A stretch of DNA of 57,776 nt, from contig JBBSVZ010000005.1 in assembly GCA_038046545.1 (NCBI GenBank), positions 1-57,776 on the forward strand, in the 5' to 3' direction. This DNA comes from Nanobdellota archaeon (GTDB lineage Archaea > Nanobdellota > Nanobdellia > Woesearchaeales > JBBSVZ01). Positions 1 to 57,776 of this stretch are shown here, one piece after another. Each line of letters opens with the position of its first letter. Within the stretch, counting starts at the first letter, position 1. The notes beneath the pieces were generated by a model, which did not search any database, was not told the DNA's origin, and saw nothing but the letters and a program-made list of their open reading frames with translations. A program made the translations under genes and the position numbers.

Positions 1-6314: not shown

Positions 6315-6839
6315 ATGGCAAGAATGCGTAAGGGAATCGCTTATCGTAAACTGGAGAGGCCGAATACAAGAATCTCAAAGTTCAGGACACTTTCCTATGT
6401 TAGAATCGATCCTCACATTAAGATACCTAGATTCGTGATGGGAGAGCCAAACAAGAAGTTCGGATACACACTCGACCTCATCAGCAAGTCATCAGTGCAA
6501 ATAAGGCAGGAATCCATTGAATCAGCAAGGCAAACCAGCTCAAGATATCTTGAAAAGAACCTGGCTAAAACAGATTTTTACATGAAGATACGCATTTATC
6601 CTTTCCACATTTTAAGAGAAAACCCTCTTGCTGCCGGTGCGGGTGCAGACCGAATGAGCACAGGAATGCAAAGGTCATTTGGAAAGCCCATAGGAGTCGC
6701 TGCACAAGTTAAAAAAGGCCAGATCATATTCTCCCTTTCAGTAGACAAAAACAGCCTTCCGGTCGCAAGGAAAGCCCTTCGCAGAGCAGCAACAAAAGTC
6801 CCGTGCTCCTGCCTTATTGAAGAGACCATTGCAAAATGA
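6315..6839 (+). CDS. rpl10e: 50S ribosomal protein L10e (uL16)
   Basis: Motifs RIYPFHILRENPLAAGAGADRMSTGMQRSFGKPIGVAAQVKKGQ. Length of 174 aa is typical of archaeal L10e. Confidence 0.9.
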   Translation: MARMRKGIAYRKLERPNTRISKFRTLSYVRIDPHIKIPRFVMGEPNKKFGYTLDLISKSSVQIRQESIESARQTSSRYLEKNLAKTDFYMKIRIYPFHILRENPLAAGAGADRMSTGMQRSFGKPIGVAAQVKKGQIIFSLSVDKNSLPVARKALRRAATKVPCSCLIEETIAK

Positions 6840-7426
6840 GCCCCGCAAAAGGGAGTATCAAAAAAGCAGACCAGCCTAAAACTTTAAAATTAAGAAAATT
6901 CGTTCTCGGATTCGCAATTGGCATTGTATTTGTTCTTTTCGTTTTTTATGGAATAAGGACTTTTTACGAAGAACCTGACTGGAATAAAATGTGTGCAGGC
7001 CGAGATCCCTACGCTGTCCCCCTAGGAAAAGTGCCAGACCAAATCGACCAGTCAAAATGCGATGCAATAATGCAAAACGAAAATTTACCTTGCGAACCTC
7101 AGTATAGGATGAACATTTACAACAGCACACTTGGATGCTATACTGTCTCATGCAACATATGTCAGATGGATTTCGACAAGGCGAAAGAAAAGTACGACAG
7201 CGACGTTTTCATAATATCAATAGTTGCAGGAGGAATCGCGCTTTTTGTTGGTGTCATCCTTGGAGTTGAAGCAGTCGGCTCAGGCTTAATGTTCGGCGGA
7301 GTAATCACTATATTCGTTGGAGTCATCAGAAACTGGGGCCATTTAGGCAATATAGTAAAATTCTTGATACTTGGAATTGTTCTTGCAGCGCTAATCTTCA
7401 TAGGATACAAGAAATTGAAAGACTAG
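6836..7426 (+). CDS. Membrane protein, Cys-rich extracytoplasmic loop (hypothetical)
   Basis: ATGA overlap with rpl10e. One N-terminal and about three C-terminal hydrophobic helices. Confidence 0.55.
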   Translation: MSPAKGSIKKADQPKTLKLRKFVLGFAIGIVFVLFVFYGIRTFYEEPDWNKMCAGRDPYAVPLGKVPDQIDQSKCDAIMQNENLPCEPQYRMNIYNSTLGCYTVSCNICQMDFDKAKEKYDSDVFIISIVAGGIALFVGVILGVEAVGSGLMFGGVITIFVGVIRNWGHLGNIVKFLILGIVLAALIFIGYKKLKD

Positions 7427-7641
7427 CTCAGGAAATTGAAGTAAACAAACAGGAAAAATAAACTAAAAAGAGTTATAGCTAAAATTCCAAGTGCATGGAT
7501 GACTACCTTTTTTTTATTGAACTTATTGTGCACTATCCACCAAAGGTAATTTGAAACCAAGCCGCCTAGCAACCCAAAAATTGCTGCCATAATCAGCAGC
7601 AGGACATCCATCTGGAAATTGAAACCATAGATAGCCATCAT
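7423..7641 (-). CDS. Small two-helix membrane protein (hypothetical)
   Basis: 72 aa and hydrophobic. 4-nt overlap with the upstream flavoprotein gene. Confidence 0.45.
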   Translation of the reverse strand: MMAIYGFNFQMDVLLLIMAAIFGLLGGLVSNYLWWIVHNKFNKKKVVIHALGILAITLFSLFFLFVYFNFLS

Positions 7642-8525
7642 TTCCCTCTAACAAACTTATGCGCGCTCTCTGCTGCCCGCCATGCCTGCGAAACAGTCTC
7701 GATTGGCAATGCTTGTTTGTTTGAGAGCACATCGCCGCATGCAAAAATTCCTTTGTGGGAAGTTTTCATTTCTGAATCAACAGTTATTCCATCGCTGATT
7801 TGAACAGGAATCTTGAGAAAGGATAGCTGTGCCCTGCCGCTCTCTGAAAGAACTAGGCCTGTTACTTTTATTGGAGGCCCTTTGTCAGGTGTTATTGACT
7901 CGAGATCCAATGTCCCGGAAACACGTTTTATTCCGAGGTTAAGATGCTGCTCAATTCTTAGCATCCTGTTTAAATGGTCTTGAGTTATTGGTGTAGTGTT
8001 TAGCCTGGGTTGAGAACTTATCAGGTGAACTCGTGCGCAGGAGTTGGCAAGCCACAATGCAATCATTGCGGCCTTTTCGCTTGAGCCGTGAACTGCAACT
8101 ATGCCATCTTTTAGTTGTCCGAAATCTGTAATGGGTCTTGTTGTAATGCCCTTGCCCAGAAACTCCTCTTCGCCGGCAACTTCCAGCATTTGCACAGGTC
8201 TGCCGCAGGCGATGATTATTGCTTTTGCTTTATATTTTTCTCCAGAGTGGTCAGTTAGATTGAATAAAGTGAACCCTGTCCTGACTTCGGTAATTTCAGT
8301 TTCCTTAAACTCAACCCCAAGAGCAGCCGCCTGGTCTGCTAGTTTCTTGGCAAGTTCTGGCCCGTGAACAGGGCTAATTCCTGGCAATGTTTCGACTATT
8401 GGTGTTTCTCGAAGCCCGCCACCAATGCTTCTTGAAAGAACTAAAGTGGAAAGCTTGTATTGGCTGCAGGCAGTTGCAGCTGATAAGCCAGCCAACCCGC
8501 CCCCTATTATCAGCACATCGTGCAT
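7638..8525 (-). CDS. Thioredoxin-reductase-like FAD flavoprotein lacking the redox-active CxxC
   Basis: FAD motifs VLIIGGGLAGLSAA and GIFACGDV are present. At the position where TrxR carries CATC the sequence reads TTRPIT. The NADPH glycine motif is degenerate (VAVHGSSEKA). Confidence 0.7.
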   Translation of the reverse strand: MHDVLIIGGGLAGLSAATACSQYKLSTLVLSRSIGGGLRETPIVETLPGISPVHGPELAKKLADQAAALGVEFKETEITEVRTGFTLFNLTDHSGEKYKAKAIIIACGRPVQMLEVAGEEEFLGKGITTRPITDFGQLKDGIVAVHGSSEKAAMIALWLANSCARVHLISSQPRLNTTPITQDHLNRMLRIEQHLNLGIKRVSGTLDLESITPDKGPPIKVTGLVLSESGRAQLSFLKIPVQISDGITVDSEMKTSHKGIFACGDVLSNKQALPIETVSQAWRAAESAHKFVRGK

Positions 8526-8600
8526 GCCATTTTTTCTGGTCTCAAATATTTAAGGTTTCCCTGCAAATGCCACTAAAGAAACGTTTTTAAATACTTTCAA

Positions 8601-9086
8601 GTGACAACAGTTATGAGATACTGGATACCCAAGCAGTATGAGGAAATAGCGAGCGAATTGTCTGATGATAAACCAAACCTTGAAGATTTTATCGAGGCAG
8701 AAATTGGAAACTCAAGAGAAACGGTGGTGTGGGGAAGGCTTAAGGAAACTCAGGAACTGAGGGTTTTTAGCGATGAGTTTACTATCGGAAAAGTGAGACT
8801 GTGGGTTCCTTTCCGGGAAAGTCCCGAGATGCTTGTTGTTGAAATAAAAAAAACAGACTCATATTCTGGCAGGCGCATAATCACTCCCTATATGGAAAAA
8901 AAATTTCGCAAAACTTTTATGCCAAAAAAGAACGAATCTATTAGTCCGCTCCTAAATGAGCTAGATCCAATAGGTCTCTTGAGAGACTTCATCTTCAGGT
9001 CATATTCAATTTATTACAGCCAAGCAGTTAATCGAGGTTCATCGAGAGACAACAGGCTTTTAGTTTATGCAACAATATTCGACTAA
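8601..9086 (+). CDS. Hypothetical protein; likely true start is ATG at 8613
   Basis: A TATA-like TTTTTAAATAC at about 8583-8594 lies 19-30 nt before ATG 8613. No motif recognised. Confidence 0.5.
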   Translation: MTTVMRYWIPKQYEEIASELSDDKPNLEDFIEAEIGNSRETVVWGRLKETQELRVFSDEFTIGKVRLWVPFRESPEMLVVEIKKTDSYSGRRIITPYMEKKFRKTFMPKKNESISPLLNELDPIGLLRDFIFRSYSIYYSQAVNRGSSRDNRLLVYATIFD

Positions 9087-9126
9087 ATTCAACAACAATT
9101 AAAAAGTCCTTTCTTTTCAAGCAGTC

Positions 9127-10380
9127 ATGAGAAACTACGTCGACCTTCATATCCACAGCAGATTCGCCCAGGCAACCAGCAAGGACTTGGGAATCGAGAC
9201 ACTTTCTAAATGGGCGAAAATAAAGGGTTTGAATGTTCTTGGAACTGGCGACTTCACACATCCAAAATGGTTCGAAGAAATAACAAGATTAACAACTGAA
9301 GACGAAAACGGAATTCTGCAATCAAAAAGTGGAATGAAATTCATCTGGCAAACAGAAATATCTTTTATTTACACTCAGGGCGGAAAAGGCAGGAGGGTGC
9401 ATCTTGTCATTCTTGCGCCTAATAAGGAAGTCGTAATGCAAATTAATGAAACTATGCTTAAGCGCGGAAGGCTTGATTATGACGGTAGGCCAATCTTTGG
9501 CATAAGCTGCATCGAAATCGTCGACATGATGATGAATATTTCCAAAGATATTGAGATAATTCCCGCACATGCATGGACTCCCTGGTTCAGCATTTTCGGC
9601 TCAAGTTCAGGCTTCAACAGCTTGAAAGAATGCTTCCAGGAAAAAGAAAAATACATCCACTCAATCGAAACCGGAATGTCTTCAGACCCTGCTATGAACT
9701 GGAGGCTAAGCCAGCTTGACAACATCACATTAACATCTAACTCTGATTTGCACAGTTATTGGCCGTGGAGAATGGGTCGAGAATGCAACGTAATGGACTT
9801 GAAAGAAATAACTTACGATGGCATAATCGATTGCATAAGAACAAGAACTAATTTTATTGAAACTCTTGAAACCGACCCGGGTTACGGGAAGTATCATTAC
9901 GACGGGCATAGGGACTGCAAAACATCATTTTCACCAGATGAATCAAAAAAAATCAACAATATCTGCCCTGTCTGTAAGAAAAAATTGACAATAGGTGTGC
10001 TGAATCGGGTCGAGGAGCTTGCTGACAGACCTGAAGGCTTTGTTCCAAAAAATGCTGTTCCTTTCAGAAATATTCTGCCGCTCAGCGATGTTCTGGCAGC
10101 TGCGAATGGCTGGCCTGTAGCAAGCAAAAAAACCTGGGTGCTATACAACGAACTCATAAGAACTTTTGGAAATGAATTCTCAACAATGTTAGACATAGAT
10201 GAAAACACGCTTGCAAAAATACTTGACGAAAAAACATTGAAAGCAGTCATGCTAAACCGCCAGGGAAAAATAAAAGTCAAACCAGGGTATGATGGGGCGT
10301 ATGGTATTCCAGTTATTGATGAAATAGATTTGGTGGAAAAAAAAATTAATGGCGCCCAGCGCGGGCTGGACGAGTTTTGA
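9127..10380 (+). CDS. Endonuclease Q-like PHP-domain nuclease
   Basis: Motifs DLHIHSRFAQATS, GTGDFTHPKW, PAHAWTPWFS, SNSDLHS, GKYHYDGHRDC and the zinc-finger-like CPVCKKKLTIGVLNRVEELAD. These match my recollection of Pyrococcus EndoQ. Confidence 0.65.
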   Translation: MRNYVDLHIHSRFAQATSKDLGIETLSKWAKIKGLNVLGTGDFTHPKWFEEITRLTTEDENGILQSKSGMKFIWQTEISFIYTQGGKGRRVHLVILAPNKEVVMQINETMLKRGRLDYDGRPIFGISCIEIVDMMMNISKDIEIIPAHAWTPWFSIFGSSSGFNSLKECFQEKEKYIHSIETGMSSDPAMNWRLSQLDNITLTSNSDLHSYWPWRMGRECNVMDLKEITYDGIIDCIRTRTNFIETLETDPGYGKYHYDGHRDCKTSFSPDESKKINNICPVCKKKLTIGVLNRVEELADRPEGFVPKNAVPFRNILPLSDVLAAANGWPVASKKTWVLYNELIRTFGNEFSTMLDIDENTLAKILDEKTLKAVMLNRQGKIKVKPGYDGAYGIPVIDEIDLVEKKINGAQRGLDEF

Positions 10381-11017
10381 CTTTCTTTTCTGAAAAATGA
10401 ATTATGAATTTACCAATCAGAAACATGACGCATCCAGAAAGAAGAACCTTGATTATCGTTGTTTTGAAAAAATTGAATTGAAGCTGGAATGTGAAAATCA
10501 GCAGTAGAGTGGAATCATAGGGGAACAGGTAATTTCCCTGCGGGAAAAAAACTTTGTGAAATAAGCTAAAAAAAGGGCTGAAAAACAAGGCACCAACTCC
10601 TAATAACGCAACGATTAGTAAAGCTGCAATTCCAGCTGCCCTGTATACCTTGCCAATATCCTTTAGAACATTCTTTCCACCCTTGAATGCTAGCAAGACC
10701 ATAAGTATCAACCAGAGAACAACCAATATCCTCTTTAGGTTAATCGCACTCCTCACTATATTCTTGACATCAACCATGTGGCTAGTTTCCGATGGAGTCA
10801 GGTATGAAAGATTCAGCTCGGGAATCTTGTTTTCGTAAAAAAGCAAGACAGTTTCAGACATATTGTCAGGAAGAAAATCTCCTTCTCTTTCGTAGATGCC
10901 AAGATTCTTGAACTCGCTCTTGAAGAAGCTCCTATCAAATAAAGTAGATTCAAAAGCGAGAAAACAAGACAAAATCGCGGTAACGATAGCCAGAGAAATT
11001 ATCAGCGCTTTTGACAT
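10346..11017 (-). CDS. Integral membrane protein, TIGR01906/DUF1461-like
   Basis: N-terminal TM, FFKSEFKNLGIY, a SETSHMVDVKNI motif and a C-terminal cluster of TM helices. Confidence 0.5.
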   Translation of the reverse strand: MSKALIISLAIVTAILSCFLAFESTLFDRSFFKSEFKNLGIYEREGDFLPDNMSETVLLFYENKIPELNLSYLTPSETSHMVDVKNIVRSAINLKRILVVLWLILMVLLAFKGGKNVLKDIGKVYRAAGIAALLIVALLGVGALFFSPFFSLFHKVFFPQGNYLFPYDSTLLLIFTFQLQFNFFKTTIIKVLLSGCVMFLIGKFIIHFSEKKVKTRPARAGRH

Positions 11018-11059
11018 TTATGGAAATCTTTAAGTGCCAGTAATAAACTTTGTGCAAAC

Positions 11060-12025
11060 ATGGACGAGCTCATTAAGCAACTTCAAGAAGTGCTGGGGAG
11101 GGCCAGAGGCACAGAAATGCTTGCGGAAAAGCCAGGAATGAAGGCAGTTCCTTTTTCACTTGACTACTTTAGAGCATTGCCTGATGCTGAGATAAAAGAT
11201 GTTTTTTTCATTGATGGCGGGCAGGCAACGCTTTTTGAAACTCCTGAAATGCTTATTGGTGTAATCAGGATTGCTGTCATAAAACAAAATGGCAATCGAA
11301 CTGCGTTGGTCGAGCGACAGCAAAATTATGTGGTAATTCACACTTCATTTGAAGAAAGCGGCCTTTGCTACGAAGCAATGATTGTAGGCGGCCAGTCCTT
11401 CAAAATTAATCCAAACGAATCAGCACTTAAAGACGGTGAGGTAAGAGCCAGTTTCTCAAAGGTCCTTGACGTTCTCAGAAAAAAAGCAGAATTAGACAAA
11501 GCAGCAGAGCACCTTGGTGAATCTCTTGTTGTTCTCGACGGAGAGCTGGATGCGAAAGCAGAGCTGGAAAAAGAGTCCCTCAGCAAGCTTAAAGGCAAAA
11601 TCGTGGGTGTTGTTAAATCACAATCACAAATCACCAACACAGGCGCATCTCTGTACTCTGCGCTTCTAGATATGGCTCCTGAGAGTTCCTGGTGGTACTG
11701 GCCGGTAATGGAATCAAAGAACGCGGACTGGATAATCGCAAAGTTATCTTCTGAATCTTACCAACCTTACAGGATTGAGATGCTTCCCAAAGCGAACAAA
11801 GAGGAAATTCTCGCGATCCTTCGCACCTGCTCGCAAGATCTTTCATTGCCTGGGTATCCATACGGATTGCTTGTTGCAGACCAGCACGCTCGCGTTTCTG
11901 AGCAGGAAGCAGCACTTCTAAAGACAATGCTGGTAAGCGAACTCAGCAAGGAAACAAAACTGCTAAAGGACAGCTTTGATACTCACGAAATGCTAAACAG
12001 GATTGTTTTAAGATTAAGCAGGTGA
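11060..12025 (+). CDS. NurA-like nuclease domain protein (tentative)
   Basis: Motifs FFIDGGQA, LVVLDGELD, GVVKSQSQ and the C-terminal PGYPYGLLVADQHARVS resemble the NurA motif order. No herA is adjacent. Confidence 0.4.
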   Translation: MDELIKQLQEVLGRARGTEMLAEKPGMKAVPFSLDYFRALPDAEIKDVFFIDGGQATLFETPEMLIGVIRIAVIKQNGNRTALVERQQNYVVIHTSFEESGLCYEAMIVGGQSFKINPNESALKDGEVRASFSKVLDVLRKKAELDKAAEHLGESLVVLDGELDAKAELEKESLSKLKGKIVGVVKSQSQITNTGASLYSALLDMAPESSWWYWPVMESKNADWIIAKLSSESYQPYRIEMLPKANKEEILAILRTCSQDLSLPGYPYGLLVADQHARVSEQEAALLKTMLVSELSKETKLLKDSFDTHEMLNRIVLRLSR

Positions 12026-12508
12026 AACTCTGCCATCCCAAACTCCGCGGCAGTCGGGAAGCCTGAGGATTGGCTGAGACGCCCAGCTGAATAAATAAGA
12101 ATACTCCATTGGGAATAATAAATCATAGCCCCAAATCAATCCTCCGATTTCTGCAAATTTAATTTTGATTGGTTCGCCAAACCTTTCAGGTATAAACCCC
12201 AATTCCAAATGGCCTTGACCGTAACAATCGGATTGAGCTATCTGTACAGCCTCGACCAAGTCAGCCTGGCACATTTTTCTTGTGTAATATTTAAACCATT
12301 TTCCTTTGTTATTAACCGACACCCTGTCGCTGTACTGGGTGTAAACAAAATCTTCAAGCAGGTGTATATAACTGGACGAGTTAAAAGGGGTCAAAATTCG
12401 AAAAGGATTGAGGACACAATGTTTCATGTTCGTTGGGTACCATAGTCTGTGAAGTTGTTCAATTTCCTCTCGAGTGATCTGTTCAAGGCAAATATCTCGG
12501 AGGTTCAT
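12014..12508 (-). CDS. Hypothetical protein (164 aa)
   Basis: ORF with a TATA-like element 20-33 nt upstream. No motif recognised. Confidence 0.5.
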   Translation of the reverse strand: MNLRDICLEQITREEIEQLHRLWYPTNMKHCVLNPFRILTPFNSSSYIHLLEDFVYTQYSDRVSVNNKGKWFKYYTRKMCQADLVEAVQIAQSDCYGQGHLELGFIPERFGEPIKIKFAEIGGLIWGYDLLFPMEYSYLFSWASQPILRLPDCRGVWDGRVSPA

Positions 12509-12567
12509 GTTTTGGGGAATTAATATTCTTGTTTAAAAATATTTTTAACTGGCTGGCTATTCAGAAA

Positions 12568-12577
12568 CATTTAAAAG
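12568..12577 (+). promoter_or_regulatory. TATA box (CATTTAAAAG) for transketolase
   Basis: Lies 23-32 nt upstream of ATG 12600. Confidence 0.4.
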
Positions 12578-12599
12578 AATCCCCTAAGACCAGTGAGAA

Positions 12600-13427
12600 A
12601 TGGATAAATCAGTCATTCAAAAAATAAAAGAAAATGCTATTCTTATCCGCAAGGACTCTATCCGGATCACCACTTTAGTCAACTCGGGCCACCCAGGCGG
12701 AAGCCTGAGTGCGGCTGATATCTTTGCAACACTCTACTTTCACGTTCTAAAGCACAATCCAAAAAAACCTGACTGGGAAGACCGGGATAGATTTATCCTC
12801 TCGGCAGGCCACATTTGCCCAGCGTTGTATTGTACTATGGCTCACGCCGGATACTTTCCAGTTGAAGAGCTTAACACTCTCAGGAAGTATTCTTCAAGGC
12901 TTCAAGGCCACCCAAGCAGAACTTCATTGCCCGGAATCGAAACGTCAACCGGTTCGCTTGGCCAGGGGATTTCTGTTTCTATCGGTATGGCTCTCGGACT
13001 GAAGCTCAAAAAATCAATAAGCAGAGTATATTGCCTCATGGGCGATGGCGAACAAAACGAAGGCCAAGTTTGGGAAGCAGCGCAAAGCGCAGCCCAGTAC
13101 AAGCTTGATAATTTAACAGGAATAGTTGACTGGAATGATGTACAGCAGGATGGTAGGAACAGCGATGTGATGGGAATAGAACCGTTGAAAGAAAAATACG
13201 AGTCCTTTGGCTGGCATGCGATAACAATCGATGGTAACAATGTGGAAGAATTACTAGAAGCATTCGATGAAGCAAATAGAACTAAGGGCAAGCCAAGCGT
13301 AATTCTTGCTAAAACAGTCATGGGCAAGCACGTCTCTTTCATGGAAGGCAAGTTCGAATATCACGGGAAAACATTGAAGCCCGAACAGGCTGAAAAAGCT
13401 TACAAGGAGATTGAAAATGCTGGCTGA
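12600..13427 (+). CDS. tkt: Transketolase, N-terminal (TPP-binding) subunit
   Basis: Motifs GHPGGSLSAADI and GDGEQNEGQVWEA. Split-gene organisation overlapping the C-terminal subunit gene. Confidence 0.9.
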   Translation: MDKSVIQKIKENAILIRKDSIRITTLVNSGHPGGSLSAADIFATLYFHVLKHNPKKPDWEDRDRFILSAGHICPALYCTMAHAGYFPVEELNTLRKYSSRLQGHPSRTSLPGIETSTGSLGQGISVSIGMALGLKLKKSISRVYCLMGDGEQNEGQVWEAAQSAAQYKLDNLTGIVDWNDVQQDGRNSDVMGIEPLKEKYESFGWHAITIDGNNVEELLEAFDEANRTKGKPSVILAKTVMGKHVSFMEGKFEYHGKTLKPEQAEKAYKEIENAG

Positions 13428-14373
13428 AGATTTTTCTAGTAAACAATATCCCAGGGATGGGTTTGGACATGCACTTCTCGAGCTTGCAGAAAAAAATCCG
13501 AGAGTAGTTGCATTAACCGCGGGAGTTTCAGAATCGGTAAGAACTCATTGGTTCGCAGAAAAGTTTCCAGATCGTTTCTTTCAGATGGGTATTGCAGAAC
13601 AAAACATGATAGGCGCTGCTGTAGGCCTTTCCTTAACAGGGTTTATCCCATATGCATCATCTTTTGGTTCATTCATGCCATCGCGCTCATTCGACCAAAT
13701 AAGAGTTTCAATGTGCTACAATAAGGTTAAAGTCAATTTGGTTTCAACACACTGTGGCTTAAACACTGGCGAAGATGGCGCTTCTGCCCAGATGATGGAA
13801 GACTTTTCAATGATGCGCGCGCTCCCGAACATGACTGTCATCGCACCCTGCGATTACCTTGAAACAAAAAAAGCTGTCATAGCTGCTGCAAATTATCCTG
13901 AATCTGTTTACATAAGAGTTGGAAGAGAAAAAACCCCAGTAATTACAACTGAATCAACACCTTTCAAAATTGGAAAAGCAGAAATCTTTAGGGAAGGGAA
14001 GGATGTTACAATAATGGCTTGCGGCTTAATGGTTTTTGAAGCAATAAAGGCTGCAAAAGAATTAGAAAAACAGAACATCAGCGCAGAAATTATCAACCTT
14101 CACACGATAAAGCCAATAGATTCTGAGGCAATCATTAAGTCTGCAAAAAAAACTGGAGCTGTTGTAACAGCTGAAGAACACCAGATTTACGGTGGAATGG
14201 GAAGCGCCATTGCTGAAGTCCTGTCGCAGAATTATCCAGTTCCGATGAAAATGGTTGCGATGAATGATGTTTTCGGAGTTTCAGGTAGGATGGACGAATT
14301 GTTCAAAGCGTATAATCTTGATTCTTCTGCAATTGTTAGACAGGCTCTTGCCATTATGAAACTGAAAAAATAA
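13411..14373 (+). CDS. tkt: Transketolase, C-terminal (pyrimidine-binding) subunit
   Basis: Motifs GIAEQNMIGAAVGLS, TGEDGASAQ and EEHQIYGGMGSA. Confidence 0.9.
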   Translation: MKMLAEDFSSKQYPRDGFGHALLELAEKNPRVVALTAGVSESVRTHWFAEKFPDRFFQMGIAEQNMIGAAVGLSLTGFIPYASSFGSFMPSRSFDQIRVSMCYNKVKVNLVSTHCGLNTGEDGASAQMMEDFSMMRALPNMTVIAPCDYLETKKAVIAAANYPESVYIRVGREKTPVITTESTPFKIGKAEIFREGKDVTIMACGLMVFEAIKAAKELEKQNISAEIINLHTIKPIDSEAIIKSAKKTGAVVTAEEHQIYGGMGSAIAEVLSQNYPVPMKMVAMNDVFGVSGRMDELFKAYNLDSSAIVRQALAIMKLKK

Positions 14374-14381
14374 AAATTAGT

Positions 14382-17300
14382 TCAGGGTGGTATTGGGCAT
14401 TCAGGTCCGTTGAAGGCTTTTGCTCCGCCAAGCATTGGCGGGAAAGCTGTTGGTCCTGCTATCAATGAGGTCAAGTCCTGAATATTTATATCAGTCGTGA
14501 AAAGTCCTTTTCCGGGAACCAAATCCCAGCGTTTATTGTCTGGTGACTCATTCAGGTTGGTGTTCATCCTTCGTATGGGCGCAAGAAAGCTTGTCACGTC
14601 GGCAATTGTGATCCTGTTAGTGCTATTAGGTATACTTCCATTCACGAAATCAGCTGGCCATCCGTCAATACCACAGGGATCAAAAGGATTTGTGCCTATT
14701 AATACTTCATTAGTGTTATTAAAGCCGTCATTATCCCAGTCAGGGTCGCATACATCTCCAATATTGTCGCCAATGAAAAAGGGGGCAGCAGTGTCATTTA
14801 ATTGGATTTCCTTATCAGTATTTTTTTGGTTTGGATTTGAAATGAGAGGGCAATTATCTAGTCTGTTCGTCACAGTATCATTATCATTATCGCCGTCTAA
14901 TAGTGGCAGGTAATCTCCGCCTAGGGTGATGCTGCCATTTGAATTGTAAGGTAGCATGGTATTGCCTATGCCATCACCGTTTGTGTCAGTTCCGTTATAG
15001 TCGCTCCAGAAATTGCCGCCCAGGAAAAGCCCCCCATAAATGTTAAGGCCCGCTGTCTTTGTAATGTTCCAGTTATTCCTCCCTTGATTCTGAGCGTTTA
15101 TTATGTTTTGGAAGAAGTTGTTGTAGACCAGGTTCGTGTTTGAAAAGTTGTTGATAAATATCCCGATCTGGTTGTTCGATACGTTATTGTCTTTTATTGT
15201 GTTGGTGGTTGAGTTGAAAATTACAATACCGACTTCATTGTTTGCAATTGTATTGCTTAGGACATTATTCCCTGAGCCTAACTCAATTGAAATTCCGGAA
15301 ATGCCGCCGCTCACGTTGTTGTAAGAGATTTTGATACCGTTAGAATTATGCAATTCTATGCTTCCCGAGTTGGATGTAAGGTTGCTTGATGACGAGCTAT
15401 CTAGTATTATGTTTTTTGTTGTGCTGTTGACAACAGATATCCCGCTGGAAAGGGCGATTAGAATGCTATTGCTATTCGCAGACTTGGTGTCGACACCATC
15501 TATTTTTGAATTCGAAGAGCCTTGGAATGAAATGCCAGTTTCTACGTCCTCTATTTTCCCGCCATTCACCTGGTTGTTCGAGCCTGAAACAAAAAATCCA
15601 ATAGGAAGGCTATACACGTGATTGTTTGTGAAGGTGTTCGAGCTTGAGCTTACAGCAAACCCATAAAGGAAGCTGTCGTGTATTTCATTGCTTGTGAACT
15701 GATTGCCGGAGCCACCACTAATGTTGACTACGTAGACGCCATTTGTGGAGCTTAGATTGTTGTTGAAAATACTATTGCTTGAGCTGCTTGTAAGAAGCAG
15801 GCCATTCGTCATTATATTGTTCTTTATGGTCGTTGTCATAGCGCTTTCTAAAACGGCGCTTGCATTTTTGTTATTCAACAAGGCATTGCTTGAAATTTCG
15901 TTGTTCGGGGAGTTTACAAGGAAAATGCCGAACCTGAGGTTGTCGTCTATTCTATTGTCGTGTATCCTACAGTTATTGATGATGCCAGGGGCTATTCTGG
16001 CTGCGTCTGGTGAAGACGTTTCTGTAATATATATGCCATCTATGTTCTCCAGGATCTTGTTGTTAGCAGCCTCGCAGAAAGGTGAATCCTCGAAGCTGAT
16101 CCCAGTATTATAGTTTTTGACTTCACAATCTTTTATCTTGATGTTTGTTTGGCCGATCACTTCAATGCCTGTGTTTGAATTGTTACCAACAAGCACTGTA
16201 TTATCGCACTTCACTTTCACATCCGAGGCTGCGATGTTTATGCCGTTTGGAAGTGTGTAAGTTCCTGGGCAGAGAACTGTGTTCGAAACAATGTCCATGT
16301 TGTCGGTAGGAGTTGTGCACGTGTGGCATGCGAAGCTGCATCCAGAAGAGCCCTGGTCGTTCCAGCCTGATGTTATGTTGCAGGAATTATAATCTCCTGT
16401 GTAGCTGCCAGTGCTGCTGATATCTAAACCGTTGTCACATACTTGGTTGTTTATGACCTGCCCTCCGGAACCTGTAATGACGATACCATTTCCTGTATTT
16501 AATTGTACTTCGTTATTTCTTATTTTGTTGTTATTTCCTTTAATTTCTATACCCTTGAAATAATCTTCAACAACGCAATTTTGCACAGTTGTATTAGTAA
16601 TAGTTGAACCTATGTTTATTCCAACTCCTGTACCATTTCCTGTAATTGAATTTCCAAGACAATCAAAAATAATATTACTTTTACTAATATCTGCATTGGA
16701 AAATAAGCTGGTGGTTAAACAAATTACATTGCCTGGCTGAGCCAAGCTAATCGCCGAATTTAATTGCCCGTCAACCATGCCGGATACTTTGAAAGTGCAC
16801 CAGCAAGCGTCGCCTACACCGTCATTATCGTAATCCGCTTGATCCGGGTTTTTAACAGTTTTGCAATTGTCTTCCTCGTCGTTTATACCATCGCAATCTT
16901 GATCGCCAACACAAATGTAGTCTATAGGATCTGAAACCTCAATTATTGTATGGTCAAATACAGGGCCATTGCCAGCAACATCATCTATTTCTAGCTTAAC
17001 TCTATACCTTCCTAAAGTGGGGTAGCCTCTTTCAAGCTTTGGATGGCAAGTAATTAAATCAACGTCATCATCTGGAATTCCATTTCCGTCTGTATCCCTG
17101 GTTACATCAATATCCCACTTACAACTTGCTATGCTAAAGTTATCAAAAGAACCAACAGCAGAGAACTGTATAGGGTCTCTTATGTGAACTCTTTGCGGCG
17201 GACCTGCAAAAGCGCTAGGCGGCTCTAAATCATACTCATCTTCGCTTACTACATTAACATTAAAGGTATCGGTACCTATGTTGCCGGCAGCATCTATTAC

Positions 17301-20300
17301 AGTAAGTCTCACTTGATGAGCGCCAATGGACGAATAGCCGGTAAATGGTGCAAATTCACCAGTAAGAATAGGTGCGCTTGGATTATTGATGTCTGTTTCC
17401 CAGGTGTAACTGATTATTTTATCATTATCATAGGACAAGCTTGCATCAAAGGAAAGTGTCTTTTCAACTACCGCGTATTTATTTGAATCCGTTATATGGT
17501 CTGGGAAAGCCTTAGCAAAAGGCGGAATATTATCCCCGACAAATAATTGTTTTGATGCTGCGTTATTTGAATAATTTTTTTCCTGGAATTCGTTAAACGG
17601 AGAGATCATAACAATTATGGTGTGGTTGCCAAATGATTTTGCTTTCCAAACTATCCTTGCAGTAGCAGTGCCTAAAGAACTTACATTTATTGTGCCAAAA
17701 CCAATGGTCTCATTGCCGTCCTTAAAATCTATCTCTGAGTTATTTGCAATACCCTTCCTAATGTTGTGTATTACCGCAGATATTGTGACATTATCGCCAA
17801 CGTTTGGTGTTGCATTTGAAAATGTGATATCTGATGCATTCAACGTGAGGTCAGGAAGCCTTTCTACAAAGAATGCATCGAAGGCTGTTCTATTTACTAT
17901 CGCACCACTCTTATTGACCAGGCTGGTATTTACAGACGCCACTAAATTAACCATATGCAAGTCCTCGAATTCCGGGCTTGTAGTGAACTTGTTTGCGTAT
18001 ATGCCATCGTTTAATTGGTTATCACCATGCAGGCCATCATCAAACAGTTTTATAGCCGCTAAAACAGGAGTCGCGTTTTCAAGGCTAAAGTTATCAAACC
18101 TGCTTATGTAAGCTGTTACATTCGCTTTAGCAAGCGGAGCGCCTTTGTATGCGACATATCCAAATATGCTTACATTATCCCCTGGCTCATAGGAGTATGT
18201 CGAGTTTCCAATTGCTAAACCGACAAACAAACTTGTTTTGAAGGCAACTGAAGCATCATATTTTACACCCTGCGGACATGTTACATTCGTGCCGGTAACA
18301 ACCAAGCTCCAATTTCCAGACTGAGTGGAGTTGATGGCAAACATTATTTCGCCATCTGTTTTAAAAAATACGATAGTTGAGTTATCAGAGTTTGCGGAAG
18401 TAATTACAGTCTGGCTTGGAGTAATTAAAGATAGTTCAATATTATTTGCACAGTTCTCATAATCGTCAATTGTTCCGTTGTAAAACGCGTCAATTGACCT
18501 GTATGTAAGCTTCACCCTGACATCTTCAGCCAACTCATCTAACTTGAAGCTGTGCGATTTTACTTGGCTATTATTAAGTATACCGCTAAAGGGTCCTATC
18601 AACTCATAAGCTGTTCCATTGGCAGTTTCATTAATATCCATTTGACTTTCATTCGCAATAATACCGCCCATAAAGCCCGGCGAGTGTGTAAGGAAATCTT
18701 CAGTTATGTTGATTACATCATCGTCTTTGGTCAAAAACCAGTGGAAGGTGCTTAATCCAGTAACTTTAACATTGCTTACATCTGGGCCATCATATATCTT
18801 CCCACTAACTGTATTTGTCCACAAATCACCGAACCATACGAATAAAACACCAAACGTTTTTCCAAGAACAGGGTCAGTCAATTTTAGTGTAGTCAGGGTT
18901 AATGGCAGGGAAAGATCTCCAATAGCTGGGCCAACGCCATAGATAGACAAATATTGAATATTATTATTTAGAGTATCTGGTCCCGGGGGCTGCCATTTGT
19001 ATAAAGCCCATTCAGGCGCAGGGTCAATGCCGTTTAAGTTCAAAGTTTCAATAAATGTCGAATGAGGCTCCATCTGCCCGATGGCCTCGCCCAGTATGAT
19101 TTCCACAATGGAATTAGCTATATCAGCTATAATCGGAGGCAACCCGCCTGAAGAAACGAGAGCAGTAATTGCTGTTTTAATTACTATTGGCCCATACTTG
19201 GCCATGTCAGCTCCATGCAAGGGAGTGCCAACCAAGATAATCTTTCTTACATCAAAATTAGAACCATATGTTCCATAATGCTGAGCAGCTAATCCACCCA
19301 TTCCAGAACCAACAATATCGATTTTGTCGACTCCAGTCTGCGCCCTGATTTCTGTTACTTTCTCACCTACTACTTTTGCTGATGATTGTATCGGTTGATT
19401 GGCAAATTTTACTCCTAGTAAAGAGCTGCTTAGTGTTAAACTAGACTTGAAGTATGTAAAGTCAACGGGATGAGTGCTATTTGGGCCTGTAACCTTTGGA
19501 GGTTCAATACCGTTTATGCACGCAATAACATTTATAGTATTGTTTGGAAAGTCATTCAATTTCGCTAAATATTTGTTTGTCAAAATATCATACTGAATTG
19601 CGTAACCGGCTGTTTCATTGCTGCCTTTACCCGCATTTACAGCTGAACCAACTCTTTTAAATTCTCTAAGATTTGCCCACTCCCAGACCTTTCTTGTAAC
19701 TCCTTCAAGCTTTGTACTGTCGTTATATTTTTTTACAAAGATTTTAGCGGCAAGTGGTTTATTTGTAGCCTTTGCCATGGGGCAATTTTGATTTTGAATA
19801 CCTGTCTCGCCACATAAGTCATTTCCTTTACAGTCGCACTTATCTTGACTGACCTGAGTAGGTAAGGATTCCGTTCTAAAACAATTATCTCCACAATAGG
19901 TTTTATAACCACTATAATGTGTTAAATGGATATACCCCCGGCCTTTATACCCTGCCCCTCCTTCATAAGCTCCATTAATGTAATCTGAATCGGGCAATGC
20001 ACTACAAATATGGGTTAAATTTTTTCCACTTATATTAAAATTGGGTAAGGTACCATCCTTTAATTTTGGTTTATTTTTATATACCTGATGTTTTTGAATA
20101 TATACAAAGTATGTTGCAGATTTATCTGGTTTGTGTTTCGTTTCACTTGAGCAACAGTTTCCCGCTGCCGAAGTTCCTCCAAAACAACAACTTCCGTTCG
20201 TCATCTGGCAACCTCCCCCGGCACCAAAATCTCCAATTTCTTCAAATTCATTAAAATTCGTTCCAGTTTCCAATGTTAATGTGCCTATAATAGCCGCTAA

Positions 20301-23300
20301 CAGTTCTGAAGTAAGATTAATTTTAGATACGTTAAATTCCTTTTCAATATTAGAAAGGGCTTCCCAAAGATTATCATAGTTGCTTATCGGAGCCCCTACA
20401 TTATTAGACTTAAACCACTTTTTGAAATTACTTTTTACTACATCACAACTATCTTCAATTTCTAAATCAGTACACGGACTATGACAATATGCCAAAGTGC
20501 CAGTATTAATTACCAAAGTTCCAGTACCCGTTCCTCCTATAACTGGATTAGGTGAGTCTGCGGTTTTTTCTGGAAGATCTGCATGAAATATTTCAATCTC
20601 ATTCGGAAAGTCTGTAACAACTGGATCCCCAGGTGGATCAACTTTAACATTAATTTCTGATATGTAAAGAGCTCCATCTAATTTTACCTTGTCGTCCTTA
20701 AAAGATGGCTTTATATCTTTCACTACTAAGGCAAATCCAGTTTCAGCTGTTATGCTCTTGAATTGCTTTGTGAATGTCTTTTGAAAGACTGTGTATTGCC
20801 CAGGAACCTTTATTACCCCGGTTTCAACCAGTCCCTGGATAACAGGTTTTACTTTTTGAGGTAGAGGAACTGGAATAGAAACTTCTGCAATTTTAGTCTC
20901 AGGGTTCAGGGAAAATTCGATTTCAAACTTATAATTGTCTAACAATTGGTTGAAAACTTTTTCTGGAAATTCGTCTGGATTATCATAATATAATTTTATT
21001 TCACTTAGAACAGAATCTACATCGTCATTTTCTGTAAAATTGATAATCCTGTCTAAAATCTTAACAGTACTATTTATGGTATTAACCAAACCTGTTTGAT
21101 TCTTAGCCCTGAAAGATATCAGTTGCAAAGTGGATTTCAAATCATACGCAGATTCTCTCAGTTTGCTCTTGGCTTCAATTATGTTCTGGGTTGTAGCCGC
21201 TCCGCCAGGACTGCCTCCTGAGCTGCCAGCTATAGCTTTTAAATCTTTTACATCTTGGACAAACTCCCTTCCCTGCTGCAAAACTAAATAAATGAATGCG
21301 ACTGTTTCAATTCTTGGATCTTTCAAAGGAATTATATAATTTATTTCGATATCTACCGGCTTTCTAAGATCGACGTCAAAAACCTGAAAGCCATCGCTTT
21401 CCAAGTCTTCTTTCATTTTTTTCATTTCTTTAGGACTTCTTAGGTAGTCGTGAACCAGCAGCACAGGCCTTCTGATGACGTCTATGTCCTTTGAGACATT
21501 TTTGGACCAAGTTCCTGCATTGTCTTTAACTCGGAATGTTACTTTTTGTATTCCTAAAGCAGCTGCGGTAAATGTGTGAGCAACTACACTGCCATTTATA
21601 ATCTGGTCTTCGATAATCCATTCTTGATTAGTAACGAAACCGTCATCGTCAAAGCCAAATCCATTAAACTCTACGGGTTCTCCAACAATTGCAGATAATT
21701 TTCCTTTATTATCTGTAAACCCTTTGATATATCTAATGAAAGCTGTAGGAAGTTTATTGACAACAAGCGGTTTTCTTGAGTCTGCATTTTGCGGCGACCA
21801 TAATCCAATAACATCCTTGACAAAATAATCAATTATGTGAGGATTTGCCGGAGGCAGCAAGTCTGTTGATATCGAGCTGGTAGAGCTTATATTAACAACT
21901 CCTCCTATTTTGCCAACCTTATGCGATTGCCACCAATGCTCTCTTATATCAAGTCCTGGAATTCCATAACCATTAAAATCAATTGTTTCTTTAACCAACG
22001 CAACAGGGAAGGGATTGATAGTATCGATAAAAGCGCTTGGAGGCGTGGTATTCATGGAAACATACAGAGCATCTGACTTAGGCCCTACCGAAGGATCGAA
22101 GCCATCCATCCAACCGAAAAACTGTCCAGCCTCTACAACACCATCGCCATTATAATCCCTGTATATCGCTGGTTGTGAGCAGTTCTGGCAACTAACAGTA
22201 AATTCTACAGAGAAGGCCGTGTCATTGTTGGGGGCGCTAACATCAAAATGAGTGGCGTTCTTTGTGCCTTCGCTCCTGTTCAACTTATTCGCATCAGATT
22301 CTTGAGCCTGCCATGGAATTGTGAAAAAAGTGATGGCGAAGAGCTCCTTGGTATTGTAATCCATTGATAATTTTACGTTTGGATTATCTGTTTCAAGCTG
22401 GTATTTAATTAATTCAATTGTATTATTGATAGTGTGGGGAAGCCCTGTGCCAAACCCTAAATTGTAATCGGTAACAAGTTTGTTCGGCTCTCCATAGCTA
22501 ACTGTACCGTTACAAAAATCGGTTTGAGTTTTAGACCAGTCTCTGTTTTTAAGGCCACTTGCATCCAACTTGTACCCTAAGGTCACCCACCCTTTAAGCC
22601 AGGCACCTCTATTGCAATATTTAGTAACTGGAACTGTAAACAAACTACTGCTGGGAAAAGATGGAGTACCGATTGAATATTCCCCCCTTGTTTCCTTGAA
22701 TGTGTTTTCAGATGATCCAGAATAAGTATACCCTCCAGGAGCTGATATTCTTATATAACCATCCTCCTCAGAGCATTTTTTTAGAAGCGTGCCTTTTTTC
22801 TCTAAAGTCTGCGTCTCGGTTACAGTAATGTAATCAGTAAAAGTTTCTCTTCCTACTGCTTTTATTTTACATGTAAAATCTTGGGGAACACTTTCAGAGC
22901 CTGATGCAAATATTTCATAATCAAATGGATGGTCCAATATTTCCGCATTTTTTTTTCCTGCATGCAATTCTATTTCTGGTTCATAAACTATCCAGGCGTA
23001 AAACTCAGCACTTTTGTCAGTAATAAATATGTCGCTTCCCGGATTTCCATAGTACGTATTCCCTCCAAAAGTTATGGACATTTCATTAATTTCAACTATA
23101 TCTGCGTTGCATTCATTTGTAAGATTTACAATAAACTTATCGAAATCTGTGTCATTGACATTCCCGGGTCCTGTTTTTTGGCATTGACCGCCTGACGATG
23201 TGACAGCGGTGACGTTCCAGATAAAAGAGTCGTTTGTCGGCTGCGGGCATGGCTCATCTATTGCAACTGTAATCGATGTGATGTTATCAATAGGAATTGT

Positions 23301-23849
23301 GTTAGCTGATGAATTAAAAATGTCAGTTTCTGTCAAGAAAACCGAGGTAATGCCTGAACTTAGCGCTTTTAGCGTGTATCTTCCTAAAACGCCCTTGGAA
23401 CCTCCGGGCTCTGCTGTGCCTGTGTCAACAACACTAACAAAGTGAGAACCATCGGTATCAATTACTTGGTCACTAAAATCAGCAAGGGTGCTTCCAGGTT
23501 GAGAAGATAAGAGCAATCCATGATCATGTCCATTAACCGAAAGCAAAATATTATTAAAAAAAATTTTATAGGTGAATCCTGCCAGATCTTTATCTAATGG
23601 GATAGAGTCTACGAAGGTATCTATATCGAATGTGGAGTTAGTGGCTACAGAAATGCAATAATCTATGGTTCCTAAAGATGTTGCATCATTTCCTGCCGGA
23701 TCTGCATCAATGCCTACAGTAGTTCCTGGATCGGCATTAACAAGACCTGAAAAAAGTATTGCCAGACCTACAAAAATGGAAAGAATAATTGCAGATTTTC
23801 CTATACGTCTTTGCAACCTCGTAATCCCCCGCCCACGAACAAATACCAC
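14382..23849 (-). CDS. Giant (3155 aa) multidomain secreted/surface protein, GTG start
   Basis: A single uninterrupted ORF with an N-terminal signal anchor. Recognisable segments include CARDB, PKD and thrombospondin type 3 repeats, a long parallel beta-helix (PbH1-type) repeat region, a GH19-like segment and a degenerate lipase-like segment (see findings). Confidence 0.9.
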   Translation of the reverse strand: MVFVRGRGITRLQRRIGKSAIILSIFVGLAILFSGLVNADPGTTVGIDADPAGNDATSLGTIDYCISVATNSTFDIDTFVDSIPLDKDLAGFTYKIFFNNILLSVNGHDHGLLLSSQPGSTLADFSDQVIDTDGSHFVSVVDTGTAEPGGSKGVLGRYTLKALSSGITSVFLTETDIFNSSANTIPIDNITSITVAIDEPCPQPTNDSFIWNVTAVTSSGGQCQKTGPGNVNDTDFDKFIVNLTNECNADIVEINEMSITFGGNTYYGNPGSDIFITDKSAEFYAWIVYEPEIELHAGKKNAEILDHPFDYEIFASGSESVPQDFTCKIKAVGRETFTDYITVTETQTLEKKGTLLKKCSEEDGYIRISAPGGYTYSGSSENTFKETRGEYSIGTPSFPSSSLFTVPVTKYCNRGAWLKGWVTLGYKLDASGLKNRDWSKTQTDFCNGTVSYGEPNKLVTDYNLGFGTGLPHTINNTIELIKYQLETDNPNVKLSMDYNTKELFAITFFTIPWQAQESDANKLNRSEGTKNATHFDVSAPNNDTAFSVEFTVSCQNCSQPAIYRDYNGDGVVEAGQFFGWMDGFDPSVGPKSDALYVSMNTTPPSAFIDTINPFPVALVKETIDFNGYGIPGLDIREHWWQSHKVGKIGGVVNISSTSSISTDLLPPANPHIIDYFVKDVIGLWSPQNADSRKPLVVNKLPTAFIRYIKGFTDNKGKLSAIVGEPVEFNGFGFDDDGFVTNQEWIIEDQIINGSVVAHTFTAAALGIQKVTFRVKDNAGTWSKNVSKDIDVIRRPVLLVHDYLRSPKEMKKMKEDLESDGFQVFDVDLRKPVDIEINYIIPLKDPRIETVAFIYLVLQQGREFVQDVKDLKAIAGSSGGSPGGAATTQNIIEAKSKLRESAYDLKSTLQLISFRAKNQTGLVNTINSTVKILDRIINFTENDDVDSVLSEIKLYYDNPDEFPEKVFNQLLDNYKFEIEFSLNPETKIAEVSIPVPLPQKVKPVIQGLVETGVIKVPGQYTVFQKTFTKQFKSITAETGFALVVKDIKPSFKDDKVKLDGALYISEINVKVDPPGDPVVTDFPNEIEIFHADLPEKTADSPNPVIGGTGTGTLVINTGTLAYCHSPCTDLEIEDSCDVVKSNFKKWFKSNNVGAPISNYDNLWEALSNIEKEFNVSKINLTSELLAAIIGTLTLETGTNFNEFEEIGDFGAGGGCQMTNGSCCFGGTSAAGNCCSSETKHKPDKSATYFVYIQKHQVYKNKPKLKDGTLPNFNISGKNLTHICSALPDSDYINGAYEGGAGYKGRGYIHLTHYSGYKTYCGDNCFRTESLPTQVSQDKCDCKGNDLCGETGIQNQNCPMAKATNKPLAAKIFVKKYNDSTKLEGVTRKVWEWANLREFKRVGSAVNAGKGSNETAGYAIQYDILTNKYLAKLNDFPNNTINVIACINGIEPPKVTGPNSTHPVDFTYFKSSLTLSSSLLGVKFANQPIQSSAKVVGEKVTEIRAQTGVDKIDIVGSGMGGLAAQHYGTYGSNFDVRKIILVGTPLHGADMAKYGPIVIKTAITALVSSGGLPPIIADIANSIVEIILGEAIGQMEPHSTFIETLNLNGIDPAPEWALYKWQPPGPDTLNNNIQYLSIYGVGPAIGDLSLPLTLTTLKLTDPVLGKTFGVLFVWFGDLWTNTVSGKIYDGPDVSNVKVTGLSTFHWFLTKDDDVINITEDFLTHSPGFMGGIIANESQMDINETANGTAYELIGPFSGILNNSQVKSHSFKLDELAEDVRVKLTYRSIDAFYNGTIDDYENCANNIELSLITPSQTVITSANSDNSTIVFFKTDGEIMFAINSTQSGNWSLVVTGTNVTCPQGVKYDASVAFKTSLFVGLAIGNSTYSYEPGDNVSIFGYVAYKGAPLAKANVTAYISRFDNFSLENATPVLAAIKLFDDGLHGDNQLNDGIYANKFTTSPEFEDLHMVNLVASVNTSLVNKSGAIVNRTAFDAFFVERLPDLTLNASDITFSNATPNVGDNVTISAVIHNIRKGIANNSEIDFKDGNETIGFGTINVSSLGTATARIVWKAKSFGNHTIIVMISPFNEFQEKNYSNNAASKQLFVGDNIPPFAKAFPDHITDSNKYAVVEKTLSFDASLSYDNDKIISYTWETDINNPSAPILTGEFAPFTGYSSIGAHQVRLTVIDAAGNIGTDTFNVNVVSEDEYDLEPPSAFAGPPQRVHIRDPIQFSAVGSFDNFSIASCKWDIDVTRDTDGNGIPDDDVDLITCHPKLERGYPTLGRYRVKLEIDDVAGNGPVFDHTIIEVSDPIDYICVGDQDCDGINDEEDNCKTVKNPDQADYDNDGVGDACWCTFKVSGMVDGQLNSAISLAQPGNVICLTTSLFSNADISKSNIIFDCLGNSITGNGTGVGINIGSTITNTTVQNCVVEDYFKGIEIKGNNNKIRNNEVQLNTGNGIVITGSGGQVINNQVCDNGLDISSTGSYTGDYNSCNITSGWNDQGSSGCSFACHTCTTPTDNMDIVSNTVLCPGTYTLPNGINIAASDVKVKCDNTVLVGNNSNTGIEVIGQTNIKIKDCEVKNYNTGISFEDSPFCEAANNKILENIDGIYITETSSPDAARIAPGIINNCRIHDNRIDDNLRFGIFLVNSPNNEISSNALLNNKNASAVLESAMTTTIKNNIMTNGLLLTSSSSNSIFNNNLSSTNGVYVVNISGGSGNQFTSNEIHDSFLYGFAVSSSSNTFTNNHVYSLPIGFFVSGSNNQVNGGKIEDVETGISFQGSSNSKIDGVDTKSANSNSILIALSSGISVVNSTTKNIILDSSSSSNLTSNSGSIELHNSNGIKISYNNVSGGISGISIELGSGNNVLSNTIANNEVGIVIFNSTTNTIKDNNVSNNQIGIFINNFSNTNLVYNNFFQNIINAQNQGRNNWNITKTAGLNIYGGLFLGGNFWSDYNGTDTNGDGIGNTMLPYNSNGSITLGGDYLPLLDGDNDNDTVTNRLDNCPLISNPNQKNTDKEIQLNDTAAPFFIGDNIGDVCDPDWDNDGFNNTNEVLIGTNPFDPCGIDGWPADFVNGSIPNSTNRITIADVTSFLAPIRRMNTNLNESPDNKRWDLVPGKGLFTTDINIQDLTSLIAGPTAFPPMLGGAKAFNGPECPIPP

Positions 23850-23871
23850 ATAAAACGCATTTTAAGACGAA

Positions 23872-23887
23872 GGGTATATATATTTTT
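23872..23887 (-). promoter_or_regulatory. TATA-rich element (GGTATATATATTTTT) upstream of the giant gene
   Basis: Lies 23-38 nt upstream of the GTG at 23849. Confidence 0.35.
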
Positions 23888-23892
23888 AGCTT

Positions 23893-24008
23893 CAATGAGT
23901 TACATATTCGGAGTTTCAGGTAGGATGGATGAGCTGTTCAAAGCCTATAATCTTGATTCTTCTGCGATTGTTAGACCGGCTCTATCCGCAATCAAAACTA
24001 AAGGCTGA
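23893..24008 (+). pseudogene. Orphan duplicate of the last ~38 codons of the transketolase C-terminal subunit gene
   Basis: Translates to MSYIFGVSGRMDELFKAYNLDSSAIVRPALSAIKTKG*, against the tkt end MNDVFGVSGRMDELFKAYNLDSSAIVRQALAIMKLKK*. The 77-nt core has 6 mismatches. Confidence 0.8.
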
Positions 24009-24030
24009 ATCCAAAAAGCATTAAATATTC

Positions 24031-26460
24031 GTGACCGATTTGCCTATTATGGCAAAATGGTCAAGGAAAAAAAAGACAATTTACGCTCTCCTCTTCTTGA
24101 CAGCAGTCATTATTTTGGTGTTTTTTGGTGCTCAACTGGGCTTGTACTTAAACTTCCTCGTCGGGAATGACATCCTAATCAGGCTTTCGGCTAGCAGAGA
24201 ATACATTTCAATTATGAATGGGGAAAAAACAAATGTGACTTTCAAAATTGACACGCTCAACAATGTGTTTTGCGAGGCCAAGTGCATGCTTGAGTTCGAA
24301 GACTTAACCAGGAACTCTTCAGCCAAACAAAACATTTCATTAAGATCTGGCAGCAAAATCCAACGAACTTTTGAAATTATTGCCCCGTTAACAGGCACCG
24401 GGAGCGAAGTCTATCGGTTCAGCGTATCATGCTCGAATGAAAAAAAGGTTTTTTGCCCAGCAGATGACAGCAGGACTTCAAGAAAAGTTCTTGTGGTAGT
24501 TGAGCACGATTTGACCCCCGTTGAGCGGCTATTGCAAAAAGACTTGAAGGAAAAAATCTTGGGATTCCAGGAAACTCTTGCAAACCAGTCATCCGCTGAG
24601 GGAGCAATAAAATCTGCTTACGACAAAATTGAACAATCAAAAGAAAGCAGCGATGCTGAGCGGAACTGGTTCTTCCTGGTAACTTCTCTTAAAGAAAACG
24701 AAAATGCATTGGCTGCTCTAATCCAGCTCTGGAAACAGGGAGATTACTATGCTGCCTCAAACAAGGCAGAACTGGTGATGAGCTCATTCTCAGCAACAAA
24801 TGTAAAGCTTGCAACAGCAAAGCAATCTGTTGAGAGTCTTGCCAACCGGCATAATGAGATAATAAGGAAGTTTAACGAGGCAAAAGAAAAAGTATCTAAG
24901 CTAACAGCAGTAAAAACTACTGATTCCCTAATTATGAATGAAGCTGAGAATGCAATACGCCATTTTAATGAATCAACAAATTCAGCAAATCAGGAGATTA
25001 AGCTGGAAGCGCGCGAAAACTTAGCGGAAACGGCTTTGACTAACACACTCTTATCATCAAGCAAGATAAACTACTCTTTGAGAATCGAAGCAGTCAAAAA
25101 GGAAGTTAAAACTGACCTAAAATTTGAGCTTGTCTGCAATGTTTCGGGAAATTGTCAGACTCATCCCTCGCCTTACAACAGATCACATCAGACTGAAGTT
25201 GACATGAATTTAACCTGCGAGCGCCTTAATGTTTTGAACTCAATAATCAAACAAATTACAGCTAATTACACTAATATAACTCTTAATGAGAGTTCTAAAC
25301 TTGTTGCAGATAAAGAACTGGCAACAATAGAATATGCGCTGAAAGAGAGATATGCCTTGCAAATAGACCCTGATGGCGTAAACGGGCCAGAACTCTTAGA
25401 AATGCTTGGGAGTAAAAACAATCTAACAAATATTTCCAGTTTGGTTAACAAAACCTTGTTGCTGGCTGAACTCTCAAAAATACCTTTGGATAGCTGCGCA
25501 ACTTTACCAGCCAAACAAATTGCCTTAGTTGACTTTTCTGCTGCTGAAATTATAATCGCGCCACAAACTCCCCAACAAATTTTTCAGCCACTAATCGATC
25601 CCAAACCGCAATGTTGCTTGTTTGGTTCATGTACTGCCTGCTGCGAAGGGGAATCCTGCCGAAATAGCCCTTCAAAATACCCGATAATCTTTCTCCACGG
25701 GCACTTGGTGAATAACCAGCTTTCAGTAGACTACAGCCTCGAGGCATTCAACTATTTTCAACTGGCTCTTGAGAAGGAAGGCTGGCTCGATGCTGGTGCG
25801 ATATCGCTTTATACTTCCGGAGAAGTTCCTTACGGAGCATGGGGAAGATTTCCAAATCCGCTCACCATAAAAGGCAGTTATTATTATGACGTATTCCTCG
25901 ACCAGGGAAATTATGTATACCAGCCGACCAAAAGTGAAAATATAGACACCTATTCAATCCGGCTGAAAGAACTTATAGATAAGGTGCAGTTTAGGACAGG
26001 CAGCCCAAAAGTAATCCTTGCAGGCCACAGCATGGGCGGTCTTGTTGCGAGAAGGTACTTGCAGATATTCGGAAATGAAAAAGTGGACAGGCTTATCGTT
26101 ATTGGCACCCCCAATAAAGGCATAGAAGGCAATGTCGCGGCGTTCTGCCCGGTCATTGGAGCTAAACGCGAGTGCGAGGACATGAGCGAAGACAGCATTT
26201 TCCTAAAAAAACTTAATTCTGGAGAACCTTCCAAAATACCCCTATTCAATATAATCGGCACAGGCTGCAATATGAACGGCGAACAGGGGGACGGGATAGT
26301 CCTTGAGAGAAGCGCTCAGCTTGATGGCGCATTCAATTTTGTTTTCAATGGAACTTGCAGCAGCCAATATGATAATCTGCACAACCACATGCTTTTCCCG
26401 GAAGAATACCCTGAAGTTTACGAGTTTTTTAAGAAAGCCTTGACGGCTAATTCGACATAG
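24031..26460 (+). CDS. Membrane-anchored coiled-coil protein with a Cys-rich linker and a C-terminal PGAP1/lipase-like alpha/beta-hydrolase domain; likely start is ATG 24049
   Basis: An N-terminal TM is followed by a long helical Lys/Glu/Ala-rich region and CCLFGSCTACCEGESC. Hydrolase motifs are IIFLHGH, AGHSMGGLVARRY and VIGTPNKG. The TATA GCATTAAATATTC fits the ATG at 24049. Confidence 0.75.
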   Translation: MTDLPIMAKWSRKKKTIYALLFLTAVIILVFFGAQLGLYLNFLVGNDILIRLSASREYISIMNGEKTNVTFKIDTLNNVFCEAKCMLEFEDLTRNSSAKQNISLRSGSKIQRTFEIIAPLTGTGSEVYRFSVSCSNEKKVFCPADDSRTSRKVLVVVEHDLTPVERLLQKDLKEKILGFQETLANQSSAEGAIKSAYDKIEQSKESSDAERNWFFLVTSLKENENALAALIQLWKQGDYYAASNKAELVMSSFSATNVKLATAKQSVESLANRHNEIIRKFNEAKEKVSKLTAVKTTDSLIMNEAENAIRHFNESTNSANQEIKLEARENLAETALTNTLLSSSKINYSLRIEAVKKEVKTDLKFELVCNVSGNCQTHPSPYNRSHQTEVDMNLTCERLNVLNSIIKQITANYTNITLNESSKLVADKELATIEYALKERYALQIDPDGVNGPELLEMLGSKNNLTNISSLVNKTLLLAELSKIPLDSCATLPAKQIALVDFSAAEIIIAPQTPQQIFQPLIDPKPQCCLFGSCTACCEGESCRNSPSKYPIIFLHGHLVNNQLSVDYSLEAFNYFQLALEKEGWLDAGAISLYTSGEVPYGAWGRFPNPLTIKGSYYYDVFLDQGNYVYQPTKSENIDTYSIRLKELIDKVQFRTGSPKVILAGHSMGGLVARRYLQIFGNEKVDRLIVIGTPNKGIEGNVAAFCPVIGAKRECEDMSEDSIFLKKLNSGEPSKIPLFNIIGTGCNMNGEQGDGIVLERSAQLDGAFNFVFNGTCSSQYDNLHNHMLFPEEYPEVYEFFKKALTANST

Positions 26461-26550
26461 TGAACTATTAAGTACTCTGGGCCAAACCATTAGCCTACTA
26501 AATGTTGTTTTATCGCATTGGGGAGTTTTCAGCTTAAAAAACTTCTAAAT

Positions 26551-26655
26551 ATGCGCTCACACGCCGCGCGGGCTCTATTGTGTTGGGCGTTTTATTGTCG
26601 CAAAGCGACTTTGGAGCGCCGCATATTAATTCTTGGCCAGCACGGCCTGGAGTGC
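26551..26655 (-). repeat. Copy B (inverted orientation) of the GC-rich intergenic element
   Basis: The reverse complement aligns with 45757-45866, including the core AGCCCGCGCGGCGTGTGAGCGC and the hairpin GTCGC-TTT-GCGAC. Confidence 0.6.
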
Positions 26656-26692
26656 AAAATATAATTTAGACCCTGCATTTGATACGATAGGG

Positions 26693-27136
26693 TTAAGCAA
26701 TAACCGTAACAATTATTCCGGTAGCAATGAAACAAAGCGCCTGATGCCCTGTATTTAGGAAAAACAGTTTTATGCCTTTGTCTCCAAAAAGCGCATCAGT
26801 AAACCCAGTTGTAGCTGCAAAACCAAGCCATGCAAGGAATCCAACTAGGGCGCCTTCAGGTACAGCTCCCATAGTTCCTGCCCACTTGGTTGCACGAAAG
26901 AATTCAACGAATCCTGACATGACAATAGCAGTAACTATCGCTGCGATAAATGTCAGGCCATAAATAGCAGCCATGTTCTTCTCTTTTTTCATCTTAGCCA
27001 TTTTTTTCTTGTCCAAGCCCATTTCCTTCATCCAAGGCTTGCCAAGAACAAAAGGTGAATAATATGCAAAACCAATAGCCGTGCAGGCAACGGCCGACAG
27101 GCCTATCGCTGCCAGATTTAAGGTAACCATAAGCAT
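26693..27136 (-). CDS. DUF1761-like membrane protein
   Basis: Motif YYSPFVLGKPWMKEMG after the first TM. Four hydrophobic helices. Confidence 0.55.
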   Translation of the reverse strand: MLMVTLNLAAIGLSAVACTAIGFAYYSPFVLGKPWMKEMGLDKKKMAKMKKEKNMAAIYGLTFIAAIVTAIVMSGFVEFFRATKWAGTMGAVPEGALVGFLAWLGFAATTGFTDALFGDKGIKLFFLNTGHQALCFIATGIIVTVIA

Positions 27137-27232
27137 CCAAAAGGGGCATTAATTATAAATTTTGCCTGTAAATCATGGTTTCCACTCGGTTTCCTGTGAC
27201 TTCTTTTATATGCGGTTGCTTTACCCACCTAC

Positions 27233-28813
27233 ATGAAAAACAAAATATTAATCGCCGTCATCTTGACGGTTGTGCTCGCGTCCTTTGCGAGTGCATTGGA
27301 GATCGCTTCGCCTGTTGAAGGTGTTTACAATACAACGCAGATTCAATTGAATCTGAGCTCAAACCAAACACTTGATACTATTAGTTATACCCTTAATACT
27401 GGCATTAATGCATCATCTGTACTTGCATGTACTAATTGTTCAGAATACTCAACAACGCTAAACCTAAGCGAAGGAAACTACACAATACTGGCTAATGGCG
27501 TTCTTGGGAACGATACTTATAACGACTCGTTATCCTTTTCAATATTGCTACCCGCAGTTATAGCGCCGGTCCAGGATTTTACTTTGGCTTTAACAACTCC
27601 CCAAAACCAGACGTATAATAGTGCTCTGGTTCCTTTTACTGTTTTGGCAAATCGGACACTGGACAATATGAGCAGAAAGATTGATTCTGGGGATTATGTA
27701 ATTTTTTGTTCCAATTGCTTTTCATACAACAACCCTCTGAATCTGTCGGAAGGCAACCACACTTTGTTAGTAAAAGGCAGCCTTGGAAACATCACTCATG
27801 AATTAACCAGGAAATTCACTATTTTGCTTCCTCAGGCTAATCTGACGAACCAGACTAATGGAACTGGAAATAATACGCAGAATGTAACAACTCTGAACCT
27901 CTCAGTAATCAGTCCTGTGAACAGGACATACAACACAAAATATGTGCAGTTGAATTTCATCACAAATATTAATGCAACAATCAATTACACATTAGATGGA
28001 AATAATAACAACGCATGCAGCCAATGCACCTCTTTCACCAAAACAGTTGAGCTGCAAAACGGCTCGCACACGTTGGTAGTCCGAGCATACTCAGGCAATC
28101 AAACTGATAGCGAAACAAAGTCATTTACTGTAAACGTGACTCCAAAACCGCAAAAGAATTTTACCAATGAAACTGGGAAGAAGTTTGACAAGTTCAACAA
28201 ATTGCCGCAAATGCTGGAAAACGGGGAAATAACTGATGATGAACTAGCCCAGCTCATACGCGTCAACAAAATTAATCCTGGAGTTATTAATAGGCTCATC
28301 AAGACTGGAGTGCTTGGCAATGCCTCGCTTGAAGCCATTCTTGACACCCAATTCAACCCGCCAGGAATCCTTGGCAAGCTTTTATCTGCATTAGGTTTTA
28401 AGCAAAAAAGCTTTTCTGAGCTTATCGAGGAGAACTATAACTCATCGGGCAAAGTCAAGCTCAAAATTCTTGGAAGGGACGATCTACCAAAAGGTTTCGC
28501 TCTAAAAATAAAAGAAGAACTAAGAACTGGAAACGAACTTAAAATTAAACAGGAAAAAGGGAAGTTGGAAATGGTGGTGAAGGAATCTTCAGGAGTAACT
28601 ACGAAAGTCAGAGTGGAAAATAAAGGAAATGATGACTCCAAAAAGGGAACTAAGTCTTTCATTGCGGGGAAGCAAGGAAAGATAAACTTTGAAGATGACA
28701 ACGAAAACGACGATAAGAAAGATGATGAAGGAAAGAATAAAAGAAATGGCAGAAATAATGGCAACAGTAACAATGATGGGGTTAGTGTAAACCGCGGAAG
28801 CGATGATAATTAA
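27233..28813 (+). CDS. Secreted surface glycoprotein candidate with three tandem repeats of ~90-110 aa and a Lys/Asp/Asn-rich tail
   Basis: Signal peptide, then three repeats each carrying a C-x-x-C and LNLSEGN(Y/H)T- or LQNGSHT-type motifs. Very many N-x-S/T sequons. Confidence 0.7.
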   Translation: MKNKILIAVILTVVLASFASALEIASPVEGVYNTTQIQLNLSSNQTLDTISYTLNTGINASSVLACTNCSEYSTTLNLSEGNYTILANGVLGNDTYNDSLSFSILLPAVIAPVQDFTLALTTPQNQTYNSALVPFTVLANRTLDNMSRKIDSGDYVIFCSNCFSYNNPLNLSEGNHTLLVKGSLGNITHELTRKFTILLPQANLTNQTNGTGNNTQNVTTLNLSVISPVNRTYNTKYVQLNFITNINATINYTLDGNNNNACSQCTSFTKTVELQNGSHTLVVRAYSGNQTDSETKSFTVNVTPKPQKNFTNETGKKFDKFNKLPQMLENGEITDDELAQLIRVNKINPGVINRLIKTGVLGNASLEAILDTQFNPPGILGKLLSALGFKQKSFSELIEENYNSSGKVKLKILGRDDLPKGFALKIKEELRTGNELKIKQEKGKLEMVVKESSGVTTKVRVENKGNDDSKKGTKSFIAGKQGKINFEDDNENDDKKDDEGKNKRNGRNNGNSNNDGVSVNRGSDDN

Positions 28814-28815
28814 AG

Positions 28816-29637
28816 CTATTTAACTTTGCCCTTCAAGGAGATAATGTTAGTTTTGAAGTGAGGCGTCCTCTCGATTAAGCCCTTTTCTTCAAGGCGCCTT
28901 ACTATTTTGCTCATTTTAGATTTTGAGAAGTCAAGCTTAATGGCAACTTCTTTTTGTTTTTCTGTTCCTGCTCTGACTGCTTCGATTACCTTGTGCTCTT
29001 CGGTTGAAAGCATTTCGGTAACGTGCTTCCTGTTCCTTTTTTTTAAATAAAAAAATACTCCCGCTATGCAAATGAGGGAGAAAACAAGAGGCAGCACTAT
29101 TAACAACGGATTTATTTCTTCTCCGCCCTCATAAAAAACAGAAATAGACTGCTCGTCATTAAATGTCCAAGTCAGCGTAATAGAGCGGCCATCTGTTGAT
29201 ATCTCCTGAGGCTGCGGGATTGCATTAGGCTTTTTCTCGTTCAACGAGTAGCCTAGAGGCAATGTTAGTGAAACTTTAACTGTACCGTTGATGGGTGGAG
29301 TGAAGGAAGAACGGTAAGTTCTTTGCTTTCCATTAGCGTCTATCTGGCTGTCGAACAGCAAGTCAAAGGAAACTTCATTATTGCCTTGGGTAGGCAGAAT
29401 AATTGCATAAGTATCATTCTTTTGGATTATTTCATAATCCCCGCTATAAACCACGCTCAACGGCTTGTCTAAAGTTTGAAATTCAACAGTTTCGTATTCG
29501 CTGCTCTCTAATCGTATTGTATTTTGCTGCGTGATAATATTATTTGGTGAAACCCTTATGTTTATTTCAAGGGTCGGCTCTGCTGCTGCGCTGCCAATTA
29601 GAAGGCATAAAACCAATATGAATTTTATCAATCTCAT
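28816..29637 (-). CDS. Single-pass membrane protein with an extracytoplasmic domain and a cytoplasmic MarR/TrmB-like wHTH
   Basis: Signal peptide, about 170 aa of beta-rich region, TM LLIVLPLVFSLICIAGVFFYL, then EEHKVIEAVRAGTEKQKEVAIKLDFSKSKMSKIVRRLEEKGLIER. Confidence 0.6.
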   Translation of the reverse strand: MRLIKFILVLCLLIGSAAAEPTLEINIRVSPNNIITQQNTIRLESSEYETVEFQTLDKPLSVVYSGDYEIIQKNDTYAIILPTQGNNEVSFDLLFDSQIDANGKQRTYRSSFTPPINGTVKVSLTLPLGYSLNEKKPNAIPQPQEISTDGRSITLTWTFNDEQSISVFYEGGEEINPLLIVLPLVFSLICIAGVFFYLKKRNRKHVTEMLSTEEHKVIEAVRAGTEKQKEVAIKLDFSKSKMSKIVRRLEEKGLIERTPHFKTNIISLKGKVK

Positions 29638-29667
29638 TTAAAGAGGGAGAATTCCTGCTTTTAAAAA

Positions 29668-30135
29668 TCATTCGTGCTTTTCTATATCCCTAATTTTCTT
29701 TACGCGCTTTTCGTGCCTTCCGCCCTCAAAGTCAGTAGTCAGGAAATTATGGACAATTATCTCAGCATCCTGCGGTGAGGTTGTTCTGCCGCCAATGCAA
29801 AGCACATTGGCATCATTATGCCTTCTCGACATTTCGGCAGTAAATGCATCCTTGGCAAGCGCAGCCCTGATCCCAGAAACTTTGTTAGCAGATATGCTCA
29901 TGCCAATCCCTGTGCCGCAAATTAGCACTCCTAGCTTCTTGTTTTTTATGACTGAGTCAGTAACTTTTTTTGCGAAGTCAGGATAATCAACAGATTCTTC
30001 TGAATTGGTTCCAACGTCCTCAATGTCATAACCGCCGTCTTTAAGCAAAGCTTTCAGATGTTCCTTAAGCTGGTAGCCGGCATGATCCGCCCCGATAACA
30101 ATCTTTTTCTGCCCCATAATCATCGAAAAGAACAC
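29668..30135 (-). CDS. rpiB: Ribose-5-phosphate isomerase B (start probably at MGQKK, near 30117)
   Basis: Motifs IVIGADHAGY and GVLICGTGIGMSISANK. Confidence 0.9.
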   Translation of the reverse strand: MFFSMIMGQKKIVIGADHAGYQLKEHLKALLKDGGYDIEDVGTNSEESVDYPDFAKKVTDSVIKNKKLGVLICGTGIGMSISANKVSGIRAALAKDAFTAEMSRRHNDANVLCIGGRTTSPQDAEIIVHNFLTTDFEGGRHEKRVKKIRDIEKHE

Positions 30136-30145
30136 ATCTCTTTTT

Positions 30146-30841
30146 ATGTTTTTGCATCAATTTTTTATTGCAGCAAAGCATTTCCAATTTATGACGATGA
30201 AAGCCAAAAAAGATTTGTTGCTGAAGCAATGGAAAGAATCAGGGCTGGTAACAACAGAGAAAATTCTCGAGGCTTTCCGCGCAGTCAAGAGAGAAAACTT
30301 CATTTTGCCCGAACATGAAGAATATGCGTATAGCGACTATCCTTTGCCGATACATGGCGGCCAAACGATTTCCCAGCCGACAACTGTGCTGATAATGACC
30401 CAGGCGCTGGAAGTTGCACCGGGAATGAAGGTACTTGAAATAGGAGCTGGGTCAGGCTATCAAGCCGCGATACTTTCCAAATTAGTTGGAAAAACTGGCC
30501 AGGTCTACAGTGTCGAAACAGTTCCTGAACTTGTTTCATTTTCCCAGCAAAACCTCAACAAATCAGGATGTTCAAACGTCACAGTAAGCTTTGGGGATGG
30601 CAGTCAGGGTTTTGCAGCAAAAGCTCCTTACGACAGAATAATCGTAACAGCTGCTGCGCCAAAAGTACCGCCACCCTTGATTGAACAGTTGAAAGAAAGC
30701 GGAATACTGATAATACCTGTAGACAATGAGCTTTTCGGCCAGACAATGAAAAAAATAACGAAGAAAAACGGCAAATTAACAGAAGAAAACTTGGGAGAAT
30801 TCCGATTTGTGCCGTTGAAGGGGAAGTATGGAGTGCGTTAA
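30146..30841 (+). CDS. pcm: Protein-L-isoaspartate O-methyltransferase (start probably 30191-30197)
   Basis: Motifs GQTISQPTTVLIMTQAL, VLEIGAGSGYQAAIL and DRIIVTAAAPKVP. Confidence 0.9.
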   Translation: MFLHQFFIAAKHFQFMTMKAKKDLLLKQWKESGLVTTEKILEAFRAVKRENFILPEHEEYAYSDYPLPIHGGQTISQPTTVLIMTQALEVAPGMKVLEIGAGSGYQAAILSKLVGKTGQVYSVETVPELVSFSQQNLNKSGCSNVTVSFGDGSQGFAAKAPYDRIIVTAAAPKVPPPLIEQLKESGILIIPVDNELFGQTMKKITKKNGKLTEENLGEFRFVPLKGKYGVR

Positions 30842-31122
30842 TGAGAATTGTTTTTTAGGATGAGCACAGGGCACTGCATAGCATATGCTTCAGAGCATGG
30901 CCTTGTCGCAGCATAATGTTTCTCAGATATATTTGGTTCCAATACCGGGCCTCCGCCATTCGCCACACAATGATAAATGGTAGCTGGCTGATCGGTTGAC
31001 TCGATATATGAAAACGGTGGCAGGTCAGCGACACCTTTAGCAAATCTGCATTGCGTGTTATTGACCCTATCATCTAGACTAACGGTCCCTTCAAAGCCTG
31101 ATAAAGACATAATACGCCCCAA
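30838..31122 (-). CDS. Hypothetical Cys-containing protein (94 aa)
   Basis: ORF with a TATA-like element about 25-35 nt upstream. No motif recognised. Confidence 0.4.
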   Translation of the reverse strand: MGRIMSLSGFEGTVSLDDRVNNTQCRFAKGVADLPPFSYIESTDQPATIYHCVANGGGPVLEPNISEKHYAATRPCSEAYAMQCPVLILKNNSH

Positions 31123-31162
31123 AAACTTCTCAAATAAAAAGGTTTCTAAATTTTAAACCATA

Positions 31163-31190
31163 CAAGCCCGCGCGGCGATTGAGCGCATAT
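31163..31190 (+). repeat. Copy C (core only) of the GC-rich intergenic element
   Basis: CAAGCCCGCGCGGCGATTGAGCGCATAT followed by T7. The GCCCGCGCGGCGATTGAGCGC core is identical to that of copy D. Confidence 0.6.
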
Positions 31191-31211
31191 TTTTTTCAGA
31201 CCAAGAAAATT

Positions 31212-32438
31212 TCAATACCCTCTCAACTTAATCGCATGAGCAACTCTCTGAACTGCCAAAGCCTGTGCTGCTGTTCTTAGTGTAATCTTCTTTTCCTGCG
31301 CAAAGCTGTGCACGTCAAGGAAAGCCCGTTGCATCCTCTCGCCGAGCAGGCGATTGACTTTTTCAAGCGACCAAACACTTCCCTCCCTGTTCTGCACCCA
31401 TTCTGAATGGGAAACGCAAACGCCGCCAGAATTTGCAAGAATGTCTGGAATCACAGGAATTTTTTTCTCGTGCAGGATTGTGTCGGCCTTAACGTTTGTC
31501 GGACCATTTGCCATCTCAAGAACCATTTCTGCATTTATGTCATTTGCATTATCCTCGTTTATGACATTTTCCAATGCTGAAGGAATCAAAATTGAAACAG
31601 GCAGCTCAAGCAGTTCATCATTCGACATCATTTTTGAGCCAATTGTCCCTGAAACTCCGCCAGTTTTTTTCTTGTGATCCCAGACTTCAGCCATTTTTAA
31701 TCCGTCAGGATTGTAAATCGCGCCTTTTGAGTCAGAAACTGCAACAACTTTGTAATCGCGCTCCTCCAAAAGCTTTGCAATATGGCCTCCAACATTACCG
31801 ATTCCTTGGACTGCAACTGTCTTTTCCCTTATTTTCAGGACATTCAAGGCTTGCTGCAATACAAATATCCCTCCTAGAGCTGTTGCCTGCTCCCTGCCGT
31901 GAATTCCTCCGAACTCAACTGGCTTGCCTGTGATTACCGCTGGAGCTTGTTTTCCAACGGACTTCTCGTACTCATCTCTCATCCAAGCCATAATCTGCGA
32001 GTTTGTGTTAACATCAGGAGCAGGAACATCAAGATCAGGGCCAATAAAGCTGGCAATTGAACGAATATACCCTCTGCTAAGCCTCTCTAACTCTCCATTC
32101 GATAGTTGCTTAGGATCGACAATAACTCCGCCTTTGCCGCCGCCAAAAGGCAGCTCAGCAACAGCACACTTCCACGCCATCCACATTGAAAGTGCTTTCA
32201 CCTCAGAGAGCGTAACATCAGGATGGTATCTGATACCACCCTTGAAAGGGCCCCTTGCGTTGTTGTACTGCGATCTATACCCCTGAAATAATTTTGTGTT
32301 TCCATTATCCAATACGACGGGAATGGAAACAGAAATGACTCGTTGAGGCTCCATTAAAATGCGAAGAATATTCTCGTCGATATCCGCATGCGCAGCAGAT
32401 ATTAGCAGCTGCTCCTGCGCATTTCTGAACTGATCCAC
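31212..32438 (-). CDS. gdhA: Glutamate dehydrogenase (Glu/Leu/Phe/Val dehydrogenase family)
   Basis: Motifs KGGIRYHP, PFGGGKGG and VAVQGIGNVG. Confidence 0.9.
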   Translation of the reverse strand: MDQFRNAQEQLLISAAHADIDENILRILMEPQRVISVSIPVVLDNGNTKLFQGYRSQYNNARGPFKGGIRYHPDVTLSEVKALSMWMAWKCAVAELPFGGGKGGVIVDPKQLSNGELERLSRGYIRSIASFIGPDLDVPAPDVNTNSQIMAWMRDEYEKSVGKQAPAVITGKPVEFGGIHGREQATALGGIFVLQQALNVLKIREKTVAVQGIGNVGGHIAKLLEERDYKVVAVSDSKGAIYNPDGLKMAEVWDHKKKTGGVSGTIGSKMMSNDELLELPVSILIPSALENVINEDNANDINAEMVLEMANGPTNVKADTILHEKKIPVIPDILANSGGVCVSHSEWVQNREGSVWSLEKVNRLLGERMQRAFLDVHSFAQEKKITLRTAAQALAVQRVAHAIKLRGY

Positions 32439-32767
32439 TACTTCACCTTTTTTGCTAGGGCCTCGATTTTTGCCTTAAGAGCTGGCTTAGGAGTGAATCC
32501 AACAATTCTGTCGACTTCAGTACCTTTATTGAACAATACAAGCGTTGGAATACTCATCACTCCATATCTCGCAGCAATGTCTTGGCTCTCGTCGACATTA
32601 AGCTTTGCAAACTTAATTTTTTTTTCGTAATCCTTGCTAAGTTCTTCAAATACGGGTGACATTAATCTGCATGGCCCGCACCACGATGCCCAGAAGTCGA
32701 TAAAAACAGGCATATCGCTGCTTTCGACTTCCTTGCTAAAATTGGCTGAGTTTATTTCAATCATCAT
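32438..32767 (-). CDS. trxA: Thioredoxin
   Basis: WASWCGPCR active site; 109 aa. Confidence 0.9.
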   Translation of the reverse strand: MMIEINSANFSKEVESSDMPVFIDFWASWCGPCRLMSPVFEELSKDYEKKIKFAKLNVDESQDIAARYGVMSIPTLVLFNKGTEVDRIVGFTPKPALKAKIEALAKKVK

Positions 32768-32881
32768 TCCACCTCGAAGAATTCTCTTTAAACTGGCATA
32801 TTTATAAATTATGTGAATTGTTTAAATATGGCATTTAAATAGTGTTTTCTTAATCTCCTGTTCTCTGCTTTGTCGGATGAT

Positions 32882-32922
32882 GAATACTCACTTTTCAAGC
32901 ACTACTCCGTATAGTGCCTAAC
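32882..32922 (-). repeat. Left arm of a 41-nt imperfect inverted repeat (reads GTTAGGCACTAT...AAAAGTGAGT on the minus strand)
   Basis: The reverse complement matches 39188-39228 at about 29 of 41 positions, including a perfect 12-mer and a perfect 10-mer. Confidence 0.55.
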
Positions 32923-33523
32923 TATCTGGCCTTCTATATTTGCTTTTATGCCAGTTAATGCGTGAATTTTGTTTGATGGCTTTACTTCTCTGCTTGTTAT
33001 TTGCCAGTTGCTGTTTTGGGGCGGTCTCCTTTGTAATATCTGTCAGCTAGTAAGTGGAAAACTCGATTAAAACTTTTAATCTGTTTAATTTTACCGAGTC
33101 GTATTCTTTTCTTTCTTTGACTCACCCTTTTCTGATCCCTGCTTATTCCTTCTCTAATCCTCACTTTTTACTCTTGGAACAGTAATTGGCGTTATCAAGG
33201 TCGAAAATACCCTCATCTCGCTGAATCATTGATTCTTTATTTTCATTATTGAAAATAAATCATATCGTATCTACTGTAAAATGTGTGTTTTGAAATAATT
33301 ATTCATATCTGTTTCTCAAAACAGATTGTATCTGAAATAATGGTTCTACTGGTGTCTTATTCTACTAAATATTTTGATTATAAGTTAAATATATTAGTTT
33401 TATTATAACTGATAATAAGTAATAAAAGATTAAATATTTTAATTATAAATCAATGAAAATTCACTTGGTTTTTATCGAAATTATTAATAAACTTTTTAAA
33501 CAAACCATTAACACTCAGGTGGT

Positions 33524-34420
33524 ATGAGTAACCTCGCAAGAGTAGTAACATCTGCAGTTGGATTGGGCCTTGTCAGCCTCAGCGTAGTAGGGTGCAGACA
33601 AAATAACGAAGCGACTATTTTACCAACACCCGTCGTAGAAGCTCCTTCAGACCCAAATTGCACTCCAAAATATGTTTCAGAATCAGGCTCCACAGTCGGG
33701 CCGGTTGCAGAAGAATTCGCTAGAAAATTCCAGACTTTCAACGGTTTTGTCGGCGGCAACTATGTTGATAAATCTGAAACGGGGAAAAATATGCCATTTG
33801 GAAACGCTTATGCAGATGGAAATCTTTCAGGAGACCTTTTTGGGCAGTACATGATTTTAATTCATACTCCTACGAAGCAATCATTAGTCTTTGAGTTCTA
33901 CGGGGGTGTCATCGACGCTGTCTGTAAGAACGGGGGCGGGAACATTTATGCGAGCATTAGCCCTCTAAAAGATGCAGATTCTGAGCGCGTTCTCAAATAC
34001 GCTTTGAAAGCAAATCCAAACGATGTGGTGTTGGGAGTTGGATTGGTAAACTACAAAACATTTAAGGTCACAGAAAGCGGCGTTCCTTCTCACCCTGTAT
34101 CCGTGGATGATATAGTCGATGCTGCGCTCACGATTCCAAACGAGGAATATGAAAAGGCAACGAGATATAGAGAGCAGGAAGGGAGAAGTTACTCAACTGT
34201 TTCGATCGAAGTCGAAGGCCTGAAATTTTATGGATTTTCAGCATCGGAACTCCCAAGCACTCTTTACAGGCCATTTGACAAGGACCCAGCAAATTACATT
34301 GTTGTTGCAACCGATTTCAGCGTCGATTTAACTTCTGTTGTTAACAGAAAGGCTCTCGAGGCGGATAATCAAGCAATTACAAGGAATCTAGAGCGCACTG
34401 AAAACTTTTTTCATGAGTAA
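33524..34420 (+). CDS. Lipoprotein-like secreted protein (hypothetical), paralogue of 34452-35333
   Basis: Lipobox-like LSVVGC. Shared motif NAYADGNLSGDLFGQYMILIHTP. Confidence 0.6.
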   Translation: MSNLARVVTSAVGLGLVSLSVVGCRQNNEATILPTPVVEAPSDPNCTPKYVSESGSTVGPVAEEFARKFQTFNGFVGGNYVDKSETGKNMPFGNAYADGNLSGDLFGQYMILIHTPTKQSLVFEFYGGVIDAVCKNGGGNIYASISPLKDADSERVLKYALKANPNDVVLGVGLVNYKTFKVTESGVPSHPVSVDDIVDAALTIPNEEYEKATRYREQEGRSYSTVSIEVEGLKFYGFSASELPSTLYRPFDKDPANYIVVATDFSVDLTSVVNRKALEADNQAITRNLERTENFFHE

Positions 34421-34451
34421 CTATAAATAAAGCTCAAGAACTCACACGATA

Positions 34452-35333
34452 ATGAGAAGATTATTTCTGCTTGGTGGTACTGGATTAGCAGCAATTGTCA
34501 TGGCGTGCAGCTCCGGAGGAAACAGCAGCTCGCCAACTTCTACTGGACAGCATTCGGATGAATATGATTTTATCTGTAATGACATGTCAAACCCTGATGA
34601 CATCTCCCAAAATATTATCGACACGAAATCGGAGTTTATAACAAATTTCCAAGGCTATGAAGGATTTAGTGAAGAAAATTTTTCTAATTTGAGAGAAAAA
34701 GGACAACGTCTTCCGGCAGGTAATGCTTATCGCGACGAAGATTTGCATGGCGACCTTTACGGTTTGAATATGTTATTTGTGCATTTGCCTTCAAAAACTG
34801 TCGATATAGTTACTTCATATTTTGGGACGATAGATGCATTGTGCTTTAGAGAAGATAATATCCCTTACGTTTTGGTCAACCTTCCTGATGATTTATTGAG
34901 CCAAAAAATAATCCAATATTCTCCAAAATCAGCCCCCCTTTTCGGAAAAATTCAAGTACAAACCTCGGGACCGAGGATGTATCCAATCAACAATAAGACA
35001 ATTGCTGAATCTCCTGTTACAATTGATGAATTAATGGAATCAATCAATAAGATCCCTGATTCGGATTATGCAAAAAAATTCAAGGAGGTTCCAAATTGGC
35101 ACGTGGAAATAAAAGGAATAAATTTCGAAATTGAGTCTGGACTTGCCTATAGTCTACACCCTTTATTCAATCAAGATGGCGATACGGATCCTTCACATTA
35201 TGTAATTGTTTCAGTGCCTTTTAGCATAGACGCCAGCTCAGAACATAACAGTCCGATTTTTAATTCAGTTCAAGACCCGTCGACTATTACAAGGTATCCA
35301 GCGGGCTCCTCACTTTCTTCAGTTCCTCAGTAG
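34452..35333 (+). CDS. Lipoprotein-like secreted protein (hypothetical), paralogue of 33524-34420
   Basis: Lipobox-like AAIVMAC. Motif NAYRDEDLHGDLYGLNMLFVHLP. Confidence 0.6.
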   Translation: MRRLFLLGGTGLAAIVMACSSGGNSSSPTSTGQHSDEYDFICNDMSNPDDISQNIIDTKSEFITNFQGYEGFSEENFSNLREKGQRLPAGNAYRDEDLHGDLYGLNMLFVHLPSKTVDIVTSYFGTIDALCFREDNIPYVLVNLPDDLLSQKIIQYSPKSAPLFGKIQVQTSGPRMYPINNKTIAESPVTIDELMESINKIPDSDYAKKFKEVPNWHVEIKGINFEIESGLAYSLHPLFNQDGDTDPSHYVIVSVPFSIDASSEHNSPIFNSVQDPSTITRYPAGSSLSSVPQ

Positions 35334-36099
35334 AGACTTTAGTGTAAATCTGAGTTGTCTGCAGATTGGAATGGCCTAAAAGCTCCTGTATTTTTCTGAT
35401 ATCGGTGCCGTTTTCCAATAGATGAGTGGCAAAGCTGTGCCTGAGCGTATGTGGAGTTACTCTCTTGCTGATGCCTGCCTTTAAAGCTGTCCTTTTGACC
35501 ATTTTTTGCACGTTTCTTGGTGTCAAAGGCAGACCTGAAGAGTTGATGAAGATATGGCCGCTGGGAGCTTTCTTTTGGCTTACAAATGAAGCAAGCTCTG
35601 CAATCAGGCTGTCGGAAAGAATTAGCAACCTATCTTTCCTGCCTTTGCCTGAACGTACCCATCCGATCTTTTCTTTTGATTCCAAATCCTCGTGCTTTAG
35701 GTGGACTAATTCGGATACTCTCAATCCTGACGAATAAAGCATTTTCAGCATGAGCTTGCTCTTGCCATTTTTTGCTGAGTTGATAAGATTCTTTACTTCA
35801 TCTTTAGACAAAACTGTCGGCAGTTTTTTGCTGATTTTTGCCGTCTTGAAATGAACGACGTTCTTGTTCAAAATTTCGCCGTAATAGAACTTTAGCGCGG
35901 CTTTTATCAGAGCAATTGTGTTCTGCGAAAGCCTTTTCTTAATCAGCGAACCGATGAATCGCTTTACATCATCTTCAGAAATGTCTTTTGGCTCTTTTTT
36001 TATCCACTTCAGGAACCGTGCATTGTGGGAAAGGTAAGCCTTTGCAGTGTGTTCTGATACGCCTCTCAACTGCAATTCTGTTTCTAAATCTTCAAGCAT
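35287..36099 (-). CDS. xerA: Tyrosine recombinase, XerA (XerC/D-like)
   Basis: N-terminal SAM-like domain. C-terminal motifs SGLRVSEL, RHSFATHLLENGTDIRKIQELLGHSNLQTTQIYT. Confidence 0.85.
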   Translation of the reverse strand: MLEDLETELQLRGVSEHTAKAYLSHNARFLKWIKKEPKDISEDDVKRFIGSLIKKRLSQNTIALIKAALKFYYGEILNKNVVHFKTAKISKKLPTVLSKDEVKNLINSAKNGKSKLMLKMLYSSGLRVSELVHLKHEDLESKEKIGWVRSGKGRKDRLLILSDSLIAELASFVSQKKAPSGHIFINSSGLPLTPRNVQKMVKRTALKAGISKRVTPHTLRHSFATHLLENGTDIRKIQELLGHSNLQTTQIYTKVSTEELKKVRSPLDTL

Positions 36100-36141
36100 A
36101 GAAAACGATATTATGCGAACACTTGCTTAAATAGGTATTGT

Positions 36142-36495
36142 TTATGCTCGGCTATTTCCTTGGTCTAAAAAATCCATTGCAAATCTGGTTAAGTTTATGT
36201 AAAGATCATTAGTTGCCGCGATTCCTTCTAATGAATGATCTTTCACGCTAAGTTTTAAATTAACACTTGATTTTCCTTTTCCAATAATAGTTGCAGTTTC
36301 ACCATAGGTAATATTGAATTCTGAAGCTTGTGATTGCCCTTTAACCGAAGCGCGATATCCATCTAATAGACTTCTTGGGTGAGTAGTATGTCTAATTTGT
36401 TCGGCCATCAAATAATCACTTAATTCAGTGGTGAATCTGGTACGATCTTCACGTGTAGAAACGTGAGTCGATTCAATTTTAAAATTATATTCCAT
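36142..36495 (-). CDS. Hypothetical protein (117 aa)
   Basis: ORF with a TATA-like element upstream. No motif recognised. Confidence 0.45.
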   Translation of the reverse strand: MEYNFKIESTHVSTREDRTRFTTELSDYLMAEQIRHTTHPRSLLDGYRASVKGQSQASEFNITYGETATIIGKGKSSVNLKLSVKDHSLEGIAATNDLYINLTRFAMDFLDQGNSRA

Positions 36496-36555
36496 TTTAA
36501 TGTAGCTAATTTAATGATATTTATAAATCTTTTTATTTTTGTTACTTGATGGTAA

Positions 36556-36996
36556 TTACAAGAACTCGTCCTTATCAGCTTCTTCGGGATCAAATAAATC
36601 TGGATCCAATTCGGCTTCCCCATCGTGGTACTCATAACGTGTTCCGCCCTCAACAACTTTAAGGGTGACGTGCTGCGAGAGTTTTATGAGAATTTTTTTC
36701 AGATAATCGAGCGCTGCGCCAGTCGCATCAGCACTGCCAGAAAGCTTTTCGTCAGGGCCAGGATAATAAAATTTGACACCATAAACATCAAGATAATATT
36801 CGTCACCATCTTTTTCGAGCTTTAATCTGTTGGAATTAGCCATGATAGTTATGTCGTGCTTTATCCGACGTCCAACTTCCTTTGCTACAGCGTGCTCCTC
36901 AGAAAGGCTCTTGTGTTTCATCTCTTCCAAGAGCTTTGCTTTATCCTCTTCAGAGAAATCGTTGACATCAACCTGCTTCCATGCGATCTTGACCAT
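36556..36996 (-). CDS. Hypothetical acidic protein (146 aa)
   Basis: ORF with the TATA CCTTAAATAT 20-29 nt upstream of the ATG. Acidic C-terminal tail. Confidence 0.5.
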   Translation of the reverse strand: MVKIAWKQVDVNDFSEEDKAKLLEEMKHKSLSEEHAVAKEVGRRIKHDITIMANSNRLKLEKDGDEYYLDVYGVKFYYPGPDEKLSGSADATGAALDYLKKILIKLSQHVTLKVVEGGTRYEYHDGEAELDPDLFDPEEADKDEFL

Positions 36997-37029
36997 GGTT
37001 TATTCTAAGGAGGGAGAGATATTTAAGGT

Positions 37030-37422
37030 TTATTGCTTTCTAGAATCAGTTATATCATCAATGCTTGAATAACTTCGTTTATTCTCATTTCTTAGAGATA
37101 TCGCATTAGTGATGGCTGGGATGGCAATTATCCACGCTTTATCATCCAAATCTGAGATTGCACCATAAGCAATTCCTAGTTCAACATAAATTGCAGCAAT
37201 TCCACAAACGGTTCCAGAAACTTTACCAATTATCCGATAATAAGCCGATTCTGCTGAATTAGGCAAGGAAACCTTTTCGCTTTGTTCTTTATTTTTCTTG
37301 ATGCCATCATAAGTTTCCCGGACTACTGAAGGAAAGCGGAAAGGTAATGTCGCCAAATATGCTGAGCTCTTGAAAAAGTATTTCGGAAACTCTAGGTGGG
37401 GATCATTTATTTTTTCTGTCAT
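37030..37422 (-). CDS. Hypothetical membrane protein (130 aa)
   Basis: Two hydrophobic segments (GTVCGIAAIYVELGIAYGAI and WIIAIPAITNAI). Confidence 0.45.
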   Translation of the reverse strand: MTEKINDPHLEFPKYFFKSSAYLATLPFRFPSVVRETYDGIKKNKEQSEKVSLPNSAESAYYRIIGKVSGTVCGIAAIYVELGIAYGAISDLDDKAWIIAIPAITNAISLRNENKRSYSSIDDITDSRKQ

Positions 37423-37551
37423 GGGGCTGGGTAATTATCTAAAATTTATCAATTTTATCCAACTGCTGAAAATTGAACTTTTCTGAAAATGGTATAATGT
37501 GCTTTTTAGTATTCTAATATACTAATAACTATCATCAAATCACGTTTTTAG

Positions 37552-37575
37552 TTCGCATAATGTATATTATGCGAA
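37552..37575. promoter_or_regulatory. Perfect 24-nt palindrome TTCGCATAAT-GTAT-ATTATGCGAA
   Basis: Read directly from the sequence, in the spacer between two ORFan genes. The half-site ATTATGCGAA recurs at 36110-36119, between the xerA TATA and ATG. Confidence 0.35.
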
Positions 37576-37618
37576 TGTTAGCTAATCCTGAAGAAAAAAT
37601 AGTGTATTGAAAATATAT

Positions 37619-38392
37619 TTACATAAATATGGTTCTGTCCATATGGAACAGCATTTCATCCCTGCGCTTAAAGCTTTCCATCCTGACTGCTTTAGCAGCC
37701 TCATCATGGATTCTGTCAACAACAGCTTCGCTATTGGGCTCTAAATTCTTGTAGATGGGTCTGCTAACGCACAAATATCGAGCAATTTTGGCAGGATAAA
37801 AAGCATAGAGTGATGTTCCTAAAGCAACATCCTCATCAACTCCTTGTGTGCGAAGCAAGTAATAAAGGCCTACAGTTGCAGCTCCAAATGCAGTTCCAAT
37901 AGCCCTTCCAAATAACGAACCCTCAATTAGCTTATATTCAAGATATCTGCCCATAAAAGCAGTATCAGTTTCATTTCCTTCTTTTAAAGTATCATAGCCA
38001 ACTATGTAATTCGGAACTTGCATTGGCATCCCCAAATGATTTCTTGCACCAAACACGGCAAGAAATTCGTGAGTTGTTGAATAAGCTGCAACAGTCCAGG
38101 CTAATCGATAGGCTTCGCCCATAATGCCGTTGATCACATTAAATTTAAGGAAATTCTTTTCACTTTTGCTGTGAGGGTCCAATATGTGTATGATGTCTTC
38201 AAGAGAAGGTTTTGCCACGGGGTGAGTTATTGCTTTTTTTATAGTCGATATTCCTGATTTGATCTTTTCTGCCAAGGTTGAATTTTCTGTTTGTGTTCTC
38301 CTCAAATTTCCCAAACGTCTTCTTGAATAAGCGTCGTCAAGCAGAGTTTGGCCTAAAGAGTCCTGCAAGAACGCAGCATGATTAAGAGTCAT
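37619..38392 (-). CDS. Hypothetical protein (257 aa), partly hydrophobic
   Basis: ORF with the TATA CTTATAAAAC upstream. No motif recognised. Confidence 0.5.
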   Translation of the reverse strand: MTLNHAAFLQDSLGQTLLDDAYSRRRLGNLRRTQTENSTLAEKIKSGISTIKKAITHPVAKPSLEDIIHILDPHSKSEKNFLKFNVINGIMGEAYRLAWTVAAYSTTHEFLAVFGARNHLGMPMQVPNYIVGYDTLKEGNETDTAFMGRYLEYKLIEGSLFGRAIGTAFGAATVGLYYLLRTQGVDEDVALGTSLYAFYPAKIARYLCVSRPIYKNLEPNSEAVVDRIHDEAAKAVRMESFKRRDEMLFHMDRTIFM

Positions 38393-38428
38393 AAACTTAT
38401 AAAACGTAGAGATTATAAAATTATTTTG

Positions 38429-38749
38429 CTAATCAGAATTTACCTGTTCATAAATCTCGTGCCAGAGACCGTCGACAACTTTGTGCTGCTCTTTAAACGG
38501 CTTTGCTGCAGTATTAATTTTTGCTTCCTCTATTCTGTCAAATAAAATTGCACCGGAAAAAGGTGATTCATTGTGCAAAGCAAGTTGGACCCATGATGAT
38601 AATGTGGAAGGTGGATTTTGCAAATTCTCGTGCCAGGACCTTGCTATGCCTAGCTTTTCTGAGAGGTAGTTCTGCATATTCTCGAAAGCTTCGCTCACGT
38701 CTGGGTGGAGCTGACTATCATTTTTAAATTCAACCATATTGGTATACAT
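38429..38749 (-). CDS. Hypothetical protein (106 aa)
   Basis: ORF at the head of the minus-strand ORFan string. Confidence 0.45.
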   Translation of the reverse strand: MYTNMVEFKNDSQLHPDVSEAFENMQNYLSEKLGIARSWHENLQNPPSTLSSWVQLALHNESPFSGAILFDRIEEAKINTAAKPFKEQHKVVDGLWHEIYEQVNSD

Positions 38750-39187
38750 AAGAGGCTACTAATATTTAAATTTATCTATTAGTTTTTTGATGAATTGATT
38801 AATTTCCTTATTGAAAATAATCGATTATTGGGTTTGAAAAACCTGTAATTTAGATTAAATATTTTAGTTTATACTTATATTATTGTGCTCTTTATGGGAT
38901 TAAATATTTTAATTAATTATCATAATATTTATTATGTTATCTAATTACTATTTTAATAAGAGTATTCTGGAAAAATATTATTGTTTTGAATGTATGTGAA
39001 AAATTATGATGTAAAATATATGTTGAAAGAAAGATTAATTGCTAGATTGAGTGTTTGAAATCATCCTTTACAATGAAAAAGTGAGTTTTTGATTACCAAA
39101 TTGAATACTTTCTTTGAAGGTTAGCGTTATTTGGATCTTAGACATTCTTCAAAAGTAGGGGATATTTGCTATTCGTTAATACGAAAA

Positions 39188-39228
39188 GTTAGGCACTATC
39201 TGGTGGTATGGTGTAAAAGTGAGTGTTG
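39188..39228 (+). repeat. Right arm of the 41-nt imperfect inverted repeat
   Basis: GTTAGGCACTATCTGGTGGTATGGTGTAAAAGTGAGTGTTG, compared with the reverse complement of 32882-32922. Confidence 0.55.
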
Positions 39229-40662
39229 CTAAGGCAATATCCCGCTTTCAGCCACTATATCCCAGTATTCAACCCCAAAATGAAATGGATCGTCAAAAAA
39301 TTGCTTTAAAACAGCGCCTGATTCGGGCGTTATTCGAAAATCTGAGGCGCAATAAAGCTGTTGCTCTGGCTGGCCCATCACCCCCCAAAAAATGGCGCCA
39401 TGGACTCGTCCTTCATTCGCTAACTTCGAAAAAACAGTAGCTGTTGTCCTGTAATAATTCATTTGCTCGTCGGTGAATGAAGGAATTGTTTCGACCAAAC
39501 CACCCGGAAATAAACAGCCAAAGGGATAAGCAGAATTGCTATTGTTCGAGCCTGTCTCAGTTAAAAGTGAGTATTGTTTTCCAGTGAATATTGTACTAAG
39601 AGTTTGTTGGAATGGACTTGGAATAAAACTTCCAGTGCTTTGCTCGAATTCTGCTCCTGTAAACTGCCTTATCGCTGAGGCCTGATCAAATGGAGTCGTA
39701 TCGCCTCTTCTGGCAGCTAATTGATTCCTTGCAGGACTATATGAGTTAGTCCCATTCACAAATAGCCCAAAATCCTGAGTGTCGTCGAAATTTGGCTGAT
39801 AGGTCATAACTCCATCGTAGCTATGCTCTAATTCCTTGAGCAAACCTGCAAATTCTGGCCTTTGCTGGGCAACCCTCATCTCATCAAACATGACCAACAA
39901 AGGAACGTTATTTGCATGGGCAAAATTCACATAATCCATCCCCGTATTTTTCAAATTCCGTAGCCATTCAGCCCATTCCGCTTCTCCAAAATATTCTCCG
40001 ATAGAAGCTCGCCAATTCGTTCCAAGGCGGGCAGATTCGGCTGCGGTCGGGTCAATCTGAATTCTTATTCCGGGAACCAAACCATGCTCCCGAGCTTTAC
40101 CTACTGCATATTGCAGGGAGTTGTCTGCCGGTCCGGTTTTGAAAAACTGAGTCCCTTCATTCTCAACAGTCGTCAAAAAAACAACCGTGTTTGCATGGTA
40201 ATCATCCCTTATCTTATCGAGCATCGTATCCAGGTCAACAGTTGTATATGCTTCGGGAGCCCAACCTAGAACATAAACACCTCTAACAAATGCATTTGTG
40301 TGCACCATTAAATGGTCCCAAGCTAATTCTTCTTTGATGTTAGGGTCGGTGTATCCTCTAAGAAGTTCCTGTTCTAATTCACTTATCCTGCTGTAATAAT
40401 AATTTAATCCTGTGTTGTATTCAGGCAAATTTCCAAAAAGTTGATCTAGTCTTGTAGAATAAGGGTGAGGAGTTGGTTTAGGTGTTGGCGAAGCTGTGAT
40501 AAGAGGCGTTTGGCTAGACGGAATGTTAACTGTTGAAATACCATTGTTCGACTGTCCTAAGACGTTATCTAGCTGAGTGTAAACTTGCAATCCAAGAAAA
40601 GTTGAACTTGCACCTATCAATCCTGCAACAACTCCTGCTCCTACCAACTTTTTTATATTCAT
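39229..40662 (-). CDS. Secreted/anchored protein with a Pro/Thr linker and a putative TIM-barrel glycoside-hydrolase-like domain (tentative)
   Basis: N-terminal TM, a TPLITASPTPKPTPHP linker, then alternating beta/alpha pattern. 4-nt overlap with the upstream GT2 gene. Confidence 0.35.
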   Translation of the reverse strand: MNIKKLVGAGVVAGLIGASSTFLGLQVYTQLDNVLGQSNNGISTVNIPSSQTPLITASPTPKPTPHPYSTRLDQLFGNLPEYNTGLNYYYSRISELEQELLRGYTDPNIKEELAWDHLMVHTNAFVRGVYVLGWAPEAYTTVDLDTMLDKIRDDYHANTVVFLTTVENEGTQFFKTGPADNSLQYAVGKAREHGLVPGIRIQIDPTAAESARLGTNWRASIGEYFGEAEWAEWLRNLKNTGMDYVNFAHANNVPLLVMFDEMRVAQQRPEFAGLLKELEHSYDGVMTYQPNFDDTQDFGLFVNGTNSYSPARNQLAARRGDTTPFDQASAIRQFTGAEFEQSTGSFIPSPFQQTLSTIFTGKQYSLLTETGSNNSNSAYPFGCLFPGGLVETIPSFTDEQMNYYRTTATVFSKLANEGRVHGAIFWGVMGQPEQQLYCASDFRITPESGAVLKQFFDDPFHFGVEYWDIVAESGILP

Positions 40663-42803
40663 CTACCCGCCACCGAGGATTGAGTTATTAATTCTGGGGC
40701 AATCTGTTCAACCAAAGGAATACCCTTGTGAGCAGTCACGCTCCAACCAAAATTGTTGTCAAGAATCTTCATCGCAGCTGCGGTCGGAGGCACACCCTGG
40801 AGGAACCAGTAAGCAACCTGAGTCGGAGCCATCAACCCCATCTGAATTTTTTTATTGAAGTCTATATTATAGCCTGCTTTTTTCGCTGAATAAATTGCGC
40901 CGTCAAGTGCGCAACCAATTTGTACGGCACCAGCCCCAGTCGTAAAAACACTTGGATAAAGTACCCAACCGGGAACCTGCCAGTCAGTCATCAAGTCAAT
41001 TCCCAATGATGCTACTGCCATGGGCATAATGGCCATGTTAATTGAGCTGTAAGTGGGAGAATAAAGCAGGAGATAGCTCATTTTCAGTTTGTCTGTTAAA
41101 TTAAAATTATTAGACTTCCAAACGCTTAAGATACTCTGCCCGAATCCATAAGCCCATCTTCTTCTTTGAGCTAACCATCCGCCATTCCAATTCCTTAGGC
41201 GCTGTGAAAGGTCACCTTCGACACCAAACATGTCAGTGGGTGCTTCTTCAAGTGTATGAGTTTTAACAAGTCCAACTTTAGAGTGGTTAGCGGATAATAT
41301 CATCCCGGCCATCGCATCTTCAGTTTGGTTATAAGGATCTAAAATCCCAATTGAGTAAAAAGAATCCCTTGCCAGGGCATATGAAGTTCCTGATAACGTC
41401 AATGGAAACCCTGCTGCAACTGTGTCAGGGGCAAGTCTCCTGAAAAGAACAGAATAATCGGCGGCTGCATGGAATCCCAAAAAGCTGAAAGGATTCTTGG
41501 CAAAAAGCAGCCTTCCCTGCACTGCATCATATTTTTCGTGATTAATTGACCAATTGAATTTTCTAAACGCGTCTTTTTCAACTATAGTATCCTCCGCATC
41601 CAGAATTGTAATAAGAGTTTTTTTTCCGTCGGGTTGTGTTCTCGATTTTTTTCCATTTAGAGCAACCATGGCATAATCAATGTCGCCCGGCTTCATCCTT
41701 GGGGGAAGCTCCCCTTTGCTGAGTTTTTCAACCCATCCCATGTCAAGCTTTCTATCTGACGATGCAAGAAAATCAAAATAATTGTCCCAGGGCGTTTTTG
41801 GATGCTTCCAGCCTTTTTTCCATTCAACGTTATAGCCCTCTTTTTCAGCTGCATGCAACATTTGTGTTATGGCTCTTGTTGAAACCTGCTTGCCTCGGTA
41901 GCTATCTTTTCTCAACTTGTCATCAATAACTTGAGCAACTTCCTTGTTAGTCAGTCTTCTTAATCTTCCCTTTTCCTTATCAAAATAAGTTGTGTGATAA
42001 AGATTAACTACATCCTCTAATCCTGTTCCTGTATTTTGAGGCAAAGTCATTCCTCCTTCAGAAGCACGGTAAAATGCTGATGCTAAAGTGTTATAGGAAG
42101 CAACTTTTCTGCCGTCTCCGAAAAAATTCAGTGCATTTATCATCCTGCTTGTGCTTTCCTCATCAGCAATCTTTTCAAGAACAGAGTCTAAACTTTTTGT
42201 TGAGATACCCAGCGAACGGGAGTTGTCTTCTTTTCTGCCGCTAAACTTCCCGATGAATCTCTTGAATGGGCCGGGATTATTCTGCTTGTTCAAAAATTTG
42301 CTGACTTCTGGATTTATCCGTCCATAAAGCGAGTTCTCGTATCCCGGAACGTGGATGTGCATGACATCTTGATATGAGCGAGCAAGCATTTCTGCCGCAA
42401 TATACGTTCCTGATCTTTGCTTACCCTCGAAATGCTTCGATCTGGCTTTGTCCTTCGAGGACGTCACAAGAACAATTTTCTTATTTGAATATTCCTGCTC
42501 TCTCGAAGACCTAACAACCTCAGCGAGCACTTCATCTGGTTCATCAAAAGCGGGAATATAAACCTGTATCTCTGGCTCCTTTTTTTGAAAATCTGTTATG
42601 AACTCATCGTATCTCTCATCTGAATAATTATCGTCAATGTAAATCCTCTTTTCTTTTCCTAATGCTTTTTTTATACCGTGCAGGCCCATCATGGCGTACA
42701 TTCTAGTGGAATGCGGTACAGTGAGAACTACCATTGAACCGACAATAGTGCCCCAATTTTCAGCAACGGCGTGCTGGGTTTGTTCGAGTATGTCCTCTAA
42801 CAT
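40659..42803 (-). CDS. Processive family-2 glycosyltransferase (cellulose/chitin/hyaluronan-synthase-like) with a large internal insertion
   Basis: GT-A start VYIPAFDEP, DxD-type ILDAED, the TED motif (QTEDAMAG) and Q-x-x-R-W (QRRRW). C-terminal TM helices. About 280 aa lie between the first strand and the DAED. Confidence 0.75.
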   Translation of the reverse strand: MLEDILEQTQHAVAENWGTIVGSMVVLTVPHSTRMYAMMGLHGIKKALGKEKRIYIDDNYSDERYDEFITDFQKKEPEIQVYIPAFDEPDEVLAEVVRSSREQEYSNKKIVLVTSSKDKARSKHFEGKQRSGTYIAAEMLARSYQDVMHIHVPGYENSLYGRINPEVSKFLNKQNNPGPFKRFIGKFSGRKEDNSRSLGISTKSLDSVLEKIADEESTSRMINALNFFGDGRKVASYNTLASAFYRASEGGMTLPQNTGTGLEDVVNLYHTTYFDKEKGRLRRLTNKEVAQVIDDKLRKDSYRGKQVSTRAITQMLHAAEKEGYNVEWKKGWKHPKTPWDNYFDFLASSDRKLDMGWVEKLSKGELPPRMKPGDIDYAMVALNGKKSRTQPDGKKTLITILDAEDTIVEKDAFRKFNWSINHEKYDAVQGRLLFAKNPFSFLGFHAAADYSVLFRRLAPDTVAAGFPLTLSGTSYALARDSFYSIGILDPYNQTEDAMAGMILSANHSKVGLVKTHTLEEAPTDMFGVEGDLSQRLRNWNGGWLAQRRRWAYGFGQSILSVWKSNNFNLTDKLKMSYLLLYSPTYSSINMAIMPMAVASLGIDLMTDWQVPGWVLYPSVFTTGAGAVQIGCALDGAIYSAKKAGYNIDFNKKIQMGLMAPTQVAYWFLQGVPPTAAAMKILDNNFGWSVTAHKGIPLVEQIAPELITQSSVAGR

Positions 42804-42826
42804 GAAACGAAGAGATAACTCAGTAG

Positions 42827-42837
42827 CTTAAATATTT
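42827..42837 (-). promoter_or_regulatory. TATA box (CTTAAATATTT) for the GT2 operon
   Basis: Lies 24-34 nt upstream of the ATG at 42803. Confidence 0.4.
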
Positions 42838-42903
42838 AACTACTAACTAATAGTGAACTTATGTTTATTATTTACTTATAAGTAAAAAAATATTTAAACG
42901 ACT

Positions 42904-43527
42904 GTGAAATATTCGGTTTATGCGGGGGCAAAGATTATGAAAAAAACACTTATTTACCTGTTTTTATTTGCGATATCAATAGCGACTGCATTTGCGGGTT
43001 CTGGGAATCCTCTCGGGCAAGATATCTATATGGCTGCTCCGACTGATTACACGCCGGCACCTGGAGAATACCTACTGGGAGAAACTGTGACTCAATGTGT
43101 CGTGTTCACAAATAATGGGAACGTTTCCCATAATGTCAATCCTATGCTTTGGGCTGCGAGAATTTTAGAGACTGCTTGCGGAGAAGACGTTACTGACTCT
43201 GAACCAGATTTTTCGGAAGCTGAACTTGATGCTTTCCATCAGACAAGCTGCGATGTCCAGCAGTTCTTAGGAATACTCGACAGTCACCCTTACAGCTCTT
43301 TGGGTCCAGGCGAAAGCAAGAAATTCTGCTTCAGCTGGGTTCCTGCGGCAGCGGGGTACTATCAGTGTGACATAACTGGAAACGTCGATGGCCAAGGCTA
43401 CGACAGCTATGCTTGGTGTTTTATACGCGTAAGCAAAGAAGAAATTCCTGAGTTCACAGGAATTGCAGCTGGAATAGCAACAGCAGGCGCTGGCGCAGCA
43501 TTCTTGTTATTGAGAAGAAGGAAGTAA
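42904..43527 (+). CDS. Secreted protein with a PEF-CTERM-type sorting signal; likely start is ATG 42937
   Basis: Signal peptide MKKTLIYLFLFAISIATAFA. The C-terminus EEIPEFTGIAAGIATAGAGAAFLLLRRRK has a PEF motif, a TM helix and a basic cluster. Confidence 0.65.
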   Translation: MKYSVYAGAKIMKKTLIYLFLFAISIATAFAGSGNPLGQDIYMAAPTDYTPAPGEYLLGETVTQCVVFTNNGNVSHNVNPMLWAARILETACGEDVTDSEPDFSEAELDAFHQTSCDVQQFLGILDSHPYSSLGPGESKKFCFSWVPAAAGYYQCDITGNVDGQGYDSYAWCFIRVSKEEIPEFTGIAAGIATAGAGAAFLLLRRRK

Positions 43528-43531
43528 TTCC

Positions 43532-43550
43532 TTTTTTTTTATTTTTTTTT
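43532..43550 (+). terminator. Two T9 runs directly after the PEF-CTERM gene
   Basis: TTTTTTTTTATTTTTTTTT read directly from the sequence. Confidence 0.5.
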
Positions 43551-43573
43551 AATTAATTTATTCTAGTATCGAA

Positions 43574-44905
43574 CTAATTTGGTGCCCCTAGAAAATACAG
43601 TGGATTATTTGCAAAGACAATGTTTTTTCCTTTAATAGCATCTTTTTGGTGGTTAACAGCCCAGTTGTATTGCTGCAATCCAGTTTCGGGGTCTGCAAGT
43701 TCTCCTCCAAATAATGTCATTATCGTTTTTATGCCTTCGGGTTCAGGTTTTTTTGGAATTCCATTTGTAGCGATCATGGCAAAATAGATGTCTGCTGGAT
43801 TTGCATCTGGCAATTTAACTTTCTTCAATTGATCGTTTAGATCTGTCTTGTTGCCGAGTTTAGCAAGATGGTCGAGATGAGCATCCCACTCATTTACCGG
43901 TTTTTTTGGCCCTCGTTTCCAGTCAACATTAATTCCATATACTTCTGCAGCGTGGAGCATCTGATTGACTGCAGCATTCGTCACTTTTTTTCCGCGATAG
44001 CCATCGTCACGCAGCTGTTTATCCAAAACGTCAACTATTTCTCTGCTGGTCAGCCTTCTTATTCTGCTTTTATCATTATCGAAATGAGGCGTGTGGTAAA
44101 GATCAACTACTTGCCCTAAGAATTCTTTTAAGGCGGGCTGAAGGGGATTTCCCTGTGTAGAGGTCCTATAAAGAACAGATGCCAATGTGTTGTATGAAGC
44201 AGCATGTTTTCCGTCACTGTACCTCTCATCGAGCATATTTACCAAGCTTTGAATTTTTCCATCACCATTAAATCGGTATCTGGCAAGACTTTCAAGCGCC
44301 TTTTCAAGATTATTTTTCGTAACTCCCAGAGAACGGCCGCCAGTTTCTTTATTTGACTGCATTTTGGTAACAATTCTTCGGAAAATACCTGGGTGTTCCT
44401 GCTCATAAAGAATTTTGTCGACCTCGGGATTAATCCTGCCATACATTGAATTTTGATACTCCGAGGTTTGGACGTGAGTTACATTAGGCTGGGATTGCGC
44501 CGCTTCTTCTGCAAGGCTTTTTTGTGGCAAATAATGATTGTTTTTTTCAAAAATGGACATTCCACTTATGTCATTTGGAGATGAAACAAAAATTACTTGT
44601 TTTCTTGGATATTGCTGAGACATTAGACTCTCCATTATGTCAGTTACGCTTTTCTCCAGCCCTTTGAGAGGGATGTAAACCTGAACTTCGGGCTCAGTTC
44701 CCCCCTGAGCGCTTTGGACGAATTGCTGATAATTTTCTGGAGAAAAAATATTATCGTTAGCTATATTCTCAAAGCCTAAGAGTTTTTTAATTCCATAAAA
44801 TGCCTTTACTGCATACTCGCCTGTATTGCGAACTGGTTTTAAGATGCCCCCTGGTACTGGTTGCTCGAATCCAACGCCAGCTTGATTAGCTATCTGCTCA
44901 AGCAT
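43574..44905 (-). CDS. Truncated, catalytically degenerate paralogue of the GT2 N-terminal half (possibly a pseudogene)
   Basis: Collinear with aa 1 to about 440 of 40659-42803 (GRINPEV, ASYNTLAS, RRLT, QMLHAAE). It reads FGGEL where the paralogue has LDAED, and it ends before the TED and QxxRW motifs and the TM helices. Confidence 0.6.
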   Translation of the reverse strand: MLEQIANQAGVGFEQPVPGGILKPVRNTGEYAVKAFYGIKKLLGFENIANDNIFSPENYQQFVQSAQGGTEPEVQVYIPLKGLEKSVTDIMESLMSQQYPRKQVIFVSSPNDISGMSIFEKNNHYLPQKSLAEEAAQSQPNVTHVQTSEYQNSMYGRINPEVDKILYEQEHPGIFRRIVTKMQSNKETGGRSLGVTKNNLEKALESLARYRFNGDGKIQSLVNMLDERYSDGKHAASYNTLASVLYRTSTQGNPLQPALKEFLGQVVDLYHTPHFDNDKSRIRRLTSREIVDVLDKQLRDDGYRGKKVTNAAVNQMLHAAEVYGINVDWKRGPKKPVNEWDAHLDHLAKLGNKTDLNDQLKKVKLPDANPADIYFAMIATNGIPKKPEPEGIKTIMTLFGGELADPETGLQQYNWAVNHQKDAIKGKNIVFANNPLYFLGAPN

Positions 44906-44966
44906 ATGTGCTGGGAATCCTGAGAAGCTTATAAATTTAGCTTATAGGGTATAAATACTATTTGGC

Positions 44967-45677
44967 CTATCCAACATAACTCAGCGCTTTCTTGTCCCTC
45001 TGGTCTTCAGCCATCTTGCTGTCCTGCATTATCTTCTTTAGTTTAGTTTCAAATTTCTCGGCCATTTCTAGCAGTGGCTTAAAATCGATTTTAAGATTAA
45101 GATATCCATCAAGCGCCTCTACGATTTTAGCGGCTGCCTTGCTGTCAGGTAGGTTTGTGTGAGTTTCTGCGAAAATGCAGGTAACTGGCAGGGTGTCGGC
45201 TTGCATTAAAATTGCGCTGGTAACGCCCATGATTATGCCTTCGCTAAGCTTTTCTATCTTTGAATCCTTGAACTTCTTTTCGTTTTCCTTGTTGGTTGTG
45301 AAATAAAGCGAGCGCGATTCCTCATTCTCTCCTTGTGTGCCAACACCCTCAAGGCTTATTATCTCTATTGCGTTAAGCCGCTTTGAAAGCTCAAGGATAG
45401 CATCTGCGACCTTCCATTCAGTGCCGGGCTGACCGAAAATTGAGTGGACTATAACGAGATTGTAGTCTTTGTTGTGGTAAATGGCAAGTGGCTCAACAAT
45501 CTGGCCTTCATGAATAGCGAGAACAGCAGGCATCTTGTCAATTATTACCCGTCCGATATGCTGTGTATCAAGGTGCTCAATTAGGAATTCGGTTGCAATG
45601 GTTCCTACCATGCCAAAGCCTGGGAAGCCACTAACGATGGTAACGTTCTGAGGTTCGCTCTTAAGTTTGATGTCCAT
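44967..45677 (-). CDS. PAC2-family proteasome assembly chaperone-like protein
   Basis: N-terminal GFPGFGMVGTIATEFL motif; about 236 aa. Confidence 0.7.
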   Translation of the reverse strand: MDIKLKSEPQNVTIVSGFPGFGMVGTIATEFLIEHLDTQHIGRVIIDKMPAVLAIHEGQIVEPLAIYHNKDYNLVIVHSIFGQPGTEWKVADAILELSKRLNAIEIISLEGVGTQGENEESRSLYFTTNKENEKKFKDSKIEKLSEGIIMGVTSAILMQADTLPVTCIFAETHTNLPDSKAAAKIVEALDGYLNLKIDFKPLLEMAEKFETKLKKIMQDSKMAEDQRDKKALSYVG

Positions 45678-45756
45678 GCGCTAAAAAGTGAAAACGAGGT
45701 TTAAAAAGTTTGTTAACTTGGGGATTAGTCTTGAAAAAGGTACAACCAATTATTTT

Positions 45757-45866
45757 CCGCTCCAGGCCGCGGAGGCCATGTCTCGTATCATTTCGCTTTA
45801 GAGTCGTTTCACGACAAGAAAGCGCAGGAAGCGAATAAGCCCGCGCGGCGATTGAGCGCTTATTTT
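45757..45866 (+). repeat. Copy D (full length) of the GC-rich intergenic element
   Basis: CCGCTCCAGGCCGCGGAGGCC ... GTCGT-TTC-ACGAC ... AAGCCCGCGCGGCGATTGAGCGCTTATTTT. Confidence 0.6.
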
Positions 45867-45903
45867 GAGGAAATTTACATTACGCGAACCTGAGGCATTT
45901 CAA

Positions 45904-46479
45904 TCAATTGGATTTAACTTTTTGATTTGCATTAACTAGCGCTTCAAGAAGCCTTGCCTTAAGTTGGATATCATCGGGAGTATCGGGGTAAGAATTCATT
46001 TTCTCATTTACGCCATCTTCAATGTCAATCTGCATTTGCTGTGTGTCTGTATTTGTCAAAACTATCCACCATGGGAATTTCACTTTTATCCTTCCGTTTT
46101 TCTTTGCTTGTATCGAAGTCTCAATAGAATAAGCCAAAGGGATTAATGCGAAAAGCTTTGATTTGTATGTATATTTGGTTATGACTTTGTCATCACTTGC
46201 TTGCGCGTCCTTCAATTTTGAGTCAGCAAGCTTTTTATTAATTATCCACTCTGCCAGATCTTGTTTTGTTGAAACTTCCGTTTTCTTAAAGTCTGTTCCA
46301 GAACTTATTTCTAAAGGCTCTTGAGGCGCAGGAAATGTCTTGTTTTTTGTTTCTATTGCTAGCCTTTGGCTTTCTTCAACAGATGTTGGCTGAGTTGTTT
46401 GAGTGGGCACAAATATGTCTTCAGCTGCAAATACTGATGCAATCAGCAACACCGCTAAACACCAAATAAGCAATTTCAC
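45904..46479 (-). CDS. Secreted hypothetical protein (191 aa)
   Basis: N-terminal signal peptide MKLLIWCLAVLLIASVFA. Confidence 0.55.
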   Translation of the reverse strand: MKLLIWCLAVLLIASVFAAEDIFVPTQTTQPTSVEESQRLAIETKNKTFPAPQEPLEISSGTDFKKTEVSTKQDLAEWIINKKLADSKLKDAQASDDKVITKYTYKSKLFALIPLAYSIETSIQAKKNGRIKVKFPWWIVLTNTDTQQMQIDIEDGVNEKMNSYPDTPDDIQLKARLLEALVNANQKVKSN

Positions 46480-46511
46480 AAGTAAATCAATAGAATGCGA
46501 ACTAATAAACT

Positions 46512-47174
46512 TTACTTTTTATGCAAGTTCTTCAGCCAAAGGTGAGCTTCATCCTTAAGGGCAAGACCGCCACCTATGCCGACTGCTAGAGCGCCTGCTA
46601 ATGCAACACCGCCTACGATAATGAGAACTATGTTGGATGCGAGCTGAATCTCTACCTGCATTTGTTCAAGCGCAATAAGGCCTACTACTATTACCAAGGC
46701 AATCCTGACTCCCTCTCCGAGCAAGCGGAGGCTTTTTGATTTTGCAAGCAAGAAATGCCTGTGCACGAACTCAGCGAAAATGAGTCCTAAGGCAAAAATC
46801 AGTATTCCAGCTAGGAAACTTGGCAGCCAAAAGGCGAATTGCTCAATCATGAATGCAAGGCTTGGACTTGGAATAAGTGTGACCGCTGCAGAAATGAACA
46901 ATGAAACAACATACCACTTTAACAGAATACCGAGCAAGTCGTAGAACTTTATGAAGCCAAGCGCATCATGAAGATGAACTCTTTCAATGTGCTGGTCAAC
47001 TTTTGAATGTTCAATGAGCTTTGAGAGTAGCCAGCCAAGAGCGGTTCCAACGAGGTAACCAACTATGACTACGAGCGCTGCTGCGACTATTCCAAGGAAG
47101 TTTTCAAGGATTACCTGCCACATCGAAAAAAGAGGATATGTCAACGCGTTAATGAATTCTTCAGGCGTTACCAT
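46512..47174 (-). CDS. Multi-pass membrane protein (hypothetical)
   Basis: About 5-6 hydrophobic helices. No catalytic motif recognised. Confidence 0.55.
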   Translation of the reverse strand: MVTPEEFINALTYPLFSMWQVILENFLGIVAAALVVIVGYLVGTALGWLLSKLIEHSKVDQHIERVHLHDALGFIKFYDLLGILLKWYVVSLFISAAVTLIPSPSLAFMIEQFAFWLPSFLAGILIFALGLIFAEFVHRHFLLAKSKSLRLLGEGVRIALVIVVGLIALEQMQVEIQLASNIVLIIVGGVALAGALAVGIGGGLALKDEAHLWLKNLHKK

Positions 47175-47242
47175 TGAGAATAACCAATTTCAATCATCAT
47201 AAAAAGATTTCTTACCATTGAAAAAGGGTGAACATCATTTTA

Positions 47243-48244
47243 TTATGCAGATGTTGGGCCATAACCTGAGTTTTTTAATGCGTCAAGTAGTCTTCCTGTG
47301 TTTTGGGCCTCAAGTTCGGAGGCAAATATATCTAGCCCCATGTTTCTAAATGCCAAAATCAGGTTATCATGCGTAAGCCCCTTGTCAAGAACTGAAAATT
47401 CTGGGTAAACCTGGCGATTAAATTTTTCCACCATCTCATGTCGTGAAGAGGCGACATGTCCAATTGTGCTCTTGATGCATGCTTGCATATCCGTTTTTAT
47501 CTGTTTTCGTACATCTGAATTTATGAGCGCGTTCAAAGAATCAGCATATCTTGCTGCGATTCGTCCGCCTTCTAATTCAAGAATAGATGCACTGTAATCA
47601 AATAGGGAGAGTTCAGGGCTTCCTCTTAATTCTTGTATGCCTTCGTCATAGGATGAGATTAACTCGTCTATTGATATGTCAGCCATAGTTGTAACATAGG
47701 ATGCGACACAAAAAGATGATGCTGCCATAGTGGCAATAGATGGCATAATTCCTTGCTCGACTTCATAGGTTCCCCACAAGGCTTGCACGCAAATGCTATC
47801 AAGTATAAGGTAATCGTCGTCATTTCTCACGATTTCTGCAAACGGTCTGAAAAAAATCAGGTCTTTGCCATAAGAATCAAAGTGTTTGATTGTTTCTTCT
47901 CCGAGGGACAGCCAGTTCATCAAACGGGGAATGGAATATTCTCGAAATTCTTCTAAGGCTGCATCGCTGAAAGTCAGGTCATAATCTCTAAACCTATCAT
48001 TTCCTCGTTCCTTCGCAGAGGTTCTGAGCTGTTCAGCCAATAATACGTGGCCTACTCTTAAACGGTTAGCGTAGAGAAATGCTACCTTTTGGCTTGCTCC
48101 ATAAAACTCGTCTATAACTTGATATGTTGGTAATCTTTGAATCTTTATGCCCTGATCATCAAAGAACAAACGCGCTTCTTCCATCGATTCTTTAATAAGC
48201 TCTTCAATTGATGGTGCTGTTGGTTTGGGCGTCATAATCTTCAA
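47243..48244 (-). CDS. Hypothetical protein (333 aa)
   Basis: Long ORF with no competitor. No motif recognised. Confidence 0.55.
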   Translation of the reverse strand: MKIMTPKPTAPSIEELIKESMEEARLFFDDQGIKIQRLPTYQVIDEFYGASQKVAFLYANRLRVGHVLLAEQLRTSAKERGNDRFRDYDLTFSDAALEEFREYSIPRLMNWLSLGEETIKHFDSYGKDLIFFRPFAEIVRNDDDYLILDSICVQALWGTYEVEQGIMPSIATMAASSFCVASYVTTMADISIDELISSYDEGIQELRGSPELSLFDYSASILELEGGRIAARYADSLNALINSDVRKQIKTDMQACIKSTIGHVASSRHEMVEKFNRQVYPEFSVLDKGLTHDNLILAFRNMGLDIFASELEAQNTGRLLDALKNSGYGPTSA

Positions 48245-48264
48245 TTAGTTAAATAGGATATAAC

Positions 48265-50187
48265 TCATTCAGCCAAAATCTTCTTCAAAACGTCTTGCTT
48301 GCCCTTCCAGTCAAGTGCTTCTGCCAGGACTTCACTGATTCGTTCAACAGGGATTATCTGTATCTTGCTGAGCATGACCGGGTCTAAGATTATGTCGTTA
48401 AGGTTTGTTTTCGGTACAATGACTTTCTTTATGCCTGCCTCAATGGCTGCTTCTATCTTCGATGATATCCCGCCGATTGGCAGTACTTCCCCTCTAACGG
48501 ATAGTGAGCCAGTCATGGCGTATTCCTGCTTTATTGGCACTTTCTTAAGTGCAGAAATAATCGCTGTTGCAACGGCAATGCTCGCTGAGTCGCCTTCAAC
48601 ACCCTCATGAGTTTGCAGGAATTGCACGTAAATGTCATACTTCTTCTTGATGTCATCTCCAAAATAACTCTTGATAATCGCTGATACGTTTTTAACTGCC
48701 TCTTTGGCGATTTCACCGAGCTTTCCGGTAGCTATTATCTCCTTGTACTCCCCTCCTGGTGTAACTTCTGCTTCTATAGGCAAAATAATTCCGGAGTAGG
48801 ATGAGCCTCCGCCGATAACTGCGAGACCATTGACTCTTCCTATCTTTCTACCTTCTGTGATTATTATTTCGTACTGCTTCTTCTGCTCAATGTACCTGTC
48901 AGCTATTTGCTGCTCTAGTGTTTTGGCGATGTGAAGAGCCGCAGCAACATGCTTCTTTTCAGCAATGGCTGCATCTTGTTCCTTAGCGATATCTCCTGCC
49001 GCCCTGACAAGGCCTCCCAGTTCTCTTAGCCTTAATGTCAAGTGGCCTTTTCTATTAGCCATCTTTCGTGCGATGAATATGATCTCATCAACGGCTTCTT
49101 TTGAGAATGCCGGTATTTTTTTGTCCTTGGCAATCTCCTGCGCGACGAAAATGGATATCCTGTCCCTGTTTTCTGGAGTGTCAAGCATAGTCTCCTTCAT
49201 GTAAACTTCGTAACCATAACCTCTGATTCTTGACCTTAAAGCTGGGTGGAGATGCTTAATCGTTTCAACGTTACCTGCCGCAACCAGAACAAAGTTGCAT
49301 GGAACTGGCTCAGTCCTGACCATCGCTCCAGCGCTCCTTTCACTCTGTCCCGTAATGGCAAATTTGCCTTCCTGTAATGATGTTAGCAATTCTTGCTGAG
49401 TGTGCGGTTGTAAGGTTGCTATTTCATCAACAAAAAGAACGCCATTATTTGCTTTGTGGATCATTCCCGCAACTACCCTTTCATGCGCTGGCGTGCCAAG
49501 GCCGCCTGATTGGAAGGGGTCGTGAAGGACATCTCCAAGCAAAGCTCCAGCGTGGGATCCTGTTGCATCAAAGAACGGAGCCTGTTTCTTGCCGAAATTA
49601 TCAACAATCACTTTCGGTGTTCTTGCTCTCACATCAGCTTTCCTATTAAGATTAAGGAAGAGCCCAAGGCCTGCGAGCATTATTGCTCCTCCGAGGAAGA
49701 AGCCAACAAACATAAGACCGCCAAGAAGCGGCAGTGTAGTTAGGCTTTCTTTTGGAAATTGAGGAAATGTCTCGGGGTTGGAATAGTGGTTGAAAGCCCA
49801 CATGGGAAGAAAGACAGCTGCCAAAATAGCAACGACAATGAAGAAAATGTTCTGGAATCTGAAGACTTTGCCTGATTCAAGCCGAGTGCGCATTATCAGG
49901 TCGCGCCCCTTTCCAGCAGGCACGGTTCTAATTAGTGGTGCGTTCTCATCATTTGGATTAGGGAAAGAAACTATGTCAACAAGCTTTTCCTTAGGAAGAA
50001 GCTCTGCAAGTGCAAGCCCAAGCATTGATTTGCCTGTTCCTGGCTCGCCAATCAAAAGGACATGCCTTCTTTGCTGGGCAGCTTTTTTTATTATATTAAC
50101 GGCGCTGTCCTGGCCAATAACTTGGTCAACTATGCCTTTGGAAACAGAAATATCTGCAGTTGTCTTGAACTTAAGCCTCTCAACCAT
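48265..50187 (-). CDS. lonB: Archaeal membrane-bound Lon protease (LonB)
   Basis: Walker A GEPGTGKS and Walker B LFVDEI. Two TM helices are inserted in the AAA+ module. Protease serine context [16 protein letters not shown]. Confidence 0.9.
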
Positions 50188-50207
50188 TTGCCTCAGGATT
50201 GAAGGGG

Positions 50208-50217
50208 TATTTAAATG
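50208..50217 (-). promoter_or_regulatory. TATA box (reads CATTTAAATA on the minus strand) for lonB
   Basis: Lies 21-30 nt upstream of the ATG at 50187, inside a 32-nt intergenic gap. Confidence 0.4.
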
Positions 50218-50219
50218 CT

Positions 50220-50591
50220 TTATGTTGTACAGAAAGTTCCAACAATCGCCTCGGCACCAAGAGGCACTTTGACTCGAATTACGACTTGGATTTCCTGACC
50301 CGGCTGCAGAAGCCCTGCGTTTTCTTTTATTGATTTGAGTAGGATACCGTTCTTTGTCACATTAATGACACCTTGACAGAATTTTGCATTTTCACCTGTA
50401 TTCATGACAGAAATTCTGTATTCCTTGACGCCCTCGGCAAGGTTAGCATGCAAAAGACCAGTAACTTGGACGTCATTAAAAGTCAAAGGAGCCCTAAAGA
50501 CAGCAATACTTGAAAGAATCAATATCCCCAAAACTGCTAAACCAAGAACACCTAAAGAATCTCTCATCTTTCTTTCATTAGTTCTAAGCAT
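50220..50591 (-). CDS. Signal-anchored hypothetical protein (123 aa)
   Basis: N-terminal [22 protein letters not shown] followed by a beta-rich region. Confidence 0.5.
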
Positions 50592-50621
50592 ATTTATATA
50601 TTTCGGAAGGAAGCATCAGAT

Positions 50622-51419
50622 ATGCGATTAATTATTTTGATTGTGGTTCTTTCAGCAATGTGTGGGGTAAGCGTTTCAGCAGCGCAGGAGAGACCACTTA
50701 TTCTTGTTCACGGTTTCCTTACTTTAGCATTAGGCCCAAATGCTTGCATTGCTCTTGCGAACGAAACTAAATTAGGGTCAATGTTTGAGCTGCAGTCAAG
50801 CTTTGTCCAAGATGGTCTTTACTCCCAAGGCTGGATTCTCAATGAAGACACAATTAGCTGCCCTCCTGTTGACAGCAAGCCAACTGTTGTCCGATTCACA
50901 TTCTATTCTGGATGCTATGAAGAAAAGAATGCATTTGAAACATACACAAACAGATTTGAGAAAACAATCAAGCACTTAAAAGAATGCACTGGTGCAAATA
51001 AGGTGGATATTGTTGCGCATAGTTTTGGGGGTTTGGTAGTAAGAAACTATATCAGAACAAGAAACAGCAGTGATATCGAAAAAATCGTATTCCTCACAAC
51101 TCCTCAGGCAGGTATAGGGGTTTTTCCAATCGCATTGGTAATGCCGTCTTGTTTATTGAACTGGATTCCTTTCTGCCCTTCAGAGGTTTTAGAAGCTAGA
51201 AGAACTTCTGATTTCATGAAAAAACTTAATAATCAGGAAAAACTCAAACAAACAATTTATACGATAAAAAGCTCCTTTGAATTCTTCTTTCCAAAAAGCA
51301 GTCCTGATGCTATAAACTCAAAAGAATCTGCATCTGTTAGCTGCTACCATGACGATATTTTCAGGCCGCATTCATGCCCTGAAGGATATGAGAAAATTAA
51401 GGAGTATTTAGAGGATTAA
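50622..51419 (+). CDS. Secreted PGAP1/lipase-like alpha/beta hydrolase
   Basis: Signal peptide, then PLILVHGF, VAHSFGGLVVRNY (nucleophile elbow) and VFLTTPQAG. Confidence 0.7.
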   Translation: MRLIILIVVLSAMCGVSVSAAQERPLILVHGFLTLALGPNACIALANETKLGSMFELQSSFVQDGLYSQGWILNEDTISCPPVDSKPTVVRFTFYSGCYEEKNAFETYTNRFEKTIKHLKECTGANKVDIVAHSFGGLVVRNYIRTRNSSDIEKIVFLTTPQAGIGVFPIALVMPSCLLNWIPFCPSEVLEARRTSDFMKKLNNQEKLKQTIYTIKSSFEFFFPKSSPDAINSKESASVSCYHDDIFRPHSCPEGYEKIKEYLED

Positions 51420-53120
51420 TTACATCTCTTCTAATGTTGGAATTCCAAGGAGGCTGAGCCCTCTTGAAAGAACTTTTTTAGTGCTGTTCACCAAGGCGAG
51501 CCTTGCCATCTTTTCAGATTCTTCCGCCTTTAGGACTGGGCATTTGTTGTAAAATTCGTTGAACGCCTGAGAGGTGTCAATTAAGTACTTGCAAAGCCGC
51601 ATCGGCCTGTAAGAATAGCAGGCATCATTTACTGCCTCTGGAAACTCCCCGAGGAGCTTTATCAGTTTTATTTCGGATTCATCCTTGAAAACAGACAAAT
51701 CGGGGTTGTGGGGAACTTTTCCATCGTGTTTTCTAAGAATTGAGTTAATCCTTGCGATAACGTATTGAATGTATGGTCCTGTCTCGCCTTCGAATTCAAG
51801 AGATTTTTCTATATCAAAAACTATTGTCTTGTTATTATCTTGGTTTAGCATCGAGAATTTCAAAGCTGCAAGCGCGATTCCGCGAGCAGTAACCCTTTCT
51901 TTTTCATCTCCCCAGTCAGAGCGGCGTTTTTTGACTTCCTCCAGCGCTTTAGCGAGAACTTCCTCGTAAACCATCCTGAAAGTGATTACATTCCCAGACC
52001 TTGAAGACATCTTGCCTTCGGGGAGCATGACGAGTTCGTAAGACAGATGGTAGCAATCCTTCGCATACTTGAATCCCATCAATTCCAAAGTTTTGAACAA
52101 TTGCTTAAAGTAAAACTTTTGTTCTGAGCCAACAATGTAAATGCTTCTTTCAATACCGAATTGCTCGAACTTCTGCTTTGCAAGAGCGATGTCTTTAGTT
52201 GAGTAAAGCGAAGTTCCGTCTGTCTTAAGGATAACAAAGACGTCGAGCTTGTAAGGCTCAAGGTCAACAATAATCGCTCCTTCACTCTCTTTTGCAACTC
52301 CTTTTTTCAACAGTTCTTGCACCAAAATCTTTCCCGGCTTCTCAACTTCACTTTCATAAAAGAAAACATCAAAATCAACTTCCATTTCCTGATATGTTTC
52401 GTTGAGCTCATCAAGGCACCATTGCCTTGTTTCGTTCCAGAGTTTTGTCATTTCGTGTTCGCCATGTTCAAGTTTTTTCAGAACTGCAGAAATTTCAGTT
52501 TTGTAATCGGGGCTTTGCTCTGCTTTGGAATTTGCTTCTGCGTAAATCAGGCCGAGCCATTCGCCCCTGTGTTTTTCCGGTGGCTGTTCATCTGCATGGA
52601 ATTTTTTTAATGCCCAGAGGCACTTTGCCACATGAGTGCCAACATCTCCGGGATAATTCGCTGCTACGACTTCGTGACCTGAGAACTTCCATAATCTGAC
52701 TAATGCGTCTCCGAGACAAAGGTTCCTGAAATGACCAATGTGAAATGGCTTGTGGGTGTTTGCCTGGCAGAATTCAATCATCACTTTTTCTTTCTTCTTT
52801 AATTTTGGCTTGCCGAAATCTTCTTGTTTTAACGCCTCAAATACTTCTTTGCAATATTCTGCATCATCAATAAAAAAATTAATGTAAGCGCCGACAACCT
52901 CCATTTTCTTAATGGGATTTTTTAAAGCAAGGCTCTCAGCAAGTTCTTTTGCGATAATTTGAGGGCTTTTCTTCAGTGCTTTTGATAAGTTGAAGCAAGG
53001 GAAAGAAATGTCTCCGTGAGAAACATCTTTTGGCGATTCCAATAATGCCTTGACTTCTGAATTTGATAACTTTGTGTGAAATGCAATTCTTTCTGCGACA
53101 ATTTCCCTGAATTTATCCAT
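51420..53120 (-). CDS. argS: Arginine--tRNA ligase
   Basis: HIGH-type motif ANTHKPFHIGHFRN and the KMSKS-equivalent MSSRSG. A C-terminal DALR-like anticodon-binding region ends in EEM. Confidence 0.9.
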   Translation of the reverse strand: MDKFREIVAERIAFHTKLSNSEVKALLESPKDVSHGDISFPCFNLSKALKKSPQIIAKELAESLALKNPIKKMEVVGAYINFFIDDAEYCKEVFEALKQEDFGKPKLKKKEKVMIEFCQANTHKPFHIGHFRNLCLGDALVRLWKFSGHEVVAANYPGDVGTHVAKCLWALKKFHADEQPPEKHRGEWLGLIYAEANSKAEQSPDYKTEISAVLKKLEHGEHEMTKLWNETRQWCLDELNETYQEMEVDFDVFFYESEVEKPGKILVQELLKKGVAKESEGAIIVDLEPYKLDVFVILKTDGTSLYSTKDIALAKQKFEQFGIERSIYIVGSEQKFYFKQLFKTLELMGFKYAKDCYHLSYELVMLPEGKMSSRSGNVITFRMVYEEVLAKALEEVKKRRSDWGDEKERVTARGIALAALKFSMLNQDNNKTIVFDIEKSLEFEGETGPYIQYVIARINSILRKHDGKVPHNPDLSVFKDESEIKLIKLLGEFPEAVNDACYSYRPMRLCKYLIDTSQAFNEFYNKCPVLKAEESEKMARLALVNSTKKVLSRGLSLLGIPTLEEM

Positions 53121-53162
53121 AAGAACAAAGTTACTTTGGCAGTCTTAAATGTTTTTGGGTTT

Positions 53163-54248
53163 TTATGATATTAAAGCAGCCAATTCATAGTAAACAATTG
53201 CTCTTTCCGGCTGGCCTGCCAAACTTGCTGCTTTTGCTGCGTTCTTGAAATCCCCGCCCATCTCGAACAATTCCGTGCCCTTTCCAAATTGTCCTGCATC
53301 AATCGCACGGTGGCCGCCTGCAACATAGTTACCCAACCTCTCATTCAAATCAATTTCCATATTGATGAGGCCGGCTTTTTCTGCTTCCTTTAATGCTGGA
53401 TTGAACTGCCCTGCCTGGAAGTACATCTCGGCTGATTCTGCGTGCCTGCCAAGTTTTGAAGCAATTTCCCCTGCCTGGTGATAATGGGATCTTGACAAGG
53501 CATTTGCCAGTTGTTTCTCAAGAATGCTATTTGCAACATTCGAATCGCCAATTTTGACAGCTATTCCGAGCGCTTTGTCAAACTCAAATATTTTTGTATA
53601 AATATCTATGGCTTTTATAGGTTGACCAGATTCGTAAGCTATTCCAGCAGCTTCTAAGTTATTCCCGTTTTCTATTTTTTTTCCAATGGCACTGTTATAG
53701 AGTTTTTTAGCGCGCGAATCAAGTCCCGCTTTTACAGCGGCTCTTGCTGCGTAAACTTCTTGACCAGTACCTTCTAAAACATCAACTATTGAAGGCGATG
53801 AGTAATGTCCAAGGACAAATTCAATTGTTTCAGGAAGCTCTGCAGTCTGTGATTTTGTTTTTATTGCTTCCACCCAGATAATATCAACAAGATCGTTCAA
53901 TTGGTGCTCTCCAGCTGCTTGAGCCGCCTCTAAAGTGTATCCGTGCATCCTGTATAACTGTATTTGTTCGTCTAACAAGCCGTTTTCTTTTAAAATCCGG
54001 CCTGCATAAAGTATATCGCCCTGTGATTTCGTTATCTGAACGCCAAGGAGTATGTTGTCGGAAGCAATCGCGAGCTCAAAAGCATCGGTTGGCCGGTTCT
54101 CATCCCTAAATGTTTTTATAGCTGCAGAAACATATTTTTCAGGTAAGTTCGTATTGCCTATCAGCGATTTAACTGCCATTGCCCTGCCAAGATCAGTTTG
54201 AACCTGTCCGAGCAAATGTTCTAACTTCGCTGATTTTTTGATTGCCAT
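53163..54248 (-). CDS. Alpha-helical repeat protein (TPR/HEAT-like, hypothetical)
   Basis: A recurrent unit of about 35-40 aa with small, aromatic and Ala residues at regular spacing (e.g. AAGIAYESGQPIKAIDIY, AGEIASKLGRHAESAEMY). Confidence 0.5.
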   Translation of the reverse strand: MAIKKSAKLEHLLGQVQTDLGRAMAVKSLIGNTNLPEKYVSAAIKTFRDENRPTDAFELAIASDNILLGVQITKSQGDILYAGRILKENGLLDEQIQLYRMHGYTLEAAQAAGEHQLNDLVDIIWVEAIKTKSQTAELPETIEFVLGHYSSPSIVDVLEGTGQEVYAARAAVKAGLDSRAKKLYNSAIGKKIENGNNLEAAGIAYESGQPIKAIDIYTKIFEFDKALGIAVKIGDSNVANSILEKQLANALSRSHYHQAGEIASKLGRHAESAEMYFQAGQFNPALKEAEKAGLINMEIDLNERLGNYVAGGHRAIDAGQFGKGTELFEMGGDFKNAAKAASLAGQPERAIVYYELAALIS

Positions 54249-54362
54249 GATCTTGGCGTTAAGAATCTGATTAAAAACCTTTTGGTTATGACTACTTTGG
54301 AATGATTATTGACCACTTTTAATTATTTATAGGATAATTTCTTAAATCCAATCGCCTGATTA

Positions 54363-55430
54363 ATGACAATGTTTGGATTTTCGAAGATAAAATCATTAGG
54401 ATTCGCAACAAGTTTTGGAGGGATACGAATAAATGCAGAAATAATGTTTTCTGATAGCTTTGACAAAAAATTTTATGCTTTATACGCTGATTTGGCAAAC
54501 AAAAGTAACATCCAGCGCAAGGGCGAGACGGAAGTAAGGTCAGATCTTCTTAGAATCTTATCATCAATACTCGATTTGTCACTAAAGCAAGACTTTTATG
54601 ATATAATGAGAACTCTTCTTAAGCCAATAGATTTTAAGTATCTAATAATGCGTTTGCATAACTCGAAAGTATTGTTTATTATCGATGAATTTGAGTCAAT
54701 GGCAACAGCAAGCATAAACATGGATCGGCACAAGCCTATAATAAAATTAAATGGGCTATTGCCCTTAATCGTTTATGTGGATTTTAAAAAAACGGGCAGG
54801 TTAAACGCAATGCTCATTATGAAAAGTTTGGCTCACGAATACACACACTACATTGACTTCGAAAACCCCAAGCTGAGAGAAAAAGAATTTGCGGAAAGGA
54901 GAAATCCTGCAACTAAAATTGATTGGTTCATTAGCCGAATGCGTAATGAAGGAATTGCCACTGCGATTAGATACAAGACAAGCAATAAAATAACAATTTA
55001 CCCAAAAGAAATAGAAGAAGTTTTCTTTAAATTGCTTAGTTTAGCATCATTACCAATCAAAAAAACTCAAGTAATCCGAAAATCAGACGTGGCTTGGTAC
55101 CTCACCGGCCACTTTTATACGGTATTTTATTTAATTCTCATCTCCGGAAAATTCAATCAAATAAGGCTTTTGGCTGACGGCAGTAAGGGAACAATTACTA
55201 ACCTCCCTGAATTCATGAAAAAAGACAAGTTCTTCGTCGAAAATATTCCTCCAGAAATTTACAACAATCTTCAAACAATGCTGAACATGAGCCATGAATC
55301 TTATATTAAAAGAATGGCTCATGCGCTCTCAGAACTTGGACTTACACATCCAGAACAAAATCCCTTGCTTCAATACGACAAAATAATCGAGAAAGCTAAA
55401 AAGGGAGGCGTAAGAAATCGGAAGATTTAG
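54363..55430 (+). CDS. Hypothetical protein with an HExxH motif (putative zinc metallopeptidase)
   Basis: SLAHEYTHYID contains HEYTH. Nothing else recognised. Confidence 0.4.
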   Translation: MTMFGFSKIKSLGFATSFGGIRINAEIMFSDSFDKKFYALYADLANKSNIQRKGETEVRSDLLRILSSILDLSLKQDFYDIMRTLLKPIDFKYLIMRLHNSKVLFIIDEFESMATASINMDRHKPIIKLNGLLPLIVYVDFKKTGRLNAMLIMKSLAHEYTHYIDFENPKLREKEFAERRNPATKIDWFISRMRNEGIATAIRYKTSNKITIYPKEIEEVFFKLLSLASLPIKKTQVIRKSDVAWYLTGHFYTVFYLILISGKFNQIRLLADGSKGTITNLPEFMKKDKFFVENIPPEIYNNLQTMLNMSHESYIKRMAHALSELGLTHPEQNPLLQYDKIIEKAKKGGVRNRKI

Positions 55431-55502
55431 GCAGTGTGCTCTTTTTAACTTGCCATTTTTTATATCCGCAACAAATAAAAGCATTAAAATATTCCTTCCG
55501 AA

Positions 55503-55997
55503 ATGGAGATAAGATTCTATCATCCTATTGGGAAATATGGCTGCTTTTCTAATTTCTCGGAGCATCCGCTGTCAATTGACAATAAAATCTGGCCGACTGC
55601 TGAGCATTACTTCCAGGCACAAAAATTCAGTTTAACCTCACCCGAACATGCAGAAAAAATACGACTAGTTGTATCGCCAACAGATGCTCTCCGCCTTGGG
55701 CGTGAACGGACATACCCGATAAGGCATGACTGGGAAGAGATCAAAGATGATGTTATGCGACTGGCTGTTGCTGTGAAATTCAGCAGCCATTCAGATCTTG
55801 AGCAGAAACTTTTGTCCACAGGCGATGCGCATATAATCGAGGCAGCACCTCATGATTTTTATTGGGGCGAGGGCAACGGTAGCGGCAAGAATATGCTTGG
55901 GAAAATACTTATGGAAGTAAGAAGTGCATTAAGAACTGAGAATATTCCAAATTATAAAGATACTCTCGGGAAATTAACTGGTAACTCCGGCCTCTGA
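55503..55997 (+). CDS. NADAR (YbiA/DUF1768) family protein
   Basis: Motifs GCFSNFSEHP, WPTAEHYFQAQKF and FYWGEGNGSGKNMLGKILMEVR. Confidence 0.75.
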   Translation: MEIRFYHPIGKYGCFSNFSEHPLSIDNKIWPTAEHYFQAQKFSLTSPEHAEKIRLVVSPTDALRLGRERTYPIRHDWEEIKDDVMRLAVAVKFSSHSDLEQKLLSTGDAHIIEAAPHDFYWGEGNGSGKNMLGKILMEVRSALRTENIPNYKDTLGKLTGNSGL

Positions 55998-56272
55998 TGG
56001 GCTTTGTCGTCTTGATGAATCAGCCTTTCGATGCCTTGCTTCTCAATTGGATCAATAATTTCCTGAATTGGTGTTCTGCCCACATATCCAAATACCATCT
56101 CTTCAGGGGCTGATACTACATCTGTTTTATATTGACCCGTAACTTGACTGTCATCCATTAATGGAGTCAATCTAATTCTTATTGGCATGTAAGCATAAAG
56201 AACTTGCTTTTCTCCATAAACTACGCCATGTATGTGGAGTAAATGTCTGTTTTCATCCTCATCCGTTGTCAT
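55952..56272 (-). CDS. Hypothetical protein (106 aa)
   Basis: ORF whose 3' end overlaps the convergent NADAR gene by 46 nt. No motif recognised. Confidence 0.35.
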   Translation of the reverse strand: MTTDEDENRHLLHIHGVVYGEKQVLYAYMPIRIRLTPLMDDSQVTGQYKTDVVSAPEEMVFGYVGRTPIQEIIDPIEKQGIERLIHQDDKAHQRPELPVNFPRVSL

Positions 56273-56417
56273 GTATACTGGTATGGTGTTTAATATATAA
56301 AAACTTTGGGGAACTAATTACTTTGTAGTGGTTAATTTAATTACCTGTTGGCTGAAAGAAAGTTGAAGAAAAAGAACTTTTTCATAAACTGAATTGGAAA
56401 AACAAAATGAAAATTAG

Positions 56418-57671
56418 CTAAACTTTTTGTGGTGTCTGGACTGTGGATGGTGCTTTATACATAAAGATAAAGAACAATCCTGCCAATATGATAGTGGCGC
56501 CTGAAACAACTAAAGGCATTTCTGGTGTGAGAAGGGCAGCGATAATTCCTGAAAGCACAGGTGGGATAGATTGTGCCAGCGCCTGCACGCTGGTGTTGAG
56601 TCCCAGCACTTGCCCTTGAACTTCTTTTCCGGAGCTTCTGCTGATTAAGCCAGGAATGTTCGCTTGGGTGACTCCATTGCTAATTGCTAACATTGGCGCG
56701 AAAAACAGCAATTCCCACCAATGTGTTATGAAAATGTAAAAACTGATCACTACTCCCATTGCAAGAATGCTAATCTTCAAAACCTGGTCTTCGCGGAAGT
56801 GATTGTTGAGTTTTCTTGTGATTAACACTTGCGCAATTACTATCCATATCCCAACATATGCGAAATAAAGCCCAATCTGGCCAGGCGTTGCACCAAATCT
56901 ATCTATCAAGAACACGCTGAAAAAAGTGATGTAGAAAGCGAAACCTGCCTGAAACAAAAATGCTGCAGCGAAAATGATCCTTAAGTCAACATGCGAAAAT
57001 GCGCGCATTATATTCTTGATTGACTTGTTCATCTCAACAGCCGCATCTTTTGCAGGAGTGTGAGTTTCTGGCAATAGAATTATGAGCAGAATCATATTGA
57101 GGAGACTTAAGCCTGCAGCAAACCAAAAAGGCGTTGCTGCGGTGAACCAACTGACTATTTTCGGGTCTGCCAAGACGCCTCCAAGAAACGGCCCTATGAT
57201 GAAGCCAAGGCCAAACGCAGCTCCAATCAAGCCGAATGTTCTTGATCTCTTTTCCGGCGGAGTGATATCAGCAATTACTGCCTGGGCGACTGAAATATTC
57301 CCGCCTGTGATTCCGTCTAAAGCACGACTTAGAAACAACAATGGTATGTTTCGAGTCATAACAGCTATTGCGAAAATAACATAGCCAACGCAAGTTCCTG
57401 CAAGGCTGATGACGAGTATTTTCCTTCTTCCAAACCTGTCCGAGAGCTGTCCCAGAATCGGCGCAGCAAGAAAGACCATCAACGGGAAAGTCGCAATGAG
57501 CAGCCCAAGAATTATGTATCCTGTCTTAATGCTCATTCCGGCTGGCAGAATATAGGATGGTGATGCAGGGTCAGCGAGAAGAACTGGGATTACAGGGATC
57601 AGGATTCCAATTCCGAGCATATCAAGAAAAACAGTAAACAGAATTACGAATAAAGGATTACGATTTTTCAT
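56418..57671 (-). CDS. Major facilitator superfamily transporter (drug:H+ antiporter-like)
   Basis: 12 predicted helices. MFS motif A GQLSDRFGRRK. The TATA AATATTTAAG lies 20-29 nt upstream. Confidence 0.85.
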   Translation of the reverse strand: MKNRNPLFVILFTVFLDMLGIGILIPVIPVLLADPASPSYILPAGMSIKTGYIILGLLIATFPLMVFLAAPILGQLSDRFGRRKILVISLAGTCVGYVIFAIAVMTRNIPLLFLSRALDGITGGNISVAQAVIADITPPEKRSRTFGLIGAAFGLGFIIGPFLGGVLADPKIVSWFTAATPFWFAAGLSLLNMILLIILLPETHTPAKDAAVEMNKSIKNIMRAFSHVDLRIIFAAAFLFQAGFAFYITFFSVFLIDRFGATPGQIGLYFAYVGIWIVIAQVLITRKLNNHFREDQVLKISILAMGVVISFYIFITHWWELLFFAPMLAISNGVTQANIPGLISRSSGKEVQGQVLGLNTSVQALAQSIPPVLSGIIAALLTPEMPLVVSGATIILAGLFFIFMYKAPSTVQTPQKV

Positions 57672-57776
57672 GCATGGAGAGTTAACGGATAATATTTAAG
57701 AGTATGGTTGAAACAAATTATCGGCTATTAATACTTTAAAAAATTAAATCTGCTCTATCGGGTTATTTTCGGCCAT

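What the first reader, a model, noticed from the sequence alone, without database searches (positions are those of the whole stretch)
14258..24008. Single giant gene behaves as a 9.5-kb insertion bracketed by a direct duplication of the transketolase 3' end
The last ~116 nt of the tkt C-terminal subunit gene (14258-14373) recur in direct orientation at 23893-24008. That second copy lies just past the giant gene's start and promoter. In the 77-nt core (14272-14348 vs 23907-23983) I count 6 mismatches. Five are synonymous in the tkt frame (GAC/GAT, GAA/GAG, TTG/CTG, GCG/GCC, GCA/GCG) and one changes Q to P. The final 25 nt are more divergent but still the same length and in frame, down to a stop codon (ALAIMKLKK* vs ALSAIKTKG*). 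The only gene between the copies is the 3155-aa ORF, just 8 nt from the tkt stop. The promoter of the next gene follows the orphan copy at once. This is the pattern left when incoming DNA carries a surrogate 3' end for the gene it lands in, as in integrative elements or allelic exchange with a relative. No integrase lies inside the segment. That the giant surface-protein gene is a recently acquired or exchangeable cassette is my inference.
Basis: partly seen in the sequence, partly recalled or inferred. Interest (0 to 1): 0.8.

Follow-up and report, generated by a model that had tools for sequence, protein, structure and literature searches.

The report
Giant-gene insertion that displaced transketolase's end
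In a groundwater DPANN archaeon, a 9.5-kb surface-protein gene was inserted into the last ~100 bases of the transketolase gene and brought a replacement gene end with it, leaving the original end stranded 9.6 kb away; this is a clear, well-supported gene-acquisition scar of a known kind, not a new type of system.

Summary
The last 102-116 nt of the transketolase C-subunit gene (14258-14373) recur in direct orientation at 23893-24008. The core is 77 nt, 92% identical, E=5e-28, and it is the only direct repeat of at least 40 nt in the window. Independent assemblies confirm both junctions. The only gene between the copies is a 3155-aa beta-helix/PKD/CARDB surface protein.

In the two closest relatives (82-84% identical tkt-C), tkt-C is followed within 24-31 nt by the abhydrolase homologue, which is an empty site. 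The orphan's tail and spacer align with a relative's native tkt-tail/abhydrolase junction (score 20 against a null of 7±1.3). So the orphan is the displaced native end, and it still carries the abhydrolase promoter. The copies differ mostly at synonymous sites in the core (pS 0.32, pN 0.017) and strongly in the unconstrained tail. That pattern fits two functional tkt genes from related lineages, not decay after an in-place duplication.

No integrase, transposase, att-like palindrome or compositional anomaly was found. The most likely mechanism is homology-anchored recombination in the tkt 3' end, with DNA from a related lineage. A decayed integrative element is the main rival. No donor or population variants were found. 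This is a new member of a known kind and of moderate interest.

The parts
12600..13427 (+). Transketolase N-terminal (TPP-binding) subunit gene
   Evidence: Pfam Transketolase_N, E=1.6e-58. Syntenic in L085, L086 and L087.
13417..14373 (+). Transketolase C-terminal subunit gene (318 aa), intact. Its last ~34 codons are the surrogate end.
   Evidence: Pfam Transket_pyr and Transketolase_C. The exact protein is in the public collection as P0001. Same length and same C-terminal motif (FGxSG...) as relatives.
14258..14373 (+). Repeat copy 1: the functional 3' end of tkt-C. Solid homology 14272-14373, high-identity core 14272-14348. Inferred to have arrived with the insert.
   Evidence: Its tail and downstream sequence show no similarity to the relatives' native junction (score 6, null level).
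14374..14381 (.). 8-nt spacer between the convergent stop codons of tkt-C and the giant gene
   Evidence: Sequence read directly. Such short or negative convergent spacers are the norm in this window.
14382..23849 (-). Cargo: a single 3155-aa gene for a secreted or anchored surface protein. It has an N-terminal hydrophobic signal/anchor, PKD, CARDB, three NosD/beta-helix blocks and TSP3 repeats. It is absent from this site in relatives.
   Evidence: Pfam. Sequence. The best homologues are only 45% identical over about half the length, and lie in other DPANN genomes without a tkt neighbour. Absent in L085, L086 and L087.
23850..23892 (-). Promoter stub of the giant gene. The TATA box AAAAATATATATA is at 23875-23887, centred about 29 nt before the GTG start.
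   Evidence: TATA-position analysis. Most strong TATA matches in the window sit 25-29 nt before start codons, so transcripts are leaderless. Function is inferred, not measured.
23893..24008 (+). Repeat copy 2: the orphan. This is the displaced native 3' end of tkt-C. Solid homology 23907-24008; 23893-23906 matches only 8/14.
   Evidence: It is contiguous with the ancestral spacer and the abhydrolase gene, as in L086. Its one non-synonymous core change (Q->P at 14342/23977) is derived in the orphan, because all three relatives carry the functional copy's base.
24009..24048 (+). Native spacer with the abhydrolase promoter: BRE-like CCAAAAAGC at 24011-24019 and TATA ATTAAATA at 24020-27, centred 25 nt before the ATG.
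   Evidence: The homologous box in L086 (CAAAGCATTAATATT) overlaps the tkt stop codon.
24049..26460 (+). Abhydrolase-like membrane protein gene (803 aa). It is the ancestral immediate downstream neighbour of tkt-C.
   Evidence: Pfam Abhydrolase_1 and PGAP1-like. Homologues directly follow tkt-C in L085 and L086, and follow a small ORF in L087.

Best explanation
This is the scar of a lineage-specific gene acquisition.

Ancestrally, tkt-C ran straight into the abhydrolase gene, and the abhydrolase promoter lay on top of the tkt tail and stop codon. DNA then entered from a related lineage in which a tkt 3' end lay tail-to-tail with the giant surface-protein gene. It recombined with the chromosome inside the last ~100 nt of tkt-C. 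There are two possible routes. One is a single crossover of a circularised fragment. The other is a homologous crossover in tkt plus an illegitimate join just beyond the giant gene's promoter.

The result is a tkt-C gene completed by the incoming surrogate end, then the giant gene with its own promoter, then the native tkt end as a 102-116-nt orphan still attached to the abhydrolase promoter and gene.

Because the insert brought a replacement end and the orphan kept the promoter, neither neighbour was damaged. That is probably why this event survived in a genome where signals overlap.

Shown: the repeat, the empty site in relatives, the orphan being the native end, and divergence of the copies under coding constraint. 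Inferred: the donor, the recombination route and the promoter functions.
For: - The repeat is highly significant and unique in the window. Its junctions are confirmed by independent assemblies.
- Empty site: in L085 the tkt-C stop is 31 nt from the abhydrolase start, and in L086 it is 24 nt. Conserved synteny runs on both sides: L16, Pyr_redox, MJ0043_C, Lit, NurA, tktN, tktC | abhydrolase, DUF1761, RpiB.
- Orphan tail plus non-coding spacer against L086's native junction: score 20, null 7.0±1.3, maximum 15 in 2000 shuffles. The functional tail plus its downstream sequence scores 6.
- Core substitutions: 6 synonymous and 1 non-synonymous (pS 0.32, pN 0.017).
- Differences are clustered in the unconstrained tail, 12/24 against 7/78 in the core (Fisher P=4e-5). 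A model of in-place duplication with a neutrally decaying orphan predicts about 9.6 non-synonymous core changes; 1 is observed (P=7e-4).
- pS between the copies (0.32) is far below pS to L085, L086 and L087 (0.77-0.86). So the event post-dates the split from those relatives, and the donor was closer than any of them.
- No integrase, transposase or other mobile-element gene lies in the insert or anywhere in the window. The only recombinase is a housekeeping XerA equivalog 11 kb away.
- GC and codon usage match the host, as expected for a related donor.
- Precedent: single crossover of a circular molecule carrying a gene end duplicates 109-950 bp of that end (PMC3240628). The HFIR model has been proposed for displaced 3' ends and orphans (PMC5361080).
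Against: - No donor-type arrangement (tkt converging on a giant-gene homologue) was found. The nearest giant homologues are 45% identical and have other neighbours.
- No empty-site or alternative allele was found in this population.
- The substitution statistics rest on 19 differences in 102 nt.
- Recombination between sequences about 9% diverged over about 100 nt would be inefficient. The longest identical block is 23 nt.
- A second scar in the window is at a tRNA gene, the classic integrase target. That raises the prior for a site-specific route.
Confidence: 0.6

Rival explanations
1. This is the remnant of an integrase-mediated integrative element that targets the 3' end of tkt-C and carries a tkt-like att site to restore the gene. 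The integrase and other element genes were later deleted, or acted in trans, leaving only the cargo gene between attL and attR.
For: - A direct duplication of the target gene's 3' end with the gene reconstituted is the hallmark of such elements.
- A 23-nt identical block sits at the upstream edge of the homology, where a crossover core would be expected.
- A second scar in the same window lies at a tRNA gene, the typical integrase target, and brackets a toxin-antitoxin pair of the kind mobile elements carry.
- This genome trims non-coding DNA hard (about 88% coding, overlapping convergent genes), so an element could decay down to its cargo.
Against: - The insert contains no integrase, excisionase, replication or any other element gene. 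One ORF fills it to within 8 nt on one side and 43-57 nt on the other.
- The only tyrosine recombinase in the window is an XerA equivalog (266 bits, cutoff 220), 11 kb away.
- Neither scar holds a dif-like or other palindromic site, and they share no motif.
- The giant gene has no relative in IMG/VR viral contigs.
- The repeat copies differ at 19 of 102 positions.
Confidence: 0.2
2. The ~100-nt tkt end was duplicated in place, for example by fill-in of a long staggered break or by replication slippage during insertion of the giant gene. Both copies were identical at first and diverged later.
For: It needs no donor carrying tkt next to the giant gene. The two copies are each other's closest relatives by far: 92% in the core, against 60-69% to L085, L086 and L087.
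Against: - Core changes are 6 synonymous to 1 non-synonymous. A neutrally evolving orphan should have collected about 9.6 non-synonymous changes for the observed synonymous divergence (P=7e-4).
- Differences are concentrated in the tail (Fisher P=4e-5).
- The functional tail shows no similarity to the native junction of relatives, while the orphan's tail does.
Confidence: 0.08
3. The giant gene and both copies are ancestral at this site. L085, L086 and L087 each lost the gene by recombination between the direct repeats.
For: Direct repeats would allow clean deletion that restores a tkt-abhydrolase junction.
Against: - It needs two to three independent losses against one gain, because the window, L085 and L086 are roughly equidistant and L087 is the outgroup.
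- pS between the copies (0.32) is much lower than pS between the orthologues (0.77-0.86), so the duplication is younger than those splits.
- It still requires an insertion of the same kind earlier.
Confidence: 0.05
4. Assembly or binning artefact: a chimeric join of two strains' tkt ends.
For: The sequence comes from a metagenome. Short assemblies break inside the giant gene. One contig end (L004 nt 1-32) diverges.
Against: - Four further contigs, from two other assemblies and one sequencing run, reproduce both junctions at 99.9-100%.
- A 119.6-kb contig carries identical tkt-C, giant and abhydrolase proteins.
- The copies share no exact run longer than 23 nt, too short to mislead an assembler.
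Confidence: 0.01

Closest known systems
Additive integration by single crossover of a circular molecule, or by homology-facilitated illegitimate recombination (de Vries & Wackernagel 2002 and Prudhomme et al. 2002, as cited in PMC5361080; E. coli conjugation study PMC3240628)
   Same: A short homologous anchor at the end of a gene sits next to the foreign DNA. The outcome is a duplication of about 100-1000 bp of the gene end flanking the insert. No dedicated recombinase is needed.
   Different: Those cases are laboratory events in bacteria with known donors. This is a natural event in a DPANN archaeon. The donor is unknown, the anchor is about 9% diverged, and the route (single crossover or one-sided illegitimate join) cannot be told apart.
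C-terminal displacement and orphan arrays in Rhs, CDI and T6SS effector loci (Jackson et al. 2009; Poole et al. 2011; Kirchberger et al. 2017, PMC5361080)
   Same: Incoming DNA with a homologous upstream part supplies a new 3' end. The old 3' end is pushed downstream and remains as an orphan fragment that still carries part of the conserved region.
   Different: There the new end encodes a different toxin tip plus an immunity gene, and the process diversifies the protein. Here the target is a housekeeping enzyme, and the surrogate end encodes the same sequence, apart from the poorly conserved last ~8 residues, which differ. The payload is a separate, convergent gene.
Integrative elements and genomic islands that insert into the 3' end of tRNA or protein genes and carry a replacement end in attP
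   Same: Direct repeats flank the insert. The target gene is reconstituted by the element-borne copy. The native end is displaced to the far side. Relatives have an empty site.
   Different: There is no integrase or any element gene. The insert is a single chromosomal-type gene with host-like composition. The repeats are 17-22% diverged overall, without a recognisable recombinase site.
Flexible genomic islands carrying cell-surface protein genes that vary among related prokaryotic strains (general knowledge, not tested here)
   Same: The cargo is a giant, fast-evolving surface protein, present in one lineage and absent at the same site in relatives.
   Different: Such islands are usually exchanged by double crossover in conserved flanks and leave no duplication. 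Strain-level variability was not demonstrated here.

Membership tests
Integrase-mediated integrative element (attL/attR-flanked island) | Direct repeats flank the insert, and one copy completes the target gene's 3' end | tested here: met
   14258-14373 and 23893-24008. tkt-C is intact with the normal length and C-terminal motif.
Integrase-mediated integrative element (attL/attR-flanked island) | A tyrosine or serine recombinase is encoded within the element, usually next to an att site | tested here: not met
   The only ORF between the repeats has NosD, beta-helix, PKD, CARDB and TSP3 domains. The nearest recombinase is an XerA equivalog at 35287-36099, outside the insert.
Integrase-mediated integrative element (attL/attR-flanked island) | An identical crossover core is shared by attL and attR | tested here: inconclusive
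   The longest identical blocks are 23 nt (14272-14294) and 20 nt (14311-14330). There is no palindromic arm-spacer-arm site above the null.
Integrase-mediated integrative element (attL/attR-flanked island) | Other mobile-element genes, or relatives among viruses and plasmids | tested here: not met
   None in the insert or the window. No IMG/VR relative of the cargo.
Homology-anchored additive integration (single crossover or HFIR) | A stretch homologous to the recipient sits next to the foreign DNA at one insert boundary | tested here: met
   102 nt of tkt 3' end abut the cargo, with an 8-nt gap.
Homology-anchored additive integration (single crossover or HFIR) | The anchor comes from a homologous functional gene of another lineage, not from an in-place copy | tested here: met
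   pS 0.32 against pN 0.017 in the core. Differences cluster in the tail. The in-place model is rejected at P=7e-4. The sample is small (19 differences).
Homology-anchored additive integration (single crossover or HFIR) | The recipient's pre-insertion (empty) site is identifiable | tested here: met
   L085 and L086 have tkt-C directly followed by the abhydrolase gene. The orphan and spacer are homologous to L086's junction.
Homology-anchored additive integration (single crossover or HFIR) | Microhomology at the illegitimate joint (HFIR variant) | tested here: inconclusive
   23893-23906 matches 14258-14271 at 8/14 positions. This could be degraded homology, microhomology or chance.
Homology-anchored additive integration (single crossover or HFIR) | A donor genome with the anchor and cargo adjacent | tested here: not met
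   No giant-gene homologue above 45% identity exists in 5.8 billion proteins, and those found lack a tkt neighbour. This may reflect sampling.
Rhs/CDI/T6SS-type C-terminal displacement | The old 3' end persists downstream as an orphan that retains part of the conserved region | tested here: met
   The orphan at 23907-24008 retains 33 codons and a stop, in frame.
Rhs/CDI/T6SS-type C-terminal displacement | The incoming 3' end encodes a different polymorphic toxin tip with a cognate immunity gene | tested here: not met
   The surrogate end encodes the same tkt residues in the core. The target is a metabolic enzyme.
Transposon insertion with target-site duplication | A short identical TSD, terminal inverted repeats and a transposase | tested here: not met
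   The repeat is about 100 nt and 17-22% diverged. No terminal inverted repeats lie at the insert ends and there is no transposase.
Split (two-subunit) transketolase | Separate adjacent genes carry Transketolase_N and Transket_pyr plus Transketolase_C | tested here: met
   Pfam. The same split pair occurs in all relatives.

The most novel reading that the evidence does not exclude
The tkt/giant-gene scar and the tRNA/toxin-antitoxin scar in the same 58-kb window may be two products of one still-unrecognised process in DPANN archaea. This process would be integrase-free, or would use a recombinase supplied in trans. It would add compact, promoter-bearing gene cassettes at the 3' ends of housekeeping genes, and each cassette would bring its own replacement end, so that neither the target gene nor the overlapping promoter of the next gene is damaged. 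It would be a route by which host-interaction surface proteins are swapped between related episymbiont lineages.
Probability: 0.1. Interest if true: 0.7.

Novelty: new member of a known kind. Interest (0 to 1): 0.35.

Why it matters
Giant surface proteins are thought to mediate attachment of ultra-small DPANN archaea to their hosts, but how these genes move is largely unknown. This locus gives a datable, base-resolved example. A 9.5-kb surface-protein gene was acquired after the split from the nearest sequenced relatives, apparently from a related lineage and without any mobile-element machinery. The event preserved a housekeeping gene and the overlapping promoter of its neighbour. It also shows a practical point for compact genomes with leaderless transcripts. 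Promoters lie on top of upstream gene ends, so insertions are likely to survive only if they duplicate or replace that end. Orphan gene ends may therefore be useful markers for finding recent acquisitions in such genomes. The finding does not reveal a new mechanism or system.

Tried and rejected
1. GTDB species representatives, searched with tkt-C. The best hits are only 56-57% identical and share only the tktN-tktC pair. Too distant for synteny.
2. Exact-protein look-ups for strain variants. All contigs are the same strain and carry the insert. The 119.6-kb contig has an identical giant protein. One look-up failed only because the GTG start was translated as V.
3. Donor search with the giant protein. 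Nothing above 45% identity, no tkt neighbour and no viral-contig relative.
4. Abhydrolase search for alternative occupants of the site. It found only a 37% relative with a rearranged context.
5. Composition test. GC, GC3 and RSCU are not distinct. The 4-mer correlation is lower (0.88 against 0.96-0.98), but one repetitive N/G/S/T-rich gene could explain that, so I treat it as uninformative.
6. XerA/dif-like or shared recombinase site in the two scars. Nothing above the null.
7. Orphan fragments in relatives or at the second window-specific insert at 27137-29667. None found.
8. GH19/lysozyme-like domain in giant residues 1100-1480, a resemblance recalled from memory. Pfam and PDB sequence searches do not support it.
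9. Polarising the core differences with outgroups. Synonymous sites are saturated. Only the Q->P change could be polarised, and it is derived in the orphan.
10. The JGI metagenome scan was not used. The 5.8-billion-protein search already covers JGI and found no closer relatives.
Full report
**Observation**

The two segments align without gaps. 91 of 116 positions are identical over 14258-14373 against 23893-24008. The match is 102 nt at 83% by the repeat finder. The 77-nt core (14272-14348 against 23907-23983) has 6 mismatches, with BLASTN E=5e-28; the next-best match of the tkt end anywhere in the window has E=0.21. It is the only direct repeat of at least 40 nt in the 57,776-nt window.

Codon by codon, the core differences are five synonymous changes and one Q->P. 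The last eight codons differ strongly but keep length, frame and a stop codon.

Other contigs from two further assemblies and one sequencing run reproduce both junctions at 99.9-100% identity. L001 and L002 cross the tkt/giant 3' junction. L003 and L004 cross the giant 5'/orphan/abhydrolase junction. A 119.6-kb contig encodes identical tkt-C, giant and abhydrolase proteins. An assembly artefact is excluded.

**Setting**

The genes are:
- a split transketolase, tktN at 12600-13427 and tktC at 13417-14373;
- a convergent 3155-aa ORF at 14382-23849, with an N-terminal hydrophobic signal/anchor, PKD, CARDB, NosD/beta-helix blocks and TSP3 repeats;
- an 803-aa abhydrolase-like membrane protein at 24049-26460.

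An intron-containing tRNA, NurA, XerA and archaeal LonB mark the organism as an archaeon. NCBI names the proteins 'Nanoarchaeota archaeon'. The contigs come from Hainich groundwater. The genome is compact: about 88% coding, with convergent genes often abutting or overlapping.

**Is the giant gene an insertion?**

GTDB species representatives were too distant: at most 57% identical in tkt-C, with only tktN-tktC shared. The large protein collection yielded three closer relatives with long contigs: L086 (84%), L085 (82%) and L087 (74%). All share the upstream synteny L16, Pyr_redox, MJ0043_C, Lit, NurA, tktN, tktC.

In L085 and L086 the tkt-C stop codon is followed after 31 and 24 nt by the abhydrolase homologue, then DUF1761 and RpiB. 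L087 has one small extra ORF between tkt-C and the abhydrolase gene. None has the giant gene or any homologue of it nearby.

**Which copy is native?**

The orphan's tail and the non-coding spacer before the abhydrolase start align with L086's tkt tail, stop codon and spacer:

TCCAAAAAGCATTAAATATTCGTGACCGATT-TGCCT
TCCACAAAGCATT-AATATTGCTGCACGATTCTGCCT

The local score is 20. The null is 7.0±1.3, with a maximum of 15 in 2000 shuffles. The functional copy's tail plus its downstream sequence scores 6.

The orphan's tail peptide (ALSAIKTKG) also resembles the relatives' tails (ALSVIKDK, ALVAIKRK) more than the functional tail (ALAIMKLKK) does. So the orphan is the displaced native 3' end, and the 3' end now completing tkt-C arrived with the insert.

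**How did the copies diverge?**

In the 26-codon core, pS=0.32 and pN=0.017 (6 synonymous changes and 1 non-synonymous). Differences are concentrated in the last 24 nt, 12/24 against 7/78 in the core (Fisher P=4e-5).

Suppose the copies arose by in-place duplication and the orphan then drifted neutrally. The observed synonymous divergence would predict about 9.6 non-synonymous core changes. One is observed (Poisson P=7e-4). That one change, Q->P, is derived in the orphan, because all three relatives carry the functional copy's base.

A conserved core with silent changes plus a free-running C-terminal tail is what two orthologous functional genes look like. The inference is that the surrogate end came from a functional tkt of another lineage.

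pS between the window's tkt-C and L085, L086 and L087 is 0.77-0.86. So the source was much closer than any sequenced relative, and the event post-dates those splits. That also makes ancestral presence with repeated loss unlikely.

**Mechanism**

The insert holds nothing but the giant gene. The only recombinase in the window is an XerA equivalog 11 kb away (266 bits, cutoff 220). There are no transposases or other element genes in the window. Neither repeat contains a dif-like palindrome. The cargo has no relative in IMG/VR. GC, GC3 and codon usage are host-like.

Two experimentally documented, recombinase-independent routes give exactly this topology. The first is single crossover of a circular molecule carrying a gene end, which produced 109-950-bp duplications of that end in E. 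coli (PMC3240628). The second is homology-facilitated illegitimate recombination, proposed for displaced 3' ends and orphans in T6SS and Rhs loci (PMC5361080).

I consider homology-anchored recombination with DNA from a related lineage the best explanation (0.6). The two sub-routes cannot be separated with the data. The main rival is a decayed integrative element (0.2). It gains some weight from a second scar at a tRNA gene (see below) and from the 23-nt identical block at the upstream edge of the homology.

The weakest point of the preferred model is that no donor-type arrangement was found. The nearest giant homologues are 45% identical over about half the length and have other neighbours.

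**Why this architecture is tolerated**

Among the strong TATA matches upstream of the window's genes (score ≥7 of 8), 10 of 19 are centred 25-29 nt before the start codon. Transcripts are therefore typically leaderless.

The abhydrolase box (CCAAAAAGC ATTAAATA, 24011-24027) is centred at -25 and begins three bases after the orphan's stop codon. In L086 the homologous box overlaps the tkt stop codon itself. A plain insertion after the tkt stop would therefore have separated the abhydrolase gene from its promoter, and one before the stop would have truncated tkt. An insert that brings a replacement end and leaves the native end in place damages neither.

The giant gene's own TATA box (23875-23887, centred at -29) fills the 43-57-nt stub between its start codon and the orphan. 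These promoter assignments are inferences from sequence.

**Limits**

- No empty-site or alternative-cassette allele of this population was seen, so 'exchangeable' is not shown.
- The first 32 nt of L004 diverge from the window exactly after the signal-anchor codons. This could be a chimeric contig end at 4x coverage or a hint of a variant.
- The substitution statistics rest on 19 differences.

**Comparison and verdict**

The scar has the same topology as att-flanked islands, Rhs/T6SS C-terminal displacement and laboratory single-crossover or HFIR products. It fails the defining integrase and element-gene tests for the first. It fails the polymorphic-toxin test for the second. It meets the testable criteria for the third, except for an identified donor.

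It is a new member of a known kind: a clean, datable example of giant surface-protein gene acquisition in a DPANN archaeon. Interest is moderate (0.35). The most novel reading not excluded is a recurrent, integrase-free cassette-addition process at gene 3' ends in these archaea. I give it about 0.1 probability.

Noticed in passing
window 2822-2878 and 3609-3730 (minus strand), insert 2879-3608: A second scar of the same topology. The 3' part of the intron-containing tRNA gene, plus part of its intron, is duplicated in direct orientation about 790 nt downstream (58/62 aligned nt identical, with a 13-nt gap). The duplication brackets a compact two-gene module: a wHTH-like gene at 2956-3237 and a ParE/RelE-like toxin gene at 3234-3605. 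There is no integrase. An inverted paralogous pair lies at 1642-1902 and 1275-1637; its toxin passes the Pfam ParE_toxin cutoff, and the two toxins are 40% identical (E=1e-27).
   Followed up: partly
window 27137-29667: A second lineage-specific insert lies in the same syntenic block. Two genes (a 526-aa protein with a weak CHB_HEX_C-like hit, and a 273-aa protein with a C-terminal wHTH/DUF7343 domain) sit between DUF1761 and RpiB, which are adjacent in L086. This insert has no flanking duplication. Synteny with relatives ends after RpiB: Rpe is replaced by PCMT.
   Followed up: partly
L004 nt 1-32 (corresponds to window just below 23756): A contig from sample ERZ1292635 matches the window from the abhydrolase gene back through the orphan, the giant promoter and the first 31 codons (signal anchor) of the giant gene. 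It then diverges completely for its last 32 nt. This could be a chimeric contig end at about 4x coverage, or a strain variant with a different gene body behind the same promoter and signal anchor.
   Followed up: partly
window 45751-45877, 26535-26661 (reverse complement), 6177-6224, 31164-31193: A dispersed GC-rich intergenic repeat of up to about 120 nt, with the invariant stretch AAGCCCGCGCGGC..TGAGCGC and an internal hairpin (AGTCGTTTTACGAC). There are four full or partial copies in the window and no Rfam match. The predicted fold is modestly better than shuffles (z=-2.4). It could be a small RNA, a MITE-like element or a regulatory or terminator module.
   Followed up: partly
window 14382-23849 (giant protein residues ~793-840 and ~1500-1560): The giant protein contains pieces resembling a PGAP1/lipase-type alpha/beta-hydrolase: PVLLVHD..., then IDIVGSGMGGLAAQHY...ILVGTPLHGA. 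Glycine stands where the GxSxG serine would be, and about 650 residues are inserted between the two pieces. Residues 1487-1570 match L087's abhydrolase at 37%, and there is a weak DUF915 hit. In the two 45%-identical giant homologues, an S8 peptidase is among the domains listed; the window's protein has no S8 hit.
   Followed up: partly
window 35287-36099 (minus strand): An archaeal XerA equivalog (266 bits, cutoff 220). It overlaps the 3' end of the convergent gene 34452-35333 by 47 nt. It is the only recombinase in the window.
   Followed up: yes
window 6-644 and 656-1216: At the left edge of the window lie the C-terminal part of a Laminin_G_3/concanavalin-like protein, which is probably the end of another very large surface protein running off the contig, and an Imm5-like putative immunity protein (E=8e-40). 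This hints at polymorphic-toxin/immunity biology next to the toxin-antitoxin modules.
   Followed up: no
L086 2870-2924 and 3025-3079; L087 5350-5817: The relatives show their own small lineage-specific changes in this block. L086 has an S8 peptidase gene inserted upstream of Pyr_redox, with a perfect 55-nt direct repeat near its start. L087 has a 155-aa ORF of unknown function exactly at the tkt|abhydrolase site, without any tkt fragment duplication. The tkt|abhydrolase boundary may be a recurrent insertion point.
   Followed up: partly

What the first reader, a model, noticed from the sequence alone, without database searches (positions are those of the whole stretch)
14382..23849. Giant surface protein combines adhesion modules with a GH19-like lytic segment and a lipase-like fold whose nucleophile serine is replaced
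Read in protein order (coordinates descend, because the gene is on the minus strand), the segments are as follows.
- Signal anchor at about 23730-23849.
- A cohesin-like beta-sandwich candidate at about 23300-23720 (tentative).
- An alpha/beta-hydrolase first strand, RPVLLVHDY, at about 21371-21475.
- About 700 aa later, the matching elbow IDIVGSGMGGLAAQHY at 19293-19310. The two paralogues in this window have GHSMGG and AHSFGG there, so the nucleophile Ser is Gly in the giant protein.
- Between those two pieces, a GH19 (chitinase/lysozyme)-like segment: LLAAIIGTLTLETGTNFNEFEE at 20226-20285 and GGAGYKGRGYIHLTHYSGYKTY at 19885-19955. These resemble the GH19 catalytic Glu region and the GRG-IQLT-NY signature. 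A Cys-rich insert (GSCCFGGTSAAGNCC) interrupts it.
- CARDB at about 17560-17880.
- Two PKD domains at about 16940-17470.
- Thrombospondin type 3 Ca-binding repeats at about 16800-16920 and 14690-14910.
- About 600 aa of PbH1 parallel beta-helix repeats at about 14930-16790.
- A C-terminal dockerin-like tail (tentative).
A glycan-cleaving module embedded in a dead lipase scaffold on an adhesin-type giant protein would suit cell-cell attachment or attack. That functional reading is inference.
Basis: partly seen in the sequence, partly recalled or inferred. Interest (0 to 1): 0.7.

Follow-up and report, generated by a model that had tools for sequence, protein, structure and literature searches.

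The report
Swappable lytic warhead in archaeal giant protein
A 3,155-residue secreted protein of a tiny (DPANN) archaeon carries a distant relative of GH19 lysozyme/chitinase enzymes inserted into a catalytically dead lipase fold. In related giant proteins the same slot holds other cell-envelope-degrading enzymes, so it looks like an exchangeable "warhead" on a conserved adhesin scaffold.

Summary
ORF 14382-23849(-) is one intact gene, deposited as MEK6967075.1 from a Nanoarchaeota MAG.

- **Ordinary modules.** Pfam confirms CARDB, PKD, TSP3 and a NosD-type beta-helix.
- **Split lipase fold.** aa 790-832 and aa 1478-1730 are one alpha/beta-hydrolase fold. With the insert removed, a profile of 11 giants aligns straight across the junction to solved lipases (E 1e-9).
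- **Dead active site.** The nucleophile Ser is Gly in all 11 giants, and the oxyanion HG is HD in 10 of 11. The Asp and His positions are kept.
- **GH19-like domain.** aa 1145-1456 is a remote GH19 relative that Pfam misses. Its profile hits GH19 structures in 26 of 28 PDB matches (best E 2e-6). hhalign against phage GH19 endolysins gives 97.6% probability (E 4.5e-12). Both invariant glutamates align with the catalytic pair.
- **New finding.** About 12-15 homologous giants from DPANN-labelled MAGs share the scaffold, but aa ~1086-1455 is a variable slot. It holds GH19-like, Amidase_3, GH25, NlpC/P60, subtilase, papain-like or PLC-like domains.
- **Head and tail.** The cohesin-like head is supported through homologues. 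The dockerin-like tail is not; it is an uncharacterised conserved domain.

An envelope-attacking function is inferred, not shown. I rate it a new variant of a known kind.

The parts
14382..23849 (-). Whole gene: giant secreted protein, 3155 aa from the GTG start (3144 aa from the TTG used in the NCBI record)
23733..23816 (-). Sec-type signal peptide (aa 12-39, QRRIGKSAIILSIFVGLAILFSGLVNA, then DPG)
   Evidence: Read directly from the sequence. No signal-peptide predictor was run.
23235..23735 (-). Variable head, cohesin-like domain (aa 39-205)
   Evidence: No Pfam or PDB hit on the giant itself. It is homologous to P0177, P0178, P0189, P0193 and P0196 at E 1e-21 to 1e-38. P0189 and P0196 match Pfam Cohesin (E 8e-6, above Pfam's cutoff, and E 5e-5); P0178 does so weakly (E 1e-3). 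Not conserved among the homologous giants.
21480..23231 (-). Conserved scaffold A (aa 207-790), fold unknown, with a weak PKD-like stretch at aa 721-787
   Evidence: Covered by 11-14 of 15 homologous giants. PKD_4 E 0.0013.
21354..21482 (-). Pseudo-lipase piece 1 (aa 790-832): first strand RPVLLVHDY, helix A, strand QVFDVDL. The oxyanion-hole motif HG is changed to HD.
20595..21353 (-). Conserved part of the insertion, the 'arm' (aa 833-1085), fold unknown
   Evidence: Conserved in 13 giants. No family hit. The single-sequence AF2 model was uninformative.
19485..20594 (-). Variable cassette slot (aa ~1086-1455)
   Evidence: Only 1-2 of 15 giants align here. The others carry Amidase_3, S8+I9, NlpC/P60, GH25, C1 or VWA7_N/PLC-like domains at this position.
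19482..20417 (-). GH19-like glycosidase domain (aa 1145-1456)
   Evidence: Profile against the PDB: 26 of 28 hits are GH19. hhalign against phage GH19 endolysins: 97.6% probability, E 4.5e-12. AF2 with the family alignment: core pLDDT above 85. Top Foldseek hits are GH19 but not significant.
20268..20270 (-). Glu1194, predicted general acid (LETG)
   Evidence: Invariant in 27 family members. Aligned to the first invariant Glu of GH19 endolysins.
20238..20240 (-). Glu1204, predicted general base (FEEIG)
   Evidence: Invariant in 27 family members. Aligned to the second invariant Glu of GH19 endolysins.
19956..20219 (-). Cys-rich sub-insert inside the GH19-like domain (aa ~1211-1298), shared only with P0005
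   Evidence: Gap in 25 of 27 aligned family members. pLDDT below 50 in the model.
19905..19949 (-). GH19-type signature YKGRGYIHLTHYSGY (aa 1301-1315). It carries Q->H and N->G changes relative to the family consensus YKGRGYIQITxKxNY.
18660..19418 (-). Pseudo-lipase piece 2 (aa 1478-1730): helix B, elbow, GTPLHG motif, retained Asp (GDL) and His (HWF)
19293..19310 (-). Elbow GSGMGG (aa 1514-1519). Gly1516 sits at the nucleophile Ser position.
   Evidence: Aligned to GHSMGG and AHSFGG of the window paralogues and to GHSQGG of solved lipases. Gly at this position in all 11 giants.
17856..18659 (-). Conserved scaffold segment (aa 1731-1998), unassigned. Short 'choice-of-anchor X' match at aa 1933-1958 and a weak GBD_Hemicentin-like match.
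17553..17855 (-). CARDB domain (aa 1999-2099)
   Evidence: Pfam E 3e-8
16941..17486 (-). PKD domain region (aa ~2122-2303)
Evidence: Pfam PKD_4 E 2.6e-14 with three matched stretches in the protein, best at aa 2127-2200.
16800..16922 (-). TSP3 Ca-binding repeats (aa ~2310-2350)
   Evidence: Sequence DQDCDGINDEEDNCKTVKNPDQADYDNDGVGDAC. Matches TSP3 repeats in homologues and in small TSP3 proteins.
14931..16790 (-). Right-handed parallel beta-helix (NosD/PbH1 type, aa ~2354-2973)
   Evidence: Pfam NosD E 3.6e-42 and Beta_helix E 8.5e-26
14676..14897 (-). TSP3 repeats (aa 2985-3058)
   Evidence: Pfam TSP_3 and TSP3_bac
14385..14699 (-). Variable tail: conserved uncharacterised C-terminal domain (aa 3051-3155, ending FPPMLGGAKAFNGPECPIPP). 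Not a detectable dockerin.
   Evidence: 60-67% identical to the C-termini of small TSP3 proteins. No Pfam or PDB match.
24031..26460 (+). Divergently transcribed neighbour, 809 aa, with an intact lipase-like domain (GHSMGG). It is a paralogue of the giant's dead domain.
   Evidence: Pfam Abhydrolase_1, DUF915, LCAT and PGAP1. BLASTP E 3e-7.

Best explanation
**What it is.** The gene encodes a secreted multidomain protein of a DPANN archaeon (Nanoarchaeota-labelled MAG).

**Scaffold.** The scaffold is shared with about a dozen giant proteins from other DPANN-labelled MAGs. It comprises:
- an unknown beta-rich region;
- a lipase-type alpha/beta-hydrolase domain;
- CARDB, PKD and TSP3 modules and a long NosD-type beta-helix.

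These provide reach and binding.

**Dead lipase domain.** The domain has lost its nucleophile (Ser to Gly) and its oxyanion-hole glycine (HG to HD). It is split after strand beta4 by an insertion of about 650 aa. That insertion has a conserved 'arm' followed by an exchangeable enzymatic cassette.

**This cassette.** Here it is a divergent GH19-family glycosidase stabilised by disulfides. It keeps the acid and base glutamates and the GRG-x-I-x-(L/I)-T signature. It most likely cleaves beta-1,4 bonds in GlcNAc-containing glycans.

**Likely target.** My first choice is bacterial peptidoglycan, for two reasons. Sister giants carry peptidoglycan-specific enzymes (Amidase_3, GH25, NlpC/P60) in the same slot. 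The nearest solved relatives are phage endolysins.

**How it works.** The protein would bind another cell and locally degrade its envelope, for attachment, predation or scavenging.

**Shown:**
- the domain architecture;
- the homologies;
- conservation of the catalytic residues;
- loss of the lipase nucleophile;
- the cassette variability.

**Inferred:**
- enzymatic activity and substrate;
- surface display;
- a purely structural role for the pseudo-lipase;
- the biological purpose.
For: **One split lipase fold.**
- The rejoined giant (aa 786-832 plus 1478-1730) matches Pfam Abhydrolase_1 from the first strand to the elbow at 18.4 bits. The unspliced tile scored 12.5 bits.
- A profile of 11 rejoined giants hits 54 PDB chains, all alpha/beta-hydrolases and mostly lipases.
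  - 7v3k scores E 1.3e-9.
  - 5h6b scores E 1.4e-8, with an alignment running straight across the junction.
- Relatives with little or no insert (P0116, P0051, P0068, P0069, P0088) have the two pieces 41-60 aa apart.
  - The four that were scanned (P0116, P0051, P0068, P0069) have significant alpha/beta-hydrolase Pfam hits.

**Dead active site.**
- Gly aligns to the nucleophile Ser of the two window paralogues and of solved lipases.
- [GA][SN]G[MK]GG is found in all 11 giants. HDY is found in 10 of 11; the eleventh has PDY.

**GH19-like cassette.**
- An exhaustive HMMER search found about 45 free-standing relatives.
- The family profile hits GH19 structures in 26 of 28 PDB matches, with E down to 1.8e-6.
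- hhalign against 8 phage GH19 endolysins gives 97.6% probability and E 4.5e-12.
  - E1194 and E1204 fall on the two invariant glutamates.
- The AF2 model has pTM 0.73. Its best Foldseek matches are GH19 enzymes, though individually not significant.

**Variable slot.**
- Homologous giants align at aa 207-1085 and 1455-3002 but not in between.
- Pfam on the intervening segments gives the following:
  - Amidase_3: E 3.5e-27 and 5e-18
  - Peptidase_S8 with I9 propeptide: E 1e-46 and 2e-40
  - NlpC/P60: E 5e-11
  - GH25: E 7e-32
  - Peptidase_C1: E 3e-23 and 1e-25
  - VWA7_N/PLC-like: E 1e-8
- Precomputed Pfam hits list GH25 among the domains of P0012, independently of my scan.
- The scaffold closest to the window (80% identity in the pseudo-lipase) carries Amidase_3, not the GH19-like domain.

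**Cellular DPANN origin.**
- The records are labelled as DPANN MAGs.
- P0012 lies next to an archaeal ribosomal protein cluster.

**Literature.**
- Peptidoglycan hydrolases are reported as prominent in Nanoarchaeota (PMC12352652).
- Large lytic transglycosylases in Woesearchaeota have been read as predation tools (PMC9723730).
Against: - No activity or substrate data exist.
- Pfam's GH19 model does not detect the domain. Foldseek E-values are 1.2-6. The N-terminal (Glu) half alone finds nothing in the PDB. The Glu assignment therefore rests on one profile-profile alignment plus invariance.
- This copy deviates from its own family at two substrate-site positions of the GH19 signature (IQxT to IHLT; NY to GY). 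It also carries a poorly modelled Cys-rich insert of about 85 aa. It could have altered specificity or reduced activity.
- GH19 enzymes also include chitinases. The target could be chitin or another glycan rather than murein.
- The fold of the whole pseudo-lipase with its insert could not be modelled.
- No membrane anchor or known archaeal sorting signal is present apart from the N-terminal signal peptide. Cell-surface retention is therefore assumed.
- The conserved Asp and His, together with the invariant Asp in HDY, leave open a residual or altered activity of the lipase-like domain.
Confidence: 0.6

Rival explanations
1. **Nutrient scavenging rather than attack.** The protein is a secreted polymer-degrading and binding enzyme. 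It harvests GlcNAc-containing debris (chitin, murein fragments, glycoproteins) for an auxotrophic archaeon. The beta-helix, PKD and CARDB modules act as carbohydrate or particle binders. Cassette diversity reflects different food polymers.
For: - GH19 includes true chitinases, and these appear among the PDB hits (1dxj, 1wvu, 2baa).
- The other cassettes (proteases, amidases, glycosidases) are equally typical of extracellular depolymerases.
- No membrane anchor was found.
- DPANN archaea are described as degraders of cellular compounds (PMC9723730, abstract).
Against: - The best-scoring solved relatives are phage endolysins, not chitinases.
- Amidase_3, NlpC/P60 and GH25 act on intact or fragmented murein, so they do not discriminate between the two readings.
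- A 3,000-aa adhesin-like scaffold with a single catalytic domain is an unusual design for a bulk depolymerase.
- No sugar or peptide uptake or catabolic genes were seen next to the gene.
Confidence: 0.25
2. **The target is an archaeal host envelope.** The giant protein mediates episymbiotic attachment to an archaeal host. The cassette remodels the host's S-layer glycans or proteins to open a contact site, as proposed for giant proteins of other DPANN archaea.
For: - Cultivated DPANN archaea are episymbionts of archaea and encode giant surface proteins thought to act on hosts (PMC10266531).
- The protease cassettes (S8, C1) and the PLC-like cassette could act on proteinaceous S-layers and membranes.
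- One free-standing GH19-like relative and two short contigs are binned with Methanothrix or Methanosarcinales MAGs.
Against: - Four of the seven cassette types (Amidase_3, NlpC/P60, GH25, GH19-endolysin-like) belong to families best known as murein hydrolases. Most archaea lack murein.
- Pseudomurein has beta-1,3 linkages and is not a known GH19 substrate (general knowledge).
- The host of this MAG is unknown.
Confidence: 0.12
3. **The cassette in this copy is decayed.** The protein works only as an adhesin. The GH19-like module is then a binding or structural remnant, like the dead lipase.
For: - The window copy departs from the family consensus at two signature positions (Q to H, N to G). 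It also carries a large low-confidence Cys-rich insert.
- The same protein already contains one clear pseudoenzyme.
Against: - Both catalytic glutamates, the GRG motif, the Thr of the signature and the conserved cysteines are intact.
- The sub-insert is shared with P0005 at 38% identity over the domain, so it is maintained.
- One free-standing family member also has the HYSGY variant.
Confidence: 0.1

Closest known systems
GH19 glycoside hydrolases, especially phage GH19 endolysins (SPN1S endolysin 4ok7, PWe2 9ms7, 8p8e) and bacterial or plant GH19 chitinases (1wvu, 2baa)
   Same: - Remote homology: profile E 2e-6 against the PDB, and hhalign 97.6% against phage endolysins.
- Two glutamates about 10 residues apart, in the same alignment columns as the invariant pair.
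- A Y-[KR]-G-R-G-x-I-Q-[IL]-T...NY signature and the downstream INGG motif.
- An alpha-rich fold in the AF2 model.
   Different: - Not detected by Pfam PF00182.
- About 19% identity over the aligned columns.
- Several conserved cysteines (YCGxDC, CGCK, CP).
- This copy has an extra Cys-rich insert of about 85 aa and the Q-to-H and N-to-G changes.
- It is embedded inside another domain of a 3,155-aa protein rather than free-standing or joined to a wall-binding domain.
Secreted bacterial lipases and related alpha/beta-hydrolases (7v3k, 5h6b, Burkholderia glumae lipase 1qge/1tah; Pfam Lipase_2, PGAP1, DUF915, DUF7379, Palm_thioest)
   Same: - Same order of elements: PVLLVHG strand, helix, strand, helix, nucleophile elbow, GTPxHG motif, then Asp and His.
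- Significant profile matches.
   Different: - The nucleophile Ser is Gly, and HG is HD.
- An insertion of about 650 aa follows strand beta4.
- It is part of a giant multidomain protein.
- It is best described as a pseudoenzyme scaffold.
Polymorphic toxins (Rhs, CDI and similar) with exchangeable toxin domains
   Same: A conserved delivery or binding scaffold with a sharply bounded variable enzymatic module that is swapped between close relatives. The closest pair is 80% identical in the flank but carries unrelated cassettes.
   Different: - The variable module is internal, nested in a split domain, not C-terminal.
- The payloads are extracellular envelope hydrolases, not intracellular nucleases or deaminases.
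- No immunity gene was identified.
- The host is an archaeon.
Giant surface proteins of episymbionts and predators: nanohaloarchaeal 'SPEARE' proteins (PMC10266531) and Omnitrophota giant proteins or 'Archaeovorins' (bioRxiv 10.1101/2023.11.21.568195)
   Same: - Very large secreted proteins of ultrasmall or predatory microbes.
- They combine adhesion-type repeats (including dockerin and TSP3 in some) with domains proposed to degrade cell walls.
   Different: - No detectable homology was examined or claimed.
- This family is much smaller (2.5-4.8 kaa).
- It has one catalytic slot with alternative occupants and a pseudo-lipase platform.
Peptidoglycan hydrolases of archaea, including Nanoarchaeota (PMC12352652), and the large lytic transglycosylases of Woesearchaeota (PMC9723730)
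   Same: Murein-type hydrolase domains encoded by archaea that make no murein, interpreted as weapons against bacteria.
   Different: - Those surveys relied on known catalytic families: modular enzymes with a known catalytic domain plus a wall-binding domain, or GH23 genes from CAZy annotation.
- The GH19-like family here is invisible to Pfam.
- The nested-cassette architecture is not mentioned in the passages I read.

Membership tests
Glycoside hydrolase family 19 | Significant sequence similarity to GH19 catalytic domains (Pfam PF00182 / CAZy assignment) | tested here: inconclusive
   Pfam gave no GH19 hit for the giant, for insert-spliced constructs or for 28 family members. A family profile hits GH19 structures in 26 of 28 PDB matches, with E 1.8e-6 to 1e-3 for about 10 of them. 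hhalign against phage GH19 endolysins gives 97.6% probability and E 4.5e-12. It is a remote homologue, outside the curated model.
Glycoside hydrolase family 19 | Two catalytic glutamates (general acid and general base) | tested here: met
   E1194 and E1204 are invariant in 27 sequences. They align to the two invariant Glu of 8 phage GH19 endolysins. That these are the catalytic pair in GH19 is established knowledge, not tested here.
Glycoside hydrolase family 19 | Signature G-R-G-x-I-Q-[LI]-[ST]-x(3)-N-Y with the water-positioning Ser/Thr | tested here: met
   The family consensus is YKGRGYIQITxKxNY. The window copy is YKGRGYIHLTHYSGY. G-R-G, Ile, Thr and the final Tyr are kept; Gln is changed to His and Asn to Gly.
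Glycoside hydrolase family 19 | Lysozyme-like alpha-rich bilobal fold | tested here: inconclusive
   AF2 with the family alignment gave pTM 0.73 and core pLDDT above 85. The best Foldseek matches in the PDB and BFVD are GH19 enzymes, but with E 1.2-6 and TM 0.42-0.55 normalised to the target for the PDB hits.
Glycoside hydrolase family 19 | Inverting hydrolysis of beta-1,4 GlcNAc/MurNAc linkages | not testable with these tools
   Needs an enzyme assay.
Alpha/beta-hydrolase fold, lipase-like (Abhydrolase_1 / Lipase_2 / PGAP1-like) | Collinear core elements of the fold: strand beta3 with the HG motif, helix A, beta4, helix B, beta5 elbow, then the Asp and His loops | tested here: met
   The rejoined profile aligns continuously to solved lipases (E 1.3e-9 and 1.4e-8). 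MAFFT alignment with contiguous relatives is collinear through the Asp and His positions. The Pfam hit on the single rejoined sequence is below the cutoff (18.4 against 25.8 bits). The 3D assembly was not modelled.
Alpha/beta-hydrolase fold, lipase-like (Abhydrolase_1 / Lipase_2 / PGAP1-like) | Nucleophile Ser in the G-x-S-x-G elbow (needed for an active serine hydrolase) | tested here: not met
   GSGMGG has Gly at the Ser position. The same holds in all 11 cassette-bearing giants.
Alpha/beta-hydrolase fold, lipase-like (Abhydrolase_1 / Lipase_2 / PGAP1-like) | Oxyanion-hole HG motif after the first strand | tested here: not met
   HDY replaces HG[YIWL] in 10 of 11 giants, and PDY in P0011. 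Relatives with a Ser nucleophile keep HG.
Cohesin domain (head, aa 39-205) | Match to Pfam Cohesin PF00963 | tested here: inconclusive
   No hit on the giant itself at E<=10. Its homologues P0189 (E 8e-6, above the cutoff) and P0196 (E 5e-5, just below it) match Cohesin, and P0178 does so weakly (E 1e-3). They align to the head at E 1e-21 to 1e-33.
Dockerin type I (tail, aa 3051-3155) | Match to Pfam Dockerin_1, with duplicated Ca-binding loop-helix motifs | tested here: not met
   No Dockerin hit at E<=10. A 13-sequence tail profile finds no dockerin in the PDB. No D-x-[DN]-x-D-G loops are visible in the sequence.
Polymorphic toxin systems | Variable toxin module at the C-terminus, followed by a cognate immunity gene | tested here: not met
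   The variable catalytic module is internal (aa ~1086-1455). The downstream gene is a transketolase subunit. The system works like cassette swapping but does not belong to the described classes.

The most novel reading that the evidence does not exclude
The dead lipase fold is a purpose-built 'socket'. Because the cassette is nested in a loop of a split alpha/beta-hydrolase domain, the two halves of the giant protein would stay joined through that fold under three conditions:
- when the chain is cut, for example by autoprocessing of subtilase cassettes that carry their I9 propeptide;
- when the protein is encoded as two genes, as in locus L013. There the second gene starts with its own signal peptide exactly at the cassette edge;
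- while recombination swaps warheads to retarget different prey envelopes.

This would be a naturally split, self-reassembling pseudoenzyme serving as a universal adaptor for exchangeable extracellular lytic effectors in DPANN archaea.
Probability: 0.2. Interest if true: 0.85.

Novelty: new variant of a known kind. Interest (0 to 1): 0.68.

Why it matters
**How DPANN archaea act on other cells.** These archaea are abundant and mostly uncultured, and how they act on other cells is largely unknown. This family gives a concrete, testable molecular device. It is a conserved adhesin-like scaffold with a single slot that holds alternative envelope-degrading enzymes. Four of the seven enzyme types belong to families best known as bacterial murein hydrolases. 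That points to bacteria, not only archaea, as targets. It also suggests that target range can be read from the cassette.

**A new enzyme family.** The work reveals a secreted GH19-like family that Pfam does not detect. About 45 clusters at 50% identity were found. CAZyme and peptidoglycan-hydrolase surveys based on Pfam-type models would therefore likely undercount it.

**A protein-engineering template.** Enzymes nested in a dead alpha/beta-hydrolase fold are a clear natural example of domain insertion into a pseudoenzyme platform. This is a design of interest for protein engineering.

Tried and rejected
**Searches that found nothing**
- Pfam and NCBIfam on the whole protein and on eight tiles found nothing significant for aa 1-1930. 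The only sub-threshold signals were alpha/beta-hydrolase families at the elbow and Phage_lysozyme2 at E 0.05-0.12.
- Splicing out the Cys-rich insert by hand did not produce a Pfam GH19 hit.
- PHROGs, PDB phmmer and tblastn against 50,697 phage records with the cassette found nothing.
- The word-indexed homology search with aa 790-1720 found nothing. Only the exhaustive HMMER scan found relatives. The same index returned only 3 family members for the domain profile.
- A profile of the N-terminal (Glu) half of the domain alone gave no GH19 hit in the PDB.

**Structure attempts**
- Single-sequence AF2 of aa 790-1720 was useless (pLDDT 33).
- Foldseek with the domain model ranked GH19 enzymes first but without significance.

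**Claims tested and not supported**
- The dockerin reading of the tail is rejected at the sequence and profile level.
- A Phage_lysozyme2 or SLT-type assignment is rejected in favour of GH19, because every significant profile hit is GH19.

**Other checks**
- There is no second GH19-like copy in the window, and the 809-aa neighbour is not conserved next to the homologue in L011.
- The metagenome and GTDB scans added few new loci.

Full report
**1. The gene and its source**

The finding covers one uninterrupted ORF, 14382..23849 on the minus strand (3155 aa). An exact look-up shows it is deposited as MEK6967075.1, 'NosD domain-containing protein [Nanoarchaeota archaeon]', from a MAG. The deposited start is 11 residues further in. 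The window also holds a 122-nt tRNA that Rfam detects and ARAGORN does not, as expected for an intron-containing archaeal tRNA.

The N-terminus reads as a Sec signal peptide: QRRIGKSAIILSIFVGLAILFSGLVNA, then DPG. This is read from the sequence; no predictor was run.

**2. Checking the observation**

Pfam confirms the C-terminal half:
- CARDB at aa 1999-2099 (E 3e-8)
- PKD from aa 2122 (E 2.6e-14)
- TSP3 repeats
- NosD/Beta_helix (E 3.6e-42 and 8.5e-26)

Nothing in aa 1-1930 passes a Pfam or NCBIfam threshold. The only hints are a cluster of sub-threshold alpha/beta-hydrolase families at aa ~1490-1550 and a weak Phage_lysozyme2 match at aa ~1174-1238.

**3. The lipase-like fold is real, split and dead**

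*Elbow region.*
- It aligns to the two lipase-like proteins elsewhere in the window at BLASTP E 3e-7 and 1e-6. GSGMGG lies opposite GHSMGG and AHSFGG.
- It aligns to Burkholderia-type lipases in the PDB at E 4e-4, with GHSQGG opposite GSGMGG.

*Relatives from the exhaustive search.* An exhaustive HMMER search of 1.84 billion representatives found relatives of two kinds.
- Some have the 'first strand' and the 'elbow' only 41-60 residues apart (P0116, P0051, P0068, P0069, P0088). The four I scanned (P0116, P0051, P0068, P0069) have significant Abhydrolase_1, Palm_thioest, PGAP1, DUF7379 or Lipase_2 matches that begin at the first strand.
- Others are giant proteins that, like this one, have hundreds of residues in between.

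*Rejoining the two pieces.*
- When aa 786-832 and 1478-1730 are joined, Pfam Abhydrolase_1 matches from the first strand through the elbow. The score is 18.4 bits, still under the cutoff, against 12.5 bits unspliced.
- A profile of 11 rejoined giants hits 54 PDB chains, all alpha/beta-hydrolases and mostly lipases.
- The best hits are 7v3k (E 1.3e-9) and 5h6b (E 1.4e-8). The 5h6b alignment runs straight across the junction with no missing element.
- The insertion therefore sits in the loop after strand beta4.

*Active-site residues.*
- All 11 giants have Gly at the Ser position.
- Ten have HDY instead of the oxyanion-hole HG; the eleventh has PDY.
- All keep Asp (GDL) and His (HW) at the positions of the catalytic Asp and His of Ser-bearing relatives.
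- More distant relatives show Ser, Asp, Glu or Asn at the elbow.

I could not model the assembled fold.

**4. The GH19-like segment**

*What failed.* Pfam's GH19 model does not see this segment, even when the Cys-rich insert is removed by hand. The PDB, PHROGs and phage genomes give nothing with the single sequence.

*The family.*
- The exhaustive search found about 45 smaller proteins matching aa 1294-1447 at 35-44% identity.
- Iterating locally showed that these share a contiguous domain of about 210 aa. It corresponds to aa 1155-1223 plus 1289-1452 of the giant.
- The giant, together with P0005, carries an extra Cys-rich sub-insert of about 85 aa.
- None of 28 members has a Pfam hit on this domain.
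- Members begin with signal peptides.

*Conserved residues.* In the 27-sequence alignment the invariant residues include E1194, E1204 and the core of YKGRGYIQIT...Y.

*Links to GH19.*
- The family profile hits 28 PDB sequences, of which 26 are GH19 enzymes.
  - Phage endolysins: 9ms7 (E 1.8e-6), 8p8e (E 4.6e-6) and 4ok7 (E 8e-4).
  - Chitinases: 1dxj, 1wvu and 2baa.
- I built an alignment of eight phage GH19 endolysins from annotated records. Their two invariant glutamates are nine residues apart.
- hhalign between the two alignments gives 97.6% probability and E 4.5e-12 over 125 columns.
  - E1194 falls on the first Glu and E1204 on the second.
  - YKGRGYIHLT lies opposite YRGRGLIQLT.
  - VNAG lies opposite INGG.
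- AF2 with the family alignment gave pTM 0.73 with a confident core and a disordered sub-insert.
- The top Foldseek matches in the PDB and BFVD are GH19 enzymes but are not individually significant.

*Deviations in this copy.* It differs from its family at two signature positions (Q to H, N to G).

*Verdict.* This is a remote GH19 homologue with the catalytic pair intact. It lies outside the curated model.

**5. The new element: a variable slot**

*Where the giants align.* Fifteen homologous giants, 731-4799 aa and some truncated, align with this protein over aa 207-1085 and 1455-3002. Only two align in between. The head (aa 1-205) and tail (aa 3003-3155) are not covered by any of them.

*What the slot holds in the other giants.*

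| Cassette | Giants | Pfam E-value |
|---|---|---|
| GH19-like | window, P0005, P0007 | none (see section 4) |
| Amidase_3 | P0006, P0011 | 3.5e-27, 5e-18 |
| Subtilase with I9 propeptide | P0008, P0009 | 1e-46, 2e-40 |
| NlpC/P60 | P0010 (P0017 is related to it by BLAST, E 4e-7; Pfam finds no hit on P0017 itself) | 5e-11 |
| GH25 | P0012 | 7e-32 |
| Papain-like C1 | P0013, P0014 | 3e-23, 1e-25 |
| VWA7_N / phospholipase-C-like | P0015 | 1e-8 |

*Supporting points.*
- Catalytic motifs of the protease cassettes are visibly intact in the sequences.
- Precomputed Pfam data independently list GH25 among the domains of P0012. Its contig carries an archaeal ribosomal protein cluster.
- In the pseudo-lipase flank the window protein is 80% identical to P0006, which carries Amidase_3. 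It is only 58% and 47% identical to P0005 and P0007, which share its GH19-like cassette. Cassettes have therefore been exchanged.
- The sequence boundaries are sharp. Similarity with P0155 runs up to '...LYISEINVKVDPPG' (aa ~1074) and resumes near aa 1456.

*Labels.* Source labels are Nanoarchaeota, Aenigmarchaeota/Aenigmatarchaeota, Micrarchaeota and, for two short contigs, Methanosarcinales. These are the submitters' labels.

**6. Head and tail**

*Head.*
- aa 39-205 has no direct family hit.
- It is homologous to several small secreted proteins at E 1e-14 to 1e-38.
- Several of these match Pfam Cohesin; P0189 is above the cutoff.

*Tail.*
- aa 3051-3155 is 60-67% identical to the C-termini of many small TSP3-containing proteins. 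Some are labelled Dehalococcoidia or Poribacteria.
- It has 24 invariant positions, including two cysteines.
- Neither Pfam nor a PDB profile search links it to dockerins.

*Two related observations.*
- One 362-aa protein (P0163) combines a head-like and a tail-like domain.
- A true Dockerin_1 occurs in the N-terminal region of a homologous giant.

**7. Mechanism**

*Shown:*
- the architecture;
- the dead lipase;
- the GH19-type catalytic residues;
- the cassette polymorphism.

*Inferred:*
- The scaffold binds another cell or polymer.
- The pseudo-lipase is a structural socket.
- The cassette is the active part.

*Likely substrate.* Four of the seven cassette types belong to families best known as murein hydrolases, and the nearest solved relatives of this cassette are endolysins. 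Bacterial peptidoglycan is therefore the most likely substrate.

*Literature.* This fits reports that peptidoglycan hydrolases are prominent in Nanoarchaeota (PMC12352652). It also fits the reading of large lytic transglycosylases in Woesearchaeota as predation tools (PMC9723730).

*Rivals.* The alternatives are scavenging of chitin or murein debris, action on archaeal host envelopes, and a decayed cassette. They are weighed in the report sections.

**8. Comparison and novelty**

*What is already known.* Three ideas have precedents (PMC10266531; bioRxiv 10.1101/2023.11.21.568195; PMC12352652):
- giant surface proteins with lytic domains in ultrasmall or predatory microbes;
- archaeal peptidoglycan hydrolases;
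- cassette swapping in polymorphic toxins.

*What I did not find described.* My literature search was limited to six full-text queries. Within it I did not find:
- this scaffold family;
- the nesting of exchangeable envelope hydrolases inside a split, inactivated lipase fold;
- the GH19-like family itself.

I therefore rate it a new variant of a known kind.

*Most novel reading not excluded.* The split fold may act as an adaptor that keeps the two halves together after processing or when they are encoded separately. In locus L013 the giant is split into two overlapping ORFs exactly at the cassette's left edge. The second ORF starts with its own signal peptide. That rests on one contig, which appears in two databases.

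Noticed in passing
L013 3043-15208 (same contig as L024; MAG labelled Candidatus Micrarchaeota, JBBSVW010000032.1): A homologous giant is encoded as two ORFs overlapping by 14 nt. ORF1 (P0018) ends just past the conserved 'arm' and contains the first lipase strand (PVLLLPDY). ORF2 (P0015) begins with a signal-peptide-like sequence, then a VWA7_N/phospholipase-C-like cassette, then the GSGMGA elbow. The split lies at the left edge of the cassette slot. It is seen in one contig only, so a sequencing artefact is not excluded.
   Followed up: partly
window 14385-14699 (-), aa 3051-3155: The C-terminal tail is a strongly conserved domain of about 105 aa. It has 24 invariant positions and ends ...PPMLGGAKAFNGPxCPWPP. 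It is shared at 60-67% identity with small TSP3- and cohesin-containing proteins labelled Dehalococcoidia and Poribacteria. It has no Pfam or PDB relative. P0163 (362 aa) joins a cohesin-like head directly to this tail.
   Followed up: partly
P0020-P0065 (proteins), aligned as A1 and A2: A family of about 45 clusters of secreted proteins carries the GH19-like domain, either free-standing or fused to other modules (CarboxypepD_reg, WD40; one is a 3316-aa protein). No member has a Pfam hit on the domain. One (MCX6680767.1) is binned as Methanothrix sp.
   Followed up: partly
window 24031-26460 (+): A divergently transcribed 809-aa neighbour has an N-terminal hydrophobic segment, a long unassigned middle region and a lipase-like domain with an intact GHSMGG. 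It is an active-looking paralogue next to the dead copy. It is not conserved beside the homologue in L011.
   Followed up: partly
relatives P0019, P0033, P0039, P0045, P0053, P0116: The elbow residue varies among relatives of the pseudo-lipase. It is Ser in the four relatives with little or no insert other than P0116 (P0051, P0068, P0069, P0088). It is Asp (AKDMGG, GKDMGG, GFDMGG, GHDMGG), Glu (GFEMGG) or Asn (GHNQGG, in P0116) in the others listed. It is Gly in all giants with the large cassette.
   Followed up: no
window 3609-3730 (-): A 122-nt tRNA is detected by Rfam (54.5 bits) but missed by ARAGORN. This is consistent with an intron-containing archaeal tRNA.
   Followed up: no
L013 3043-5400 (+): The variable N-terminal region of a homologous giant carries NosD beta-helix repeats and a true Dockerin_1 domain (E 8e-11). 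The window protein has a cohesin-like head at the equivalent end.
   Followed up: no
window 27233-28813 (+): A 526-aa ORF two genes from the giant has a borderline CHB_HEX_C_1 (chitobiase/hexosaminidase C-terminal) match at E 2e-4, just under the cutoff.
   Followed up: no

Follow-up and report, generated by a model that had tools for sequence, protein, structure and literature searches.

The window analyzed here, that is, the whole 57,776-nt stretch of DNA, contains a block of genes between two spacers free of called genes, one at 32768-33523 (756 nt) and the other at 38750-39228 (479 nt). A previous sequence-only reading placed these spacers correctly but took them for the two longest gaps, which is not strictly so: between ORFs of at least 100 aa there are also gaps at 5408-6314 (907 nt) and 1638-2120 (483 nt). 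The former holds plausible small ORFs of 66 and 57 aa, and the latter a plausible small antitoxin-like ORF upstream of a ParE-type toxin gene. The mirror-image strand composition described for the spacers was only partly borne out, with a purine content of 38% in the outer part of the left spacer and 55% in that of the right one. The G+C content of the block is slightly lower than that of the window (0.34-0.38 in parts versus 0.41), and no direct repeats were found flanking the block at its edges.

Two putative lipoprotein genes lie next to the left spacer on the plus strand. The product of lipo1 (33524-34420) has an N-terminal hydrophobic segment followed by a Cys, and the sole homologue found is its paralogue lipo2 (34452-35333, 28% identity), which has one single orthologue each in the relatives L145 and L214 (45-52% identity). 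The remaining genes are on the minus strand. The product of xerA (35287-36099) is a tyrosine recombinase that matches the NCBIfam equivalog NF040815 at 266 bits against a cut-off of 220, and its best PDB match is P. abyssi XerA. Judged by these matches, it is clearly a housekeeping-type XerA equivalog, as the earlier reading had allowed. The position of the ORFan o117 (36142-36495) is taken in L214 by a 128-aa gene without detectable similarity. Next is o146 (36556-36996), a partner gene conserved in the window's clade (84% identity in L214, 76% in L087, and 46% in L089), followed by o130 (37030-37422), which has one predicted hydrophobic segment and a positional orthologue in L214 at 28% identity. 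The L214 positional orthologue of o257 (37619-38392) is 35% identical by tblastn, and a word-indexed search of 5.8 billion proteins with o257 returned only the self-match. The first gene inside the distal site described below, o106 (38429-38749), is 74% identical in L214, 53% in L087, and 34% in L090. The gene content is as noted previously, except that o106 and o146, counted among five ORFans, have homologues in relatives. By sequence comparison, o257, o130, and the lipoproteins are fast-evolving positional orthologues. Searches of the block for virus, plasmid, and defense genes found none; PHROGs matches were limited to the recombinase, and PADLOC and BFVD gave no match.

The spacers carry several repeats. 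The outer inverted repeat reported earlier is real: its 41-nt arms (32883-32923 and 39187-39227) match at 31 of 41 positions (76% complementary), more than in any of 300 dinucleotide-preserving shuffles of both spacers (null mean 25.6, s.d. 0.95, maximum 29), and share a perfect 12-mer, GTTAGGCACTAT, found nowhere else in the window. The proximal site, nearer the 3' end of xerA (32887-32921, minus strand), consists of M1 (TTAGGCACTAT, 32921-32911), a 15-nt linker, and M2 (AAAAGTGAG, 32895-32887). As read from the sequence, its M1 and linker form a 10-7-10 near-palindrome, TTAGGCACTA-TACGGAG-TAGTGCTTGA, with 8 of 10 arm matches. The distal site (39189-39223, plus strand) has the same M1 and M2, also with a 15-nt linker, and abuts the stop codon of a GH113-like gene. 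There are six exact copies of AAAAGTGAG in the 57.8 kb, against 0.96 expected, and five are at or beside the spacers, on the minus strand on the left side (32887 and 33160) and on the plus strand on the right (39077, 39215, and 39563). The inner copies at 33160-33168 and 39077-39085 bear out a second inverted pair that had been pointed out, and the left one is kept in L087, L145, and L214. The outlying copy, AAAAGTGAGTATT (39563-39575, plus strand), lies within the 3' part of the GH113-like gene and is a perfect 13-nt inverted match to 32883-32895.

Further motifs are found on the inner side. M3, a 22-nt palindrome, TTATTTTCA-TTAT-TGAAAATAA, at 33237-33258, is kept in L087 and L145 and has a second copy at 38799-38820; the repeat TTATTGAAAATAA (33246 and 38808) lies within it. 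Copies of the repeat GATTAAATATTTTAATTA are located at 33428 and 38898, and degenerate ones at 33363 and 38853. Both repeats exist as described, but the label "direct" is ambiguous because both motifs are near-palindromic. TATA-box-like, AT-rich boxes at 33363-33452 (80% A+T) include two copies of M4 (TAAATATTTTRATTA), and other Woesearchaeota have homologous boxes inward of both sites. The inner part of the right spacer (38750-38930) is 82% A+T, about 80% identical to L087, and contains a promoter-like TATA box of o106 as well as M3 and M4 copies, the latter at 38853 and 38898. The hairpin at 33307-33326 does have perfect 8-bp arms, and it is not conserved in the relative L145.

An inverted, outward-facing pair of these motifs brackets xerA in at least 15 species of Woesearchaeota, and the XerA proteins of motif-bearing genomes are only 54-85% identical to that of the window. 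The motif core consists of M1, TTAGGCAC[C/T]A[T/G], a variable linker, and M2, (A)AAAGTGAG / AAAAGTGAG. The exact M1 11-mer and M2 flank xerA, the two copies lying on opposite strands, in the window, L087, L214, L008, L010, L011, L013, L016, L018, L023, and L121; M1 variants replace the 11-mer in L028, L007, L009, and L012; and single copies, limited by contig ends, are seen in L014, L015, L021, L027, L089-91, L133, L141, L145, and L097. The proximal copy is located 230-600 nt past the xerA stop codon on the xerA strand, unless genes are inserted, and the distal copy is on the other strand, 2.5-11.6 kb upstream of xerA. More distant clades (L019, L034, L038, and L039) keep inverted arrays of M2 (AAAGTGAG). 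Across 36 loci, the density of AAGTGAG in the first kb after xerA is 8.1 per 10 kb versus a background of about 0.5, and on the opposite strand it is enriched at -8 to -2 kb. Of the genes enclosed by the sites, xerA is the only one shared by all genomes examined, and the smallest brackets hold little else (about 3 kb in L008, L007, and L012; 1.8 kb in L017, with a variant motif).

The length of the M1-M2 linker ranges from a few nt, as many species have it, through 14-17 nt in the clade of the window to tens of nt in L028. Both copies of one genome usually have the same M1 variant (CCAG in L007, L009, and L012; CCAT in L028) and the same linker-length class, and the linker sequence differs between them. 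Compact sites have arms of about 10 nt and a center of 5-7 nt, which is the core geometry of tyrosine recombinases. Solitary extra M2 copies and conserved AT-rich boxes accompany each motif copy on its inner side; the TATA-like boxes are 130-250 nt inside every site, except that the proximal spacer of the window is longer and the distance there is about 470-520 nt. No conserved ORF runs through M1 in either direction. Furthermore, the XerA tree agrees with the motif clades. This comparison of genomes shows strong purifying selection on the paired motif, on the way the pair is oriented, and on its linkage to xerA, and the inverted pair linked to xerA across Woesearchaeota supports the earlier view that the repeats are meaningful and tied to the recombinase.

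In relatives, xerA, o146, o106, and both sites are syntenic, at 46-85% protein identity. A PAC2 gene is visible in 18 GTDB loci; in 16 of them it is encoded upstream of xerA and shares its strand, as it does in the window and L087. The orientation of the block is constant in 19 of 21 species. In L039, PAC2 is inverted and placed just past the proximal side, and the locus looks inverted at the sites, as expected after one inversion between them. Four population contigs each cover a portion of the block, and all four align collinearly with the window. The close relative L214 has the same block with different DNA outside both sites, and the accessory modules directly outside the sites include vapBC, at one end or the other depending on the species, a Type ISP restriction enzyme in L214, and glycosylation islands. 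These comparisons show vertical inheritance of the locus, with turnover of the DNA immediately beyond the sites and of part of the interior. Judged by its synteny, the 6.3-kb block is one instance of a chromosomal locus that many Woesearchaeota (DPANN archaea) share. The sequence-only reading had named synteny in relatives without the repeats as evidence against itself; the relatives are syntenic, but they carry the repeats too. Coding on the xerA strand is 60% upstream versus 44% downstream, GC skew has no consistent flip at the locus, and a location near the replication terminus is at most weakly indicated, a point against the dif-like reading below.

Our preferred explanation, which we hold tentatively, is that xerA and lineage-specific, fast-evolving small genes lie between two inverted copies of a motif that is a predicted dif-like target site of XerA. 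The bracketing motifs are probably the recombinase's own putative target sites. M1-M2 would then be recognized by XerA itself, as in an xerA/dif-type module with two inverted copies, and M1 and M2 may be two unequal half-sites with a CAC(T)/(A)GTG dyad in common. Each copy could recombine with its sister copy to resolve chromosome dimers. Inversion between the two copies would normally be suppressed, since the linker differs between them, and would rarely succeed. Such proximity has precedents: xerS adjoins difSL, some archaea have an xerA/dif module, and haloarchaeal dif is upstream of the xerA operon (PMC5357621, PMC11840125). However, unlike known archaeal dif sites (PMC2958812, PMC11840125), the motif has neither the TAA-N6-8-TTA signature nor the 11-6-11 form, and instead of the single dif expected, the locus has two copies and additional solitary M2s. 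The range of M1-M2 spacing is also too wide for a single crossover core to tolerate, so M2 cannot serve as the second arm throughout all lineages. In a related reading, the motifs may be non-recombining putative XerA-binding sites that mark the ends of an xerA domain.

The motifs could instead be bound by another chromosomal protein at an origin-like, terminus-like, or domain-boundary locus where xerA is merely resident (compare ORB clusters around orc1, Ter sites, and SMC roadblocks), which we regard as unlikely. Two inverted clusters of a short oriented repeat, each beside an 80-82% A+T stretch with conserved near-palindromic boxes, would fit, and the variable M1-M2 spacing is easier to reconcile with two distinct contact boxes than with a crossover core. 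Two ORB clusters, distributed over 5 kb, flank the initiator gene of Thermococcales (PMC1904270), and in euryarchaea dif regions coincide with SMC boundaries (PMC11840125). However, no Orc1/Cdc6 turned up in those ORFs of the window that were tested or up to 10 kb from the L087 locus, the motif does not have the TTCC/GAA core that archaeal origin recognition boxes share (PMC1904270), and the cumulative GC skew of the window has no inflection at 32-40 kb; these three results also count against the origin suggested earlier. Additionally, the window genes cross the locus in one direction, and xerA is the sole gene invariably linked to the sites. A small non-coding RNA in each spacer is rather unlikely. 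Its transcription would proceed outward from the TATA-like, AT-rich boxes, M1-M2 would form its conserved 3' part, and the two paralogous copies would face away from xerA. Such boxes are inside every site, though in most species no gene separates xerA from the proximal site; M1 is able to pair with M2 or another downstream complement, at times through G-U pairs (CACUAU/AUGGUG on the right in the window; also L021, L014, and L028); and a variable linker is typical of a loop. Against this, an Rfam search gave no match, fold stability at the sites is not unusual (z-scores mostly -0.5 to -2, with no common structure), and the body between boxes and M1 is poorly conserved and unlike in proximal and distal copies. 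M1 and M2 are invariant, leaving no covariation to read, and the CCAG variant of M1 weakens the pairing.

An ancient mobile element, now immobile and fixed before the Woesearchaeota clades diverged, would take the form of an element with a tyrosine recombinase and terminal inverted repeats, or of a site-specific island like the Acinetobacter pdif modules, which are bounded by inverted Xer sites (PMC6449649). The recombinase gene near one end, the terminal inverted repeats, the variable cargo, the smallest versions of 1.8-3 kb, and the accessory modules directly outside the sites are in keeping with such an origin. We find it distinctly unlikely, as chromosomal position and orientation are equal in nearly all species, each locus has one copy and no target-site duplication, XerA is a canonical equivalog whose tree follows the motif clades, and viral contigs have no copy in xerA context. 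The active inversion switch proposed earlier, with XerA acting on the inverted repeats, has a recombinase gene flanked by such repeats and the opposite orientation of L039 relative to PAC2 in its favor. It is very unlikely given the orientation shared by 19 of 21 species (one, L039, looks inverted), the collinear population contigs, and linkers that differ between the two copies of a genome and so provide no shared crossover core; moreover, the edge-gene promoters are inside the bracket, so inversion would leave edge-gene expression unchanged. The earlier suggestion of a recently integrated virus, plasmid, or genomic island with its own integrase is scarcely credible. The block is ORFan-rich and slightly lower in G+C, but it is not a recent insertion because its neighborhood, from PAC2 to xerA, is syntenic in relatives, which refutes this idea unless a conspecific strain has an empty trx-GH113 junction; the edges are without direct repeats, only the recombinase has a PHROGs match, and the integrase is XerA.

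Compared with known systems, the locus resembles archaeal oriC with ORB/mini-ORB clusters around orc1/cdc6 in its two opposed clusters of a short oriented repeat, AT-rich stretches, several-kb span, and DNA-transaction gene between the clusters, but that gene is xerA rather than orc1, the motif is unrelated to the ORB core, and the skew signal is absent. Yeast 2-micron FLP/FRT, Fim, and Hin-type switches also have a recombinase gene beside or within a segment bounded by inverted repeats; here, in contrast, the species have essentially one orientation in common, the two crossover regions differ in sequence, and no promoter or coding sequence is switched. Like Acinetobacter pdif modules, the locus has variable accessory genes, including toxin-antitoxin pairs, beside or between inverted sites of Xer type, which are putative here. 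However, pdif modules occur on plasmids in arrays of many, their XerC/XerD sites are canonical 28-bp ones, and the recombinases are encoded elsewhere, whereas here a single chromosomal bracket holds the recombinase gene and no internal sites. The xerA/dif and xerS/difSL modules differ from the locus in that it has two inverted candidate sites 2.5-11.6 kb apart with solitary M2 copies, box spacing from a few nt to tens of nt, and no TAA-N6-8-TTA signature of archaeal dif. Like those modules, it is chromosomal, vertically inherited, and single, and its one XerA-type recombinase is encoded no more than a few hundred nt from a site that is short, strongly conserved, and imperfect in its dyad symmetry, with putative half-sites that, as in difSL, are unequal.

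The block at 32768–39240 belongs to a vertically inherited, xerA-centred locus. Two bipartite DNA sites, strongly constrained and inverted relative to each other, delimit it, and genes turn over both inside and just outside these sites. Each site consists of two boxes, M1 (TTAGGCACTAT) and M2 (AAAAGTGAG), joined by a linker. One site lies 3′ of xerA (proximal) and the other beyond the small gene o106 (distal), and we call the interval between these outward-facing copies the bracket. The sequence-only reading had listed repeats in the two AT-rich spacers of the block, and all of them are present in the window. The outer inverted repeat spans 41 nt at 76% identity, and its 31 matches are more than any of 300 dinucleotide-preserving shuffles of the spacer pair gave (null maximum 29). 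In the spacer alignment, the conserved parts of this repeat are its two perfect cores, M1 and M2. The window has six copies of the M2 sequence, where about one is expected; five of them are at the two spacers, on the minus strand at the left and the plus strand at the right. The inner AT-rich repeats are indeed enriched, but near-palindromic; the hairpin at 33307–33326 is perfect but not conserved in a relative; and the two spacers are the longest only if the small ORFs in gaps of 907 and 483 nt are real genes. The repeats that had been seen in this one window are the local trace of a feature that extends across the phylum.

Two details of the right side deserve mention. An M2 copy with the GTATT extension of the proximal site sits at 39563–39575, within the 3′ coding portion of the GH113-like gene; it may mark where a site once lay or have arisen by chance. 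In the right spacer, two Logan contigs (run ERR3858133) break at 38809–38828 with a 20-nt overlap (L003 starts at 38809 and L006 ends at 38828), most simply explained by low coverage of AT-rich DNA.

We searched for the motif in 80 xerA loci from GTDB species representatives. Seven loci (L008, L010, L011, L013, L016, L018, and L023) carry the exact M1 11-mer followed by M2 on the xerA strand, 230–600 nt past the xerA stop, together with an opposite-strand M1-M2 copy 2.5–8.4 kb upstream. The arrangement is unchanged in L007, L009, L012, L027, and L028, which have the M1 variants TTAGGCACCAG or TTAGGCACCAT, and L121, from a metagenome scan, has a bracket of 11.6 kb. Where contigs end at xerA loci, only single copies are visible. 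More distant Woesearchaeota (L019, L034, L038, and L039) are without M1 and keep inverted AAAAGTGAG(R)GTT arrays around xerA. Pooled over 36 loci, the density of AAGTGAG on the xerA strand reaches 8.1 per 10 kb within 1 kb past xerA, versus ~0.5 elsewhere, and the sequence is enriched on the opposite strand 2–8 kb upstream of xerA. The linker sequence is not conserved. Many species have a linker of just a few nt, the window’s clade and some others one of 14–17 nt, and L028 one of tens of nt. Within one genome, the two copies usually agree in M1 variant and linker class. Compact sites read TTAGGCACTAT-N5-AAAGTGAGNN (TTAGGCACTATGGTGGAAAGTGAGGG in L010), with arms that share just the inner CACT/AGTG. 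The proximal site of the window forms a 10-7-10 palindrome with 8/10 arm matches, and its distal site has no such palindrome.

The metagenome motif scan returned mostly chance matches and an unrelated coding family; it still gave the relatives L097, L121, L133, L141, and L145. This apparently coding family, which inflated the scan, carries TTAGGCACTATTTAGGGGGATTATTGGGAGAAAGTGAG with a 20-nt linker in many contigs (L103, L109, L113, L114, L120, L137, L139, L163, L165, L177, L178, L182, L187, L194, L197, L200, and L205). A scan of viral contigs gave three pattern matches, none of them in an xerA context. Near the ends of GC-rich (57–59%) bacterial contigs, we also saw a palindrome of two head-to-head M1 copies, ATAGTGCCTAA-N3-TTAGGCACTAT, followed by GAAGTGAG (perfect in L131 3410–3460 and L207 220–260; one mismatch in L181 1200–1240). 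Its likeness to the archaeal motif may be coincidence.

Most species share one gene order at the locus. At the upstream end, Lon, MscS, and PAC2 are followed by zero to four variable genes, the distal site with M2 outermost, and conserved AT-rich boxes. Variable small genes (DedA/VTT, DUF378, Zn-ribbon/AbrB-like, HNH, and ORFans) come next, then xerA, further AT-rich boxes, ~120 nt of more G+C-rich sequence, and the proximal site, beyond which lie aIF5A, wHTH and DUF655, or trx. xerA is the sole family found in every bracket. Of the 18 GTDB loci that show PAC2, 16 have it upstream of xerA on the same strand, as do the window, L087, and L121.

Directly beyond the sites, the DNA turns over. In L013, L016, L121, and L128, the outer neighbour of the distal site is a vapBC pair, and in L021 and L023 such a pair adjoins the outer side of the proximal site; its orientation relative to the site is the same in both cases. 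In L214, a relative carrying the block, the place that trx-GDH occupies in the window, directly beyond the proximal site, is taken by a Type ISP restriction-modification enzyme gene (11076–14168; N6_Mtase, MmeI_Mtase, and Type_ISP_C), and the glycosylation cluster beyond the distal site is a different one. GH113/GT2/p207/p443 separate the distal site from PAC2 in the window and are missing from the relative L087. A search of the flanking islands for a further, degenerate site at their far end, as in IMEX-type integration, gave nothing convincing. Degenerate inverted M1-like copies occur in L214 at 10732 and 10760. In another Woesearchaeota clade, the first gene inside the distal site is a conserved 64–66-aa coiled-coil gene (MxxFE...SFxAAKA..ELKRSMNEW..FLD; L016 4430–4630, L018 6829–7023, and homologous positions in L010, L011, L023, L121, and L128), for which ORF callers chose a spurious opposite-strand ORF. 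This gene has no detectable relation to o106, which holds the position beside the distal site in the window.

The block itself lies between trx-GDH to its left and, to its right, the GH113-like gene and a GT2 gene. It holds two paralogous putative lipoprotein genes on the plus strand, lipo1 (33524–34420) and lipo2 (34452–35333), 28% identical to each other, then xerA (35287–36099) and the five small genes o117, o146, o130, o257, and o106, all on the minus strand. xerA and lipo2 are convergent, and their 3′ ends overlap by 47 nt (35287–35333; 26 nt in L214). The window derives from a Woesearchaeota/DPANN archaeon of Hainich aquifer groundwater, and ENA and Logan assemblies of this site contain contigs identical to it. 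Among 5.8 billion proteins, o257 and lipo1 have no homologues; an exhaustive search gave three for o146, and their contigs enabled the locus comparison. The AlphaFold model of o146 (pLDDT 63) has no significant match in PDB or BFVD. PD-(D/E)XK-like folds (influenza PA endonuclease, XisH, archaeal Holliday-junction resolvase, and splicing endonuclease) recur among its sub-threshold matches, none significant.

The block and its sites keep the same gene order in relatives, where the sequence-only reading had proposed to look. L087 (~75% protein identity) reads PAC2 - spacer - o106 - ... - o146 - ... - xerA - 690-nt spacer - trx - GDH - PCMT. L089–L091 (~50% identity) read o106 - ... - o146 - ... 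- xerA - ... - 750-nt spacer - trx, then PCMT, with no GDH detected. The closer relative L214/L215, located via an o106 homologue, has the complete block in unchanged order (o106 74%, o257 35%, o130 28%, o146 84%, XerA 85%, and one lipoprotein 45% identity) and also a 128-aa gene. This common order indicates that the block is ancestral in this clade. Within it, xerA, o146, and o106 are well conserved, and o257, o130, o117, and the lipoproteins are very fast-evolving positional orthologues. Only this sub-clade has a lipoprotein gene between xerA and the spacer, and in the window the gene has been duplicated.

Elsewhere in the window, an intron-containing tRNA gene at 3609–3730 on the minus strand (Rfam tRNA, 54.5 bits over 122 nt) was missed by ARAGORN in bacterial mode, and its intron is consistent with archaeal origin. 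At 6–1216, a Laminin_G_3/ConA-like protein gene adjoins an Imm5-like immunity protein gene; the pair may be a polymorphic-toxin or immunity remnant.

By profile and alignment, the recombinase is a XerA equivalog, as the earlier suggestion of a housekeeping XerA had it. It scores 266.2 bits against NCBIfam NF040815 (recomb_XerA_Arch, cut-off 220) and falls under the cut-offs of the XerC, XerD, and integron-integrase models. Pfam assigns it Phage_int_SAM_4 and Phage_integrase. Along its whole length it can be aligned with P. abyssi XerA (4A8E, E = 5e-54), and it keeps GLRVSEL, GKGRKDR, HTLRHSFATHLL, and LGHSNLQTTQIYTKV, so the catalytic motifs are intact; the catalytic R-K-H-R-H/W-Y residues and the two-domain fold are present. 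Orthologues, one per species representative, are 54–65% identical to it, the nearest XerA loci are all from Woesearchaeota MAGs, and the neighbor-joining tree of XerA agrees with the motif clades. Taken with the PAC2-xerA synteny, this orthology and tree point to a chromosomal gene passed down vertically, not to the integrase of a mobile element.

That assignment bears on the rival explanations that start from a recombinase. A recent insertion is what an ORFan-rich, recombinase-bearing, repeat-bounded block might suggest, and an integrated mobile element had been among the initial proposals. Against it, the block is syntenic with its sites in L087, L089, and L214, the repeats are inverted, and there are no att direct repeats. 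PHROGs matched only the recombinase among the block genes, and neither virus or plasmid signatures nor defence families were found there. An anciently fixed recombinase element is an unlikely rival, ranked above both a recent insertion and an active switch. An integron was rejected: TIGR02249 scores 217.8, under its cut-off of 265, with the match in two pieces, and there are no internal M1/M2 copies between genes. An active switch, the inverton of the initial proposals, calls for both orientations and identical crossover cores; instead, the locus has the same orientation in 19 of 21 species, population contigs are collinear with the window, and the two copies differ in their linkers. An exception is L039, where PAC2 is inverted and lies just past the proximal M2, which fits inversion between the sites.

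Other rivals take the recombinase out of the explanation. M1/M2 could be bound by another DNA-binding protein and be origin-, terminus-, or boundary-like. An origin had been proposed, and AT-rich stretches are present; what marks archaeal origins (ORB or mini-ORB elements by orc1/cdc6 and a skew change) was not found. No Orc1/Cdc6 gene turned up among the window ORFs examined or in the 10 kb around the L087 locus, the motif is without the archaeal ORB core TTCC...GAA (PMC1904270), and cumulative GC skew does not inflect at the block. At locus level, strand-bias convergence downstream of xerA is weak (60% vs 44%) and GC skew has no consistent flip. Gene orientation and cumulative GC skew do turn at ~14–16 kb, at the 3′ end of a giant minus-strand ORF (3155 aa, 14382–23849), which could be a terminus-like convergence point ~20 kb from xerA. 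Outward small RNAs from the spacers are the next, somewhat less likely rival. Rfam gave nothing relevant for the motif at gathering or E-value thresholds, and single-sequence folds of 170-nt segments have no common or unusually stable structure. Nor is M1 coding, with no conserved ORF running through it on either strand: inward ORFs from a GTG in its reverse complement give products of 3–62 aa that are not conserved, the outward frame ending ...VRHY has no upstream conservation, and no other stop-free frame >260 nt is consistent between species.

We propose that the M1-M2 sites are recognized by XerA as a xer/dif-type module. We give this tentative reading slightly less than an even chance, held there by spacing that varies, the absence of the dif signature, and the occurrence of two copies plus solitary M2 boxes. 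In its favour, the sites remain linked to xerA when everything else changes, and their half-site likeness, the recombinase-core geometry of the compact versions, and the palindromic proximal copy of the window resemble recombinase targets. Some known single-Xer systems likewise have the site beside the gene, the two copies co-vary, and one lineage has an arrangement that fits the inversion expected of rare recombination between copies. A CACT core is common to M1 and the reverse complement of M2, so the two boxes may be unequal half-sites. As linkers differ between copies, intramolecular inversion should normally fail, yet in a chromosome dimer each site could still recombine with the identical copy on the sister.

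A bolder reading, by analogy, strikes us as improbable: M1/M2 may be a previously unrecognized chromosome-architecture element in DPANN, a polar XerA-binding pair with solitary half-sites that defines a dimer-resolution/termination domain and also serves as a landing pad for accessory modules (vapBC, restriction enzymes, and glycosylation islands). The sites would then act as a fork trap or SMC-unloading boundary built from Xer half-sites.

DPANN archaea have tiny genomes, and most lineages lack cultures. To our knowledge, they have no FtsK, and no Xer target site has been defined for them; a literature search gave no description of the M1/M2 motif or of a Woesearchaeota dif. M1/M2, invariant beside xerA though XerA is only ~55–65% identical, is a concrete, synthesizable, and testable candidate target. 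If XerA binds it, the motif would offer a reference point for chromosome organization in Woesearchaeota MAGs and would explain why toxin-antitoxin, restriction, and glycosylation genes gather at the locus. For annotation, an ORFan-rich, recombinase-bearing block between repeats should not be labelled a prophage or island by default; it can be an ancestral part of the chromosome.

M1-M2 differs from known archaeal dif, which has an 11-6-11 form and the signature TAA-N6-8-TTA (PMC11840125), as in T. kodakarensis (TTTTGATATAATGTACCTTATATGACAA; PMC2958812, PMC11840125); M1-M2 has neither, and it occurs twice per locus, versus the unique site in the termination region expected of dif. A search with a Thermococcus-like dif pattern gave chance-level matches only. 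Scanning the window for 11-N6-8-11 palindromes gave one strong dif-like site, at 1911–1946. This 28–34-nt TATA-rich palindrome (TTTATATATAT-ATCAAC-TTATATATAAA, 10/11 arm matches) directly precedes an unannotated antitoxin-like ORF (~1638–1903) and a ParE-type toxin gene (1275–1637), and it is probably a toxin-antitoxin operator/promoter that mimics dif. Known examples of a site beside a single Xer gene are xerS/difSL and the xerA/dif modules of some archaea, and in haloarchaea dif lies upstream of the xerA operon (PMC5357621, PMC11840125). Should XerA bind M1/M2, two inverted bipartite sites of variable spacing would widen these layouts. In the bolder, improbable reading of a Xer half-site boundary in DPANN, the analogue would be the bacterial XDS sites.

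Follow-up and report, generated by a model that had tools for sequence, protein, structure and literature searches.

The membrane glycosyltransferase encoded at 40659..42803 on the minus strand of the 57,776-nucleotide stretch analysed here (the window) appears to be a processive-type archaeal family 2 enzyme (GT2) whose catalytic core is split by an orphan helical domain. Read from their sequences, the GT2, a GH113-like glycanase and a PEF-CTERM-type protein seem to form a small module for surface glycan in an archaeon of the DPANN group (Nanoarchaeia); one of the cluster members carries the name Candidatus Nanoarchaeia archaeon. The best explanation of the whole, given a probability of about 0.45, is that of a surface-glycan synthase module in which the orphan domain would act in docking or assembly. 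The open reading frames named in the first-pass annotation are all seen: 39229-40662 (−), 40659-42803 (−), 42904/42937-43527 (+) and 43574-44905 (−).

The identity of the 714-residue synthase is drawn from its reading frame, Pfam, an AF2 model and Foldseek. Pfam models PF13632 (5.5e-15) and PF13641 (3.9e-10) each exceed their gathering scores. PF00535 matches only the N-terminal part of the protein (profile positions 2-37 on aa 81-117), and the Pfam GT2 models resume at aa 380, from profile position 76 onward, and extend to aa 588, so that about 228 surplus residues lie between the two matched stretches. The first half of the GT-A fold, N-terminal to the insert (aa 76-155; 42339..42578, minus strand) and delimited by Pfam, the AF2 strands and alignments to P0004 and P0006, comprises in order β1 (VYIPAF), α1, β2 (VLVTSSKD), α2 and β3 (HIHVPGYE), with modelled strands at aa 79-84, 108-115 and 147-152; D118, in the β2 sequence, is the first conserved Asp. 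The C-terminal half (aa 369-560; 41124..41699, minus strand), placed by motif positions, alignment with a canonical GT2 and Pfam, contains the K371-P372 helix (the ‘GK’ motif), DAED at 402-405, and QRRRW on the interface helix, preceded by a family-specific loop of 15 residues inside aa 525-542.

TED and QxxRW are typical of those GT2 enzymes that work processively and form a channel, among them BcsA, hyaluronan synthase (HAS) and the chitin synthases. The motifs that had led the first-pass annotation to propose a processive GT2 are present, at aa 81-89 (VYIPAFDEP), 400-405 (ILDAED), 493-496 (QTED) and 546-550 (QRRRW), and they align with those of a canonical GT2. In hhalign, the insert-deleted profile of the window GT2 aligns at β1, D118, K371, DAED, TED and QRRRW with P0006, where the counterparts are VVDD (for D118), DSD (D402-x-x-D405), TED (T494-E495-D496) and RQWSRW (Q546-RRR-W550); the TED motif aligns also with that of E. 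coli BcsA. The AF2 model of the whole protein (pLDDT 71, pTM 0.72) has 44 Foldseek matches at E ≤ 1e-3, the best of them to hyaluronan synthase (9yq5_A/7sp7_A, E 1.9e-8 to 4e-8), with further matches to BcsA (4p00, 2.7e-6), chitin synthases and plant CesA. TM-scores are modest (0.3-0.5) because the insert is present, and by sequence the closest PDB entry is BcsA, at an E-value of 0.74. The model and motifs together support assignment of the protein as a processive-type family 2 glycosyltransferase with a fold like that of HAS and the cellulose and chitin synthases. Its product is most likely a sugar polymer of the cell surface, which it is predicted to polymerise and export.

The membrane region is the less certain part of this assignment. 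Located from AF2 helices and hydropathy at aa 561-714 (40662..41123, minus strand), it would comprise three or four weakly hydrophobic helices. AF2 places helices at aa 542-563, 569-581, 583-607, 623-642 and 649-682, so the C-terminal transmembrane helices claimed earlier are indeed modelled, but their hydropathy peaks are weak (Kyte-Doolittle maximum 1.46, two segments above 1.2) and pLDDT falls below 50 at 582-622. The N-terminus has a single weak hydrophobic segment. The models draw on only about five sequences. Given the weak hydrophobicity and poor modelling of the membrane region, the formation of a channel and processivity are predictions. A non-processive membrane enzyme, with a lipid carrier or a protein such as the PEF-CTERM neighbour as its acceptor and with a hydrolase unrelated to its product, would account for the few, weakly hydrophobic helices, for the strict conservation of that neighbour, and for Foldseek matches to the archaeal mannosyltransferase PcManGT, which has the top target-normalised TM-score (0.59-0.61). 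We consider this improbable: TED and QxxRW are both present and aligned, the top Foldseek E-values all belong to processive synthases, and an extracellular glycanase, coupled to the GT2 by 4 nt in each of three lineages, has diverged along with it.

The nearest sequence relatives of the catalytic part of the window GT2 are the archaeal P0004 (3.5e-5) and bacterial GT2s labelled XagB, and the insert is missing from P0004 and from the bacterial P0007-P0009 (alignments A4, A5 and A6). The insert-deleted profile A4 matches P0007 at 4.8e-27, P0008, whose ‘XagB’ label is the JGI source annotation, at 4.9e-21, and P0009 at 1.2e-17. Once the insert is removed, the insert-less relatives align with the GT2 end to end. 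Motifs shared with the XagB-like subfamily are KPxAL(x)YA, DAED, PLxLxGTS, DxxNxTED, E(E/D)APT and QRxRW, and on this sequence evidence we place the window GT2 in the subfamily that holds P0004 and the bacterial ‘XagB’-type GT2s. P0007-P0009 differ from it in being longer by about 200 residues at the N-terminus and in having transmembrane helices of strong hydrophobicity; the cytoplasmic N-terminal domain and the two N-terminal transmembrane helices of these bacterial members are not found in the window GT2. In Xanthomonas, XagB-dependent EPS adds to biofilm (PMC3609779).

Comparison with these relatives, and AF2 modelling of the segment alone, delimit the orphan domain to aa 156-368 (41700..42338, minus strand). 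The first-pass annotation was correct in recognising a true insert but, at about 280 residues (41620-42480), overestimated its length of about 213; β2, β3 and α2 (aa 108-152) stay upstream as part of the GT-A fold. The insertion point lies between β3 (HIHVPGYE) and the conserved Lys-Pro (‘GK’) helix. The unusual spacing noted between the first strand and DxD is likewise real, in that there are about 228 surplus residues, but it is not without precedent in the GT2 class, because the P-CR of plant CesA is also inserted there (PMC8384604).

The domain is basic and mainly helical, with about 11 helices and one β-hairpin; modelled alone it reaches a pLDDT of 79.6 and a pTM of 0.79 from only 5 sequences. 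Its pI is 9.3-9.5 and its net charge +6 to +9 across copies. Fifteen positions are invariant in all five copies (G199, S242, R246, R283, T285, L297, Y302, G304, L316, A319, E320, V326, W328, K329 and D340). No relative was found in Pfam, PDB sequences or PHROGs; there is no NCBIfam family, the sole weak match being to RecX (E 0.0024) in one of the five copies; and Foldseek with the domain alone returned nothing below E 1.9 in the PDB or 0.96 in BFVD. The earlier failure to assign the insert to a known domain is borne out by these Pfam, PDB and Foldseek searches, which support the view that it belongs to none of the known families searched. In answer to the call for a phyletic survey, 1.84 billion protein representatives were searched exhaustively with an HMM, which found the domain in only four protein clusters: the window GT2, the neighbouring paralogue, one orthologue cluster and a GT2-GNAT synthase.

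Its basic composition, a helix-loop-helix at aa 286-299 and 309-321 in the AF2 model, and the weak RecX match could be taken to indicate an HTH-like nucleic-acid-binding domain, with a regulatory DNA or RNA role for the synthase or the paralogue. We regard this as very unlikely. The HTH-like look attributed to the insert did not hold up, there being no HTH or winged-helix Pfam match at E ≤ 1 and no DNA-binding fold among the Foldseek results, and a DNA-binding domain within the catalytic fold of a membrane enzyme is implausible.

The GT2-GNAT synthase, P0006, is encoded at the orthologous chromosomal locus in a related archaeon and consists of a GT2 domain, a transmembrane region and a GNAT domain, followed by the orphan domain at the C-terminus. 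The orphan-domain HMM matches it at aa 599-747 (E 7e-11; hhalign probability 96.9%, E 1.8e-10), and the common core defined by the HMM and hhalign corresponds to aa 195-336 of the window GT2 (41796..42221, minus strand). Since it is predicted to fold alone and is reused C-terminally in P0006, the domain appears to be an autonomous module. Judged from topology, it would be cytoplasmic, lying within a cytoplasmic GT-A fold in one protein and after the GNAT domain in the other. Reuse in this second architecture also weighs against the idea that the insert has no function and is a passenger, expanded in this lineage and tolerated in a surface loop, with the paralogue a decaying gene remnant. Such an origin would fit the very narrow spread and the faster evolution of the insert relative to the catalytic parts among orthologues. 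There is little to recommend it, however, in view of the compact domain confidently predicted alone, the 44 residues invariant in four copies that share only 30-51% identity, and the paralogue frame that has stayed open for 443 codons at 40% identity with the insert its best-conserved part.

It has to be asked, too, whether the domain is itself an enzyme, modifying the donor or the nascent polymer, or recruiting the donor, and so making the protein bifunctional. In P0006 it stands beside a GNAT domain, in a gene cluster that also contains the sugar-modification genes PIG-L, WbqC and DegT, and several of its invariant residues are polar. Yet it is mostly helical, has no recognisable nucleotide-binding or catalytic motif, and resembles no enzyme family by sequence or structure. 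Among orthologues the insert is 41-51% identical and the catalytic GT-A half 56-84%, a pattern more like that of an accessory than of a catalytic domain. A tailoring or substrate-handling function is therefore doubtful.

The insert is shared with the truncated paralogue of 443 residues at 43574..44905 (minus strand), as had been claimed and as BLASTP and HMM searches confirm. The paralogue is 40% identical to the GT2 across its aa 26-443 (BLASTP E 2e-96); its own orphan domain occupies aa 151-366 (43808..44455, minus strand; HMM E 6e-99). All the shared motifs listed earlier occur in both copies, with slips in their spelling: the GT2 has LYGRINPEV, not MYGRINPEV, and the motif given as V(V/N)LYHT reads VVNLYHT and VVDLYHT in the two copies. 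Retained in the paralogue are the N-terminus, a degenerate N-terminal half of the GT-A fold and the orphan domain; TED, QxxRW and the membrane region are missing. Because the DxD position reads LFGGEL and the sequence ends before TED and QxxRW, the paralogue is predicted to be incapable of catalysis. It has no Pfam match, and no remnant of its missing half was found anywhere in the window. The insert is its best-conserved part, at about 46-48% identity against 33% for the N-terminal half of GT-A. An intact frame of 443 codons at only 40% overall identity, with conservation highest in the insert, is evidence that the paralogue is probably maintained. It is closer to the clade of the window GT2 and P0002 than to P0003. 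The paralogue is not present at loci L006-L008; it is lineage-specific, occurring in one of three lineages.

The closest rival to docking or assembly is allosteric sensing, in which a small anionic ligand, for instance a nucleotide or a sugar phosphate, would switch the synthase on or off, much as PilZ of BcsA or the c-di-GMP-binding MshEN domains of bacterial GT2s do. Regulatory modules such as PilZ are attached at differing positions, and the orphan domain, always found on processive-type GT2s, is internal in some and C-terminal in P0006. It is basic throughout, R246, R283, K329, Y302, W328 and E320 are among its invariant residues, and its insertion point adjoins the nucleotide-binding ‘GK’ motif. 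On the other side, it has no likeness to PilZ, MshEN or a known nucleotide-binding domain (no Pfam or NCBIfam match to PilZ or T2SSE_N/MshEN in the GT2, insert or paralogue), and DPANN archaea offer no known ligand. The N-terminal domains of the bacterial relatives have no Pfam match and therefore provide no argument from a regulated subfamily. Docking explains more easily why the domain is retained in a soluble, catalytically dead paralogue. Ligand sensing thus seems unlikely, though it deserves more weight than the other alternatives. By analogy we infer that docking or assembly is the better reading of the orphan domain. Two observations count against it: a uniformly basic domain would be just as well suited to binding lipid head groups, nucleic acid or some anionic ligand, and the paralogue, found in only one of three lineages, is therefore not a general docking partner.

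The glycanase (39229..40662, minus strand; 477 residues), identified by Pfam and PDB searches, has a start that overlaps the stop of the GT2 (ATGA). That 4-nt overlap is real, in agreement with the translational coupling proposed earlier. A hydrophobic segment near the N-terminus (aa 6-24) would anchor the protein, which also has a linker rich in Pro and Thr. Pfam PF22612 (GH113) matches at 6.9e-8 with 32.6 bits, above its cutoff of 27, over profile positions 45-167 of 289, or about 120 of the 477 residues. The only PDB matches are GH113 β-1,4-mannanases (E 1.4e-4 to 0.04), namely AaManA (3civ/4cd6), AxMan113A (5ylh/5yli) and BaMan113A (7dv7), so that GH113 is the one family matched in both Pfam and the PDB. 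Enzymes of clan GH-A fold as a (β/α)8 barrel, with the acid/base Glu on β4 and the nucleophile on β7. E261, in FDEM, aligns with the acid/base Glu in the CEM motif of 5yli. The sequence TETG (aa 368-371) is invariant in three orthologues, and E369 of this T-E-x-G motif, which lies outside every alignment, is a plausible candidate for the catalytic nucleophile. Only about a quarter of the glycanase aligns with the GH113 mannanases (E ~1e-4); it is 150-170 residues longer than they are and carries a membrane anchor and Pro/Thr linker. The secreted, TIM-barrel-like partner first suggested is thus probably an extracytoplasmic hydrolase of the clan GH-A type.

An AT-rich intergenic region (42804..42936), read from the sequence as holding presumed promoters, separates the GT2 from a divergent gene for a small, Cys-rich secreted protein of the PEF-CTERM type (42937..43527, plus strand; 196 residues from the ATG at 42937), recognised from its reading frame and hydropathy. 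The protein has a predicted signal peptide and a sorting-signal-like tail of PEF, a transmembrane segment and RRRK; its C-terminus reads EEIPEFTGIAAGIATAGAGAAFLLLRRRK, with a hydropathy of 1.73 at aa 174-192. The IPEF, hydrophobic helix and RRRK with which the gene ends confirm the divergently encoded PEF-CTERM surface protein of the first-pass annotation. It is 80% identical to the copy at L006, which keeps the tail. The NCBIfam PEF-CTERM model gave no match at E ≤ 0.1, models of such short signals being easily filtered out, and the scan of window ORFs turned up no archaeosortase. The PEF-CTERM protein, GT2 and GH113-like genes occur together in L001, L002 and L006-L008, where the 4-nt overlap of GT2 and glycanase genes also recurs; these loci represent three lineages, across which glycanase and GT2 co-diverge.

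In the proposed mechanism, the synthase would polymerise a nucleotide sugar into a β-linked glycan and export it, and the glycanase would act on the exported polymer, trimming or releasing it in the manner of BcsZ, PslG and PgaB in bacteria. For the orphan domain the proposal is a cytoplasmic accessory module working through protein–protein docking: it would bring synthase subunits together, and join them to the non-catalytic paralogue, thereby controlling activity. A mannan-like product is possible because of the GH113 partner; the suggestion draws on family labels and on a link between xagABC and ManA in Xanthomonas. That link is correlative (PMC8042644).

The window GT2 resembles the processive synthases HAS, BcsA, chitin synthases, NodC and CesA in two respects: its GT-A fold carries the first Asp, DxD, TED and QxxRW, and an interface helix is followed, as modelled, by membrane helices. 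It differs from them in its very low sequence similarity, in the splitting of the ‘GK’ motif by a foreign domain of 213 residues, in the extra 15-residue loop before QRRRW, and in the small number and weak hydrophobicity of its membrane helices. The nearest counterpart of the insertion is the P-CR of plant CesA, a helical region of about 123 residues (a two-helix coiled coil and a strand) that is inserted in the GT-A fold between the first Asp and DxD (between β4 and β6 in that paper's numbering), protrudes into the cytoplasm, carries a basic patch and mediates oligomerisation through a trimer contact (PMC8384604). The orphan domain is larger, at about 213 residues with about 11 helices and a hairpin, and sits between β3 and the GK helix. 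No sequence or Foldseek likeness to P-CR was found, although CesA structures were in the library searched, and we regard the domain as an analogue of P-CR unrelated by descent.

In the bacterial pairs BcsA/BcsZ, PgaC/PgaB, Psl/PslG and Alg8/AlgL, the synthase gene is tightly linked to the gene of an extracytoplasmic enzyme that would be expected to cleave what the synthase makes. The window GT2 and glycanase are linked in the same manner, and their coupling is kept in three lineages. The hydrolase here is GH113-like, however, and partners of the BcsB, PgaA and PgaD types are lacking. Unlike the bacterial exopolysaccharide systems, the module serves an archaeal cell with a single membrane and has a PEF-CTERM protein as its third conserved member.

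The module combines a synthase with a glycanase, and the GT-A fold of the synthase is interrupted by an orphan domain. The synthase, a 714-aa protein (40659–42803, minus strand), is a GT2 by Pfam (PF13632, 5.5e-15; PF13641, 3.9e-10), and the catalytic signatures quoted in the first-pass annotation are all found: VYIPAFDEP at residues 81–89, ILDAED at 400–405, QTED at 493–496 and QRRRW at 546–550. The Pfam match is split, with positions 2–37 of PF00535 on residues 81–117 and the rest of the fold starting from residue 380 (position 76 of PF13641), and the surplus between the two matched parts amounts to about 228 residues.

The protein belongs to the structural class of processive GT2 synthases, which produce cellulose, chitin, hyaluronan and numerous polymers of biofilms. 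The full-length AlphaFold2 model gave 44 Foldseek matches at E ≤ 1e-3, led by Chlorella virus hyaluronan synthase (1.9e-8) and including Xenopus HAS1, BcsA (2.7e-6), chitin synthases and plant CesAs; the TM-scores are just 0.3–0.5, since nothing in these structures corresponds to the insert and the model of the membrane part is poor. There are few membrane helices, of low hydrophobicity, and we therefore infer processivity and channel formation from the motifs and the fold. That the enzyme is instead a non-processive glycosyltransferase is improbable.

In 5.8 billion proteins, a word-indexed search returned only the cluster of the GT2 itself and three others, represented by P0002 and P0003, insert-bearing orthologues with 65% and 42% identity, and by P0004, an archaeal GT2 without the insert (25% identity). 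Direct MAFFT alignment of insert-bearing with insert-less GT2s misplaced the N-terminal half of the GT-A fold onto the insert; constructs from which residues 157–368 had been removed in three insert-bearing proteins, together with split fragments, were used instead. The insert-deleted proteins align with P0004 from end to end, N-terminus included (MLEDI versus MIENI), with P84, A85, E88, D118, H151, G154, K371 and P372 invariant. A profile of this alignment reaches three bacterial GT2s (E 5e-27 to 1e-17) that share the subfamily motifs KPxALxYA, DAED, PLxLxGTS, DxxNxTED, EEAPT and QRxRW; JGI labels one of them 'XagB'. The insert is missing from all three. In hhalign comparisons of the insert-deleted profile with a canonical GT2, for which the GT2 part of the GT2-GNAT protein P0006 was chosen (PF00535, 1.9e-28), β1, the first Asp (D118), the 'GK' Lys (K371), DxD, TED and QxxRW are aligned, and the insertion therefore falls exactly between strand β3 (HIHVPGYE) and the Lys-Pro helix.

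The insert so delimited comprises about 213 residues (156–368; nucleotides 41700–42338). The earlier estimate of about 280 residues at 41620–42480 was too generous, having taken in β2, α2 and β3 of the GT-A fold. The underlying observation of a GT2 interrupted by an insert that it shares with its paralogue is nevertheless real: the catalytic motifs align with those of a canonical GT2, and the nearest GT2 subfamily lacks the segment, which is an insertion relative to these proteins rather than the normal variable region of a known subfamily.

Other accessory features were seen in these proteins. A second, small and family-specific insertion of about 15 residues lies within MFGVEGDLSQRLRNWNGG (41178–41231; residues 525–542), just upstream of QRRRW; all three insert-bearing orthologues have it, and P0004 and the XagB-like proteins do not. 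P0004 (locus L005, 3301–5526) has a long, charged C-terminal extension, residues ~500–741, holding two similar stretches, ...YLxxKRIRKEAREEV... and ...RSLRIRKSAREEI..., and thus carries a different accessory region on the same GT2 subfamily. An MshEN c-di-GMP receptor was suspected in the N-terminal domain of the bacterial XagB-like relatives and would have pointed to a regulated subfamily; as that domain had no Pfam match, the idea was dropped.

As modelled, the insert is an autonomous domain. AlphaFold2 folds it confidently in isolation (five sequences; mean pLDDT 79.6, pTM 0.79) into about 11 helices and one β-hairpin, and the full-length model (pLDDT 71.3, pTM 0.72) places the same elements between E147-152 and H371-383. 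As the first-pass annotation had stated, it can be assigned to no known domain: no consistent match was found in Pfam (E ≤ 1), NCBIfam, PHROGs or PDB sequences (phmmer and profile), and Foldseek searches with the model gave best E-values of 1.9 in the PDB and 0.96 in BFVD, with TM-scores below 0.25 in both. Weak matches to RsgI (0.023), a bromodomain (0.054) and RecX (0.0024, in one of five copies) look like chance, and hhalign on four segments detected no internal repeats. These Foldseek values lead us to reject the HTH-like character once proposed for the insert; a role in nucleic-acid binding, for which no match better than E 0.96 was found in either collection, is very improbable. Also improbable is an enzymatic tailoring domain.

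Each of the four copies borne by the synthases and the paralogue is basic (pI 9.3–9.5, net charge +6 to +9), and the copy in P0006 has a pI of 8.5. The basic surface of the insert and its position adjoining the nucleotide-binding Lys would both suit an allosteric ligand sensor, which is the main rival to the role that we favor, protein docking and assembly, but is itself unlikely. Between orthologues the insert is 51% and 41% identical, versus 84% and 56% for the catalytic half. That it is a neutral passenger seems very doubtful indeed.

The domain is exceedingly rare. An exhaustive HMMER search of 1.84 billion cluster representatives, with a profile of four insert copies, retrieved four proteins only: the GT2, the paralogue, P0003 and P0006 (E 7e-11). 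The insert profile, run against GTDB species-representative genomes, gave no confirmed locus, and the one metagenome scan found a single locus, L002. In P0006 (781 aa), a canonical GT2 is joined to membrane helices and to a GNAT acetyltransferase, and the C-terminal residues 599–747 correspond to the insert core (hhalign probability 96.9%, E 1.8e-10). The domain thus has three settings: within a synthase, at the C-terminus of another, and on a truncated protein that is non-catalytic. It appears to be both new and oddly placed, a finding limited by its very narrow distribution, in only a few DPANN sequences from metagenomes, and by clues to function that come from context alone.

The truncated protein is encoded beside the synthase (43574–44905, minus strand; 443 aa). 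Judged by sequence it is a true paralogue, 40% identical to the GT2 over residues 26–443 (E 2e-96), and the insert is its best-conserved part, at 46–48% versus 33% for the degenerate N-terminal half of the GT-A fold; the sharing of the insert claimed earlier is thus upheld. It reads LFGGEL where the GT2 has ILDAED and ends soon after, and therefore lacks DxD, TED, QxxRW and the whole membrane part, losses that mark it, at the level of sequence, as catalytically dead. No remnant of the missing C-terminal half was found in the rest of the window. The paralogue is lineage-specific: loci L006–L008 lack it and have a glycerate-kinase gene on that side. Insert identities place its origin within the clade of the window and P0002.

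Two further genes accompany the synthase. The ATGA common to the GT2 stop codon and the start codon of the next gene confirms by inspection the 4-nt overlap noted previously. The downstream gene (39229–40662, minus strand) encodes a 477-aa protein that has a hydrophobic anchor at its N-terminus and a linker rich in Pro and Thr; its match to Pfam GH113 is above threshold, though partial, and its PDB matches, by single sequence or three-sequence profile, are exclusively GH113 β-1,4-mannanases. E261 aligns with the acid/base Glu of these enzymes, and the Glu of an invariant T-E-x-G at residues 368–371 is a plausible nucleophile. Divergent from the GT2 is the PEF-CTERM-type gene that had been recognized at the outset (plus strand, ending at 43527). 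The mechanical reading frame from GTG 42904 gives 207 aa; the database cluster representative and orthologues have 196 aa, from ATG 42937 (MKKTLIYLF...), which is likely to be the true start. This 196-aa product carries a signal peptide and six Cys that are conserved, and ends in a tail of IPEF, a helix and RRRK; it matched no NCBIfam model. The PEF-CTERM gene, the GT2 and the GH113-like gene, with the same 4-nt overlap, recur in L001, L002 and L006–L008; the coupled GH113-like ectoenzyme and the PEF-CTERM protein are conserved partners of the GT2. Literature searches on DPANN with PEF-CTERM, and on GH113 with an archaeal synthase, found nothing relevant.

Beside the glycan genes lies a block of an XerA-type integrase and five small proteins (117, 146, 130, 257 and 106 aa in the window) that is present in every related locus (window 35287–38749; L003 1970–5416; L009 4538–7984; L006 14231–17871). 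Across lineages the acidic 146-aa protein is 79–84% identical and the 106-aa protein 52–75%; the membrane-like 130- and 257-aa proteins are just 28–35% identical to their L003 counterparts. In L003, L004 and L009, P0006 occupies the orthologous chromosomal position, where the same block, with XerA and small genes that here measure 128, 146, 137, 251 and 101 aa, forms the flank; the flanking proteins are 74–85% identical to those of the window. Its cassette (L003 5969–10848, L004 3735–8614, L009 8591–13416) is unlike that of the window: besides the GT2-GNAT-domain protein (P0006/P0021), it encodes a PIG-L deacetylase, WbqC and a DegT aminotransferase. Because a related archaeon thus holds a different glycan cassette at the same position, the locus behaves like a variable surface-glycan island.

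The identities around 39229–43527 are discordant. The flanks and the PEF-CTERM protein are nearer to L006/L007 than to L001 (XerA, 84% versus 79%; 146-aa protein, 82% versus 79%; 106-aa protein, 74% versus 52%; PEF-CTERM protein, 80% versus 63%), whereas the GT2 (43% versus 65%) and the GH113-like protein (46% versus 63%) are nearer to L001. Synthase and hydrolase thus diverge together, or are exchanged, independently of the genes around them, which suggests cassette exchange or diversifying selection on the pair. Such a discordant pattern is that of surface-antigen loci.

Elsewhere the gene content of the window includes archaeal Lon, PAC2, the XerA-type integrase and NurA, and one member of the P0003 cluster is annotated as Candidatus Nanoarchaeia archaeon; on both counts the DNA comes from a DPANN archaeon. 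A giant frame of 3155 aa (14382–23849, minus strand) possibly encodes a large surface protein, of a kind common in DPANN genomes. There are two α/β-hydrolase genes (lipase or PGAP1-like), at 24031–26460 and 50622–51419, both on the plus strand; the product of the first has 809 aa, with the hydrolase domain confined to its C-terminus.

To our knowledge, control of the activity and assembly of processive GT2s has been described for few accessory domains: PilZ, the P-CR and CSR insertions of plant CesA, and zinc fingers. The present locus offers an archaeal case, with a foreign and autonomous domain inserted in the catalytic fold next to the nucleotide-binding Lys. We propose, with a probability of about 0.45, that the insert would serve as a protein-docking and assembly module. 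This role is favored because the domain is portable between positions, is always predicted to be cytoplasmic and always attached to a synthase, is preferentially kept on a soluble non-catalytic paralogue, and has a precedent in the PCR of plant CesA. A broader and distinctly tentative proposal is that the orphan domain represents a new class of cytoplasmic control module, portable between archaeal polysaccharide synthases, by which a DPANN episymbiont might switch surface-glycan production in response to a small molecule or through hetero-oligomerisation with the non-catalytic paralogue, within a hypervariable locus that swaps cassettes between strains. Should the insert indeed act in assembly or regulation, it would give the processive GT2 class a new means of control, and would offer a way into how DPANN archaea with reduced genomes make the surface glycans that they probably need for host contact.

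The synthase and glycanase module resembles the bacterial systems of BcsZ, PslG and PgaB, which are analogues for trimming or release of polymer by an ectoenzyme. By this analogy the synthase would make and export a β-linked polymer, and the GH113-like ectoenzyme would trim or release it. A mannan-like product is conceivable from the GH113 label and from a reported, correlative link in Xanthomonas between xagABC-dependent biofilm and the mannanase ManA (PMC8042644; PMC3609779). For the insert itself the precedent is the PCR of plant CesA, an analogue rather than a homologue: this insertion, which is likewise helical and lies between the same motifs, forms the trimer contact of the plant enzyme (PMC8384604).

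Follow-up and report, generated by a model that had tools for sequence, protein, structure and literature searches.

The GC-rich intergenic sequence at positions 45757-45866 of the window (the whole stretch of 57,776 nucleotides analysed here, from the genome of a Nanobdellota archaeon) is probably part of a lineage-specific, non-coding, non-autonomous mobile repeat family, which inserts in a MITE-like manner, has a REP/BIME-like mosaic build and carries a short module whose fold is under selection. We propose that one strand of the module, as single-stranded DNA or RNA, forms a miniature H-type pseudoknot, and that this fold, rather than a protein-coding function or that of a trans-acting small RNA (sRNA), would be what selection maintains. 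The fold could act as a propagation signal or could render the insert harmless, and an outward-facing pair of modules would present one correctly oriented module per strand whichever way the element inserts. Our best guess from the sequence comparisons is that the module is a signal read in single-stranded form, as RNA or as DNA. The host is a tiny DPANN archaeon whose assembly (1.57 Mb in 198 contigs, 40.8% G+C, 93% complete) derives from Hainich groundwater, and the public names of its closest L10e and PAC2 homologues agree with a Woesearchaeota-type member of this group.

The initial annotation described four copies, A to D, as a candidate sRNA family or miniature repeat, and all four sit where it placed them, with the tails it reported (T7 in copy C and T4 in copy D). 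Their core, GCCCGCGCGGC-N3-TGAGCGC, occurs four times in the window, and the pattern GCCCGCGCGGCNNNTGAGCGC likewise has four matches there compared with none in 100 dinucleotide shuffles. The count of four holds for the window but not for the genome, where the family is far larger: 52 cores are found in the 1.57 Mb at up to two mismatches, with none for the reversed control, and 61 at up to three. The general form of the module fits about 100 genome sites (115 in the pairing-blind search described below), and there are about 25 long copies.

The 100-110 nt that were initially taken as the whole element turned out to be the middle of an element of ~180-195 bp. The long copies share similarity over ~35 nt of flank on the left and ~46 nt on the right, and the consensus sequences of these arms (...CCCGAATTTGAGACAATAA and ...CCCGCAGATGCGACAAAAC) form imperfect inverted repeats that match at ~13 of 19 positions, with individual copies being more divergent. 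Exact direct repeats of 7-10 bp are present at the outer element boundaries, in one register, in six copies: GTTCTCAGT in copy A (9 bp), TTAACTT in copy D (7 bp), CTAACTGA in C170 (8 bp), TTTTAATC in C108 (8 bp), TTTTTAGTAA in C103 (10 bp) and GATAGAA in C90 (7 bp). Three further copies have a duplication with one mismatch.

The full inserted element of copy D is 194 bp long (45720-45913, plus strand) and is bounded by the TTAACTT duplication at 45713-45719 and 45914-45920. It is made up of a left arm, an inverted module (45757-45777; read on the minus strand as GGCC-T-CCGC-GGCC-TGGA-GCGG), a central hairpin (45794-45824, plus strand; lower stem CGCTTT/AAAGCG, upper stem GTCGT-TTC-ACGAC), a core module (45839-45859, plus strand; GCC-C-GCGC-GGC-GATTGA-GCGC, a putative H-type pseudoknot) and a right arm. 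The module model R1 matches the core with 43.5 bits and the inverted module with 33.6 bits (45752-45779, minus strand). Copy A is an element of 182 bp (6089-6270, plus strand) between duplications at 6080-6088 and 6271-6279, with a core at 6204-6224 and a decayed inverted module at 6124-6143. Copy B, which lies between converging genes, has approximate bounds of 26507-26690 (minus strand) because its arms were placed by similarity to other copies, and no clear target-site duplication was found at them; R1 matches both its core (26553-26573, minus strand) and its inverted module (26635-26655, plus strand). Copy C is a solo core module (31166-31186, plus strand; R1 match), with the stop codon of a 408-aa minus-strand gene (31212) on one side and the TATA box serving the next gene on that strand on the other.

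Closer relatives, which we reached through the flanking proteins L10e and PAC2, have uninterrupted sites where the window has copies A and D. At the copy A locus, relative L189 (Logan SRR8426596) has a syntenic block in which L10e is 86% identical, and its gap upstream of L10e is 57 nt, containing TTCTTGAGT once and then the promoter found in the window, AACCTTTTTAAACAATC, compared with 271 nt in the window. At the copy D locus, the PAC2 homologues of L191, L192 and L193 are 89%, 84% and 72% identical, respectively. In all three, the stop codon upstream of PAC2 is followed directly by TTAACAAACTTTTTA, and the TTAAC... of the left duplication is single in this junction between stop codon and promoter. 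The gap between the 191-aa gene and PAC2 is 226 nt in the window and 38-39 nt in L192 and L193. When one copy of the duplication is removed, the joined window flanks align gap-free across the junction with L189 for copy A and with L191, L192 and L193 for copy D; the empty site in these relatives is a stop codon and then, directly, the BRE/TATA promoter of the next gene. The duplications, taken together with the uninterrupted sites in relatives, prove that copies A (6089-6270) and D (45720-45913) were inserted after the divergence of these lineages.

Copies of the module are present in the relative GCA_053533555.1 at other loci, right after stop codons and with further variants of the helix that we call S2 below. 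In 150 further genomes of the order the repeat family is missing, as is the exact core pattern in 60 relatives. The miniature-repeat half of the initial description is thus borne out by target-site duplications, imperfect terminal inverted repeats, empty orthologous sites and a genome-wide count of dozens of copies in all orientations. At the place of copy B, the window (26461-26692) has only the repeat where L189 (17965-18656) has a GDSL-lipase gene, standing between a lipase-like gene and a DUF1761 gene, which suggests that a gene was lost or replaced here.

The core is an instance of a GC-rich module of 20-21 nt that consists of S1a (3-4 nt), 1 nt, S2a (4 nt), S1b, a 4-6-nt loop ending in GA, S2b (4 nt) and an AT-rich flank, such that the helices S1 (3-4 bp, typically GCC for S1a and GGC for S1b) and S2 (4 bp) cross. 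An AT/U-rich tract lies 3' of the module, and no consistent run of at least five T was found there among the genome copies. Read on the other strand, the 5' region has the architecture of the core (GGCC-T-GCAC-GGCC-AGGA-GTGC), and in short copies it reads GCC-T-GTCC-GGC-GATTGA-GGAC, with a GATTGA identical to that of the core. The 5' GC hairpin that had been noted initially (GGCC-N5-GGCC) does exist in copies B and D and is degraded in A, but it is no separate feature: it is the module of the 3' core, lying on the other strand.

Modules are found solo, as abutting pairs with an 11-12-nt linker, as pairs with a 44-nt or 61-nt linker, and as convergent pairs. The long form is a module pair within the ~180-195-bp element and runs from the 5' GGCC-N5-GGCC to CAATTAA and the core, with a two-tier central hairpin in between that has a variable stretch on either side. 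This element is two-fold symmetric, being an imperfect palindrome with one module on each strand, and contains only short incidental open reading frames (ORFs) in its interior. In short copies the 5' region and the core are 11-12 or 44 nt apart, with extra hairpins placed into a loop in some, and solo cores often have a small variable hairpin (AGTGTTGC...) just before them. A second hairpin module (TCGGAAATC...GATTTCCGA and TCGAAAATC...GATTTTCGA) sits within loops of the pseudoknot module; it is present upstream of cores in the C103:31571 and C122:3000 regions and at C54:5559, C85:19618 and C90:16877, and suggests a kit of several mobile hairpin units. Two coding features were considered and rejected as inconsistent between copies, namely small peptide ORFs after the GGCC hairpin (for example, MAELAAL) and the right-arm ATG as a start codon; this ATG belongs to the terminal repeat.

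A scan of the genome that required the module architecture returned 141 sites, compared with 10 in shuffled sequence. To guard against circularity, we re-seeded the search with a pairing-blind pattern, G[CG]C-N5-G[CG]C-N2-4-GA-N4 plus an AT-rich flank. S2 is perfectly paired in 88 of the 115 sites found in this way and is represented by 12 pair types (GCGC, 41; GCAC/GTGC, 17; GTCC/GGAC, 8; CCGC/GCGG, 7; GCCC/GGGC, 5; GTCT/AGAC, 4; and six rarer types). When the 3' strands of S2 were swapped among sites, a mean of 29 and a maximum of 39 sites were perfectly paired in 1000 trials. We then aligned the 105 distinct module sequences with MAFFT. The crossing structure (((.[[[[)))......]]]] has 90.9% of its cells paired in this alignment, as against 27-45% in slid registers, and 116 cells are doubly changed, compared with 34 +/- 4.7 in shuffles, a value reached by none of 500 shuffles. 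Double changes occur at all four S2 pairs. The only free pair of S1, 2-10, is C-G in 75 of the sequences and G-C in 23, and the remaining 7 leave it unpaired. The perfect pairing of S2 above the permuted level and the double changes in the crossing structure indicate that both interleaved helices are under selection for complementarity, although the counts overstate the number of independent events because the copies are related by descent.

Variation that preserves structure extends to the rest of the element, but the crossing helices S1 and S2 of the core show it most strongly. In an alignment of 20 long copies, all four pairs of the inverted module's outer helix covary, and only 77% of cells are paired in the lower stem of the central hairpin. 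The compensatory change that had been seen at the fifth pair of this hairpin (C:G in copy B and T:A in copy D, with one mismatch in copy A) is confirmed and proves general, with C-G in 9, U-A in 8 and A-U in 1 of the 20. Copy D does not fold to a significantly lower energy than shuffled sequences do (z = -1.2 and -1.6). Thus, the evidence for structure is covariation, not thermodynamics.

In an H-type pseudoknot, a short loop L1 spans S2 and a longer loop L3 spans S1. The module has an L1 of 1 nt and an L3 of 4-6 nt on its sense strand, whereas L3 would be 1 nt on the complementary strand, so that by textbook stereochemistry the geometry fits a possible H-type pseudoknot on the sense strand only. 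The module probably folds as such a miniature pseudoknot; two alternative, mutually exclusive hairpins would give the same covariation. G-U pairs outnumber A-C mismatches by 5 to 1 in S2 (115 sites) and by ~16 to 8 in the long elements, a wobble excess that weakly favours the sense strand as the functional one. We considered other structures and rejected them. For a K-turn or K-loop (an L7Ae site) formed by GA...TGA, only about one copy in two has A at position 13, modules of the inverted type carry C instead of G at 1b, and the supposed bulge GGC pairs with GCC. A bulge-helix-bulge splicing motif would lack its inner helix. A triple-helix role for loop 1 was also set aside; L1 tracks the S2 type, though not cleanly.

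Across the whole genome, TTTATA/TTTAAA peaks 30 nt before the ATG, which implies that mRNAs are mostly leaderless and that the 40-60-nt spacers are almost entirely promoter. TATA boxes often read C(C)TTTTTAAA, as at 6283-6290 and 45695-45703 in the window. A gap of 3-5 nt separates copies A and D from the C(C)TTTTTAAA box downstream, which belongs to the next gene, and TATA-like boxes follow the duplication by 3-6 nt in C108 and C103. Of the 13 copies that precede a gene of their own orientation, 8 are located 83-97 nt before its ATG. This placement between stop codon and promoter would reflect either targeting or the sole position that is tolerated in spacers of 40-60 nt. As stated initially, the copies are intergenic and follow no orientation rule: they occupy all gene-orientation contexts (17 convergent, 10 divergent and 31 tandem), with no significant bias in orientation or context. 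Relative to the two flanking genes, solo modules are (opp,opp) in 22 cases, (same,same) in 15, (same,opp) in 13 and (opp,same) in 5.

We searched the genome for an enzyme that could mobilise the repeats. The Y1 transposase/RAYT family (PF01797) has no matches, although the control genomes were positive, and TnpB (PF07282) is absent. Given these absences and the presence of target-site duplications, we rejected IS200/IS605-derived elements and TnpB omega-RNA as sources of the family. Retro-insertion was rejected because no reverse transcriptase was found in the genome. A CRESS-type Rep was not found either, in a search whose own control was also silent, and the genome has no multi-copy transposase-like paralogues. 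The only DDE transposase (DDE_Tnp_1, PF01609; C153:1994-2812) is IS5-like, and it was dismissed as a partner because its 20-nt terminal repeat, TTCGGCTGCGTCCTGAATCT, is unrelated to the ends of the repeat family. The insertion sequence to which it belongs is single, spans ~0.9 kb (C153:1911-2812, locus L208), encodes a transposase of 272 aa and has 20-nt terminal inverted repeats (TTCGGCTGCGTCCTGAATCT / AGACTTAGGACGCAGCCCAA); a degraded copy is on C120. Among the transposase families covered, no autonomous element sharing the ends of the repeat family was found in the assembly, which could miss such a partner because it is 93% complete and in 198 contigs. The length of the duplication varies (7-10, possibly 12 bp), which is unusual for one transposase. 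Classical MITEs mobilised by DDE enzymes need no internal structure. Simple cut-and-paste transposition therefore leaves a strongly selected pseudoknot unexplained.

We looked for the module beyond this lineage. Scanning metagenome contigs with the exact pattern gave many chance matches within high-G+C genes. Bacteria also contain a recurrent repeat, often in tandem, which consists of a hairpin, CAAG, two further hairpins, GA, the identical core GCCCGCGCGGCGCTTGAGCGC and AUAAAA. Asticcacaulis genomes have ~10-15 copies each, with compensated S2 variants (TCGC/GCGA, GCGT/ACGC, GTGC/GCAC and GCCC/GGGC), and the multi-copy distribution is patchy among the 300 Alphaproteobacteria sampled. In a 1.6-Mb alphaproteobacterium (G288, loci L194-L203), 45 copies lie within a ~130-nt multi-hairpin unit in which a closing helix, ATACC/GGTAT, surrounds a variable hairpin, the module and a second hairpin; the module of this unit ends in GCGA, and its last S2 pair is not complementary. 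Three high-G+C metagenome contigs (L033, L136 and L086) have bare 21-nt modules arranged head-to-tail with a 25-nt period and without spacers or other hairpins. In a viral contig (L211) and a metagenome contig (L115), a long stem carries the module as its 21-nt loop (GGAGTTGGAGGC-A-module-GCCCCCAACTCC). The exact 21-mer in a Parcubacteria metagenome-assembled genome from Rifle groundwater (L153) lies in an apparent protein-coding frame (...EARAALERIFSHLG...) and is most likely a chance match, not a repeat copy. Against Rfam, the bacterial loci gave only tRNA or sub-threshold noise, and their contigs have no recurring neighbour protein beyond response-regulator and kinase domains. Plasmid records leave the bacterial repeats unannotated, and string searches of the literature for the motif gave no relevant match.

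Modules also occur in five IMG/VR contigs of 2.06-2.2 kb (L213, L216, L218, L222 and L230), each with a CRESS-type Rep (PF02407) and an Arg-rich Cap. These contigs have two tandem modules in an intergenic position upstream of a stem-loop with CAGTATTAC or CATTATTAC. The modules are 30-190 nt upstream of this nonanucleotide stem-loop, on the strand of the nonanucleotide and of rep, in two Rep lineages, and the second unit of L230 is compensated, with ACGC pairing with GCGT. The viral modules may be captured host repeats, since MITEs common to viruses and hosts have been documented (PMC11602168), or may work as folded single-stranded DNA (ssDNA). Because the module otherwise occurs in prokaryotic genomes, the CRESS-like viruses that have it might have prokaryotic hosts.

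These distributions allow a broader proposal, which we put forward tentatively and consider more doubtful than not: that the 21-nt module (GCC-N-S2a-GGC-GNNTGA-S2b) is an undescribed, cross-domain structured single-strand signal, common to archaea, Alphaproteobacteria and CRESS-DNA viruses, which would make it the hallmark of a new superfamily of mobile repeats, the 'hairpin-pseudoknot' type. Conserved machinery of the host or of the element would then recognise the module, for example in priming or mobilisation. In another reading, drawn by analogy, the module would fold as an sso/ssi-like single-strand origin or initiation signal that recruits the priming and replication machinery of the host, which would explain both its presence on the virion strand of CRESS-DNA viruses and its spread in cellular repeats. 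The five ~2.1-kb Rep/Cap contigs, with two tandem modules on the nonanucleotide strand in two Rep lineages, speak for such a role, as do the compensated second unit of L230 and the identity of the sequence across the archaeon, Alphaproteobacteria and viruses. However, the viral modules could be captured host repeats, chromosomal copies have no obvious need for priming signals, and the archaeal genome yielded no Rep gene (with the control of that search silent), and we consider this role unlikely. Somewhat better placed, though still improbable in our estimation, is a cis-acting RNA module, also proposed by analogy, for which E. coli REP sequences offer a precedent as 3' UTR stabilisers. In a read-through 3' UTR the pseudoknot would block 3'-5' exonucleases or aid 3'-end formation or insulation; a symmetric pair would work in either orientation, and such a function would be compatible with mobility if it were exapted or made the insert harmless. 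Many sense solo modules start 0-13 nt after a stop codon (C26, C54, C134, C184 and C185), stop-adjacent modules are also found at L193 and L190 in a relative, the loop lengths permit an H-type fold on one strand only, and an AT/U-rich tract follows. Against this, roughly every second solo module runs antisense to its neighbouring genes, and a run of at least five T after the module is not consistent.

The other half of the initial description, a family of trans-acting sRNA genes of ~100 nt, is very unlikely. In its favour, the helices covary, the elements are GC-rich islands in AT-rich spacers and an AT/T-rich tract follows the core, but copies A and D are missing from the orthologous sites of relatives and have target duplications, each strand of the imperfectly palindromic element carries a module, and the copies stand in no consistent relation to genes. 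Nor do they have a promoter of the genome type (TATA at -30) at a fixed distance upstream, or a consistent oligo-T, which also led us to reject an intrinsic terminator. At the gathering threshold, Rfam recognised only an intron-containing tRNA in the whole window, copy D had no match even at E<=10, and the family is absent from the 150 genomes of the order. A preQ1-type riboswitch-like pseudoknot, hammerhead or twister cores, a CRISPR repeat (suggested by a GATTGAAAC-like tail) and ToxI-type antitoxin arrays were rejected because they have no Rfam match and the genomic behaviour does not fit them. It is extremely unlikely that the module is instead an unfolded double-stranded DNA target to which a regulator or an architectural protein binds. 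Such a site could explain why GCCCGCGCGGCG-N-TTGAGCG is kept in very distant organisms despite a noncomplementary last S2 pair (G288, G375 and G190), and many copies do lie just upstream of promoters. Others, however, lie between converging genes, and the archaeal S2 has at least eight unrelated sequences that are always complementary (GCGC, GCAC, GTCC, GTCT, CCGC, GCCC, GTAC and CTCC), which makes a single protein reading the duplex implausible.

The reading that we prefer, a mobile repeat family with a selected module fold, can be set beside known systems. The elements resemble MITEs in being 182-194 bp long, non-coding, multi-copy, intergenic and lineage-specific, with empty sites in relatives and target-site duplications whose sequences are single-copy in relatives for A and D. 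A high density of MITEs has been reported for a Woesearchaeal genome (PMC11602168). The family departs from MITEs in that no related autonomous insertion sequence was found here and the duplication length is variable (7-10 bp), in that the interior is not neutral filler but two inverted modules with covarying crossing helices, and in that the module also occurs solo, in abutting pairs and in convergent pairs. These last arrangements recall the REP/BIME/REPIN repeats of Proteobacteria, which are mobilised by RAYT Y1 transposases: both are short, GC-rich structured units that occur dozens of times and only outside genes, either alone or as inverted pairs joined by a few types of linker, and often just after stop codons. 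Unlike those repeats, the module has two crossing helices (a putative pseudoknot) rather than a simple imperfect palindrome, it has no conserved GTAG head, its genome has no Y1 transposase, its long form makes target-site duplications and its host is an archaeon. The third likeness, drawn from general knowledge of the literature and a matter of resemblance rather than membership, is to the ssoA, ssoU, G4-type and phiX-type ssi elements of rolling-circle plasmids and ssDNA phages, which are also folded, non-coding and specific in strand and orientation; in the CRESS-like contigs, the module is likewise intergenic and on the nonanucleotide strand. Those known elements comprise 70-300 nt of hairpins, as opposed to a 21-nt putative pseudoknot, and share no sequence similarity with it.

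Many selfish repeats would not be expected in small symbiotic archaea with very compact genomes. In this genome, about 100 copies of a structured module occupy the few bases between stop codons and promoters, and two of the insertions can be dated against relatives. For annotators, the lesson is that an intergenic island in a DPANN genome may be GC-rich and covarying without being an RNA gene. Because the module is maintained by base-pair covariation, it would act as a folded strand, and it may point to a mechanism of mobilisation or priming that has not yet been described. The module shared with CRESS-like contigs may also help to link uncultured viruses to their hosts.
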